Part shown: piece after piece, positions 1 to 64,000 of the stretch
Layout: the number at the start of each line of letters is the position of its first letter
Position numbering within the stretch: position 1 is the first letter of the stretch
Assembly (NCBI GenBank): GCA_973895155.1
Contig: OZ316895.1
Span: forward strand, 4,265,659 to 4,329,658
DNA from: Marsupella aquatica
Taxonomy: Eukaryota; Plantae; Marchantiophyta
Direction: 5' to 3'
DNA: 64,000 bases
Program-made: the position numbers and the translations under genes
Notes under the pieces: generated by a model
What the model saw: the letters and a program-made list of their open reading frames with translations, nothing else
What the model was told of the DNA's origin: nothing
The model's database searches: none

Positions 1-846
1 TGTTGACCACATCTTTCATATCATCTTCGGTCAGGTTCTCAAATGTAGGGTAGGATTGTACCATATCCCTCACTTCCCAACATATCTCATCTCCAGTGAC
101 ATCCAAGATGGTATACTCAATCTTGGAACGCCAAATCTTACTTCCCCACTTATGGGAAAGTAAATCATAGATTGCAGCATTACTTTCACGGTCATCATTT
201 ATATTAACAAATGACCAAAGTGGATTGTTGACAGATATATATTGTCGGATGTCATAAGCCTTCCACAATTTTCTAAGGAATGGCCAAAGTATCTCTGGTA
301 GAAAAGTGTCACTCTCGGCAATGTGTGAGAAGGGAGTTGGGAACAAACCACTATACTGTGGATTTGCAAAAACCTTCACTAGAGAGTCATCAATAAGTAG
401 AGTGTTTGTATCATCATACTTGTCTCCAAAACAACTCCACACCACACGCAAATCCTTCAACATAATATTTGCTTTCCCATCTGCTACGTCCGGTCTTTTT
501 ATGCAAGTATCAAAAGCATCTTCTTGTGTGAAAACAAATTTAAATTGCCTCCGCTCCTCTTCTTTGAAAATCAAATTCATCATTTCATTAGTTCTTGGCC
601 TCCCCGCACAAGTCCACAATGCGACATCAAAACCTTTGAAAGCCACCTCCAAAAATTGGTGCAACCTTGGCCTTTCCACGTACATGAAATTGAATCCACC
701 CCGTCTCCCCCAATGCACACCCTGCACAGTTGTTGTAGATCTTAACGGTCCCGAGCTTTTTGTTTTGACGCAATCCCAACAAATTTTGTTCAGGTCCAAA
801 ATCAAGAGTTTTCTTCTTATATCAGAGTGCAATTTAGGAGTGAAAT
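1..846 (-). CDS. Exon encoding an FCP1-homology (NLI-interacting factor, HAD) phosphatase-like domain; absent from the ORF track
   Basis: Hand translation after acceptor TTTGCAG|AT at 847/846: DFTPKLHSDIRRKLLILDLNKICWDC...FMYVERPRLHQFLEVAFKGFDVALWTCAG...FVFTQEDAFDT...MLKDLRVVWSCFGDKYDDTNTLLIDDSLVKVFANPQYSGLFP. The frame is open to the window edge. Confidence 0.85.
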
Positions 847-3800
847 CTGCAAAGATCCAAATGAATCAAAATTATATCTAAAAGATATAAAAGAAGAACT
901 TAGGGTCGAACCTGGATCGACCCGACCTAATGGGGAAAACAAACATATCATTTTTGAATGTCAAAGCATTTTGATATATCAATGTAGAAGTACCTTGCTC
1001 AAATGCTTTGTCTTGGACCAGGGTACCGCTTGCTGAAGGTAGACCAATAATATCCTTCGATGGAAGAGATGCTATGACAAAACTTTGGTCTGTCCATATA
1101 TGATTTCCAAACATAATATTTTAGATTATTGTGAAAAATAGAAGAACGAAACCATAATATTAACCTCCACTACTAAATGACCCATATTCATCTATCATTT
1201 TATCACCTAGATCACTTTGGATATCAGAATTGACGCCAACAGGAAGCTGCTCCACCAACATTGGCGGCGCAAACACTGGACTCAATCTCAATTTGTCTAT
1301 TATGTAATCAGGTTTGACCATTAACTTAGGCGCATCCTCCGACGTTTCTTTCAATCCAACTTTAGGTCCATTTCTCCAAATAAAATGAGTTGCATAACGG
1401 ACTGTCTTTATATATCCTGTTCTACCTATCTCAGATCCAGACTTTTGAGACAAGCGTAATATTATGGGGCTTCCGCTTGACATCCTTGTGAAGACCAATT
1501 TATTCCCTGACAAACAAAATTGAGGAGACTCGGAACAAGTTGAAGCACCTGCCTCTTCAGCTTCAACATTTGTTGTCTCTCCAAGTGGAAGGTTGTCTTC
1601 AATCGCTTCTGCAATACCAACTTGTAGGTCCGTGGTGGGTGTAGTGGCCCCAATATTCTGCCAACCTGCATCCAATGTGCACGATACCTGCGGTCTCTCG
1701 GGATGCAATTTTGATACTTCAGGGTTGAGAGGATTTGATGGAGGGTCGCTCTCAGGGCGACCCGACATCACTATGTCGAGTTGAGGTAGCCCTTCAACAC
1801 CGTAGGTAGTAATGCCAACCATTTCTGTTGCTCGAGCATCCCAATTTCCGCCAAAATCCTCCTCTACCATAGGACTTGAACCTCCATCATCATGCTGCAA
1901 CTCACCATCCTCAAGGTCAACTCGCTGAGGGCCCGGTTGGGGGTTGTCCATAGGCCCGCAAAGAACACTTAGATGAGCTCTCCTAGGACCATGTACTCCC
2001 ATCCGCTCTTTCATAAGGGAGGGAATCCTGTTGCACAAAACCCTTGCATATGCTTGGGTGAAATGGTGTTCTTGCAAAGTGTCTGAATAGACAAAACAAT
2101 CTCGGTATGCCAACAAGGCCACCTTCAAAACCTGCCCTCCTGAAAAAAAATCGAGGACAGTCTCCCCCTCACCGGAAAAACATTCAATAATATTTTTGAG
2201 CATGTGTCGGGGCTTGGCATGCGGATTGACAAATCCTCCTCGACTTCCGACCATCTCAAACATTGGAGCTTGCCGCAATAAATCTGCCATATCAAATGCG
2301 GGAGACTGCTCCTCTGTCTCATTCTCTTTTCCCTTGTTTTTCTCTTGCTTGTCAGCCTTCACTTCAATATTTAAATCACAGTCAACATCGGGGTGAAAAC
2401 TAAATTTTGAATTGAACTCTGGCTTAAACAATTGATTCCAATCAAAATTGTCTTCACCTGTAATTCCAGCAAAAATGACCTGCTCAATCGCTCCTGTAAA
2501 AAGTAAGCCCTGCGGATTTGGGTGATCTTCCCGATCATAACTCCCGTATTCAACATGGATGGCCAAATGCTTTTCATGTCCTAATTTCCTTAGGGCACTT
2601 AAGATGTTGGCTGGAAGTGGCCCTGGATGAGTAGTCATGACAACTACAATGGTTGTATTCCTTGGCAACTCCACAATATATTGGAGCAATACAAAAATTT
2701 CCGAATCTGTCCATTCATGTTGTGGTGCCCTACTAAAATCAACAATTGCAAGTGGACACATTGGCGTCGCCTCTTCCAATAACTCTGGCGTGGTTGTCTT
2801 CATTAGATTCTCACTGAAGAACGTCAAGAAAGGCTCTGTTCGTGTGCGCCCAACTCCACCAAATTGTTTGCAGTACAACCCGTCTAATCTCACCATTAGA
2901 CTTTGAGGGAAAGCCTCTTTCACAATGTTCTTCCTTAATAAACTGCTAAGGTAGACCTCCCCAACTGCTCTTCGCAATTTTGTCAGCTCAAGTTGAGATC
3001 CCAAGACCGGCATGATGTTGACCACCGAAGCCCACGATGTCCCCCCGGGAAACTTCTCCTTGTGCTTCTCAACAAAGTACTCAACAATGACTTGCTTCAA
3101 TTTAGTCATTACCTTGATGGTATGAGCCATATCTGGCATTGACACCAAATCCATCTTGTTGGAGGCATCTTTCTTGAGAAGTGCTTTCTTCTCATAAACC
3201 GCGGTCAATATATCAATGATATCCTTAGAACTGATCTCCCCTTCAAAACATCTAAAAAGAGTTGGCGTGACCAGCTTTAGTGGCCGCGGCCCACCATACT
3301 CTCCTGCCCCGCTAGGGAGCTTCCCTGCCAACCAATCCCAACAAACAGTTTGCCATAAATGGAAAAGCTTATCCTCAGCAAAGAGCAACCAAAAAATGGC
3401 TTTCAAGCTCGACTTTCCCATTGTTATCTTTGCGAGGGCAAACCAATCCTGCATTTACATTCATCCACCAAAAAACATGTTAGATGTTTAAACTTAGAAA
3501 CTTCAACTTCTCTGCCTCGCCCCTAGAGCGAGGCGAAGAAAATGACAAAGCCATATGAAAATGGTTGGGGCAATCATTGTATTCATCATTCAATTTCATT
3601 TGGGTCGCTCTAAGAGCGAGGCAAAATTAAACTACAGTTCCAACTAATGAAAATGTTTACCTGGTATTTCTGGTTGTCTGTACTTTGGTTTGTTCCAATT
3701 CCTGGACGCGGTGGTTTCCCACATTCATCAAATTGCCTTCTCGCATGAACAACTGTCTCTAGAAAACAAGACTTAAACTGCATGGTCTGATTTATTGCAT

Positions 3801-5831
3801 TTGAAAGGCTCGAGTGCTCGACCAAAATTGCCCTTGGAGTGAGGTCTGATAAGATCCTTGCTTTCCGATATTGGAGTTTGCTAGCAAGATCAGTTAGCTT
3901 GGCATCCTTGTCTGCCCACCCTTGAATCCATTGTGCAGCCTTTGCGGAATGTTGCCCACTGATTGCAAGAAATTGTATCTCTTGCTTCTTAACACCAAAC
4001 AAAAATTGCTTCCGATCGCGTGCGGTATTGTCAAAATATAACAACTGCTTAGTGCGCTCTAGAAATGGAATCAAATCTGCAACATGTGGTTCCTGGCCAG
4101 GGTTTTTCATCATTGATTTTGCTATCTCTAAGGCATGAGCCTGGTTGAACATCCGATACACAAAAACTGCAGTAGGCGGAAGAATACTTTTAACCGGGAT
4201 TTCAAAAACCTCCCTGATTCCAAAAGTGTAGTATTGCTCGATGTTCCGCAAAGCTTTCTGCCCCTCCAATACATCTCGTTCCTCTGGTGCATCTGTTGGG
4301 CATGTATCATCCTCCGGATCCAAGACCAACCTTGCTTTTGACGCTAACACGGGCTTTGATTTTCCAATCTTGGCCTTCTTCTTGGGCTTCTTGTCGGAGT
4401 CCTTATCTTTCTTCTTCAACGCCGCCTTTTTTCCTCTAGTACTTCCTTCACTCCTTGGCTCTCTTTGTTTTCTCTTCTTCTGTGTTTCAGCCGACGTCAT
4501 TTCTTTGGCCTTCATCTTCATCTTCCCCTTACCTCGATGCTTTTCTTCCTTCTTCTTTTGAGTTGAAATCCACTTCATGCAAGCATCTTCGTCAAACTCA
4601 TCAGAGAAAATAAAACTCTTATCAATTGCTTGCTCATATGAAAAGCGTGTTGTTTCAATCATCCTCTGGACAACCCATGTGTTAGGAAGATCTATAAGGT
4701 CCGGATGATCATGCATGTACCGCTTCACAGAGAGGAATCCAAAGACAACATCAACCCCACTCAATTTGAATCTTCCATGCCTCTCAAGAACATCCTCTGC
4801 AATGAACCCATCTGGAAGAAATCCCATTGAACAAATACTAGCCTCCGAGCGTGCTATCCACTCCACGTTGATAATTGACGAGTACATCTTGATTGGCAAG
4901 TAAAGTCTCATCCACTGAGATCTTTCTGTGGATTCAATAATGATTGTAACATTGCGGTTATCACTGCAATTTACAAGGACCACAGGGCCCAACGCAACTA
5001 TCTTCTTGTCGTTCATTGTCTCAGCAGTGATTGCCTTGATACAAATCATCGACAAGTCATTCTCCATGATCCCTACTTCAAGTGCCCACGAAAATCCTGC
5101 CTTATCTTGTCCAGGGAAAATAAAGTCCTTGACATCCTTGGCCATAATATTTAACTCTGGGGATCCAAGTTGTTCTCCTGGAAAAACAAATTGAAACGAC
5201 AAACATTAAAGCAAGAGATCTTTTGTGTTGCCTCGCCCCTAGAGCGAGCTGGAGACAAGGTCTGCATCAACAAACATGTGGGTTGGGTCGCTCCTGGAGC
5301 GACCCTAGAAAAACTTAAATCAAGGTCCAACCAACAACAAATTTGGGTCGCTCCTGGAGCGACCCTAGGAAAACTTAAATCAAGGTCCAACCGACAAATA
5401 AGTTGGGTCGCTCCAAGAGCGACCCTAGGAAAACTTAAATCAAGGTCCAACCAACAACAAAGTTGGGTCGCTCCTGGAGCGACCCTAGGAAAACTTAAAT
5501 CAACGTCCAACCAACAACAAAGTTGGGTCGCTCCTAGAGCGACCCTAGGAAAACTTAAATCAACATCCAACCAATAACAACGACAAATCTTAGGCAAGAT
5601 AGGGTCGCTCTAAGAGCGACCCTTCAAAGACTAACTTGCATCAATTGTTGAATCATACTTACGTGGAACTGTGATATGAAATCCCCTTGAGGCGGCCAAA
5701 GCGGATTCCACCGACATCTTTAGTAAAGTGTCTTGAGAATCATACTCAAAGATTTTACTAGAATCAAAGTTCAGGGACTGCCCAGAACTAGAAGTGCTAG
5801 TAGAATCATCAGAACTAGAGGAAGTGGGCAT
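1..5831 (-). CDS. Transposon-borne multidomain protein (>=1637 aa, 3' end off window): ParB-like + degenerate N4C/N6A methyltransferase fold + FCP1/NIF HAD phosphatase-like domain
   Basis: Manual splice model: exons 5831-5663, 5177-3661, 3448-1165, 1089-994, 846-<1. All four introns are GT-AG and phase-compatible (1,0,1,1), e.g. CAC|GTAAGT, TTCCAG|GA, CAG|GTAAAC, ATGCAG|GAT. No stop up to base 1. Motifs: FEIPVKSILPP...FLAISGQHSAKAA; NPHAKPRHMLKNIIECFSGEGETVLDFFSGG; RKLLILDLNK...VERPRLHQFLEVAFKGFDVALWTCA...YDDTNTLLIDDS. Confidence 0.75.
5281..5580. repeat. 5 x 60-bp tandem repeat in intron 1, each unit with a 21-bp palindrome GGGTCGCTCC-N-(G/A)GAGCGACCC
   Basis: Units start at 5281, 5341, 5401, 5461 and 5521. 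The palindrome is perfect in three units and has one mismatch in two. Extra single copies near 5230 and 5601. Confidence 0.97.
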
Positions 5832-6118
5832 TGAAAAATGCCTCACAAATGTTTAGATGACATGTGGCAGCCTAGTATACAAGAACGCCTATAGCTAGAC
5901 CACACCACGGAGCGAGGCTACAGAGCAAGGAAAAAAATCTACTATGAGCAAGGAAAAATCAACAAAGCGAGGCAAGAAAATCTACTATGAGCGAGGCAAG
6001 AGGGAGGAGGGAAACCAGGGCAGCCGGGCAAGAAGACAATGAAGGAGGAGATGGATGCAAGAAGACAATGAGGCAAATGAGGTAATGTCTTTGCCTTTTG
6101 CCTTCCTATACCCTCACT

Positions 6119-6169
6119 GCCACGGCCGATCCTACGCCACGGCCGATCCTACGCCACGGCCGATCGTAC
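6119..6169. repeat. 3 x 17-bp GC-rich repeat (GCCACGGCCGATCCTAC) between the divergent genes
   Basis: Seen directly; the third copy has one mismatch. Confidence 0.9.
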
Positions 6170-6883
6170 GCGACCTTACGCAACCCAGCCACTTGCTCCC
6201 TTCCACGCGCCTGTGAACTCGCAACCCTCATAATGACCTAGTTGTACGGGTATCCATAGATTTTGAAAAATGATGCACGGTCGTACGGGTGTCCATAGAA
6301 TGCCGATCAGACTTTCGGCCTCTTGATGTTGTGAACCCCTTCAGGACAAACTTGGCTAAAGCTTGCTCACAAATGGTATGAAGCTCTACAGTTCCAATCA
6401 TTTCTCTCTTTTGTATGGCGCGTGCGTTTCTGGTCATTGCTCACTCTCGATCTCGCCCTTCGGCCCTTGTCTATCTTGCTTCTGTTTGGTGACCGATTTG
6501 ACTGACTTGGACATTTATGGTTACAAGAGTTCGTGCAAGGAAAGTCCTGTTTCAAGTATATTGCATTAGTTTTGGTGTCCTTGGTTGGCGACACGTCTTC
6601 TATAGTCCTTAAGAGAGGTATTACTTCATCTACCATTCTCTTAATTTCTTCTCTATGATATCCACCAAATATTTGGCCCTAGCTTTATCTTAATATATGG
6701 ACCTAACTAAGCCCTAGATAATGTAGGGTTCCTAACGACACACTCGTCTACCCACACGTCTACACACTTCAATGGTCTAATTCAGCTTAATCATTCCCCT
6801 GATTTATTCATTTCCATATTTTCTCTTTTCCTTCACAATTCTTGCTTCTCCAGGATTGTGCTCGTCTTTTCTTGCTCTCCCGT

Positions 6884-7288
6884 TGCCTCGCTCCAAGAGC
6901 GTCATGCCCTTGCCTCGCTCCAAGAGCGTCATACACTTACCTTTCATCAGGAGCATCCTGCCCTTTCTTTTCTCCAAGGGCATCCGCTCTCCATTTCCTC
7001 GCCATCAGAGCGTCCCTCAACCGCCTCGCCCCTAGAGCAACCCTCCATCGCCTAGCCCCTAGAGTGGCCCTCATTCACCTTGCCCCTAGAGTGTCTCTCC
7101 ATCGCCTCGCCCCTAGAGCGACCCTCATTCACCTCGCCCCTAGAGCGTCCCTCCATCGCCTCGCCTCTAGAGCAACCCTCCATCTCCTCGCCCCTAGAGC
7201 GACCCTCCATCGCCTCGCCCCTAGAGCGTCCCTCAATCGCCTCGCCCCTAGAGCGTCGCAACCTTGCCTCGCTCCAAGAGCGTCCCTG
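6884..7288. repeat. About 15 x 27-bp tandem repeat with core CCTCGCCCCTAGAGCG, a variant of the same palindrome
   Basis: Direct reading. The 9-aa periodicity (LAPRA...) of ORF 6842-7354 reflects this repeat. Confidence 0.93.
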
Positions 7289-7464
7289 ACCTTAGAATCC
7301 TGTTGTGTAAAGCCAATACACATAAACTATCAAATATTTTTTTCCTTTAAATAGAATTCAAATGTTTAGATCTAATATTGTAATATCTAGAGTAGTGCTT
7401 ATCAGTATGCACATCAGCTGAACAATTTTTAAATGTTTTTGGATGCAGAGATCCTTTCGCTACC

Positions 7465-10400
7465 ATGAGTAAATTTATGCGAGGGGATGAAGTTTCATTG
7501 ATAATTGATGGTTTTGAAGTGGCAATTGGGACCATCCAAAAGGTTGATCCCAAAGACACTATACACAATATTTGTCTTGGGAAAAATCGAATTGGGGTCC
7601 TTATCGAGAGGTGTCTTGAAACATCTTGTCCACTACCATTTCCATCCAAAACATCATCGAGCCTAGGTGATGCAGTTGACTCGTGTGTGATCTGGGATTC
7701 TTCCTTGGCATATTTGAGGTCTTCAACATTGCCGAAAAGAACCGTTGTGGATGGTGTTCCTACTCCAGTGGACGGGGATGAAGGATGTTCCGAAATGGAT
7801 GTTGGTGGTAAAGGAGGCAACCTTGCTGAAGGAGAGGAGGTTGAGATGTTCATTTTAGATGAACTTGTATCAAAAGGAGTTGTCTTCAATACCAATCCAA
7901 TGGACACTTGTCATAGTGAACGACTCGGTGTTGGCCGTGTCAGTATACAAATATCAGAGGTTGTTCAGGGAAATAGAAAATTACCGTATCCGCATCCTGG
8001 AGCTGACACAGTGCAAGAGGCAATGCAGACTTGGGTAATGTGGGATGTTGCTGATGTTTCAAGAAAAGGCTCTATTCGAGGTTCTGGCATGTTTGTTGGT
8101 GCAAACCCGGGTGCAAACCTGTTTAAGGATCTTCCATTGAAAGATTTTACAATGCGTTCCAACTGGATGGCAGAGGAAGTTGACTTGTATGATGTTTCTC
8201 GTTGTCGTAAGGTTGCGACAGGGGTTATCACAGTTCCTTTTGAAGCAGGTGCTGTTGATGATGAACTTCTTGGTCCAGAGCATGTGGGTGTAGCTGTTGT
8301 GAATATCAACGATCCCGCATTATTTCCAAATATCCGTGCTGGTACTCCAGGTTTGGTGAGGTGGGAAATCAAATCTTTGTTGTTGATTTCATCTCAAATG
8401 TTTCTCGGGGATATCCTTGAGAAAGGTTCACATGTGTGGATAGAATCAGGTCGAAATGAGAGCGACCCGGATTTGGATGGTGATGGGAAACCTCCAAAAA
8501 GACCTTATAATTTCATTAGAAGGACCAAAGTGGATCTGGAGGAGAAAAAAAAACATTTGCAATCAAGGGCGCTTTTGAAAATCACCGAGCCTGAGTCCAT
8601 TGATTCCATCCAAAGAGAAGGTTGTTGCAGGTTAAAGTGTTGCTTGAACATGCCAAGAGAGGACTTGGAGGCAATGAGGAGGGAATTTCATGGAATGTCA
8701 AGTGACAACAAAACAAGTCATATCTTCAATCTTTTTGGGTGTAGAGAAGACCAAGTCAAGAGAAAAGGATTTTTTGTTCTAAAGGGACGTGTGGTTTGTA
8801 AGGATGCGTTCATAAAAATGCATGGGTTTAGTACGACAAAGTATTATGATTACAAAAATCAGTACGAAGCTGGGTGCACAATTGGTTTCCATGGAAATCA
8901 AGGGCAACATAAGACACGATCAAGCACCTTGCATGCTCGTGCATTGTTGGAGTCCATTTTAATCCAAAATGGAGAACCAATGCCACATCTTCCCTATGGT
9001 GGGTCCAACGGCACCGATACTGTCGAATATCGACTCCCATCATGTTTCACTAAGAAGGAGATTTTTCAAGAGGTATTTGCAAAGATGGAATTGGACGGCT
9101 ATGCTAAGGTTACTGAAGTTACCATGTACAACATCTGGAAAAATTCTTTTGATAATTTTGACTTTCACAAGGGCAGTGCATTTGCCAAGTGCACATTTTG
9201 CACTGAGTTCAAAGATCAATTGATGCGGGAGAAGAGAAAAAAAGAGCGTGCAGAGATTGAAGAGAAAAGAGCACGACATCTTCGTGAACAAATGTCAAGG
9301 AGATATGTTTACTATGCTCATAGGGTTCTTGCAAAGAAGGATCCTCAAAACTATCTTTGCATTATTCATGATAAGATGGACCAAGCCAAGACTTGGATCC
9401 CCAGATTGGTCCCCACTCCAAAATCTCTCTCTGGTAGTGGTCAACCTCTGCCCATTGCCCTTACTGGGATGTTAACCCATGGAAGGGATCCAGGAGTGTA
9501 TGCACACTTTAGTTTGACTGGCCTTTGGCCTGGAGATGCAGACTTCACTGTGACATCTTTGGCCAAATGCCTTCGAGATTTGGAGGATTACACTGGAGAC
9601 AAAACGGGAGACATGCTTGAAGCTTTCAATTGGAACGCAACTAGGCCAATATTTCAGTCTCTTTTGGACTTTGAAGCATTTCAAGCGGGTTACTTGGAAC
9701 CCAAAAATGTTTCAATTCTCAAGTTTCAAGGCCTTGATGATGGTCAGGAGAGCCAAAAAACCAGCACAACAGATGCTGGTTCTACAGTTGATCCTGAGAC
9801 TACGAGCTCTTTCAAGCCCTTACCAAGGCACCTAACACTGCAGATGGACAATTCAGGAAAAGATAATAAAAATCAATATGTGATGGCATTTTGCAGCGAG
9901 CTTGTTAGCAGGGGGTGTTTGAAACTGTGCAAATGTCATTCCTCATGGTTGGCCACACCCATGAGGATGTGGATGCACTATTTTCTCAAGTATCCAAACA
10001 GGTTAGGTACAAAGAGGTTGCTACCCTCCTTGCGTTGATGGCTGAGGTTTGGGAGTGTGAAAGCATCCATCCCGTACCACGATTGATTCAGGAGGTTGCA
10101 TCTTACAAGCACTATTTGAAGGCTTTCCAAGTGAAAGAGATTGAAGGTCACTCAAAACCAGTGGCATTTCTATTCTCCATGAGGGATAATGTGCCAGTGT
10201 ATCAATATAAAGCACATGTCAAACAACCTTGGCTTCCAGCAACAGGGAGGTCAATTTGGAGAACTGATCTCATCACAAACACGCTCATTTTACCGGAGGG
10301 CCAACCATTTGCAAAACCTATATCGGGGGAGGTACAAAAGAAAGCCGAGGAAATCATCCCATTCCTTAATCGTTACATTGATTTCTTGAGGAAAAGTTGC

Positions 10401-11201
10401 AAGGATGAGACCTCTGCAGCATACCGCGAGAGATTTCCTTTGGTGAAATATTGGGAGAGGCTTGTTATGGCACTCTCTGAGGCACTTACAATAGAAGGGG
10501 AGGGAGAAAGACAATTGTCATTGACAACTGATTTCTGGCCAAAGACTAACCATGGCACAGGTTACAAGGTGATTTTAGGGACCTCTCAACCTTCAAGTGA
10601 ACCTACTCAAAATTCAGAGATGATGGACCTTCAAAATGAGTACATGGAAGAGATGGAAGGTCAAGCTGCACCCTTTGTTGGTGCACGAGAAGAGCGAGAA
10701 CTTGCACGTTGGATTCCCCTACAAGATATTCAAGAGGGTCACTTTGTGTTTTTACGTCCAGAGGATGAATGGGAACAAAAAAATGGCAAAGGGCGTTTCT
10801 GGTTAGTTCGAGCTTTGGGTGGTGTGGATCCAAACCATGAGGTTTCTTCACTAGATTTGCAATTTAGTGAAGGGTCTTCTTCAAGGTTTTCTAAGAGCAT
10901 TCACCTAAGTAGCATTCCTAAGCGGTATGCTCCTATGTTCCAAGTGCAATGGTGGAGGCCTAAACATGGTAAGCATGATGCAAAGGATGATGTTCGATAC
11001 GAACGTTGCTTTCAGACCACTAAGACTTGGGAGCTAGATCCTGGGTTTAACACTATCACTCAAAGTTGGCAGTTTGCAAATTCTGCAATGTATGGGTTTA
11101 AGTCAGGTGCCAAAGAACAAAATATTATGGATAGAGGTTTGACAATTCCCAAGAATGTTTTGAAAACTCTCAAAACTTACATGGAAGGTATTGATGAGTA
11201 G
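7465..11201 (+). pseudogene. Transposase with one frameshift at a G5 run (9911-9915): 3 x Tnp1/En/Spm-like N-terminal repeats, Cys-rich region, DUF7869/Sola-like catalytic core
   Basis: Core motifs CIIHDKMDQAKT, LQMDNSGKDNKNQYVMAFCSELV and, after adding one G, RGVFETVQMSFLMVGHTHEDVDALFSQ. Three similar units of the form EV.L....VA.G......LG...V.V.I...LP.P...V.W(D/E) in the first ~310 aa. Confidence 0.85.
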
Positions 11202-12353
11202 AGTGATAGAGTGGTCACAAGTGTCCACTATGTAATGACTTGTAGGTAGGAGGGTCAAGTTAATTTCCATGCATTTGTCTAAAGTAAGTGAGAGAACAAG
11301 GCTTGCAATCAAATACTCTATGATCTTTCTTAGTTATTGAATGGACTTTTTGATAAAAATTGTTATTTTTGTCTTAGTACATATATTTCTAGAAAATGAT
11401 GGCAGTTCTAAGTTACTTGGATGTCATCCTAGTTTGAATATAAGATATTTAACTTGTCTAGCATTTCATTGTTGCTTAGATAATGATCCTATCCAAGCTA
11501 GATGTTTTGAGTATAGATGCTATCCAAGCTTATGTGTTATTACACACGTTCTATCTATTTTCAACCAAATGAACACTTTTTATCACCCAAATGTTTTTTA
11601 ATATTATCCAAATTAATATTTTCTTTGCCCAAATGTCTATTTTTTTGCCCCAAATTTATAATTCATGATGCTTAAATTTTCATTTTTCATCCTTCAAATT
11701 TACAATTCTTATGCCTAAAAGTGTGTTTTTAAATGCCCAAATTTCCAAATCTTCTTTATAATTCCACTTTTAATGAATATAGTGATATAGAGCTTTCATA
11801 ATTGACCACGCAACCCAATGTCATGATACTAATCAAGAATTGGCCCAAACTGTGGATCTAAATGAACTCAGAGGTGTATAAAAACCCCAGGCACTCTATA
11901 AGAAACATCAAATGTGCCTAAGGTTGCATGTACAACGCAAGAGCTAAGAACTAGGAAGTTAAGCACCTATTGAGAGGAATAGTGTTTGGGTAGCGCTAGG
12001 GCCGCCGATTGGGGTAATCGCACTTCAATTTTTGATTTGATTCTAATTGGGACCCCTGTCCCATTGTAGTACAATAGCACAATAGTTTCCGATTGCAAAG
12101 TACTTGGAAATGGTCATGCCATTCTCACATAATTCATTGGACAATTGTTTGCCATTTCTTTTGAATTGAATGCGTCTTTCCGATACTAGTTTAATTGGAC
12201 AAGTCCAATCTCGGTCCAATAACGCTAACCCGATTGTTTGGGGATTGGATGATACGATGCGACTTCAATCGGAACATCGGTAAAAACTGCAACAATCCGC
12301 CGAAGGGGTCCGATTTGAGGAGAATTGGATTAAGGGTGAATTCTGTACTAGTG

Positions 12354-13706
12354 CAATAAGTCCCCAACGGACTTCTCGTTGGAAAGTTATTATCGTTTCC
12401 GTTTGGCGTTTTCCCTTACTGTTGTGACCGCCGCGGCTCACGACTTCGGCTCACCCGTAGCCCCCAAGGAGATACCACTCCCCTCATATATGCTTCTGGA
12501 GACCTATCACCCCCAAACCAAATTTGGTCCCTAAACTTTTGGACCCCAATTCGGATCCTATCCCGCATACCCCCTGGGCCCTCAATCTTAACTAATACGT
12601 GGAGGACGTGTGAACGCTCAAAGGGTAGTTTTTATTAATTTTGAACTAATAATTATAATTATTACCGGTTATAAGGGAACTTTTAATAGTAAAATAGAAA
12701 TAACAAGGGGTAAACAGGAAAAAGGCCCAATCGCAGGGGGGTCCACTTCTTTTACACGGAGTGAGGGCCCAGGGCGCATGACTGGGCGCGCTACCAATTG
12801 GTAACGTCCATAACTTTCTCGTTAGACGTCCGCAAGCGGAGTGCCTTAGCCCATTGTGATCAGGCTGACCTAGTGCTCATGCCTAGGCCCTCAGATCTTA
12901 TTGCCGCTTGAGGCCCCTAATCAGCCAAATCCAAATCGGGCCATAACTTGCGCCCCAAGCGTCCGTTGCCCATGGCGTCAACTCCATTAGCCTTCGGCCC
13001 AAGAGGAGCTCTCACTCAAGCCCTCAGAACTCAAAGTCCGTTCGGGGGTCCGGACGGTTGACCTTGAGCCCGACACCTTTCCCCTTGACCCAACCAGCAC
13101 TCAGCTAGTCTAAGTACTTAGTGTGTCACCAACTTGGCGCCTTGCCTTCGCTAACTGTGCCACGTCTCATTGCTCACAAGTCTCCCCATGCTAAGTCCTC
13201 CCTGATGGCCTATTTGGGATCTGGACCATATTAAGGGAGTTTGGCGTTAAAGTCAGCGATGCCAGAGCTAAGTGTTAAGGTAGTCAAGTTCTGCGGCTAA
13301 CACCAACATTGAACACTAAAAAAACCGTTACAAAAAAACCTTGTCACCTCTCAGGCATGCTCTAATACCAATTGTTGAGCATATAGATAACAATCACAAC
13401 GGCAAACCCATAGACCATCCAACGTACAAGTATCAACACCAAGAGATACGTGGTTCACCTCCACATGAGGCTATGTCCACGAGAACACACAAGATCTTTA
13501 CTGCACTCTAGGCCGACCGACCATACCAAGCATCCACAGCACAAGCTCTCCCTATCTCTCAACTGGCTCCATAACAATGAGCCTGAGTGAGTTCCTACTT
13601 TCCAAGCAAACATTGCTTGGATATAGTTTGTGCACAACACGACTAAGGTTAGCGCTAATTGTAGTACACTCGTAACTCTAGACCTAACTAAGAGTAGATC
13701 CTAACA
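12354..13706 (-). mobile_element. 5' LTR (13373-13706) plus start of the internal region of an LTR retroelement, interrupted by the CACTA-type element
   Basis: LTR TGTTG...CTAACA is homologous to the solo LTR at 62293-62640. tRNA-iMet-type PBS (minus strand TGGTATTAGAGC, + 13359-13370) lies 2 bp from the LTR. Confidence 0.75.
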
Positions 13707-16089
13707 TGGACTCTAACTTGTTATCAAAAACCCCCAAAGATAAAAGTTCACACATTTCTCTATACTCCCTAGCTTTGTTGATTGCATACTTAGTTAGACC
13801 TTCCAAGAGATACTGGCATCTACCAACAAGGTCTCCTCTCCCAAGCCTCCTTCCTAAGTCAATCAAAGTCCACGAGAGGCTCGACCTACTTCTAACTTAG
13901 AAGCTGTCTTATTTCCTCCGACCATTCTCCTCCTAGTAGTCCCTCCTCCCACACTTTATTTTGGCTTCCCAATTCCCTAAGTTTTTCTTGAAACTCTCCT
14001 TTGGCATCCTTCATCTTGTCATTTGAACTCCCGAGGTGCTATATCAGGTGGAAAAGATTCCAGGCCAATATGATCTTCCAAATTTCCATAAGAAACTGAT
14101 GGAAATCTCCTATGAAATCCTCCTTAACGTTCTGACTCCTCATCATAGTCCTCCACATTAACCCATCCTTGTGGGATGTCTATTCCTACTACAAAGCCCC
14201 AATCTCTTCTTTTGAGTAATGCATTGGTGCCACGGGATGACACCCTACCTCAGGTTCTCCTGCTTGAGCGAGGCTGGAAACCCTAGGTGTTGGCTTACCT
14301 TGGTTTTGGCTTCAGCTTCCATCTTTTGATCAATTCCAAGTCCATCTATTTGCATGTCATGAACATTGAGTAAAAGAGGACAAATACTAGTTTGTGTATG
14401 ACTTGCTTGGTACCTATTTTCAACCATCTCCACTCCATCAACTTCCAAAGGATCAATCTTGGCTCTATCTTGACCTTGAATAGACTCTTTCTCAACAAAG
14501 TATTCCTACCTCTCAATCTGCTACTCTGTCATGCATCAACATACACTAACTTGTATAGGATCTATCTCTTCATCCTTAGATAGCACAATTATATTGGATT
14601 CCTCATTTTCTCCTCTCCTTTCCTAGACCAGGCTAGAGAATGCTCTGCAACCAATAAATCAATAGTCTATAAGTAATTACAATTAGGAAAGGGTTGTATG
14701 ATAGCCAATAATACAAATCTGCCCAAAGAATCACCAAAAATCACTCCTTTATCAAGAACCTTGATTGTTGAAAACACATCATATATCAAAACAAACAAAT
14801 TTAATTTGGTTCCACCTTTGCCTTCTTGAGAGAGCTCTTTGTAGGAGATCCCTCTGTCCCTATGCTAGATTCAACCACATCTTCATCAGCTGACTTAGAA
14901 TAATACTTGCTAGAACCACCAGTCCAAGGTTTCCTAACAAAGATTTCTTCAACATCACTTCTGCACACATTTACACAATCAATAATATATTTCCAATTGA
15001 AGACAAGCTATCTTCTTACGATCCACACCTTGCCCATTTAAGGGGTTAATCCAACTTGCAGCAGACATTAAAATTCTAGATTTCACCATCTCTATTACTG
15101 TTGAAACAAATTATGTTGCATTCAAAGGCCTATGTGACCTGTATTTATGTCATACATACATTTGATCAGCTATATTCTTGTTTGTGAGGGTTACCTTGGA
15201 CTTCATATCTGCTCTACTATAAATGGAATGCAACTATTTTTTTGCAATCAATTCCTCATTAATAATGTTAAACAGTGTTTACTCAAATAGGTAGCTCCTA
15301 AATCTTTAAGACAATAACCAATCATTCATTCTAAGTATGCAATTGTCTATTAGTCAAACATTTGCAAATTACTTTACCAACATGATTCATATTCTTCACC
15401 GTCCCCATGCTAACCCATATATTTTCTCACAAGGAAACCCAGAGGACTAGCCAAGGACCTAACAGATTTTGTCCTAGCTCTTACTACTATGACAAGGCCC
15501 CAACCCATAGTAACTTAGTGATGACTTATTGCATATATAAGTAGAAAGACAAGTAGGTGTAGCAAAAGTGTTTGGATTTTTAAATTATTTTTGTTAGTTC
15601 TAATAAATTGATGCAACAATCGAAGGCTAGAGTTGAGAGGGGGGTCGGGTGGTGCTGGACAACAATGGAGCCATTGAGGGGATACAAGGAGGCCAAAAGA
15701 CAGCCCAAGTACAAGGAGGCCAAGGTGTGGGCATCTCGGATGGGTGGGGGCTGGCCGGAGGCTCCACAAAAGACGCAAAACGAGAATAATGACCAAAATA
15801 TAGAAAACATTCAAACTTAAAACAAACGTTGTTGTGCTAATACTATTCCAAACATGCTCATGTTTGATTCCTTTTGAAGCCCTCAATGCGCCCCATGCAA
15901 AATTGGGGTTTCCTGGTTGAGTTCACATTTGCATCAATGAACGGTATCTTGAGACACCTCAATGCTTGTAAAATGACAAAACTAGGCAATCTTGTAGTAG
16001 TGATGGTGGGAGGGCCCTTAGAAGGACGGGGTTCCCACACTTGTGGTCCCCTTCCCCTTTCACCCTTTGTGCACGGTCCTCACCTAATT

Positions 16090-16870
16090 TTGCTCTTTTT
16101 CCTTTCCCCACTTCGTACAAGGGCACTCCGTAGAATGACACTCCGTAGACTCGGGGGTTTCACTAGCTTCCACAAAAATAGCATATCATGTGCGACGAAG
16201 GATAGGGTCGATTTATTGGTTCGAAGGGAAGACTTAAGAATTTTCTCAAATGAACAATAGGGTCTTTTAAATCCAATTTTGAGACTTATAAAAACATTAG
16301 GGCCTTTCTAACCAAAATTTGGGAATATTCTAAGAATATTTCAACTTTATAAGGGTTGAAAAAAATAAAACTTTCTTACATTTTAAGGGGTCCGAGGCCT
16401 AAAAACATCGCAGGTGATGGAGGAGACATCCATATAGTGAGACCCCCGAGTCCGTAGAAGGGGTTGGCACACTTTCCCTTCCTCACTCTGGGGCTTCCAC
16501 ACTTTCCCTTCCCAACTCTGTAGAAGGGGCCACTTGGGGGTTTCACTTCCACAAAAATGACACATCACGTGCGACAAAGTATAGGGTCATTTTATTGAAA
16601 GTAAAAACTTAAGAATTTTCTGAGAAGAACAATGGAGTCTTTTAAATCAAATTTTTAGACTTATAAAAAACCTTAGGGTCCTTATAACCAACATTTTGGA
16701 ATATTTTTGGAATATTCCAACTTTGTAGGGGTTGAAAAAAATATGTATTTTCTTACATTTTAGGGGGTCTGAGACCTAAAAACGTTTTCTTACATTTAGG
16801 GGATCTGAGACCTAAAAACGTTGCAGATGTGGAGGCATCCATATAGAGAGACCCCCAAGAGGGGACCCCA
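16090..16870. repeat. Diverged tandem duplication (unit roughly 370 bp); related copies near 24130-24350 and 24860-25110
   Basis: Shared blocks such as TATAGGGT(C/T)..TTTATTG, AAATCCAATTTTGAGA and GAATATTC recur in all four places. Confidence 0.6.
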
Positions 16871-17721
16871 CACTTTCTTCCTTCTCTTTGTCTCTTTCTC
16901 ACTTGGGGGTCCCTCCCATACCTAAACCCTAAACCCTTTCCCTGTTGTGTTTGCTTTCAACCCGTGTACGGACCTTGGTTGTACGAACATCAGATGTTTT
17001 ACCATCTCAAAATCAGGAGTTTATATACTTGTTGGAAAGAGCTTGCCGAGCTGAATCCAACAATGTGTCACACATCCAAAACAAAGTTAATATGGTATTT
17101 AAGATACATTATGTTTTGACAATAATTTCTCAACACAGAGTTGTACGGACGTCCGTACATCTGGCAGTCGGGGACCCCAGTTTTTTCCCAGAAGTAGAGA
17201 TGGCAGCAGCAAAGCCAGGGAACCCTATTGTGGGAGAAGTCGGGGCCCCCTAGTGTTGTACGGACAAAATGGACGGGGTCAGTGCCCCGATTATTGTAAA
17301 ACCTTAAACGATCATATCTTGGCCGTTTGATTTCCGTTTTGTGCGTCGTTTATGGAGCCGTGATCAAGAAGAGCAGGGCTCCTCAGATATTTTTTCAGAA
17401 CTGAATTCTGAGAACATTTTAGTCTCAAAAATTGTTGGGGTCTTCTCCTTTTATGACGGACCGGTGGTGACGATTAGGAGGATTGAGGCTGGTAGGTAGG
17501 ATAGATAGATAGGATAGGAGGTGGTGGACTTAAGTGAGTCCCTGTTTAGCGGAGTGGTAGTGGGCACCGCCGGTTCGACAAATGAACAGTCACTCGACTC
17601 AATTAATATTTGAAAATGCGGTGAATGCTTGAAGGCGCCGCCGACGAATGAAGTGACTATTGGACGGAATAAGTAGGTTGTAGAGTGTTCTCCACTTTTA
17701 TGTCTCATAACTCATTTGGGA

Positions 17722-19899
17722 TCTTACTTATAAAAAGACAACTACAAACTAGAGTGGGGCCTAAGCTTCTAGAGTGAAGCCTCTACTTAACTCATGGCTC
17801 ATCATGTGGACGCAAAATCTCATGACCATCCTAAACTATAATACAAGGTTGCGCCATTTTATGAAATGGTCGTCATTCAAATTTGCAGTGTCCAAAAAAC
17901 ATTAATCATGTCAAAGAGAAGGAATAAAGATTATATTAAATTTAGTGTGCACCAAAAAATAATAAATACATTCCAAACAAACGGGGTTCAATCCAATTAA
18001 TGGGAGACACAAAAGTAGGGAGCCAATGCTAGAACCAATGGGGCACACAAAACAAGAAAGTGAATGTACATGCATGAGTATCAAGGAGGTATACACATGA
18101 AATACAAAAGTACATAATATATATGATACTATATATTATTGTAAGTATTACAATATTGAAAAATATAATAATGATAGTAATTTAATTAAAATAGGTTAAT
18201 TAAAAATATTTTAGATTACAAAGACCATATCAAAAGCTATAATAAAATTAAGTTACTGTTTTTATTATAGTAGTCATTCAAATTTGCAATATCCCCAAAA
18301 TGAAAAACATGAAAGAATGATTTCTTTTGTGAATGAAAATGGAGAGCAATGTTTCCAAGCACAAAATGAATTTAATAGTACAAAGAAAATAAGGAGGGTC
18401 TCTAGCAATGCAAGAGTATCAAGGAGACCTCCCTTTACCATGTACCACTATAATCATGATCAGGTCCCTTTACAAACTAAAAAAAGTGACAATCAATTTT
18501 GAATGTTTATCAAAACATAATTTTTTCCACACTTTAAGATCTATCCATACATCCCTAGCTTCTAAAAATAAGTTCCTGCCCAAGCTACCCTTTAACCTTC
18601 CTATACCTGTCACAATTGAAAAAATTAATCAAATTTTAATTAAATTTATTAATAAATTAAAATTCTAATTTTTAATTTTTAATTTCAAATATAAATTAAA
18701 TATAGATAAAATATTTTCTCATCTTGACATCTTTTCTTCATATTAAGATCTTCTAACCTCAAGATCTTTGCTCATCTTGACATATTTTACTCACCTTGAG
18801 ATCTTTTCTCACCTCAACATATATATTATATTTGTCTCATTTTGCCATATTTTTCTCACGTGTCCTGGTCATCTTTATTTCACCACAACAACTTTCTTCA
18901 CCCTAAACATTTTTTCCTCATATTGATATCTTTTTCTCATTTCACCATCTTTTCTCTCCTTGACTTATTTTTCTCACCTCCGAATGTTTTTCTCTAATAT
19001 GACATCTTTTCCTCACCTTGCTATATTTTCTTTCCTTGACATATTTTTCTCAGCTCGAAATGTTTTTCTCTTATCGACATATTTTCTCACCTTGATATAT
19101 TTTCTCACCTCAACATGCATCATTTGTGCAATGCACAGATATCAGGCCCGATATGTACTTAACAACATCTTTTACTTCATAACATCATTTAGTAATGACA
19201 TACTTTATCTATTGACCATTTTATACTTAACAACATCTTAATACTTAACGACATCTTGGCATAACGACATCGTTGGCAACATGACATCTACTTATTTGAC
19301 ATAATTTTTTACTTGATGGCCTTTTGGGCAACATGCCATCTTAGGCAAAATGACTTCTTTTTCTTAACAACATCTTTTTACTTCATGACATTTTTCACAT
19401 AAGAACATCATTCTTGGGAAACACAACATATCATTCTCTTAAGAGCATTTTGGGCACCACAATACTTTCCTCTTAGTGTCATCTTGGGAGACACTACATC
19501 TTGGGCACCACAACATATGTTTTCTTAACAATATCTTGGGCGCCATGATATCCTTATTGTAATGATATTTTGGGCGACACAACATTTTTTTTCTTAACGA
19601 CATCTTTTGTGCAATGCATGGGTAATTTCCCTCAACAATGCCTTGGCCGACACGACATGTTTTCTCTCAATGATGTCTTTGCCGACACGACATCTTTTTT
19701 TCAACGACATCTTGACCGACATGACAACTTTTTTTTCAACGACCTCTTGGCCAACATGACATTTTTTTTCTCTCAACCACCTCTTGGCCGACACGACATT
19801 TTTCTCTCCACGACCTCTTGGCTTACACGACATCTTTTTTTCTCAACGACATCTTGGCCGACACGACTTCTTTTGTGCAACGCACGGGTATTGAGCTTG
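17722..19899 (+). mobile_element. Non-autonomous Helitron-like element with internal degenerate satellite (about 18700-19870)
   Basis: 5' A|TCTTACTTATAAAA. 3' hairpin remnant GTGCAACGCACGGG followed by CTTG|T (degenerate CTAG). Internal GACATCTTTTT and CTTGGCCGACACGAC repeats. Confidence 0.55.
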
Positions 19900-19941
19900 T
19901 GACGAATATAAAATGATAAGTATGTATACTTTTTGTCATAA

Positions 19942-20148
19942 CTAGCCTGATTACCCGTTCCTTGAATGTAAACAGATATGAAGAAAAAAAATCCTTGCAC
20001 AATAATATTTCTATGCTATTTTGTTAATCCTCATTTTAAGTATTTTTAAATTAAGATTCATGATCAGAGTACTGGGTTACTGTCTAGAGGCTTCACTCTA
20101 GACCCTAGACCCTTAAGAGTAGACTTAGTTCACGTTTTTATAGTAAGA
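19942..20148 (-). mobile_element. 207-bp Helitron-like element
   Basis: Minus strand A|TCTTACTATAAAAAC...TCTAGAGTGAAGCCTCTA (5' block shared with the 17722 element)...GGAACGGGTAATCAGGCTAG|T. A near-identical 3' end occurs at 43750. Confidence 0.6.
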
Positions 20149-20639
20149 TTTCTATCTACTTTAAAAAAATGTACTTTATAACCACCATAACATATGTTGA
20201 AGGGATGTGCATATGATTACTAGAATGATTACATGCATATATAATTTTTTTTTCATTTTATTATTTTTTAAAGAATATGAATAAAAAATATTTTGATAAC
20301 ATTTTTATTGTATTCCTAGTTATTCATGTTTTTAATAATTTATTAACCTTAATAATATGAATAAAGAATATATTTTGATAACATTTTTTATTGTAGTTCT
20401 AGCTATTCATGTTAATTTTTTTATTATCATTCATTAACTTTGAAAACATATAAATTAAATAATATATTTTAATAAAAAATTTATTTTATTACCAACAATT
20501 CGCTTTCAAAAAATGAGCAGTTAGGGCTAGTGTGCATAGTTAATGACAAGCCGGAAGCTACCTCAATTGGCACGCCACCAATCTCACCTCCGTTGCGACG
20601 CGTCATTCGACTGAGGACGAACTTCAGTGTATGTGTGGG

Positions 20640-22880
20640 CCTAGTGCAACTGAAGAACGAAGTCCAATTCAGGTGATAAGTGACCACGGGAGTGTGTATA
20701 TTTAACGAGACCTTTCAAACTGGTGGATTCCATTACTTTCGTTCGAGCTGAGTGGCATCGCAAAAGCTCTTGGCTCTTTTTTCGATCTCCGAGCGAAAAC
20801 TTACTTTCGCTTTGCTACCATGACTTCAGAAAATGCGCTGTTGGCCGACCCACGGTTCAATTGGGTCTCTGTGAATGTTGAATTCGATCCGTCATTTGTT
20901 CCTTCAAATTCCTGGAAAGAGGATCTGGAAGTTCGGGAACGGTATGTCACGCTGCGATCTTTCACTGCGGAGGCTTGCAGGGATCTTAGCTAGAGCCAAA
21001 GTTGGAAGCAGAGCCCATCTAAAAGGGGATTACCCTTTTTGACATTCCGTAGCTGCTTTCTTCCTTCTTGACACTGCATGTCTGAGTTTACTTTCAAACT
21101 AATGTGACATGGATCATTAGCCTTGAACAGCTCCATGTATAATTGTCACTAATTAATTTTTTTCTCCATGTATGAAGGCCCGAAGAAAACTCGACGCCTG
21201 CAGGAGGTTCCGTTGCACCATCCGCAATGACTCTTCCACCCCCTGGGCCAACTTCTGTTGAACTCGCTGACATGAACAACGATAGAAGGGCACCAAGCAG
21301 GTAAGTCAAAAGGACCTGCGTGATGTATCAAAAACAGATGCTAAGAACATGTACTTGTTCAAAGGGCCTGTCGATTTTCAAGGACTTGTCAGAATGTAAA
21401 GTAGTCAATGGAGTTCTTGCAAGATCTATCCTTCAAACCCAAAACAGACCAGACAGAGATCTTCCTTAGTAGCGGTCACGGTGTCACGTTAGTCTATCTA
21501 GGGCCCTGTAGCACATCGTTCCTGTTAGATTTCCATATATATGAACGACCTCCAATGTGTGTATATAGAGAGTAACTAGAATTGAGGTCATGCAGCTAGA
21601 TCAGAGATTGAAATTCTCCACCTGATCAATTGAAGGTCAAGCTTTCAGCTGGGGTCTGAGAGTTGGAAATCGGTCCGTCGGTGAATTAATATGTCCACGT
21701 AACTTGGGTGACAGACCTCTTGAACATTTTCTATAGTCGATCGTGGGTAATTCGCGGAAAGCTTCTATAGAGTCTGTGCTAGAGGTGAATCATTTATGAA
21801 AATTTGTCATATATGCACAGCAGTGCACCACATAACATATTTCTGAAGTTGCCTAGAAACACACTGTGCAGGGTGCAAGGTCACGTGACTGCAATGCTGG
21901 ATACCTTTGTGTCGCTGAGAGATGCCACTGTCCTAACTGCAAATTTAAGGTATACACCTCGATCATTGATAGTATTACCTTTTGAGAGACAAGGTATACA
22001 CCTCGATCATTGATAGTATTACCTTTTGAGAGACGATAACATATTTCTGAAGTTGCCGGGAAACGCACTGCGCAGGTTAGTTGGGGCTGTCGTACCTGCA
22101 AAAAAAAGTTTGATCACTGATAAATGACGCTTTCCTAGCTGCAAACATAAGGTATACACCTCGAAACATTATCACTTGTGAGCGAAGTGATGTTGGTATC
22201 AAATACCGTCAGTGATACTTGTTTTGATCTCCATTAGGATATGAGATTCCCGATTAGGTTCATTTACTTATCCTGGAAATGCTCTACCAGTGCATACAAA
22301 CTGTTCAAATGATTGGGCAGCGGGGTGTGTAGAACGGGAAGCCAGGATGCATTGCGGCCTGACAATCCGTCAGACAGACGAAGTCGATGTGTTGGTAGAA
22401 CTAAAATGAAGGCCTCAAACGCGTGATATTCGATTGATCACGCAGTTGTCTTTACTTCAGGGCCATGAAGTATTCATTCAGACACTCCGGGACCCTAGCG
22501 GTGTACGTAGACACGAACGGGCAAAATTACTCGCTTATTACGTATACTCTAGGTACTCTTGGGTTTTCGAATGTACAAATGGCTGCCTCCATCCCATTAT
22601 TTCTGATCAAATGTCAACTGCCCTGTGATCCTGGCGGTGAGCTAGCTCTAAGACAATTTTCGGAATAATTGTGCCCTGTGATCCCGCCGGTGAGCTACAG
22701 TAGCTCTAAGACAATTTTCGGAATAATTATGATTGGCTAGTTTTGACACTCTTATAATGGCCAGTACATTTTTTGTTATTTTCTCTTACTAATGTTGTCT
22801 GTTATATATTTTTATTTCAATGTGTCATCACAAGGTGCATCGTTTGTATGATTTAGATTTTTAATTATTTTGGCACCCCT
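20640..22880 (+). pseudogene. Decayed copy of an unknown multi-exon locus, paralogous to 34540-36610
   Basis: Colinear similarity (MTSENALLADPRFNWV vs MTSESAFLAEPRLNWV). The last exon-like block has a stop/frameshift and there are private tandem duplications. Confidence 0.55.
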
Positions 22881-23295
22881 CTAGCAATGTTCTCCTTTCC
22901 CACTACATTGAGTTTTCCAATCCACCCCCTTATGGAATTTCTGTCAATTTTAGTGAATGAAAGAGAGACGGACCCTTTGAGATGTGTACACTTCATAATT
23001 TAAGTACTCCTCATCCCCGTTATTTGCTGTACTCCCCATCCACCCCCTTATGGAATTTCTGTAAATATTAGTGAATGAAAGAGAGACCAGATCCTTTGAG
23101 ATGTGTACACTTCATGATTTAAGTACTCCTCTATCCCCTTTATTTGTTGTACTCCTCAATCGCTAAACTTAGTGTTTTTGTTATCATTACTTAAGGCAAG
23201 GGAGGATCTTCTGACTGTAAGGTATGTGCACATTCAATGTACATCTGATTGAGTTGAGTGCCATTATGGCAAGTGAGAATGTGTCTTTTCAAGCT

Positions 23296-23621
23296 GGGTT
23301 TGGCCTTGCCCGTCAAATTGAGCCCTGGACCCCGTCAAACATACAGTCGCCCAATCTCCCGGAGTCGGGGTCAGGTCCGGGTGGCAGGGTCAGAAGCCGG
23401 GCTGGTTTGGGTCAGGTCCGGGTGGCAGGGTCAGAAGCTGGGCTGGTTTGGGCCAGGTTTGGGCCGGGTTTTGCAAGACAGTGTTCTGGCGAGTTCAGGA
23501 GGTTCAGGAGGGGTTTGGGAAAGGTCCTCGCCGGGTTTGGGAGGGATCCGACCTGGGGAGTCTGGGGGAATTTGAGAGAATATGCCCAGCAAGTGGTCAA
23601 CTTGGCTGTCAGGTTAAAGCC
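23296..23621. mobile_element. Possible GC-rich MITE with internal 2 x 42-bp repeat (23369-23452)
   Basis: GC-rich island in AT-rich DNA, imperfect TIR (GGGTTTGGCCT / AGGTTAAAGCC), TTCAAG on both flanks. Confidence 0.35.
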
Positions 23622-26600
23622 TTCAAGAGTTGGGCACTTGTACTTTTACTAGTCATGATGGGAAATGTATTTCTATTTAATTGGCATGTGTTTCTCCCAC
23701 TCAATCCTATCAAAAACTAAGCAATCATCATTTACACATCGTCTACAAGATTTAGATATGAAGCATATTCCAAGATGAACCTGCTATATCCAAGATTGAT
23801 GCCAAGCTCCCGGCCAAGCTTTTCTTTCTCCTCGATGACAATATAAAACATGCAAGGGGGTTTCATAAGCATTTAAATTTTTCTTGACTCTAAGTTTGCA
23901 TCTTGAGATGTCATATGGAACACTATTAGCCCATTTTGTCCAAAAGCTTGTGTGTAGTCTGTTGACAAAATTGAAAGTCAATGAGGGAACCCACAATAAG
24001 GTCATATGTATGTATTTCAGGTTGTTTATACAATCACTTGGAGCAAACCACACATTGGAGTAGAAAATGACCCTGCGTGCACTGTTCGGTAGGGGTCTCA
24101 CCCCAGGGTCCTCACTTCTTTTCTTCCAACCCATCACGCTTGAATAAGTATAGGGTTCTTTTATTGGGTTTAGTGAAAGACTTTTAAATTTTTGTTTAAG
24201 AATACTAGAGTTTTTTAAATCCAATTTTGAGAATTCTAAGAATTATAGGATTTTTTAAAACCAAATTTGAGAATATTCCAAGAATATTCCATTAAGTTAG
24301 AGGTAAAACAATTCCTCAAAAAAACTTTATTCACTTAAGTTTTAGGGTGTTTATTCCCCCAAAACTTCGCGTGTGGTATGGGACACCCCTTGGATTGAAG
24401 CCCCTGAGCGGGCCCCTGAGGGGCTCACAATTGCAAAGTTCAGTCTTTAAATCATGACTTATGTGGGTATGTTTGAGACAAAATAATATAACATTGAGAC
24501 TATAATACAACATTGCACCAAAAAATGGCGTGGTCATTATTCAGAATCACTGGGCCGTTTTGGGTGGAAAAAGCAAAATGGTAAAATGAAAAGGAATAGC
24601 ACAAAAAAGGCATGGAATCCGCTCAATGACCACTCCACGCCAACAACCCTTCCACCCTCCTGCTACCAATACTGGCCTCTTGAAGATCATGTGGATATGA
24701 CTGTCCGCCTGCCCTCCCCATTGCCAGTGTGCCCGCGTCTGTTAGGTTTCCTCATCTTGACTTTGCTGCCCTTGGCCAAGGGAGGTACAATCCTCCTTAC
24801 TGGTACACCTGGCCATAATCCCCCCACACAAAAGACCTGGGGTACTCACTTATTTTCTTTCTACCCATCACGCGAAGTAAGTATAGGATTTGTTTATTGA
24901 GTTGAAAAGAAGAACATTTCAATTGGGTTTGTAAAATCCAATTTTGAGAATTATAAGTAAAGATAGGGTTTTAGAAATGAAATGTGAGAATATTTTGAGA
25001 ATATTCCAAAATGGGGGTAAAACATAGTTTTAAAAAACAATTCCTCTTATTTTTAGGGTATTTACTAGTTAAAAATGTCGAACGTGATATGAGACCCCTT
25101 TAGAGTGAGGCCCCGAGACAAAAGAGCTCAACTTCTGAGGTAGGGGCTATTAATGCCCATTAATGCCCTTAATGCCAAACAAGAAGCTCGACAAGAAGTG
25201 GCCAGAATCAAAACTCCAAAAGATGCCCAGATGCGGACACATGCACTTGGCTTAGTGAAAGCATGATTCTCTCTTCAAGGTGGAAATGCTCTAAGTATAT
25301 ACAATAGTTGGGGCTTTATATAATAGCAGAAGATAATGACAAGGACCCACTCATGGATGAAAATGGCTCTAACTTTTGAAGAAGAAGTGATGAAAAGAGT
25401 ATCTTAGCATTCAATGTCACAACCTATGTAATTAAAGATTGTATACACCGTGTCATTATATTTATAAAATACTGGACAATTGGGCCTTTTTAGAATACAA
25501 ATAAATAAAAAGCACATAATAACAGGGAAACGGGATCTTAACACACCTAAAGGCTTAATAAATTTTTATTTCTACTGAGTTTAATCAAACTAAAAGAGAT
25601 TCTTACTAACCAGGAGAGAGATCTTGACAGGACTGACATTCTTATGCCAAAAATGCCCTGAAAAATACAAAGTTAAAAATCACTGAGTTAGGATATAAGA
25701 AAGTCCTTTTATTTAGAAGACATTGTGTGCCATAATTCCCCCAAAACAAGAGCTTCAATGCCGGATAGAGGCTATATATTGGAATAGGAACTTTATACCC
25801 TTAAGGTCTAAGCTTTTTTATTTTTGTTACTGTTAGACTCTACCTTTGACAGGACGACCGGACCAGCCGGTCACCCTGGTCCCACTATATGTACTCCTAT
25901 TCCCGACTATACAGATGTTCATTCCATTCATATTCTCACACGTTATCAGCACGAGGTCTCAGCCAGCGGAGCCAAGAAAAAGAAGAAGAAAAGAGACGGA
26001 GGCTAAGAAACTTTTGAAGGGTTATGGAGATTGCATGAAAAAGGGAGCGAGGACTCATTAAATAATGATAAGGCCTCGACACTTAAACAATATTGGAAGC
26101 GTAGTGAGAGACTAGAATTCATAAGGACATCGATCCGGACTCATTGGAGGAGAACCGAGAGAGATCGGAAAGAAGCAGCATACGAGATCCTCACGACTGC
26201 GATAAGAGATTGGAAAAAGGATTGGAGCGATCGATCAAGAGAAGCAGATCGAGCAGAGTCATTTTGAAAATTGAGAATTGAGCCCCAATCAGCGAGAGCC
26301 GGCCTCAGTATCATTTAGCAAACTCGAGATTGGAAAGGAGCGAAGAAACTTTGAAAAGCTTACAGAGATCGGAGGAAACTCTCAAAGGCTTACGGAGATC
26401 GGAGGTGATAAGGTCCGTCAATCACAGGCGCAGCAAGAAAGTACAATGAGGATACCATAAGTACTTTCGAAAATAGAGGAGACGAGGCCATATAATCTTC
26501 CAAAAATTGAAGGAGAGTGGATAGGGATGGATCGATGATGCCTGAATCGAGAGGTGAAGTGATCAGGACCAGAAGGCGAAGCAAGAGGAATTACGAGTGA

Positions 26601-27762
26601 AGCCAAAAACGGAAGAAACAGGGAGCACCGAAATTTCAAAGAAATGCCACAGGGACATTGAGACTTGAACTCGTAAGGACAATATAGCAGAAAAGGAAGA
26701 GATCAAAAGAAGAGCAACAGGATCAACATTGGAGCCTCGAATCCTGATAAGGACACAAGGAAAATCGAAAGGAAAGGAGCGATCCCGATGGTCCGTGACC
26801 CTCGCAAGTCACGAAAGGAGAAAGCATGAGCGCGAAGGAAGCTTACGAAGGTCCAATTGAAATTATGTTACATCATCAGAAATCATAAGAGAACCACTGC
26901 CTCGTCCCGATCCATCGGCCCAACATGGCAGTCTCGACACCGGCATAGCATCTGCAGGTCACAGCGTAACACTAGGAACGACGGATGAGTCCGGAGACTT
27001 GCAGGATAGTTTTATAGCTAAGTGCGACCAGAGTCGATGCACGAATATGGAGAAGGAAGACAGCCGAGCACAGACGCGAAGCCTGACTTTTCAGGACCAG
27101 AATTCAAAGTGCGAACAGATGACGATGGCGATGGCGTGAAAACAGAGAATCGGGAATGATAAGCAAAATCGATGCAGAGGTATATCAAGGACCCAGTGCA
27201 GACACGCGAACCTTGGAAGGGAGCGAAACAAGAGTAACAAGTCAGAACTCTAATTGAAGCAAGACGAGATTTTAAGAGGCACCAAAGGAACACCAGCAAT
27301 GGGATCACCAAGAGGGGAGAATTGCACTACATTTCATCGACAAAACGTCGAGTCCGATTGAAAACCGCTAAGTGCACGACCAATAACCACAAAACCTCCA
27401 TAAGTGCATTTCGTAACAAAGGAACTCAACTTTACAAAGCCAAATGTGCACTTAACCAGGTCATGAGTAAATAACCACTAATAACTGCACAAACTGCAAA
27501 ACCTCATTACTGCACAGCTTAACAAAGGAAAAAGATAATACAAAAGAAACCTTGCAGTTATACATTCACAAAGAAAACCAACTTAATAAGTGCAAACCCT
27601 AAATTCTGCAAAAACCCAAACATTCCCGCTTTACTTGACAATGACCTAGATTACTCTCCTCAACCTTTTCTCCACCATTGCATGCAGCAAATGTGCATTG
27701 TCTTTTGACTATATATATTATATATAAACACGACACCACCGCTGCACGCCAGGACCTTAGAG

Positions 27763-30700
27763 ATGACCAACCTTGAGAAACTCACCTTCCTCGCCCTAGA
27801 AATAGATGGCGGCAACTACCTAGAATGGTCCATGAACCTAAGAGAAAACGTAACCTCGCTAACCCTACTCCCCGCGATAGGGCACGCTCAACCCATCCTA
27901 GCCGGCGAACCACAACCAGACCCATTAACTAAAGCCAACAAATCGAAAGCCCTAGTATTCCTGAGACGCCACATCCATAGATTTCTACAGAGACAATACA
28001 TGCACCTTTCGACTCCTCGCGAACTATGGACAGCGCTCCAGACCCGATTCGACCACCAGAAATTGGTCGAATTACCTAGAGCCAGGCAAGACTGGCTCAA
28101 CCTGCGGGTCCAAGACTTTACTTCAATTTCAGCCTACAATAGCGAACTCTTTAGAATCACAGCAACCCTCGCCCTTTGCGGCGAGCCAGTTACCGACAAG
28201 GACTTACTAGAAAAGACCTTGTCCACGTTCCACTCATCGAACGTATTACTCTCAACTCAGTACCGGAACATGAAGTTCGGGCAATACTCCGAGCTCATAG
28301 CCCACCTTCTAGTCACAGAAAGAAACGAAGAACTCCTTTTAGTTAACTCTAGAAAACGTCCTGCGAGCACATTGCCTCAGGATCATAGAGTGAAACACAT
28401 CTTACCGACACCGCTGAACCCTCCACATCAAGGCAGGGCATTAAGCGCAGTAGGAATGGCAACCATAGAAACAACCCCAACAGGGGGAGTTTCTTTAACC
28501 AACGCCCACAACACAATTTCAGACGGTCCTTTAGTGGACGTGTAGGACGCGGCGGACGCGGCGGTGGTAGAACATATAACAACAACCGTAGAAACGATTG
28601 GTCACAATCCCGACAACAACGGGAACGACCGAAATGCCATGAATGTGGCATGACAAACCACCTAGCGAGAAACTATAGAATCCCGCAACACCTTAGAGAT
28701 CTATACCAACGGTCCATCCAGGATGGACAAACCTCTAGGCCACCACCCCGTGAAACCCACGGGGCGTTTATGGGGTCCAGCGACCCATTCCAAGACTTTT
28801 CAGATCTACCTGCCCAACCCAAGGCACACTCAGTGGCAAGTAGCTCCACTACACCAGATTTAAATAGTCCAAGCACATGTATTATCGACAGTGCGACCAC
28901 GCATACTATCCTCAGGGATAGGCACCTTTTCCACAAGATTACACCCTCACGTAGATCCCTAACCACTATAAATGGCCCTAGCCAAATAGAAGAAGGCTTC
29001 GGCCCAGCTTCCATTAGACTACCGCAGGGTACAGCGATTGACATAGAATCTGCCATTTTCGCCCCAAACGCAACCCGTAATCTCCTCAGTTTTAGAGATA
29101 TACGAGCAAATGGACTACATGTCCAGACGGGCGACACAAGAGACCAGGAAGTGATACACTTGGTTGAAAATACCCCTACGGGGAAAATCATTAAAGAAAC
29201 CCTTTTCTCATACCCTTGCGGGTTTTATGCCCTGGGCCCTCACTCTTACTATATCAAGTGAACCCCCCTGAGAACAGATACCCCCCGTGTACCCCTTCTT
29301 AATATTTTTGTTCACAAAAAAAATCCCCTTGTTAATGTAAAAATATTAACTTTTCCTATTAAATTTTATCCTTTTATAAATTATAATAGAGTTTTTCAAG
29401 GAATTGAAAACACCCTTGAATTTTTAGAATTACAAATATCATACTGAAATAGTGAAAACTTTATCTTTCATAGGGGACTTGTATGTTATGCTCGATGTTC
29501 AAGGTACATATTTTATATAGATAAACAAAATTAGGACGAGAGAAAATTATAGTTCTTCCTATAGTTTACACATAGACCTGCAGTTTTGTCTTAGTGTTCG
29601 CAAAAGTGCCTCTGAACTTCTAGTTTTCATTAGTACTATATATGTATAATCCAGGAATAATACTTCAAAGTCTGAACCAACTATAACAAACATTGTTTGA
29701 GCGCTCGAGACCCCTCCCTCAATACACAAACACATCTGGCCTCATACATGGCTGTTTGATTCAAGGGAATTCAAAAGTAATCTTGTCCGTCCATGTGGGA
29801 TTAATCCATGGATCCCCATCAATCCCAGTTTCCCAACCAAGTTGGGCCCAAAGATCCTGGCCCAAAATTTACTCAACTCCCCACTTAACTCCTAAACATG
29901 CGGGTAAACATGTCTACCTTAACCCATTTGTTCCACCATAAGGGGACCAACGAAACCAAACTTGCCTTAAGATGATAATAATTAAATATATGATTTACTA
30001 TATGGACACGTGTGCAAATGAAGTGATGACATGTGTGTCAACCATATAGTGACGCGTGTACTTGGCATTTTGGGTACCCTTGCATAAGATTTATGTGACA
30101 TGTATTTGATTCTTGCCTTATTACTAATATTGTGGTGAATGTATATAGAGGGATGTTGCCTACTTTAAAAACTGTTATAAAAATTAGTTTGCATTACATT
30201 AAAAATACCCTTGCGTTGTTCGCACGTCCTCCCTGTATTAGTAACACTAAGGGCCCAGGGGTTTTATGTAACTCATATTGAATGCCTGCATAACAATGCC
30301 CAAACAAGTGAATTGCCCGCGCTTTGGCATGCACGCCTCGGCCACCCCGGCCAATCAATGCTAAGTAAAATAATTAAGAATTCAAGTGGCATTCCAATCA
30401 ATACACGCCACTTTCCAGCTAGCACCCCATGCACTGCATGCTCACGCGACAAATTAATAACAAGGCCCACGGCATTAAAATTGCCAACCAACATACCCAA
30501 ATTCTTGGAAATAATCCACGCCGATGTTTGCGGGCCAATTAACCCACCGAGCGGACCTTTCTGCTACTTCATGGTATTAATCGACGCATCAACTAAATGG
30601 TCAAATGTGACACTGCTTTCAACGAGGAACATGGTTATGCCTCGTATCTTGGTGCAAATCCTGCGCGTGAAGGCACAATTCCCAGATCACCCCATAAAGA

Positions 30701-33426
30701 CACTAAGGGTGGACAATGCAGGGGAATTCACATCTGAAACATTTGACGACTTTTGTACATCACTTGGCATTGACGTACAATACCCTGTACCCCACGTGCA
30801 CTTCCAGAATGGATTAGCCGAAACGGTTATTAAACGACTTCAGCTAATTGCACGCCCACTTCTAATGCAGTCAAAACTCCCCGTCTCAGCATGGGGACAT
30901 GCCATACTACAAGCTAATGCATTAATTCAATATCGCCCATGATCGGCTTTTAATACCTATTGCCCATACCAAATCGCTAATGGTATCAAACCTGACCTAT
31001 CACATCTTCGTTCATTTGGATGTCAAGTAATGGTCCCCATTACTCCACCTAAACGAACCAAGATGGGACCCCAACGACAGTTGGGGATATACATTGGATT
31101 CGACTCACCGTCCATAATCCGATATATAGAACCTACAACTGGCGACGTTTTTAAAGCCAGATTTCTAGATTGCCATTTTGATGAACACATTTACCCACCA
31201 TTAATAACCCCTGAACACCCACAACCACCTTTGGAGTGGGAAAGACACTCGCCATTTTGGCAAGACCTTAGAACGAATCAAGGGGAGAAAGAAGTTCAAA
31301 GAATTTTGCAACTCCACAAGATTGTGGAAGAACTTCCTGACGCTTTTGTTGACACATCACAACTTACCCGCTCACAATTTCCAGCTGCGAGAGCATCTGC
31401 TCGCATCGAATTATCAAGTGAGCCAGCAAGTACATCCCAACCTCGTGCAAAACGAGGTAGACCCTTGGGATCAAAAGATAAACAACCACGAAGGCGTGGT
31501 TCATCTATACCACCTTCACCTGATGTCGATCATACCGAATCTACATCCCATGAAGAGATCTCTATCCACTATGCACACACAGGTGCAATGTGGGATAGAA
31601 ATACTACTTCAATAGATGATGCTTTTGCATTAATGGTGGCAACACATATCACTGACGATACACCCAAACCAATATCCATCTTAGAATGCCAAAACAGACC
31701 AGATTGGCCTGAATGGCAAAAAACTATCAATGGAGAATTAGATTCCCTACTAAGCAGACACACTTTTGGCCCAGTCGAGCCAACACCGCAAGACATACAC
31801 CTAATTGGCTACAAGTGGACATTTGTCCGCAAAAGAAATGATAAAGGCCAAGTTGTACGCTATAAAGCACGTCTGGTAGGGAAAGGATTTACACAACAAC
31901 CGGGAATTCATTACGATGAAACCTACTCACCGGTTATGGATAGCACAACATTCCGATATCTTATCGGATTTGCCATTTTCCACCAACTATAGATGCGACA
32001 ACTAGATGTTGCAACTGCATATCTATATGGCACTTTAGACACTTGTCTATACATGCGATCACCTCCTGAGTTGGAGCAACGACGCCGAGCTTTAGCTCAA
32101 GGCGCTAAATCGCATATTCCATATTTACATAAGATTATAACACAATTATCTCAAGTTACACCTCATGTATCATCTACACATGTAACTCATAATAACGACA
32201 CCGCTGTGTCAACCGTACGGAATACTCGCCGCGGACTAGCTATCCGCGTGTTGAAGGCATTATATGGCCTGAAACAAAGTGGCAGAGTATGGTATCAAAG
32301 ATTTCCTGATGAAATGATTGCCATGGGTTTTTCCCATGATGCCATTACACCATGTTTATTTATTAAACATGTGGATGATGAATATGTCATCATTTCTATT
32401 TATGTTGATGACTTAAATATATTCGGGACACCCCAACTTACAGAAGATACTATTACCAGTCTTAAATCCACATTTGAGATGAAAGACCTTGGACATACAA
32501 ACTTTTGCTTAGGCTTACAACTAGAGATCCTACCCACTGGCATGATGCTCCATCAGACCACACAAACTGAAAAGATCCTAAAACAGTTCAATATGAACCT
32601 AGCACACCCATTGACGTCACCAATGGTTGTACGTTCATTAGAAAACACCACTGATGTTTTTCGCAAGCGCGAAGAACATGAACCCATATTAGGACCAGAA
32701 ACTCCATATCTTTCTGCGATAGGAGCATTAATGTACCTAGCAAATCAGACTAGGCCAGACATTGCATTTGCAGTTAACTTACTAGCCAGACATAGTGCAA
32801 CTCCCACAGCCAGACACTGGAACGGAGTTAAGCACGTATTTAGATATCTGCGTGGCACCACCGATACTGGGTTATTTTACCCATTCGGTGCAAACCACGA
32901 ACTCATAGGATACGCGGATGCCGGATATCTTTCCGACACGGACACTGCAAAATCTCAAACCGGATATGTTTTTACTATTGGGGGTACCACTTTTTCTTGG
33001 AAAAGCGTGAAACAGACCCTAACATCAACCTCATCGAATCACTCAGAAATTTTAGCTCTACATGAGGCTAGTCGTGAAGCCGTTTGGTTACGATTATTTA
33101 TAAACCACATCAACACCAAATGCGGCCTACCACCACTAACGAAGCCTACTAACATTTTTGAAGATAACGCAGCATGTATACAGCAGATCACGAAAGAATT
33201 CATCAAAGGCGATCGCGTGAAGCATATAGCTCCAAAGTTTTTCTACACCCACGAGTTACATGGAAAAGAGATCAACATTTTGCAGATTTCAAGTGCAGAC
33301 AACTGTGCGGATCTCTTCACCAAATCACTACCACCATCAGTTCATCACCGACACTGCCAGGCGATTGGACTGCGGAGCGTGCGACGCATGATGACTATGG
33401 AAGTTGCTGCTCCACATGATACTTGA
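27763..33426 (+). pseudogene. Copia gag-pol, disrupted
   Basis: Gag (IDGGNYLEWS, LPRARQDWLNLRVQDF) with a frame change before a degenerate Zn knuckle CHECGMTNHLARNY. Protease IIDSATTH; LWHARLGHP; integrase (HADVCGP, RVDNAGEF, QNGLAE); RT (KARLV, LYGLKQ, YVDD); RNase H (YADA, EDN, ADLFTK). In-frame stops at 30940-30942 and 31990-31992, and an insertion at 29230-30260. Confidence 0.93.
29230..30260. mobile_element. 1031-bp non-autonomous TIR element nested in copia pol
   Basis: TIR CCCTGGGCCCT...AGGGCCCAGGG; 8-bp TSD GTTTTATG (29222-29229 and 30261-30268). Removing it restores YPCGFYVTHIECL. Confidence 0.92.
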
Positions 33427-34507
33427 TGATGCTGATGATATGCTGTTGAGGACCTACTGATGAGACAAATGTTAAAACTAGATTTACTATAGCATCTAAC
33501 TTTACTTAACATTGACATTTATTACGACGAGGACTGTTAGGCTGCACTCTTTTTCCTTTAGCACTCATATTTTTCTCTGCTACACTGGTAGAGTTTTTAC
33601 TAAGCTAGAGTTGATAAAGGTTTTTTAACAAGGCAGTCTACCTCGATTGTACTTATATCATGTATTTCCTATGAACATGATATAATAGGTATAGTCTATG
33701 TTGTCTATATAGTTGTCACTATATATCCAAAAGGGAGTGTTAGACTCTACCTTTGACCGGACGACCGGACCAGCCGGTCACCCTGGTCCCACTATATGTA
33801 CTCCTATTCCCGACTATACACATGTTCATTCCATTCATATTCTCACAGTTACTTTAATTAAAAGGATGGGAGAATTTTCACAGGCAAAGGAGAGGCGATC
33901 CTTGAGGAGTAACTTTATTGTAATAATATATTCAGCTGGTGGTTGTCTGCAGTTGTAGTATTGTGGTACATGCTATGCAACCATTTGGCATGGAAAAGGC
34001 CCCCCCGGGGGGGTGGAGGTGGGGGTAAAAGGCGGGAAATGAAGATTAGGGGGGCAGGGCACTCCAAGACATTTGAACATGGATCCCTTAAAGTCAACAG
34101 GCAAGGGGCTTGAAAGTCAATGTCAACTACCCACCAAGAAATCTATTATTTGGCAATGTCTTTGTTGTTCTCTTGTACTCACCTTTGTTTACGTACAAAG
34201 AAGTGGCAGGCTATTGTAGTTGTCAAACACTAACGGAGCTGAGTGATTGTTGGAATAAGCAGGTTATGTGTTTCTACTTTTGTGTAGGGAACCCATCCGG
34301 GATGTGCATGGCCAGCCAGCCCTTCGTCAATTGGCAGCTGAGCCTCTAACATTATGCACCAATCTCACCTCAGTTCTAAGTATGACTAGATTCAGTCTAA
34401 CTTGAGTGTATGTGTGCGCCTAGTCCCCATCGTCAATTGGCAGCTGCGCCCGTAACGTTGAGTCGAACTTGAGTGCTCGCTTGAGTGTATCTGTGCGCCT
34501 CGTCCAC

Positions 34508-34538
<31 letters not shown>

Positions 34539-34539
34539 A
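34508..34539. repeat. (TA)n microsatellite
   Basis: Direct reading. Confidence 0.9.
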
Positions 34540-34707
34540 CTGAAGAACGACGTGCAATTCAGGTGACAAGTGACCACGGGAGCAACCTATGTATCTATTA
34601 AAGACGACTGTGGTGGATTACATTATTGTCTTTCGAGCTGAGTGGGATCGCAAAGCTTTTCATTGTTATTTCAGTCTCCGAGCGAAACTTACTACCGCTT
34701 TCCTACC

Positions 34708-36320
34708 ATGACTTCAGAAAGTGCATTCTTGGCCGAACCACGGTTAAATTGGGTGCCTGTCCACATTGAATTTGTTCCGTCATTTGTTCCTTCAAGTTTC
34801 TGGAAAGAGGATCCGGAATTTCGAAAACAAGGTGACGCGCCGCGCTCTAAGTCTAACGAGATTTCCAGGAAACCTAGAAAGCGCCAAAGTAGAAACCAGA
34901 GGTTATCGAACAGGTGATGACGCTTTTTGACATTCCGTAGCTACTTTCTTCCTTCTTGACACTGCAAGTCTGAGTTTCCTTTCAAATTAATGTAACATGG
35001 ATGCACAGCTCGATTTAGAATTTTATCATTGAGCCTTGTCCCTAATTTATTTTTTGTCAATGTATGAAGGCCCGAAGAAAATTCGACGCCTGCAGGAGAT
35101 TCCGTTGCACCATCCGCAGCTACTCCTTCACCCTCCATGCCAACTAATGTCAACGTGGGCGTCGAACTTGCTTACATGAGCAATAATAAGAAGGCCAAAA
35201 AGCAGGCTAAGTCAAAGGCCCTCCGTGATGTATGAAAAGCAGAAGCTAAACAACATGTAAGTGTTCAAAGGGCTTATCGATTTAATTGCAGAAACCTCAT
35301 GTTGGAACGAATTCATATTTGCTTCTTAGAAAGTAAAGTGTTCAATGGAGTTCTTGCAAGATCTATCGTTCCACGACAGACCAAATCTTCCCTAGTAGCG
35401 GTCACGGTGTCATGTACGTTAGTCTATCTTGGGCCCTGGCTGTAACACATCGTTCCTGTTAGTTTTACACTTGAACGATCTCCAATGTGGGTTGAGGTCT
35501 TGCAGCTAGATCAGACATTGATAGTTGCCACCTGGCCAACTGAGCGTCTGCTAAGTTTGCTTTCTGAGCGTTGGAAGTCAGTCTGTCGTTGAATATCTCC
35601 ACGTAACTTGGGCCACAGACCTCCCTGGAATTCCCCGCAGACCTCTTGAACATTTCATTATCAATTTTGATTACAAATTAAGCCGCAGGAAAGCTTCTGT
35701 AGGGTCTGTGCATGTTAGAGGTGGGTCATTCATGAAATATCATAATCCAGAGCTGTGTACCACAGAACATGTATGTCTGAAGTTTCCTTGAAACGCACAG
35801 CTGAGGATACATGGAGCTGTCCTAAGTGCATATATATGATGTGTAGCTGGATCACTCACTCTAATAATTTTGAGCGAAGTGGTGTTTCAATTGTACTGAA
35901 TACCTTAGTTGATACTTGTTTCGATCTCCATTAGAATTTGAGATTCCCGATTAGCTTCATTTGCTCTTCCTGGAAATGCTTAACTAGTGCCATACACACT
36001 GTCCAAATGTGCAGAACGGGAAGGATGCATTGCGGCCTGACGATCCGAAACGCAAAATCGATCTGTTGGTAGAAGGCCTCGATCGGGCCTCAGATGCGTC
36101 ACATTCGATAGAGCACACAGTTGTGTGTTTACTTCAGGGCCAGGAAGTATTCATTGAAGACACAGGGACCCTCACGGTGTACGTAGACATGAACGGGCTA
36201 AATTATTCTCTTACTACTGATACACTGGATACTCTTGGATTTTCCAATGTATATAGGGTTGAATGGATCCCATCATTTTGTATCAAATGTAAAATGCCGG
36301 TGAGCCTAGGGGTGAGCTAG
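34708..36320 (+). CDS. Putative multi-exon gene of unknown function (better preserved paralog); exon structure unresolved
   Basis: ATG at 34708 is conserved with the 20.8-kb copy. Donor CAAG|GTGA at 34831/34832. Last exon after TGCAG| (about 36015) is open: NGKDALRPDDPKRKIDLLVEG...EVFIEDTGTLTVYVDMNG... Confidence 0.4.
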
Positions 36321-38549
36321 CCTAAGACAATTTTCAAACTATGATTGGCTAGTTCACAAATTTTGGTGTTGGTTTATATATATGGTGAATTTTCCTTTCA
36401 CTATTTTGTCTTATTACTTAGACCTTTTCTATGTTTATTTCAATGTGCCTTACTAAAGTGTATCATCTGTATAATTATTTTGATTTTGATTTCTTTCATT
36501 GCTTCTCCCTTAATGTTTAAGTTTTTTTTCTTCTTTTATTTCAATATGCCTTTATTAAACAAGGTAATCATTTGCATTAATTGGATTTTGAATTGAATTT
36601 GACACCCCTCTTAATGTTTGTAGCTTTGCTATCCCGGAGGTCTTCTTACTAATTTTAGATTTTATTGTGTGCACCCAATCCCTTTAGCAAATTAGAAGGA
36701 ATTTGCACCTCATACATTCAATCTCTCTCCATGAGGGAGAGAAAGAAGTGATTTTAAATGTGGACATGTAGTGATTTATCATGGTTTTGATTGATTTATA
36801 ATTTGAGTGCATGTCATAACTAAGACAACTTAGTGAATATGTGAACCTTATGTGCACAACTTTTGGTATCTTTGTACCATTAAAGACTTATACTTTTACT
36901 TTCAGGGTCTTTATGTGACATATATTTTCTTTGTGGGTGGTGTAATAAATTCTACAATCTTCACAAATACTATTTAATTAGCAGCCAACTGGAAATAAGA
37001 TCACCTACGGTCAACTCACTACAAGACAAAAACAAAACATGTTCTAAGGTGAGCATGCTATATTCATATGTTCACAATTGATGCCAAACTTTTCCTTCAT
37101 GAGTATTTAAAAAGTGCAAAATCTACTTTATCTTTGTGGGCGCTGTAATTTTTAAAATTTGCTCAAACTTTGCATCTCACTATATCGAATCTTACAAACA
37201 TCATAGTACCTTATCCTGCCCAAAACACCAGGCAGATGTATTCTAGGGTTTTGACACACTTGGATTAACCACAAGTCCCGGTCTAGTTGGACCCCACACC
37301 ACTGCATAACTCTGTTTACCCCTGCCCAGGGTGGAAAGCTGCAGGTCCTGCCATTGTGCGCCCATCGGCTGAAAGGCCCATTTGCAGGTGCCAATTGTGT
37401 AAGTTGCCACGGCCGCCGAGACTGCCTCCTCTCCCCTCACTGTACATCATGCGCTGCATTCTACCATATATAGCTTGACCTTGATCTCTCGTTTGACGTC
37501 TGCTACCATAGACTCTCAATCTTGTTTTTGCGCTGCTGCCATCTCTCTTCTGGCGTCTGCAGCTACCATGGCTCGAGCTTGTCGTCATCGCTTTGCATGC
37601 CTCGCAGTTTCTGTTCGATTTCAATTTGATTACTGCTTGGTTTCTGTTCAGCAATGAGCTCAATATTTGTTGCTATATATTTTGCCCAGGTTTTTGTGAC
37701 AGTTTCTCCACCTCAAGGTTGACCAGGGAATCGCTTCGTGTTGTTGTGGGCTGCTCCGTGTTGCTCCGTGCTTAGGATGGATTTTTGTGGATTGAAGAAT
37801 GTGGATTGAGTCAGAAGTCTGGTGCTGCTGTTGTAATTACTGCTTCGCATTCTGCCTGGATTTGTGTTGCATGTTCTGATGTGATTTTTATTGGTGCTGC
37901 TGCCATTTCTGTTGTGGACTTCAGCCCGGATTTCTGTTGGAAGTTCTGATGCCAGTTTTGTTGGTGCTGCTGCCATTTTTTATGAGATGTGTCCTTGTTG
38001 CATGCAGTGAACTCAATCTGAATCTCAGGTGAATCTGCCCTGTTTTTTTATTCCTGGAGTTTGTGCCAGGGATTGCTGTCAAGAAGAGGGTGTCATTTTT
38101 TATTTTATTTTGGATTGGGATTTGGTTGTTGATTGGAAAGTCTCCTTTCTTAGGAGACAGGTTCCTTTTTATATACCCCTGTGGCAGGACCCCACTCATC
38201 CTGAAGGTGCTCCAGGCACCCATTGTCACGTCTACACATTTTCCTATTTTTTGTAGCGCATGTTACTAGGCTGTAAGCATGGGTCCGGAATGTGAGAAGA
38301 ACCTGGCTGGCGGCAGCACTAGCGGATATTTTGATCAAACCCTATCAAAACCAGTCTTTGGGTTCCATAGGTCAGCTTTGCGTCTAGAATCCTACATTTT
38401 GTCTTAGAACATGATAGTCTAGAGTTGCACAATTTCAAGTTACTTCCATCCAAGTTCTGAGATCTGGACAAAAGTTCAGTTTACATTGTCTAGAAATTTA
38501 AGCTGCCTGCAAACTAGATTTATTATAGGGACTGCCAGCTGAAGGAGGG

Positions 38550-38755
38550 TGTTGGAAATCATGGGTCACATTGTTTCTTCAAATCACTACTGTAGAGTAT
38601 TGTGAATAGGACAGAGTTAGCCACCCACCACACACTTGTTCAGGCATTATTTAGCCCTCAACTGTTAGTCACCTGGGCTATAGGAATCATATTTAAGATG
38701 GTCAGGGAATAACTTCATTCTTTATCTAGATCAGTGCTAATGCAACTTCCAAACA
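38550..38755 (+). mobile_element. Possible 3' LTR remnant
   Basis: PPT-like GAAGGAGGG directly before TGTTGGAA...TTCCAAACA. No partner LTR found in the window. Confidence 0.3.
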
Positions 38756-40340
38756 ATGTTCTAAAGGATGTAAAATGCATGATTGTGCCAATGGCTTATT
38801 TTCCCCAAAAAATTCTAAAAACTTATTAGAATGATGAGACTCAAGAGTATTGTTTTCAAATCAGCATACCTCTTAATGAACATGGTGAACTAAGGCATTT
38901 ACCATCATTCACGGTGTACGTAGACATGAACGGGCATTTACGCAGGTAGTGAATGGTCAAATTAAACTCAAAACTCTAGTTGTCCAAAAGTGTGATAGGA
39001 AGTGGGCTACTATCATAATTTTTGCAACACAATGCACGAAAGCGCTCAGCGGAATGATTGGTTATGACGCATTCCATGTTGGTTGAATTTTCCTCCAAAC
39101 TATATCCAAATCTATGCTCTACCACAAGTTCATGACTCATGAGTAAAGGCGTCAATTCACAGAAATGTCCATTATTGATTTGGGAAACGAAAACTGTTTC
39201 CGTAGAGGTCTACCGTAGAGTTTTGAGGAGCCGAGTTTGGCCTTCTCTAATACTGTATTGCCATTCCGATACTGCATTGAACCTAAAAATATCTCACTGA
39301 ATGCTCTTGTAACGAGGCCGGATCCGTAGTGAATGCAGGGCTGCTAGTCGGTGCTCCCACACGTACCTCTTTTGTGACTCGGGCAGCAGACTGTACGAAT
39401 GTCATAAATGACATTCCGGGGGAAGACTCCCGCTGAATCTAAAGTCCATCAACATTCCCGGATGTCACTTGAGGTACAGGAGACTACGATAAAATAGAAT
39501 GACATCCAGTCCTGAGCTGTGCTGGAAGAGCCCTGAAAGAGTGAAAGTTGAGGACTGGAACACCAACGCACCTCACGTCATTCTACCTGCAGCCAGATCG
39601 AGATTCTCTATGAAGATGTGTCTAAGGGTTATTCTGCGACAGCTGGAAATGTGGATGGACTTTAGCTAGCTAGATTTCTGAAGTGAGAGAGCAATGCCCT
39701 CAAGCAGGCTTAGGACTTAGGCGGGTCCAGTATATTTTGACCACGTTGACCATTCGGCAGTTTAGACCAGTTTAAGGGTGCCTCATCGCAATAACCGCGG
39801 CTCAGTGAACTGACGAGGAGTAGCACAGCAGAAGTAAGGGGTTATAGTGTGACACTCAAAGTGTCCTGTCTGTGCGCATTCTCCGTAGGTACATAACCTA
39901 CAACGTGGATGTGAAGAAGAGAAGGCGCAGACTAGAAACTGATCTACCGGCAGTTTGCTATCTGGCCAATGTCGTTCAAGTTCTAGGCTGTTGATACTCA
40001 TCGTACTTCAGAAGAACGTACTCACACCCCGCTGAAGTATCTCGAAGAGCATCCGAGGAGCTAGCATTGGACTGTTAACAAAGGTGGAGCTAGTCGACAT
40101 TTTATGCACGCAGGGCCCCACGCTTGCAAGCCAGTTCCCAGAATGATATAGCACACCTAGCTTGCAATTGAGCTCACCCGCAGGGTACTGACCAGGGCAT
40201 GTTCATGACTTGAAGGTGGTGGAATCGAATAGGTCCAATCGCAGCTGACGATCACCTTCCTGTGCATTGATGGTATTGCTATTAGGCTGGGAATAGAAAG
40301 AGCCGCACTGATTCTGGTGCTTAAGCTACAAACTTACAAA

Positions 40341-41857
40341 ATGGCTAGAAAATCAGAAAGTTACAGTGGAAACCCTTGGAAAGGCACAGAGATTTTGTTA
40401 CTGGCTGTTATGGCGGCAGGAGTCAATGTTCGGGTCTCAGGACAGCTAAGCATGAACTACTACGTCACAAGTTGCCCCAATGTGGAGACGATCGTTAGTG
40501 CATGGCTTACAGCCAATGTTTTCACCGATCCCACGGGCCCTGCTGCGCTGGTTCGACTGATCTTCCACGACTGCCAAGTTGGCGTAAGTGTTATCGATCT
40601 CCCCACGCTGCCTCTGTGACGAGTATTTGGGAATGCTTTTTTCAACTGCCAAATTTCTATTCCAGCTCCGTCGTCTTGTGGAATCCATCCCTAATTTCCT
40701 AGTCACTGGTCACGAAGAGCCTGAAGAAGTATATGTGTACGTTGTCTCTTGTTTCAAAACACTACATCATTAATCTATATTGCATGGGACCCGCATACCG
40801 AATCTGTAAGCAATTTTAGGAAATAGAAACTTCTGTTGCGTAATCGAACCTCTGCTTACGGCCAATAGGTTCAGCTCTTTTTGTTGTTCAGCTAGCTTCA
40901 GGTTTCCCATGGGCTCTCAATAAATGAATGTCTCTTGGTGTCTATGGCTTTAGGGATGTGATGCATCGATTTTACTGGATACACAACCGGGAATTCAGAC
41001 TGAGATGGATTCAAGTGGTAACTTCGGAATTAGGGATACTCGTTTCATTGACAGTATCAAAGGTGTCGTGGAATTGGTCTGCCCGAACACTGTGTCGTGT
41101 GCTGACATCTTAGCTATGGCGGCAAGGGACTGTGTGAGCATAACACGAGGGCCTTATATCAATATTCCTCTGGGCCGTAAAGATGGAACGCAGGCGAGCA
41201 ACCTTCAAGCTGACGCCAGACTTCCACCGTCGGACATTTCGGCCGATGAGATGCTGGCCGAGTTTGCTCAGATGGGCATGACTCAAGAAGAATCTGTTGC
41301 CATCCTTGGTGAGTATTGCCTACTTCGTTGCAGCCTCGTCCGTGTCGTATTTTTTTCGATAACTGCTGCTCAATTAACTGAAGTTCTCGATACAAATGTC
41401 TGCATCTTTCTGGAGAACTGATTTACACATTGCTTCGTTGAACTGATCGAGGGCAGGTGCGCACACCATAGGAGTGGGGCATTGCATCAACGTCCTGAAC
41501 AGACTCTACCCCACCATGGATCCTACCTTGCAATCTTCAATGCAGACTATGCTGTCCGTGATGTGTCCAACTCCAGACGCCGCGTCTATGAATAACGGCA
41601 CTATTCTGCCAAATGACAGTTCCAACTTCTTTTTCGACAACCAATACTTCAAAGACGTTCTAGCCGGAAATGGGTTGTTCAAAATCGATTCCAATCTTGC
41701 CTACAATCCGGCCACTTTAGCTTACGTTGATCGCTTTGCCAACGACCAAAACGATTTCTTCAACGTGTTCTCAAGTGCTTTTGTGAAGCTCGTGTCCGCC
41801 AACGTCTTGACAGGAAGCGACGGGGAGATAAGGAAAAATTGCCACATGGTTAATTAA
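40341..41857 (+). CDS. Class III secretory heme peroxidase, 332 aa, 3 exons (40341-40583, 40954-41308, 41457-41857)
   Basis: Motifs YYVTSCP, RLIFHDCQV (distal Arg/His), GCDASILL, VSCADILAMAARD, GRKDG, GAHTIG (proximal His), FDNQYF, GEIRKNC. GT-AG introns in frame; 999 nt total; N-terminal hydrophobic signal. Confidence 0.96.
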
Positions 41858-41975
41858 CTGTTGAACATCTGAAGTTCGTGTGTTCAGCTGATCGACACTC
41901 CAGCAATCGGTATTTAGGACGAAGTTGTTAACAGTGAAGCTCCCGGAGTTTAGCCAGCCTGGTTTACCATCTTTT

Positions 41976-42193
41976 GAAGATTTTTTCCTACGGAATCCGC
42001 CCTCATTTTTGCACAAAGCAGCTCGCTTTAGCCATTCGGAACGTTCAAGTCATTACTCGCTTGTAACTATAATTTTCACCTGGTGTTTGGAAGACTTTTT
42101 CCTACGGAATCTGCCCTCATTTTGCACAAAGCAGCTCGCCTTAGCCATTCGGAACGTTCAAGTCATTACTCGATTGTAACCATAATTTTCACC
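41976..42193. repeat. 2 x ~115-bp tandem duplication downstream of the peroxidase
   Basis: Copies start at 41976 and 42091 with few mismatches. Confidence 0.9.
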
Positions 42194-45100
42194 TTGTAAA
42201 TGTCAGAAGCTTAGGTTTTGTTCAGACGTCAGTGTCGGAACACGACTATTGTCGCGGGATATTCAAGATCTCAGGTGCTCATCGATAAGCGGGTACTTCT
42301 CACTCGCTGTGTCAATGTATTGTACGTTGGGGTCCAGTGTCAAAAAACGGATTATATAGTTATATTAGACAACAACGCTGGGATCCAGGGCTGGTCAAAA
42401 CATTAGCCAGCCTCGGGTTGATTACTATCTATCTGTGAAACTTAATATAGAGCTCTTGAACTTCCGCTCATTGACTCACTCGCACAAATTGTCTCGAAAG
42501 TAGTAAAAGTTTCTCGTCGCTGTTAAGACAACCTAGGGAATCACAACGACCTTCTAATTTCAAACCTGACTTGCCGACTTTAGACTCTACACTGGACTCT
42601 GCTCCGATTCGACTAGATCGATATGTACGTATTACAAGTGTCAAGCTGGTTTGTCAGCTGAGCAAAACCCGATGTGATTCTGTACCACACGATCGGCAGT
42701 GATTGGTATTGGTAGGAGTGCGTTGCCGCCATGTTGCATTTGAGTCCAACACTAAACTGAGTCCGTTAGTTTCACGAATCACGATATAAAACCAACCCTC
42801 CGGAAGATTACGTGACTCGACCCCCTATGTGCTGATAAACAAAGACGCGAATCGAGTTGTACGAAGAAATTAATAGCCGATTAATGTGAAGATCATTTCA
42901 GAACTGTCCTGACAGTCGGCTCATAATCTTACAGTACGATGCAGCTAGTCCTGAATCAATTAAGCAATTAATCTATTGCACTCGGTATACTTGCTTGCCC
43001 GACTGGCCGACTGTGAGTACTGCCAGCAAGCTCAAGCAATAAGCAAATGACTGCGAGTTGTCAGTCTCAGAAGATGTACGAAATGATACATTGTTGTCGC
43101 TCACCTAGCTAACCCATTGAATGCGTTTCTTACACACCAGTTCTGAGTAACAACATTCCCTCCAGATCAGTTTGACATTTCAAGACTTCAAGTCCTCTTA
43201 GTCGTGTCTACACACCATAAGTATCAGAGTCTTGACCCCAGAAAAAAAATACAGGATATATGGAAAGTAATAATAATGCGTAAGCTGGGACATCATCGTT
43301 TCCCATAGGATGTGATAAATAATATGGGATGTAGAATGTCACTCCATACATGACGGTAAACCCACCATTGTTCTCCACTATATGTGGTAAATAATATGAG
43401 ATGCACTGTCACTCCATTTGGTGGGAAACTTCCACTGTAAATATATATTTGGCCCAAATGTTTTGTTGAAATCAGTGAGTGTTATTGTAAACCTTCCAAG
43501 TACATATTTGGCCCAAATATTTGTTTGAGATCATGCACTATGTCACTCTAGTATATCATGGTAAATATTCTAAATAGACATTTTGGCTGAAATATTTTGT
43601 TTGAAATGTACTATGTCACTCCATATCAAGATAAACCTTCTAAATACATTTGGGCCAAATATTTTCTTTAAATCAGTGAGTGTTATTGTAAAATTTCTAA
43701 ATATATATTTGACTCAAATTGTTGTTTACACTGCTGAGTACCGTTTTAACTAGCCTGATTACCTGTTCCTACAAACAAAACGATGATGAGGCAAAGGGCA
43801 ATCTTGCCAAAAAACCACCAAAATAAATCTTGCAAAACAAAATCCTTATCATTTACTCTTCATCTTTGCTTCCATCATTCAGTGTTTCTGGATGCAATTT
43901 CGATTATTCCCTTATAATTTTGTGTTCATCTTTGTTTCCATCCCTGTTCTTGATCAGGGGGACTAGCCAAACTTTTTTTTTTTTCTTTTTTCTTTTTTTC
44001 AAAGGGCCTAAGGCCAAAACTTTATTCCAAGACACGGGGAGCCAACAAAAGCCTGCCTAGGAGGAGGAGGCAGGGAAGAAAGAGACAATTAAGGGAGGCC
44101 AAAAGAGGGGGCACCCCCAGAGAAATGGAGAATGAGACCCACCACCAAAACTGCCGTGAGGGAAGGAGGCAGAGCAAGGATGGAAAGGAGGGACCCAAGG
44201 GAAGAGAGGGAACAGAGAACCGGACAACCGGCCCCAACCAAAGCCGGAAACTGCCAGGAACCAAACCGAGAAAGCGCCAACTCCGATCAATCGCTGGCTG
44301 GCAACAACAAACTGAACGCAATCCACCACTGACCTTCATCAGCTAGCCCAGAATATATCGTAGTCAATAGTGGACCACTCTGCATCAAAAGTGGGACGAG
44401 CAAGGGAAAAGAGCTTTGTCCCAAACGAGGCCAGTATGGCCAGATTCACCACCCTGCCAGTAGAGAGCTGCAACCCAACCAAAGATACCTTTCGGCCGAG
44501 GAGAATCTAGAAGCACGGACTCCCGCGGGAGAGCTCTGATACATGGAGAAGACCTAGATAGGAGGCTCCAAAACATGGAGAAGCTCGGAGATCCATCAGA
44601 TTTATCCAGAGTCCATATGGTATCCAAGGCCCATCCGGCGCGAAGGTAGAAGAATACATATGCGTGCTTTTTCGCAAGATTGTGGGCGCCCAAAGCGGAG
44701 ATAGCCGACCGGGGGAGCAGAATCCAGAATGGAAGAACAAATGGGCTGTGGACGGAAGGCGGGCGGCTGAGCCTGCAGGGTAAAAAAATGTACTAAAGAT
44801 GGGGCGCCTTAGTGATTGAGATAAAGGCTGTATGTACCCGTATGATTGCCTTTACCCGTCGAATATGCCAGCCAGGCGAGAGAAAGGAGAGAGCACGAAC
44901 CAGCTCGAAACCAAGGCAAGAGACCGATCCAGGAAAAAGCGCGGTGGTCCATCTGAGAATATGAGAAATAATACTATACTATGATTAGTAGGTGATCTGG
45001 GTAACTTAGGACGATACGCTGTCTAGATTCAGAAAACCAGCTCTTGGGAGTCCTCAAATGCAGGAATAGAATGGAGCCATAATACTATCAGCTAATTCTC

Positions 45101-45604
45101 GGATAGAGAAGAAAAGAGGTCAAGCTCCCGCATCCGAGAGGCCGCAGAAACCTATATTGAAAACCACATAGCCAAAGACTAAAACTATGAATCATCAATC
45201 ATTTATCTAGAGAGTATTTCGATGAATATGGAGCGGCGAGAAAACAAAAAAGGGCCGAGAGAACTGGTGGCCAATAGAAGATATATGCCAAAAGCGATAT
45301 GTCGAAGAGGGTAGATATATCATGAATCAAAGATTGGATAAGAGAAGGGAGAAAATGGTGATAGTCGAAGGCGGAGAGCCGGTTGCCAGGCCGAAAAGAA
45401 GTTCAGAGACAAGGTAGAGGGGACATAGGAGGAGTCCAATCCCAGGCCGAACCGAAGAAGAAATCACAAAATATCAACGATTTAAGGCAAAACAAAGAAG
45501 GACTTTCTGCCAGGGCGACACTGGGGAGAGAAGAGACTTTAGCTGCCCCGCAAGGGGTGGATAGATGGGATGATAACATGACGGTAAGAATTGAGAGGAA
45601 GATC

Positions 45605-48600
45605 TTACGAGCGTCGGTGGGGAAAACAGCAGGAGAGAGGGTGCGATATGTATTTTTCTGCGTAATATAAACGCTTTTTTTTCTTCGCTGAGTCAGAACA
45701 AAAGGCAACCGAGTGGAGATGCAGAATAGCTGCGGATGCAGCAATAGATGGAGAAAAAACAACAGATTGGCTCTGAAACTTACGAGAGTTATGATTTTTC
45801 CAAATGAGCCATACTGTTTCGTAGATAACAAACAAGCGGGCGGAGAGCTGTGGAGATCGACCAAGGGCATGATCAAGAGAGCCCACAAAAGAGTGTCCTC
45901 CCTGGATGGAAGATAGAGTTGGTACACGTTCGTAGAACCACGCGGTCCTGTTCCAGGCCATCATGGCATGGGTGCAGGAAAAAAAGATGTGTTGGTTATC
46001 TTCAGAGCTGCGCCCGCAATACAGGCACCGACCGTCACCATGACCGCATTGAAATGCTCTCCGGCCAGAGAACAGCCCAGCAGCCAACACCCTCCAAATG
46101 AATATCTTTCCCCGTTGAGACAGATCTGAACGCCATAACAGAGTCCAACGACGTTGCCAAGTGAGGGAGGAGTCGGAGGAGCCCCATCGGTTGTTGAGGG
46201 AAAGAGTTTCACCGCAGGATCTGTCCAAATATATATATGCTTGTGTGCTACTTAGAAAACGAGGGTACACTTTTCTCTTCAATCCCCTCCAGAACCATTG
46301 CAAAGGGGCAAAGGAGGTCGAGAGAGATGGCTGCGGGCCTTGTTGAAGGAGCAGAAGGAGGTCGGATAATACAGACTGACCCTCATCTGAAAAGCCTCGC
46401 AATCGAGAGAGTCTGGCACCAAAGTCCATCCAATCACCAACTGCCCAATCCCAGAGATCAGATACTGAGCGGATGTTAATACGTGAGCAGGCAATCAATA
46501 TGAGATGGATGGCGGGACTTGGGAAACAAAGAGAGCGGAAGAAAATATGGAGAAGGTCTGCAATACTCCACTGAGCGGGGACAGCTAGAGCAGCCGGATC
46601 CCAATGCAGATTGCTCCGAATCTGGACCCAGGCGTTCCAGATTCCCTCCGTGTATCGCATTCCATGAAAGTTGGATGGGGTTGAGAAGAGGAATCGATCC
46701 ATGGTTGTGTATCCCATATTCCTGAGCAAGACAGAATGGTTCCAAGCGGTCAGTCTCAGGTTAGCAGCAAACAACAATGCCCAATCGGAGTGCGGGTCCC
46801 CTGGCGGGTCCGTGATCATCCGAACCGACCAACTAGCCAACAACGCCGTTTCTTGCGTGTGAATGTCTTTGAATCCCAGGCCTCCATCTTTTTTTCGTCT
46901 GCACATCCGGTCCCAAGAGACAAGGGGAGTTTTTCTCGCTCCTTCTTTGTTAAAGCCCCACAAGAAGTCTTTACATGTCTGCCGAATCAAATTAGTGAGA
47001 CTACTATCAAACCGAGAATACATCATATGGTATACTGTCATTGAAAGTAGTATCTGTTTAATCAAAAGCACACGTCCTGTGAAGGAGAATCTTTTATTAG
47101 ACTAGGTCGAAAGTCGCTTATTTAGTTTTTTCATGCAAAACTCCTGGACCTGAGATCGAGAGAGATTATGACCGAAGGGGGCACCGAGGTAGTTAGAGAT
47201 CTGTCCTGGAGGAATAATAACCATTTTAGAGTTGATTAGCCATTGTGGAGGATTATCGAGTCCAAAAATGATCGCTTCTGATTTTTCAAGATTCAGACGG
47301 GCCCCTGCAGCAAGTTCGTATAGCTCCAATTTGTTTTGTATTTCTAGAAAGCACGACTCACGGGCCGGGGTGAATACCCCTAGATCATCTGCAAAGAATC
47401 GGTGGAAAAGAGTGAGTTCCTGATTTATTTTTATACCATGTACTTCTCCATGCTTGAGAGCCTCATCAAAAAAATCCATGAGGGGCTGGGTTGAGAGTGC
47501 GTACACCAGAGGGGCCAGGGGACATCCCTGCCGGACCCCACAGAGAAGAGGGATCGGATCAATGAATTGTCCGTTCACGTGAATCTTAGCCAATGCATTA
47601 GTCATCAAACTCATAATGATACGGATAAGCATTGGACTGAATCCAGAGGCACCAAGAGTTTCTCTGATGTACCTGTGGTCGACGTGGTCAAACCTCTTCG
47701 AGAAATCCATCTTAAGAAAAAGAGTAGGAGTGTTGTTTGTTTTTAGCCAGTCAGTTGCTAACCAAGCAATGGAAATATTATCTAGAATTTGTCGACCTGG
47801 GACAAATCCGGTTTGCTGCGCATTAACCATTTTAGGGAGAAGTCGGCCTAGACGGATAGCGATGAGCTTGGCTATTATTTTGTATGCTATGTTTAAAAGA
47901 GTAATCGGTCTCCAATTAGACAACATAGTTTTATCTGTTGATTTAGGGACCAACTTAATAACGCCTTCCAAAAAACCTGAGAGCATTATCCCATCGTTCC
48001 AGAACGAGACCAGCATGGCAAGAAAGACCGGAGCAATAAATTCCCAGCAGCGAAGAAATACCTCAATTGTGAGCCCATCAATACCGGGCGCTTTATTTTT
48101 CTGTAGCTTCTGGGCAGCCAAAAGAAGCTCAGACATGGTCGGGATCGAGTCCATGGTGAGGGATTCTGATTCTGATATACGTGAGGAGGAGAATTGAAGT
48201 ATCTGTTGCCGGGCTACAAAATTCTGAGCCGATTCCGGAGCGTCTGGGGAGTATAAGGAGCGGTAGAAATTTCCTACCTCGATCAGTATATGGTCCAGAT
48301 CCGAAGAGAGAGAACCGTCTGCTAGTTTAAGGGAAGGGATAGCAGCTCGCTGTTGTTGAACCCGGACAATGTTAAAGAAAACTCTAGTAGAGGCATCTCC
48401 AAGTCCCAGCCAGCGAATCCGAGATTTCCTGCGAATTTCTATTGCTTCTAGGAATTCAGAGTCTTGCAACAATGTTTCTGCTTCACGGAGCTCCGAAAGG
48501 GAGTTACCTATACTAGATGCATCGGAACGTGTACGCAATGTTTGCACACGGTGTCTGAGTTCCCCGGTGTTATACTGCTTCTCTGATTTCTTTGATTGGA

Positions 48601-49533
48601 TGTTCTTGTATTCCCGATGAAGCCGCCGACATGCTAGGTAGAATGTTGCCTTTGGGTCCGAGGTACCTAGAGTGGAGGTCGACCATGCTTGTTCGAGAAG
48701 AGCGATGTTGTGCTGGTTTCTTAAGACCCAGGGGTTTGCCTTAAAGTATGAGGACCGGTTAGACGACTCAAGATGACTTATCTGAGAACTTATTATACAT
48801 GTTAACGATACTGGACAGTGGTCGGATAATGGGCAATCTTGATGGTGGGAGAGAGAAATTACTTTGTCCATCCAGGATCCACCGTTGCTCAGATATATCC
48901 TGTCAAGCCGAGATTGCAGAACCCATTGATTGTGTCTCTCCTCCACGTGAATCTTGAGCCAGAGATGGAACCTGCTATATTATATACATCATAAAGATCT
49001 AGCCGACATTTTAGTTTACACCATGCAACTAGTTCTAATCCTGCAAGCAAAGAAGAGTGGCTAGCGACCGAGTCTATTACTTTTTCAGTCATATTGAAGT
49101 CTCCTGCAATAATCCAATTCTCTCCAGACAAGGTGGTCAGAAGCTCATCCCAAAGCCGAGAACGAACATGAGGGTCGTTAGATGCATAGAGACCAACTAT
49201 TCCAAATTTGCCATAGTCACTATCTATATGTGCCCAAATAGCAATACTTATTAGTGAGATACCATGTTTACGGACGCGGAAAGAGGGGTGGATGAGCATG
49301 GCTGCTCCTCCTTTCCCATCAATAGGGTGGGCAATAATTGTTTTATACTCAGGAAGGATGAAGGAGAGGGCTGCGATAAGACGAAATTCATCGGCTTTGA
49401 CTTCTAGAAGGGTGAGGATGTGAATGGAGTGGCGCATATCCTGGATCCATTTTCGAATAATATACTTCCGATTTGGATCACACAAGCCAGAAACATTCCA
49501 GATCGCTATTCGTAGTTGTTCATCCATGGTCAA
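45605..49533 (-). pseudogene. LINE ORF2 (APE endonuclease, RT, zf-RVT), disrupted
   Basis: WNVSGL, AGDFN, SRLDRIY, SDHCPV; KAPGIDG, WRPITLLN, GVRQGCPLAP, FADD; CLYC...HIFFSC. One frameshift near 48940 and an in-frame TAG at 47102-47104. Confidence 0.93.
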
Positions 49534-49563
49534 TATGCGAGCCTTAGATTGAGCCTCAGTTCG

Positions 49564-51459
49564 TTACTCGTGTTCCTTATATTCTGAGGAGATGCCTGAT
49601 ATCGTCTCGTATTCAGAGCCAGATGAGTTACTATCTCTGCCCGATTCATCCTCCATTGACGTTGATCCATCCTGGGAGGAGTACCCACCGTGAGCGTCCC
49701 CTAGGATCTGGTTGTAGAGTAGGGTTGTGTAGGCCTTGCTGGGTAGTTTGTTGGCAGTTGATGCAAAAAGAGAACCTATCTTTTTCTTCTTCCTAATCAC
49801 TATGCTGGGAGAAGCCCACTCGCTAATACGATGTTTCTTGTTTCCTGTGGTTGGGAAAGGATAGGCTCTGTTTGCGGTGTTTTTAGATTTGTCGTGCTTA
49901 CCATAAGCCGTCAAAGACTCAATCGAGGAGCATGATGGTCTGTTAGCTAAGTTTTCCTCAATACCTATTGACGAGCTGCCAACGTGATTAGGGGAGAATA
50001 GTCCCGGATAGTTGTATCCAGGGAGGAGCAGATGGGAGGAGATATCTTCCCATGGTGACGAGGAAAGGATACCATTCTCCCTGTATGTTGTGACATTTGG
50101 TTGGCTAGGAACTTTTCGCTCCAGCGGATCGTTGGAGGTCCATGTCCGTATCAACTGGATCATCTCTGGTATAGTGGCTGTGGGTTGATTTACGTCTACT
50201 AGGTTCCGGTGAGCAAGAATCGATTGGTATGGGATCTTTACTACTGATGAACATAGACTTAGGGAGGGAGTGAGCAGCAGACCTGCGTGAAGAACATTAT
50301 TATATGTTTGGACGTGGGGACCACTATCTGCAACTGGACTCGGACCTGAATTCATGCTGCTATTCATTGCTCGAGAGAGGAAGTCATTCGTTGTTGACTC
50401 TTCAGCCGGGGGTGGCAACTCATTGGTGAATTCCGTGCCAGAAACAGGAGGAGGAACCGTTCGATGGCAATTGATGCCGACATGACCCAGCTCCTTGCAT
50501 TTGAAGCAAACGAATGGAATGTGCGAGTACTGGACTTGTTGGTGAATGCTGATATCTCGTTCATCCGCTGCTCCCCGCAGATTGATAACAAGGATTTCTG
50601 GTAGTGGTTTGTTCATGTCCCATAAGATACAGGCTCTATCGTGGGGGGAGGAGGAGTCGGCTGATTCCGGACTGTATTTGATAACCTCCCCCATCTGCTC
50701 AAAGACTTGTTTTCCGCATCCTTCTAGGGCTAACTCTCGATATTTAAGCTTGACCCATACTGGCATTTTCCCCAAGTATGGGGTGTGAATGGAAAAAGCA
50801 GGTTCCCAGGGCGCACAATATACATACTTTCTCCCTAGGTAACAGGGAGAGCAGCCTAGGGCCAACATTTTGTGTACTGACAAAACAAAAGTGACTAGAA
50901 AGTAGTTCAGACCGACATACTTGACGTTCTTAAATGTCCACTTTCGTTTAAAGAAAAATTCATCCTGAGCCCATTGCTGGAACTGCTGAAAAGGTGGAAC
51001 CCGACCGGCGAAGAAAAAGAGTACAGCATTGGATAATAGCTCTGCTACTGCATTAGATGGGTTCGTGATACTTACCTCGAGCTGCTTCTTAACCATTGGA
51101 GGGCCTTCCTTCAGTTGGTTTGCCGGGAGAGCACTGGACGTTGAATTGTATGTCGACGTAATTGACCATTTGTTGATTGAGTCCGTCACTTTGTCGATCC
51201 CGGTAGTGGTGTCATTCGTGAGTTGGTCCAGAAGTGCGTCTTGCCTTACTTCTGTCCCCGTGCATGGATCCATCTGTGGTGGTTCTCTTGCCTTGTCCAC
51301 TTCTTCCTGTCTTTGATTGTCTAATCGTGCGCAGACTTCTCCTTCCGCCTTAAAGATTTCACTGAGCTTTGCCATCATCTCTGATTTCTCTATCCCTCGG
51401 ATTTTTTGACTATCTTTCGCTTCCCCAATCCCTTCGTGCTTCTCGTTTCGTCTTGACAA
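49564..51459 (-). CDS. LINE ORF1 (DUF4283/RRM-like plus CCHC zinc knuckle); true start uncertain
   Basis: YFLVTF...PWEPAF...MPVWVKL...CFKCKELGHVGINC, immediately upstream of ORF2. Confidence 0.85.
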   Translation of the reverse strand: MSRRNEKHEGIGEAKDSQKIRGIEKSEMMAKLSEIFKAEGEVCARLDNQRQEEVDKAREPPQMDPCTGTEVRQDALLDQLTNDTTTGIDKVTDSINKWSITSTYNSTSSALPANQLKEGPPMVKKQLEVSITNPSNAVAELLSNAVLFFFAGRVPPFQQFQQWAQDEFFFKRKWTFKNVKYVGLNYFLVTFVLSVHKMLALGCSPCYLGRKYVYCAPWEPAFSIHTPYLGKMPVWVKLKYRELALEGCGKQVFEQMGEVIKYSPESADSSSPHDRACILWDMNKPLPEILVINLRGAADERDISIHQQVQYSHIPFVCFKCKELGHVGINCHRTVPPPVSGTEFTNELPPPAEESTTNDFLSRAMNSSMNSGPSPVADSGPHVQTYNNVLHAGLLLTPSLSLCSSVVKIPYQSILAHRNLVDVNQPTATIPEMIQLIRTWTSNDPLERKVPSQPNVTTYRENGILSSSPWEDISSHLLLPGYNYPGLFSPNHVGSSSIGIEENLANRPSCSSIESLTAYGKHDKSKNTANRAYPFPTTGNKKHRISEWASPSIVIRKKKKIGSLFASTANKLPSKAYTTLLYNQILGDAHGGYSSQDGSTSMEDESGRDSNSSGSEYETISGISSEYKEHE

Positions 51460-54400
51460 TGTGCTTTCTTATGAGGACTAGGCGGCTCTTTCTAGTTTTA
51501 TGTGAATACTCCCTTCGCGTGTCTAGTTTTTCAGTTTCTTCGATCGCTCAGATTGGGATGCAACCGGTCTGGTGTTGTTTCTCATTCGTCACTTTTTTTG
51601 AGTAGTTTTCTTGAGCGTGAATGTGCGATATCTGGATTTGTTGTTTTTTGATTTTTTGTATATAGATATGTATATATTTTTTGCATGGTATCTTGGTACG
51701 TTGTTTTCATCCTGATTGGATTCCTGTCTTTCCAGAGCTTTCTCTATTGTTCTTCTTGTTTTTAGGTTCTGACTGTTCTTTGGGGGACGCTCGTATGTTT
51801 TTGTTGTTTGTTTGGTTGCATTTTTGAAACCTATCTCTTTTTGGTGGCTTCAACTTTTCTTTGCTATCTTCATATCTGACTGGTCTATTCGTACTCGGCT
51901 TGTTTTCATTGTACATTGGTTGATTCTCTTTTCTTGTTATTCTGACTGTTTCTTGTTGTCTATATTCCTGCCCGTTTTCTTGATTGTTCGTCATGTGTTT
52001 TTTGTGTTTGATTGTTTGTTTGAGTTACCTGCGTCGTTTCTGTCTTTCAGCCCCCTTTGAGAACTTTTGATTGCGGTTGACGTCTTTTGGGGTCTCATCT
52101 GCTTCCTGCAATGACCACATATCTTTAGTCTTTAACTTCTCGTTTTCTCGTTTGTTTCTGTTTCTTTTTCCTTCATCTTGTTTTTGGTTCCTGTTTTCGT
52201 ATTTTCCGATCTCAAATGTTAGCGTTTGGTTTTATACGTTTTTCCTTTGTTGGCCGTAGTGACTGTCCATCCGGACTGTCAGTTTCTGAGATCCTTGTCT
52301 GCATTTGTCCTTATTTATATTCGTATTAGAAAAAGACTAGGTGTTGATTTCACTGAATTTGACTGTGCATTGCTTATGCATCCGCTTGTTATGGACTGAG
52401 ATTTAGATACTTATCTGGTGCTTGAATTGGATTGTCTCCGTTGCTTTCGTCGCTCATCGTCGCTCTCGTAGCTCATCTTCTCTTCATTGAACTTGTCGCT
52501 CGCCTATTCCTGATCTCATTGTCGCACTCCATCTCTGCACTCACTCCATCTCACCATCTGCGCCATCGCTCGCTCCCGCCATCCCGCCATCGCTCGCTCC
52601 TTTGTGGACCCGTTCTCATCCCTTACTATTCGACTAGCCAAACTCTTACCCGAAGGGGTGAGTTGTATGGGGACAATCTGAAGAAAGGCAAGAGTGGGGC
52701 TCTCCACAAGTATGTGCAAGTACCCGGCCTCTTGTTCTGTGTGGAGCGTGTAACTTCAAAGCTATTAACACACTGAATGCTTTATCTGAATAACTAAGTA
52801 GCTTTTTTTTATTTTGGAGTTTACATCTTGGACGTGGATAGACCCTCCCTTCAATCATTGCAAAGTTAACTGCAAAACTGACATGATTGGTTAGTGTTGC
52901 TGTACTTGACAAAGCTGTTGGAACTACAGTAGAACCTTCAAGGAAGAAGAACATATTGCAAGGATATGCATCAAAATAAAATGAATTAAGAGAGAAAATA
53001 ATAATTGTAAGTGTGCCAAGCTGTTGCGGAGCTGCGACCTATAGTTTGGCCCATTCTAAAACACACATATTTTAGCTTATTCATAACAAAGTTTAGTCTA
53101 TCTTATGTAAAGTATTGATTAATGTGACTAGTTTCGGACCCCACTAGAGGTTCCTTCCAAAATTCCTGGCACCACAGCGTGCCACGTCAGCAACAACCGC
53201 AACAAACAAGAATGGTCATGTTTGCGCAACGAATAAACTCCTCTCCATCTTGTTTACGTCGCTTTTCGTGTAATTTTATGGACGCCATGCCGTCAAAACA
53301 TAATGTAAAAGTAATTAAAAGTTCATCCAAATCTATTGATACAAAAGGCGAGATTAAAAACATTCACCCATATTCTCTTTACTTAAATTTATAAATGTTT
53401 TTTTATAAAAGTAAATAGTGTTCAACGTAAACAGTAACCGTATTCCTGTGTAACTGCCGAAATAAAACTGTCAGAACAAAAGAAGCACATCAACATTTCG
53501 AAAGGGAGGAAGGCTTTTGATGAAAGTAATGAAAAGAGGAAAGCTCGAAAGGAGTTTCGCCTCTTGAAGTGCAAAGTAAAGAGGAATGTTGGAGAAACAA
53601 AATCAAAAAAGATCAGAAGCCGAATGAAGAAAGGAAAAATGAGAACTGATCGAGGACAGAAAAGAGGCGCAGCACATCTTAATCAGAAACAAATAGATCG
53701 AGCAGAAAGAAGGAGAAGCAAAGAGAATCGATAAGGACATTGACAAGATCGATAAGGACTGATCGACCTCAACTACTCTAGCAGATCACTGAAGCTCAAC
53801 GTAGTAGTCCACTAATCGAATAAAAACAGGTGGGTGTCCACGAACTAATTTATGAAACACTACAAGCTATCATATCATAGTCAAGAACACAAATTAGAAG
53901 AAAGTAAAGGGAAAAAAAGCATATCATTAAGTGAAGACAGTATTCTCAGGGTGAAAGAGGAATTAATACATTCTCAGGGTGAAAGAGGAATACATTAAGT
54001 TGAATGTACAAGTTAGTGCACCTTGTAGGCATAGTATTTTGTGATTAAAATTGAAGTTAAGGGGCTCTCTATTTAGGTAAGGGCTCTATGTTTAGGTGAG
54101 TGACACGTATTGACCTATAAACCACAAGCATTGAAATCCAAACAGTGCATAGTTGGATTGTAACCTAGTTACTTGGTTGAGTTTGGAGAATTGGACTTTA
54201 TCAAGGAATTCTCATGAAAAGGAGGAGTGTATGTAACATAAATTAATCAATTATAAATTAAGAATGGAGGAATAAGCAACACGATGTCATATTAAAACAT
54301 TTGATATATAATTTAGCATATCTAATAAAAATAAAATAAACCAGTCATTACAGTGTATGTCAGAGTGAAAGTCTGGGCAAAAGTGACTCCAACCTAAGTC

Positions 54401-55180
54401 AAGAATTTTAGGACATTCACAATCATCTCTGACTGACTAAGTTGAGCACATACATAAGATCTGAGAAATTAATGTGGCTGACACATCTGGTCAAAGTATG
54501 CATAGTTTTGGCTTAATTAACTTTATTTCATTGGCTGGTTGTTTATAGAGGGGGCAGGGTACTTTTTCATTTTATTTCTGAACTACAAACATAAGGCCAT
54601 GGAGCTTGTCCTTCATGTGGACCCAATGTGACTGGAGTCACGTATTATGAAGCTAAGGAAAAACAATCACAATGTAATTTAACTACTGCAAGGGAAATCT
54701 TGATTAATGATGTATTAACTAAGGTCAAGTATGTAGGCAGCGGACATAGCTGAATTACCTCTGTTTCAAACTATCTTAGTTTGATTGGATATCTCATCTC
54801 ACTGTTCTATTCTTATGTCAATCTCATCTCTCTTTATAACATGTTCAACATATTTGGGTGGAAGCTTTAGGGTCTGTTTCTGTTAGCGAATTTTTATCCT
54901 AAGGTTGGGCATCAACTTAGAGATATTTATAGTTATGGAATCATTAAGTGAAAAGTGTTACTTGAAGGATCCCAAGAGACCCCATGAGTTTTTGGGAGTT
55001 TTTGGGTGCGTTGATTTAAGGTCTATCGATGTCTGGATCACCCTTGGGATCCATCAAACTATGGTTCTTCCACAGGCCGTTACAGCACCACCTCGACACA
55101 GAGACCGTAGTGGCAGGAAGACAGTAAATGATGAATTGGATACAAATGTATGGCCCTAGCATGAGAAGACACTAACAGAT

Positions 55181-55294
55181 AGCATGCAAGGAGATGAGGA
55201 ACTTCCAGGATTGCAGAACTTTAGCGCGCATTACAGGAGCATGCAAGGAGATGAGGAACTTCCAGGATTGCAGAACTTTAGCGCGCATTACAGG
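55181..55294. repeat. Exact 2 x 57-bp tandem duplication
   Basis: Copies at 55181 and 55238. Confidence 0.95.
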
Positions 55295-55666
55295 ACTCAG
55301 CTAAATGTGTGCTGCGCGCATTCATGTATGCAAGCTTGGATTGCTCAATTAAGAGGTTGAAGAAATGTCTCGGCTGCAGGCATCTACTGTATACCAAGCT
55401 ACAGCTTCCATGATCTGCGGAAACGGACCAGCAACAACCATAAGCGTTTGTTGAATCTGGCGTTTGAAGTTTACCCATAGATTGGTCTTTTGGATGGAAT
55501 GAGCAGACTTCCGTCAGGACGAGCCTCTCTGCTAGAATTCCTCCGATGCATGCCCTTGTTCATGTAGTTCCAGGGCAGAATTTACCTATCCTCATACATT
55601 GATAGCCATCGTCGGGGCTAGAATTGATTATTCTTTCGCCCTGATACCCAATCGAAGAGAGTCACC

Positions 55667-56227
55667 ATGACGATCAAGGATGTCTCAGCTCTCGTACATT
55701 TACTACTACTCGCACTAGCAGCTCTAGCAACATTTGCTCTGGTCGATCATGAGGCTCGCGATGAGGTTCCCAGCAAAGAGGCCGACCATCCAATCATAAC
55801 ATTCGACAAGTACAGCGTCTCCATTGCTTCCAACATCTCATTAAATGTCGATATATTGCCCGAGGCAAGAGAGGTCACTATTCTTCCCAGCGGCGCAATA
55901 ATAGAGCCCGTTGGCCCGACGACAGTGGTATTCGATGTGATCGGTGTCGAAATCAACAGTTCAAGCTTGTTCCCTATCACGTTCCTAGTTCCAATTACGA
56001 CGTACATGGACCTTCCCATCACTGGATCCGTCGCCCAGACTCTCATGATTCCCCACGGTACGAGCGTTGCAGTGCAGGGATTGACTACCTCCATCACTCG
56101 AGTGCTCTTCGGATTTTCGCGACAGACTTTCCCACAACTGAAAAAAGTTGTTATTTCCAAAATCTCCCCAGATTGGCCCTTCCCGTTGATCGAGTTGTCC
56201 TCACTTGATATTCCTTCCCTGATTTGA
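55667..56227 (+). CDS. Secreted protein of unknown family (186 aa), paralog of 58474-59349
   Basis: ATG in CACCATG context; hydrophobic signal LVHLLLLALAALATFA; C-terminal domain aligns with the paralog (PITFLVP/PITLMVP, QTFPQL, VISK, LDIP.LI). Confidence 0.75.
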   Translation: MTIKDVSALVHLLLLALAALATFALVDHEARDEVPSKEADHPIITFDKYSVSIASNISLNVDILPEAREVTILPSGAIIEPVGPTTVVFDVIGVEINSSSLFPITFLVPITTYMDLPITGSVAQTLMIPHGTSVAVQGLTTSITRVLFGFSRQTFPQLKKVVISKISPDWPFPLIELSSLDIPSLI

Positions 56228-58473
56228 TCGATCTGATCTGTGTGTGAGTATTTCGATCTCTATCTTCGACTCTAGTTTCTGTCACTTAATTAATGAAACT
56301 TTTTGGCATTTATGGAGTGAAGATCAGACTGAAAAAATTTTATTTGCATCTTTGATCTTCCATTTCAACTTAATTCAGAAAGTCCGATTTTTAAGACTCC
56401 ATCTTTAAGAAAATTATATTAGTTCCGGTTTTTATCCTGCATTAAGGATATCTTGCTTCTTGCATTACTCATACTGTCTATATGTCCCCTTGGAATTCTT
56501 GTGCAGATAAGTCGGCTGTTTGACACCATACTGCTGCATACAGTTCTGTTGCACATGACCTAATTCATCGCTCGCTTGGGTGCGAATGGAAGGTCTGGCA
56601 TGCATCTCATCGAGAAGATTTAGTAAATCGATGACGCCTGAAGTAGAGACTAGTTTCCCATACCAAACATCCGGAGAAAATGAAGACATGCACCCATTCT
56701 AAAATATTTTCGATCTCGAAACAGTGTTTTAGAGAGAGAGATCTCGACATAATTTTGTAAGTTTTAGCGTACAAAAAGGCAATCGCTGGCGAACATTGGG
56801 TCGATGCATGAGATTTAGTTTAGAGGGAAGGCTCTTTTTAAACTAGATTTGGATGTAGCTGTAGAGATCTAAATCTCTGAAACTTTCCATTGTTAATTAC
56901 CGACCGATGTCTTGAATTGAAGGTGGAACCATATTCAAGATCAGATAAATGCTGTACCCTGTAAAGGATCATTCCATCTGCATGCATAAAACCCTGAGTC
57001 AGTGATCATTCTGAAAATCATTAGCTACAACCAGGCACCTACTATACCTTGAATGAATTAATGGTGATGAAAGGTGCGCCTGACAACTTGTTGAGATTAT
57101 GTGGTCTCTTAGATACCGAAGACTCGGTCGTTCAAAATTCTGCTTATTATGGTGGTCCTAACATTAGCAGAGTGGATCGAATGTCCTTTATACCACAATA
57201 TATTATAGGGAACAAGAACGGGCAGGGCCTGGCTGTCGAATTAATGAAAGTCCAATTAAGAAAATTGAGCCGAAGCAAACCATGAAATTCAAATCTGGAC
57301 GAAAGGTCCAAGGCAATTACCCTCCGACTCGTTCAAAATTACGAAATCCATGAATAGTAAGCGCACATCCATACTGAATCCTAAGGATTAAGTGAGCAGT
57401 TCATTGGAAGGCAAAAGCCATTGCCCAACAAGATTCCCAAAATTTACATGTACATTGTGCTCCGCCATTCGTGACCCTAACTGCGAGTTGTGTCTAAACC
57501 TCGATTTATTTAAGACTTCCCCACCCTCGGCACCCGATACAGTCAGAGCTGAACTCCGTACTCACAACTCACTTTAAAGATGTGTAGTAGTTAATAATCA
57601 CATGAGCTGAAACGAGATAATGGTTGTTAAAGTTTTTCTTTGCAACTTTACTTCAAAATAAACAGCCTCACCTAGCAAATGGCAGAAAATTAGAACGGAA
57701 GTATGAAATTATAATGGGTAGAGAAGGCTAGAATCCATAATAGCACATTTATATTTACACTCGAGCCAGCGGACAATTCGACGCACCGTTTTGGCAGCTG
57801 ATTCAGCTGAAGTTTCCGTTTGTTCAGTTCTCCGTTTCTGGTTGGCATTCAGTTTTTCAGTTTCTTGTTCAGTTTGCATCGACACACCTCTACCATCCGA
57901 TCCGATCCCAAGCAAGACGGACTACCCACTTCCGATCCTTCAAGCCAATTGCGGTTCATGTGTGCGCTTCTCAGAACGCCATCAAGATCAAATTCATATC
58001 TTATTAAGCTGACTGAGATGCATGATCGAATATTAAGCATCGACAAAATGTTTCAGGAACTCACAAATTTATTGATCTATTTAGAATTTCGAACCCCTCT
58101 TGACAATTATATATCCCGAATGTCTGTGTTTCTGGGCGTTAGAAATAAGCGCTAAGTGATTTAATCAAGTCAATAAAACAGCAAATAGGGACATTCATAT
58201 ATTTATGTTTACATTGTGTCTCAACCCCACCAGCCAGGTCAGATAATTGTTGAACTGGTAATGATAAAACTCACTCAAGTGAGTAGTATTACTTCCAAAA
58301 TACCGCTTGGAAACAACATATGACAAGCATGGTATGCTGATCCCTGTAACAGATTACTCTTTTTAACCGAACTATCGGCTCATGGAATGCATCTAGATTT
58401 ACCAATTCGCTCTATATAATACTCGTATCTAAGGCATTAAGAAGAGCTCGATCAGCATTCGAGGAAAGTACTC

Positions 58474-59349
58474 ATGAAGATCTCAGGAGCATCCGTCCTG
58501 GCCCTGGCTTTCGTCGTGCTGTGCTCGTCCTCCCCTACGAAGGGGCTCGGTCTTGGGCTCGGCAACGGCCTCGGCCTCGGCAACATCTTAGGGGGTCTCA
58601 CAAATCTCACTAGTCCTCTCCTTGGCAATCTCACTATTCCTATCCTTGGGGGGACCCCAGCAGCGCAGCCAGGCAATGCCTCAGTGGCTCCGGGAGGGCT
58701 GAATCTCCCCAATACCCTCAGCCCCCTCTACAATCTCACAAGCGGGGTCACGGGAACGCTCACCAATGTTACAGGCGGAGTCGTGGCTGGGCTGAATCCG
58801 GTCCTCAACAATGTCACGGGCGCCCTGAACCTCACAAACATTGTAGGCTCCATCAATAACATCACAGGTCCTCTGGTGGATATCCTCGCCAATTTGACGG
58901 GTCCCGCTGCCAACCTCTCCGTTAGCACCAACATCACGGTGGCGGTCTCCCTCAATCTGCCTCCAGCAACAGTCTCCACTCCCAGCATTTCCTTCCCCGG
59001 CAGTATCACCATCGTCCCACTGGGACTGACAGAGGTCTCGTTCACGGTCTACACCGAGGAAGGCAGCAATACATCGTCGATTCCCATCACGCTCATGGTT
59101 CCGGTGCTGTCGTATTTGAATTTTCCAGTCAGTGGCTCCGCTCAGGTGACGGTCGACTTCCCGCTGGACAGCACTCTTTTCGTTACAGGCATCACGAAAA
59201 CCATCAGCCGCCTGTTTTTCGGAGTCTCGTGGCAGACCTTCCCACAGCTTACCAGCGTTATCATCTCCAAGCTTCTGCCTGGCGCTTCACACCCAGACCC
59301 ATTCTACACGCTGGACATCCCTGCTCTAATCTGTAAGGCCTTTACTTGA
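58474..59349 (+). CDS. Secreted Gly/Leu/Asn/Thr-rich glycoprotein of unknown family (291 aa)
   Basis: Signal peptide; GC3-rich intronless ORF; 12 N-X-S/T sequons by manual count; shared C-terminal domain; TATA-like TATATAA about 60 bp upstream. Confidence 0.85.
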   Translation: MKISGASVLALAFVVLCSSSPTKGLGLGLGNGLGLGNILGGLTNLTSPLLGNLTIPILGGTPAAQPGNASVAPGGLNLPNTLSPLYNLTSGVTGTLTNVTGGVVAGLNPVLNNVTGALNLTNIVGSINNITGPLVDILANLTGPAANLSVSTNITVAVSLNLPPATVSTPSISFPGSITIVPLGLTEVSFTVYTEEGSNTSSIPITLMVPVLSYLNFPVSGSAQVTVDFPLDSTLFVTGITKTISRLFFGVSWQTFPQLTSVIISKLLPGASHPDPFYTLDIPALICKAFT

Positions 59350-60679
59350 TCATTTGCAGGGTTTTGTATGTCTACTGGATTGGATTCAATTCAGTTGATT
59401 CGAGCAGAAAAAGTCATTTCTTTTTCCTGGTCTTTGCCTTTTGCTTCTGGCTTCGACGATAATATCAATGTCAGTTTCACAATTATCAAAAACTGGATAG
59501 ATCCACCAACAAGAATTTTATGTTCGGTCACAATCCCTCAGAGTTACATTGGAAGATTAATGTTTGTTCACAAAGCCTTTCGATCGAGGTGCTGCATGGA
59601 TTCAAGAGCAGGATGAGCAAGCTCCCAACTAATGGTTCTCGCTACCGGTAATACTGGAGCCATTCTGATCAATTTCTTTCCTTGCATGCAGAAAGATCGA
59701 AGCCAGTGTGTCCTAGCGAGGAGATTGGCGGATCAATTTTTCTCGAGGCTTCTCTACACATTACTCGACCATTGTGGGACGAAATGGAAACTTTAGACAC
59801 AAAACCGTTGAATTTTGGATTCGAGCAAACCCTTACAATTTCATTCGTGATGCATGGGAGATTCTTCAACCCGAAGACAAACCACACGTGAACATTGTCA
59901 CACGGTTGTATTCATCATCGATCTTACGCGCATGACGATCTTCTTGCGTTGATGTTCGATGAATGGAAGTTCGAATAAAGCTTCCCAAATTATTATTAAA
60001 TAGATTGAACATATCAATTTTTAGACTTCGAATAATTTTAAAGTATCAATTTGAGAGCTATGGATTTGAACCACTGTTTCTAAAATTGTTCGAAGTCCTA
60101 TGATTTGAACCTTTGGATTGGGATTAATATTTTGAAATCAAGGTTTGTCTAGGTAGTGTGACAAGGCTGATCTGAATGTTGACTCGAAGTTCAATCTGGT
60201 CCAGAGAAGTCCATTTATTTTCTTCACACTCTTCAGTACGTTGTACATTAAAATTTATTATCAGCCACAGTAATAGTTACACAAATTGTTACCAAGTGGC
60301 GAAGTGACTGTTAGTATCATTTTTCAAATGCAGTGGGTTTCAATTGAACTCCTGTCAATAGCTCCAGATTATGAAACTGCCGTATGGTCACCTACATTAT
60401 TTTGTCTTATTAATACTTTTTTCTTATGTATTTTTAATTTAATTTGTCTTACCAAGGTGCATCCCTTGTTTGTTTAGTTTAGATTTTGAATTTATTCTGG
60501 CACCAGTCTAAATTTTTTTAGTCTTTGCTATATTTAAGATCATCCCTTTAACAAAGCTCACAGAATTTTAGCCCTTATTCTCATGAGTGGAAATGATCTA
60601 AATAAAGTGCACTCTTGTGTGTTTAAGTTCTACTCATGGTTTTGTATACTAAATTTATGGTTTTAATTCATTTGAGCAT

Positions 60680-60975
60680 CATTACCTAAGGTAAGTAACA
60701 TAAGTATCTTTACTGGTGTCGAGTATATGCACAACCCAATACCATAGACAAACTTTTCTTGTTGGTTATTACTTTTCTTTACATGTGTAATTTTACTCTT
60801 GTATCTTATGTGCACAACTTTTCAATATGGAGTGTCATTACTTAAGGTAAGTGCATAAATATCTCTACTGGTGTATAGTATGTGCACAACTCAATACCAT
60901 GGACAAACTTTTCTTGTTCATTATTACTTTTCTATACATGTGTACTATCTTATGGGCACAACTTTTCAATATCTT
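60680..60975. repeat. 2 x ~155-bp diverged tandem duplication
   Basis: CATTAC.TAAGGTAAGT...GACAAACTTTTCTTGTT...CAACTTTTCAATAT occurs twice. Confidence 0.8.
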
Positions 60976-62292
60976 AGACTCTAAGTCTTCCTAGTCCATG
61001 TCCTCTTTATATTTGCCGTGCAAAAAATTACCTCACCTGCATTTCACTAAAAAGCAAAAAGTGAAGCATATTCCAAGATGAACATGCTATATAGCTATTA
61101 AGTATTTGGGCAAATTGTTTATATTTTTGAGTGAAATGGTGATGGTCCACCAAATTAACACATTCAGTGACAACCTGAGCGAAAACTGTCCTAAAAAACT
61201 AGACATCAGGAAAAGTCATGGGGAGATGCACTGGGGCCACCGAGACCCACCATACATCCCCGGCAGCAATTATACAAGTGGGGGGAATGGGAGGCACCAC
61301 CCTCAAGTCAGCAGTGTCATGTTTTACTTAAACCACTACTACGGGTATATAAGGCAGTCTCGTACACTGTACGGTATTATATGAACTCAACTCTTGCACA
61401 GAGGGAAGACAAAAGGTAACGGGCGGACATCGGGCAGACAAAAAACGAATATACTTCTATTTTTATTTTTAAAAATATTTATTCATTTTTGAAACGGAAA
61501 AAACCCAGCCGTAGATCTCATTGAGATCTTTCTTTTGAGCCCTACATCGCTGTCTGAAATGGACGGACAAGATAGCTAGAGGAAAACCAAAATGGATGGC
61601 TAGGATAGAAGGAATTCAAATTTGAATAGACGGCCCAGATCTTAGGAGTTTGAAATCCACCAATAAGGTCAAAGAGATTTGTTTTCCTTTTTTCTCCTTC
61701 AATACTTCATATTTTTGGCTGGAATTTTTACCATTGGTAGATCTCGGTGAGCTCTTTCGTTTGAGCCCTTGATCGCATCGAATGGTTGAGAATAGGCATA
61801 GGGGCAAATGCAAATCCGACGGCTGCTAAGAGGTGCAGAGAACGCCTCGCGTTTTTCAAGGAGGAGTCAGTCCAGAATGAGCACTCCGCGTAACGCGAAG
61901 CCTCTTATACCCTTAGTAGTGGTTTAATCACCTCAGGTTTTGTTGGAGAGGTCTCCAAATTTGCATACCAAAGTTTCAGGAAGTCTACATTGTGCTTCCT
62001 CTAGAATCTTGATTACCTTTGTGATTTTTCCCTAATAATTTTCAGGGTGTTATAAGGAAAGAATCCACCTTCAAGATTTGGATAAACTCATAATGAAGAT
62101 TGTCTTGAATCATTTACTCAGACAAACCAAAAATCTCTTGGGCCTAGATTATATTAAGGTCCTATTGCCATAGCATCATGGGCAATAATATTTCTCATTG
62201 TAATTTTGAGCCAGAGCATTCTTGGAGAACATGCACCTTCAAACAACAAAGAACTAGTCAACATTGTGGTTCACTTTGGATGAGGATATGTC

Positions 62293-62640
62293 TGTTGAGC
62301 ATAGACGACAATCACACCGACAAGCCCATGAACCATCCAAGCACAAGAGTCGACACAGAGAGATACGTGGTTCACCTCCACGTACATGAGGCTTCATCCA
62401 CAAGAACACACAAGAGCTTTACTGCACTCTAGGCCGACCAGCCATACCAAGCATCCACAACGCAAGCTCTCCCTATCTCTCAACTAGCTCCATAACAATG
62501 AGCCTAAGTTCCTACTCTCCAAACAAACACCGCTTGGTTATAGAGTGTGCACAGCATGACTAACCTAACCAAGTTTGCGACTAAGGTTAGCCTTAAGTAC
62601 GGTACAATCGTAACTCTAGACCTAAGAGTAAATTCTAACA
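62293..62640 (-). mobile_element. Solo LTR (348 bp), same family as 13373-13706
   Basis: TGTT...AACA termini; 5-bp TSD ATGTC at 62288-62292 and 62641-62645. Orientation inferred from the PBS of the 13.4-kb copy. Confidence 0.9.
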
Positions 62641-63660
62641 ATGTCCACGGGAACACAAGAGTTAACTTCACCTGGGCTGCACTAGGCTGGTTGGCCATAT
62701 CAAGTCTTCGCAGCACAAGCTCTTCTTATCTCTCAAGCACCTTCGTAACATAGCCTCAGGTTAGCCTAACTACAATTACATGCAATCATAATTATAGATT
62801 GGAGAGTAAATGCCTAGCTTAACATGATTGGACATCACTTATGCACTTCTCCATATGTGCATGATTTGCACTATCTAATAAGTGCATGGGAACTTATTGA
62901 TCATCAAAGTGCATCCAAAACTACTCTTTAGGCCTATTTTCTAGAGTGAAACCTCTAGGCTGGGACTCCAACTGAGGGCATAACTGAAAGTGAGGGTGTC
63001 TTGCCTCTAGACCGTGACTCCAATTGAGGACCTGACTGAAAGTGTTGGGGCATGCCAAAAACAGGTATGGGGGCACAGGTGATTGGGGCAAAGGTGAACA
63101 GGAAAGAGCATAGATTTTTTTCCTGCAAGATTAGTGTAATTCAGGCTAGTAAGTATCCCATTGCAATCAAAAGCTACTGGCTTGGCCTAATGCCCGCTAT
63201 AGTGAGGCATTTAGACCCTGAGCGTAACTAAGGGCATAACTCAAAGTGAGGTTGCAGAAAAAAACAAAGGAGGGGGCTACATAAACAGAACCAGAATTAG
63301 CCAGGAATCATTTTTTTGCAAGGTACATTTTAGTGCTTACCTCTACTTAAGTTATTCGAGGATCGCATAATCAAGGCTAGCATATACTTAATGACTGTTG
63401 TTGAGAAAGACTCAGAAAATGGCCTCCAGAACACAAAAGGAAAACCAATTGGCTTAGGTCAATTGGCTAGGGGATTAGCCTGGAACTTAAATGTCCCAAG
63501 TTCAATCCCCACTCCACACATAGGGGTGTGGAGGGTACGTATATGTGTGGGTGGAATGGGTTTTGTGGGTGTTGGATGGGAGTTCTGATTATCTCCTTGG
63601 CCCCTGGTTACCCACTTTTTGACCCCGATTTAATACTCTCTCTCTCTCTCTTGGGCTCAC

Positions 63661-63965
63661 CCTGAAATGGGTTCACTATAAAGCATGTATGTCACTATTG
63701 GGGTGGGGAGAGTCTACGTGAGTGTTGTTCCTCATTTCCTTTCAATGCCAACCCAAAAAAACACCTGAAATGGGTTCCCTACAAAGAAGAATGTATGTCA
63801 CTCTTGGGCTTGGGAGAGTCTACTAAGTGAATGTTGTTCCTCATTTCCTTTGAATACAAAAAAAACAACACACCCTGAAATGTGTTCCCTACAAAGAAGA
63901 ATGTATGTCACTATTGGGTTGGGGAGAGTCTACTAAGTGAGTGGTGTTCCTCATTTCCTTTCAAT
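63661..63965. repeat. 3 x ~105-bp tandem repeat
   Basis: CCTGAAATG.GTTC...ATGTATGTCACT.TTGGG...GGGAGAGTCTAC...TGTTCCTCATTTCCTTT starts at about 63661, 63764 and 63874. Confidence 0.88.
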
Positions 63966-64000
63966 ACACAAAAGGCTGTTCCTTGTTTCCTTTCAATACC

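What the first reader, a model, noticed from the sequence alone, without database searches (positions are those of the whole stretch)
1..12353. Plant DNA transposon carrying a ParB-like / amino-methyltransferase-fold / CTD-phosphatase-like gene plus its own palindrome arrays: candidate self-regulatory or anti-silencing system
Seen: a transposase and a spliced gene of at least 1637 aa sit head-to-head inside one CACTA-ended element, and a single palindrome family is arrayed in the non-coding parts. Established: Spm TnpA and VANDAL VANC proteins bind repeats in their own elements and counter silencing; bacterial ParB loads at palindromic parS sites; ParB-methyltransferase fusions occur in phages and mobile elements. 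Inference: the cargo protein recognises the arrays and changes DNA modification, chromatin or Pol II state on the element. I know of no described plant TE with this domain combination.
Basis: partly seen in the sequence, partly recalled or inferred. Interest (0 to 1): 0.92.

Follow-up and report, generated by a model that had tools for sequence, protein, structure and literature searches.

The report
Liverwort transposon with ParB pseudo-enzyme cargo
This liverwort-type jumping gene carries a second large gene built from bacterial-style ParB and DNA-methylase folds plus a phosphatase fold, all three lacking key catalytic residues, and its protein likely binds the element's own palindrome arrays to keep it active, a design already proposed for seaweed transposons.

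Summary
The anatomy is real. A spliced minus-strand gene (1631–1637 aa, open past base 1) lies head-to-head with a frameshifted DUF7869 transposase. 24 copies of one 21-bp palindrome lie in 1–12353 and none in the other 51.6 kb. The three folds hold up: ParB/Srx (AlphaFold plus two fold searches), beta-class N4/N6 methyltransferase (profile matches) and NIF/HAD phosphatase (Pfam). One Riccia sorocarpa protein has the same domain order, and 2 of 14 Riccia cargo genes sit within two locus tags of such a transposase.

Corrections: (1) All three folds look catalytically altered: no ParB arginine in 77 of 77 rows, no DPPY in 9 of 9, DLN instead of DxD in this copy. (2) The transposase lacks the CMC/EnSpm motifs and is Sola-like; the left end and target duplication are untested. 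(3) ParB-methylase cargo, palindrome arrays and the self-modification idea are already published for brown and red algal transposons. (4) This copy is decaying with a methylation-type signature.

Verdict: a new variant of a known kind. The best reading is a non-catalytic self-recognition factor; binding and anti-silencing are inferred, not shown.

The parts
5663..5831 (-). Cargo gene exon 1 (ATG at 5831, Ser-rich start)
   Evidence: GT donor at 5662, open join to exon 2; not checked by RNA
3661..5177 (-). Cargo exon 2: beta-rich N-terminal domain, Lys-rich linker, ParB/Srx-fold domain
   Evidence: AlphaFold model, mean pLDDT 83.9, 69 sequences; 84 relatives at E<=0.001
4696..5148 (-). N-terminal domain, weakly PH/PTB-like
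   Evidence: VIA-align Z 4-5 to many PH/PTB/FERM chains over model residues 10-160; weak
3784..4224 (-). ParB/Srx N-terminal fold; GQHSxxA where ParB has GxRRxxA (motif at 3957-3934)
   Evidence: Foldseek top 10 all Noc/ParB/PadC, E 3.3e-3 to 3.1e-2; VIA Z 7.8 PadC, 7.7 ParB-N, 7.6 KorB; 0 of 77 rows keep the Arg
1165..3448 (-). Cargo exon 3: helical region (about 3448-2855, candidate DNA-binding part, unproven), methyltransferase-like fold, acidic linker, small conserved beta-rich block
   Evidence: 42% identity to Calypogeia P0136 over aa 522-1321
2000..2842 (-). Beta-class N4/N6 DNA methyltransferase-like fold; motif IV reads D-F-S-R instead of D-P-P-Y (2749-2729), motif I reads F-S-G-G (2152-2135)
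   Evidence: Pfam PF01555 E 3.6e-5, 24.3 bits, below cut-off 26.7; family profile vs M.RsrI E 1.4e-7; hhalign 98%
994..1071 (-). Cargo exon 4 (acceptor 1071 or 1089)
   Evidence: inferred; 74 open alternatives for introns 3-4
1..846 (-). Cargo exon 5, running off the window: NIF/HAD (FCP1/UBLCP1-like) fold at about 817-320; motif I reads DLNKI (799-782)
   Evidence: Pfam NIF E 6.4e-15, above cut-off; UBLCP1 structure E 9.9e-9; TIGR02245 E 1.6e-10, far below its cut-off
5230..5622 (.). Palindrome array in cargo intron 1: 7 sites, mostly 60 bp apart, core GGGTCGCTC-N3-GAGCGACCC
3514..3622 (.). Two palindrome sites in cargo intron 2 (3514, 3602)
903..923 (.). Divergent but near-perfect palindrome in cargo intron 4
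   Evidence: PWM score 17.4
1743..1763 (.). Palindrome site inside cargo coding sequence
   Evidence: PWM score 28.5
6885..7286 (.). 27-bp tandem array of 13 asymmetric sites of the same family, upstream of the transposase
5832..6884 (.). Divergent promoter region (inferred), with two half-sites (5910, 5989) and three 17-bp repeats (6119-6174)
7465..11201 (+). DUF7869 (Sola-like) transposase with motifs HDKMD, LQMDN and GHTHED, three N-terminal modules of about 90 aa, and a copy-specific frameshift near 9910
11980..12353 (.). Subterminal CCGAT/ATCGG repeats and candidate right end (CACTA on the minus strand)
   Evidence: terminal inverted repeat and target duplication untested

Best explanation
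This is a decaying copy of a large Sola-like (DUF7869) DNA transposon of a probable liverwort, whose divergently encoded cargo protein likely acts as a non-catalytic self-recognition factor that would bind the element's own 21-bp palindromes on both sides of the shared promoter and would help keep it unsilenced. Shown here: the gene layout, the three folds, their altered catalytic motifs, the conserved domain order in Riccia, and palindromes confined to the element. Inferred steps: (1) A dimer recognises the palindrome, probably through the helical region that follows the ParB-fold domain, as in ParB/Noc/KorB (established for those families, recalled). (2) Occupancy shields the CG-rich sites or recruits host demethylation, as published for Spm TnpA. 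(3) The methyltransferase-like and phosphatase-like folds serve as binding modules (DNA or SAM; phospho-peptide such as the Pol II CTD), not as writers or erasers.
For: Folds. Altered motifs: 0 of 77 ParB-like rows keep the Arg (59 read GQHS); 9 of 9 methyltransferase-like rows keep the motif-IV Asp but lack PPY, while 9 of 9 bacterial comparators have DPP[YF]; the NIF motif I is DLNKI. Riccia R1sor_025532 carries ParB-, methyltransferase- and NIF-like segments in the same order (blastp E 8e-17, 5e-5, 2e-12). Linkage: 2 of 14 Riccia cargo tags lie within 2 tags, and 3 of 14 within 6 tags, of 46 sampled transposase tags (P about 0.004 and 0.003 under uniform placement over an assumed 27,000 tags). 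Palindromes: 24 in the element, 0 outside. In the 11 cargo-side sites 22 of 22 CG slots are intact, while coding CpG observed/expected is 0.41-0.58. The same pairing of a ParB gene with inverted-repeat arrays is reported across red algal Plavaka families.
Against: No binding, expression or methylation data. No helix-turn-helix was detected: only 5 rows cover that region and the single-sequence model has pLDDT 37. No Foldseek hit reached E<=0.001 and the best Z (7.8) is under the tool's caution line of 8. 11 of 14 Riccia cargo tags had no sampled transposase tag within 6. None of 7 Calypogeia cargo accessions is adjacent to any of 9 transposase accessions. 0 of 20 metagenome transposase loci held cargo (short and distant loci). 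This copy looks methylated and decaying. Of 25 listed cargo differences from run X1 (from 40 shown of 816), 18 are C-to-T type, 12 of those 18 in CG/CHG context (P 2e-4), and 21 of 25 change the protein. In the 27-bp array 5 of 26 CG slots have decayed to TG/CA, so any protection is incomplete. The DLN reading rests on this one copy.
Confidence: 0.45

Rival explanations
1. The cargo binds the palindromes but acts as a KorB/Noc-like repressor or organiser. It would damp the divergent promoter (self-limitation) or condense the element for transposition, rather than counter host silencing.
For: Top structural matches include the repressor KorB and Noc. The arrays lie inside cargo intron 1 and just upstream of the transposase, where bound protein could block transcription. 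The copy shows methylation-type decay.
Against: Published plant accessory factors that bind their own motifs (TnpA, VANC) activate and demethylate (passages). The ParB arginine tied to CTP-driven clamp spreading (recalled) is absent in 77 of 77 rows.
Confidence: 0.2
2. The palindromes are binding sites for the transposase (for example its three N-terminal modules), and the cargo works elsewhere or without sequence specificity.
For: No DNA-reading domain was identified in the cargo. The transposase has a long N-terminal extension shared with Riccia P0159. A 2026 preprint reports that transposases themselves activate cognate copies (passages).
Against: 11 of 24 sites lie inside the cargo gene, far from the right end, which has its own pentamer repeats. 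In red algae the arrays are reported beside the ParB gene.
Confidence: 0.15
3. One reading: the cargo is an active enzyme that writes 4mC or 6mA on the arrays and dephosphorylates Pol II, using non-canonical active sites.
For: The motif-IV Asp is kept in 9 of 9 rows and the motif X/I region (KP...DFFSGG) in 7 of 7 rows that reach it. NIF motifs II-IV (WT, KDL, DD) are present. A liverwort 4mC methyltransferase exists (MpDN4MT1).
Against: PPY is missing in 9 of 9 rows, whereas MpDN4MT1 has TSPPY. Motif I is one residue short. The second Asp of DxD is Asn.
Confidence: 0.12
4. The cargo is a captured passenger or a neighbouring host gene with no role for the element, and the palindromes are a spreading minisatellite.
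For: The left end was not seen. Most sampled homologues were not shown next to a transposase.
Against: The gene is multi-copy in two other liverworts, adjacent to a transposase in Riccia, and shares one motif family with the transposase 5' region. The same pairing is described in Ectocarpus.
Confidence: 0.08

Closest known systems
Sola1-1_Ec32 of Ectocarpus (PMC12477816; passages; supplement rows)
   Same: Giant Sola-type DNA transposon with an opposite-strand accessory gene joining a ParB-like domain and an N4/N6 methyltransferase domain; the authors propose that it binds and modifies its own element.
   Different: 21.5 kb, AACCG termini, 282-bp TIR, 4-bp TSD, 1104-aa product with no phosphatase domain mentioned and methyltransferase treated as active. 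Here: at least 1631 aa, extra PH-like and NIF domains, altered catalytic motifs, candidate CACTA end, land-plant host. Sequence homology between the two was not tested.
Plavaka (EnSpm) elements of Bostrychia with PAG2/PAG3 (bioRxiv 10.1101/2025.02.11.637652; passages; supplements not seen)
   Same: ParB-like accessory gene with tandem arrays of inverted repeats beside it; PF01555 methylase in the same cassette; same self-binding hypothesis.
   Different: ParB is fused to a 2OG oxygenase and the methylase to SET, in separate genes; the transposase is EnSpm-type.
Spm TnpA and VANDAL VANC anti-silencing factors (bioRxiv 10.64898/2026.08.24.746577; passages)
   Same: Element-encoded factor plus clustered cognate CG-containing motifs; working model for the inferred function.
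   Different: TnpA uses tandem helix-turn-helix domains derived from transposases, acts at the termini, and is reported as restricted to flowering plants. No ParB, methyltransferase or NIF fold.
Bacterial ParB/Noc/KorB/PadC and beta-class methyltransferases such as M.RsrI
   Same: Fold of the exon-2 domain and motif order IV-then-X/I of the exon-3 domain.
   Different: Arg of the GxxRxxA box and PPY of motif IV are absent; no helix-turn-helix was detected.
MpDN4MT1a/b of Marchantia (bioRxiv 10.1101/2021.02.12.428880; passages)
   Same: Prokaryote-type amino-methyltransferase in a liverwort.
   Different: Host genes with intact TSPPY and shown activity; the word ParB does not occur in the text; relationship to the cargo not tested.

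Membership tests
CACTA/EnSpm (CMC/CMCT) | [quoted passage not shown] | tested here: not met
   Absent between LQMDN and GHTHED in 6 of 6 homologues and in the window; the single C(2)C lies before the first D. The assignment of catalytic residues to these motifs is mine.
CACTA/EnSpm (CMC/CMCT) | 5'-CAC..GTG-3' termini at both ends | tested here: inconclusive
   One candidate end at 12353; no partner in the window
CACTA/EnSpm (CMC/CMCT) | 2-3 bp target site duplication | not testable with these tools
   Left end lies outside the window; no genome held
Sola superfamily | Transposase homologous to Repbase Sola1/2/3 | tested here: inconclusive
   Pfam DUF7869 met. The link DUF7869 = Sola is recalled and stated in unchecked scan notes; no Repbase sequence was compared.
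Sola superfamily | 4-bp target site duplication (AWWT for Sola1) | not testable with these tools
   Left end not available
ParB/Srx superfamily | ParB/Srx N-terminal fold | tested here: met
   Foldseek top 10 and VIA-align top 6 are all members; scores are moderate (E 3e-3, Z 7.8)
ParB CTPases (ParB/Noc/KorB) | Arginine patch GxxRxxA | tested here: not met
   0 of 77 rows have Arg; 59 read GQHS; hhalign puts GQHS on GERR, at low probability
ParB CTPases (ParB/Noc/KorB) | Central helix-turn-helix that reads a palindrome | tested here: inconclusive
   No alignment beyond the N-domain; 5 rows cover the region; model pLDDT 37
Beta-class N4/N6 DNA methyltransferases (PF01555) | Motif IV precedes motifs X and I; profile similarity | tested here: met
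   hhalign 98% against 9 comparators chosen from this protein's own tblastn hits; M.RsrI E 1.4e-7; Pfam score below cut-off for the window, above it for P0150
Beta-class N4/N6 DNA methyltransferases (PF01555) | Catalytic (D/N/S)PP(Y/F) | tested here: not met
   9 of 9 rows lack PPY
FCP1/SCP/UBLCP1 (NIF) phosphatases | NIF/HAD fold | tested here: met
   Pfam 55.6 bits vs cut-off 21.8; UBLCP1 E 9.9e-9
FCP1/SCP/UBLCP1 (NIF) phosphatases | DxDx(T/V) motif I (recalled) | tested here: not met
   DLNKI in this copy. A copy-specific change is unlikely: the X1 contig over 1-1373 differs at 8 letters, 7 are listed and none is in this codon. No homologue with motif I was available.
Algal ParB-methylase transposon accessory proteins | ParB-like plus PF01555-like domains in a giant DNA transposon, opposite strand to the transposase | tested here: met
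   against the description
Algal ParB-methylase transposon accessory proteins | Common ancestry with the Ectocarpus or Bostrychia proteins | not tested
TnpA/VANC-type anti-silencing systems | Sequence-specific binding and hypomethylation of cognate copies | not testable with these tools
   Needs ChIP/DAP-seq and methylome data

The most novel reading that the evidence does not exclude
A bacterial ParB-methylase module was carried by Sola-like transposons into early land plants and turned into a triple pseudo-enzyme. It reads the element's own palindromes and couples them to RNA polymerase II through a dead CTD-phosphatase fold. That would be a sequence-specific anti-silencing system of bryophytes, unrelated to TnpA and VANC and shared by at least two distant liverwort lineages.
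Probability: 0.2. Interest if true: 0.8.

Novelty: new variant of a known kind. Interest (0 to 1): 0.5.

Why it matters
Only a few transposon proteins are shown to recognise and unsilence their own elements. The algal ParB-type candidates are untested, and one of the papers notes that experimental tools are lacking in Ectocarpus. A liverwort family with a defined 21-bp site can be tested in Marchantia. The loss of the methylase catalytic motif across the family suggests that these accessory proteins may work by binding rather than by writing marks, which would revise the published hypothesis. The same genes are annotated as hypothetical host proteins in Riccia and Calypogeia.

Tried and rejected
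No whole genome was held, so copy number, left end and target duplication were not tested; a read-based look at the right end was not obtained. RNA: no RNA holder listed; the four laid runs are contigs, and no joint at a predicted intron is among the 15 of 28 joints shown, so this says nothing on expression. Search for full-length relatives of 913-2605 aa with exon 2: 0 of 6489 candidates. ParB-like domain by sequence: no Pfam match above cut-off (best DndB E 0.04) and no relevant PDB sequence hit. Single-sequence model of exon 3: pLDDT 37, and its fold search was uninformative. Metagenome scan with the ParB-like alignment: 0 of 97 stretches confirmed. Scan with the transposase: 20 loci, none with cargo. 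Transposase N-terminal modules: I recalled a likeness to En/Spm-associated Pfam domains, but Pfam and PDB gave nothing. The protein atlas and the complex predictor were not available, so a dimer prediction was not made. Literature searches that found no land-plant or phosphatase-fused case: DUF7869: 0 papers; listings only, 20 of 173 shown for 121. Two liverwort genome papers hold none of the terms Sola, CACTA, DNA transposon or ParB. Not seen: Iyer 2011 (cited for green algal cases, reference list only); Bao 2009 and Yuan & Wessler 2011 (ids recalled, not held); the Bostrychia supplements and Repbase, any of which may already list bryophyte members. Considered and set aside: that TG-CACTA at 12355 begins an LTR. 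It does not match the neighbouring LTR-like repeat, and depth at 12132 is in the element's range. This is not fully excluded.

Full report
1. What is in the sequence. Window 1-12353 holds two genes head-to-head. Introns 3 and 4 have 74 open alternatives, so their ends are inferred. Intron 2 is supported by homologues that align across it (P0055, P0136) and by 31 of 44 homologue ORFs that read through into a Val at the same place. On the plus strand a transposase runs from 7465 to 11201 with a frameshift near 9910. Both parts match Pfam DUF7869, and contigs of 3 of 4 laid runs carry one more base there. The named best hits are liverworts: Calypogeia fissa at 67% for the transposase and 48% for exon 3, then Riccia sorocarpa. 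The host is therefore probably a liverwort.

2. Repeats. One 21-bp palindrome family gives 36 strand matches against 0.31 expected. A matrix trained on 18 sites finds 24, all within 1-12353: 13 in a 27-bp array before the transposase, 10 in cargo introns 1, 2 and 4, and 1 in cargo coding sequence; none lies in the remaining 51.6 kb. All 22 CG slots of the cargo-side sites are intact, whereas 5 of 26 in the 27-bp array read TG or CA. A second motif, CCGAT/ATCGG, is enriched in 11980-12353 (7 against 0.4).

3. Ends and class. CACTA reads on the minus strand from 12353 and is followed by CAA; no partner end lies in the window and no genome is held. The flank resembles the leader of an LTR retrotransposon (primer-site-like 13361-13372; 13373-13706 repeated at 62293-62640), and laid depth jumps in that bin. 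This fits a boundary there but does not prove it. [quoted passage not shown] I read it as Sola-like. That label rests on recall and on unchecked scan notes, not on a comparison with Repbase.

4. The cargo protein. An AlphaFold model of exon 2 from 69 sequences has mean pLDDT 83.9. Foldseek ranks Noc, PadC and ParB in its top 10 (E 3.3e-3 to 3.1e-2, none under 1e-3). VIA-align ranks six ParB/Srx-superfamily chains first (Z 7.8 to 5.8) and gives a weak PH/PTB-like match for the N-terminal domain (Z about 5). The domain is the ParB N-terminal fold. Its GxxR box reads GQHS in 59 of 77 rows and never has the Arg, and a DNA-reading helix-turn-helix was not detected. Exon 3 matches PF01555 below cut-off; a family profile hits M.RsrI at E 1.4e-7. 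Profile-profile alignment with 9 bacterial and phage beta-class enzymes (98%; comparators taken from this protein's own hits) places AIVD-F on IVTD-PPY: the Asp is kept and PPY is lost in 9 of 9 rows. Exon 5 is a clear NIF/HAD domain with DLNKI at motif I. All three enzyme folds thus look altered at the active site. This is family-wide for the first two and shown in this copy only for the third.

5. Is it cargo? The gene family is multi-copy: 14 Riccia loci and 7 Calypogeia accessions were named. Riccia R1sor_025532 carries the three domains in the same order. Two of 14 Riccia cargo tags lie within two tags of a sampled DUF7869 gene (021779/021778, 013749/013747) and a third within six (P about 0.004 and 0.003 under uniform placement, which ignores clustering of transposons). 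Against this, 11 of 14 had no near sampled partner, no Calypogeia pair was adjacent, and 0 of 20 short, distant metagenome loci held cargo.

6. State of this copy. Contigs about 99% identical cover most of the element in run X1. Among 25 listed cargo differences from X1 (from 40 shown of 816), 21 change the protein, no fewer than the 67% expected without selection. 18 are C-to-T type, 12 of them in CG or CHG context (P 2e-4). With the transposase frameshift, this points to a methylated, decaying copy (inference).

7. Mechanism. I commit, at 0.45, to a non-catalytic self-recognition factor. A dimer would bind the palindromes that flank the shared promoter and shield them or recruit host demethylation, as published for Spm TnpA (passages), with the methyltransferase-like and phosphatase-like folds serving as binding modules. 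Rivals are a KorB/Noc-like repressor or organiser (0.2), transposase-bound arrays (0.15), an active non-canonical enzyme (0.12) and a functionless passenger (0.08). No step of binding or regulation is shown here.

8. Prior art and novelty. An earlier scan note led me to Ectocarpus Sola1-1_Ec32, whose opposite-strand gene encodes ParB-like and N4/N6 methyltransferase domains; its authors propose a class of accessory proteins that bind and modify their own element (PMC12477816, passages and supplement rows). The Bostrychia preprint describes a ParB accessory gene with adjacent tandem inverted-repeat arrays and the same hypothesis (passages). PMC4738411 (passages) lists ParB-linked adenine methylases of phage origin in algae and inactive methylase domains in DIRS1 elements. 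The concept is therefore known. What my searches did not find in print is a land-plant case, the NIF fusion, or the family-wide loss of catalytic motifs; Iyer 2011, Repbase and the preprint supplements were not seen. Unchecked scan notes report similar elements in an animal and a moss-like plant.

Noticed in passing
window 7465-8400: The transposase starts with three similar modules of about 90 aa (seen by eye), also present in Riccia P0159; no Pfam or PDB match.
   Followed up: partly
window about 1200-1560 (cargo aa about 1195-1320): A small block after the acidic linker is well conserved in Calypogeia homologues (ending DEYGSFS) and has no Pfam match.
   Followed up: partly
window 12354-13706: Leader, primer-site-like sequence and LTR-like repeat of a minus-strand retrotransposon; the LTR-like part recurs at 62293-62640 with 79% identity.
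   Followed up: partly
window 25831-33851: Copia-like retrotransposon with several stops (ORFs 27709-33426) between 97%-identical repeats at 25831-25945 and 33738-33851.
   Followed up: no
window 45605-51468: Minus-strand LINE-like element (ORF1, endonuclease, reverse transcriptase by eye) broken by stops.
   Followed up: no
window 40954-41421: Exon that looks like a class III peroxidase (recalled motif).
   Followed up: no
window 55628-56227 and 58441-59349: Two related ORFs with signal-peptide-like starts and a shared C-terminal part; the second has Leu/Gly/Asn-rich repeats.
   Followed up: no
window 6119-6174: Three 17-bp direct repeats, CG-rich, in the divergent promoter region, unrelated to the main palindrome.
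   Followed up: no
window 7441-7464: An AG acceptor-like site just before the transposase ATG suggests a 5' UTR intron, so the 27-bp array may lie in the transcript's leader.
   Followed up: no
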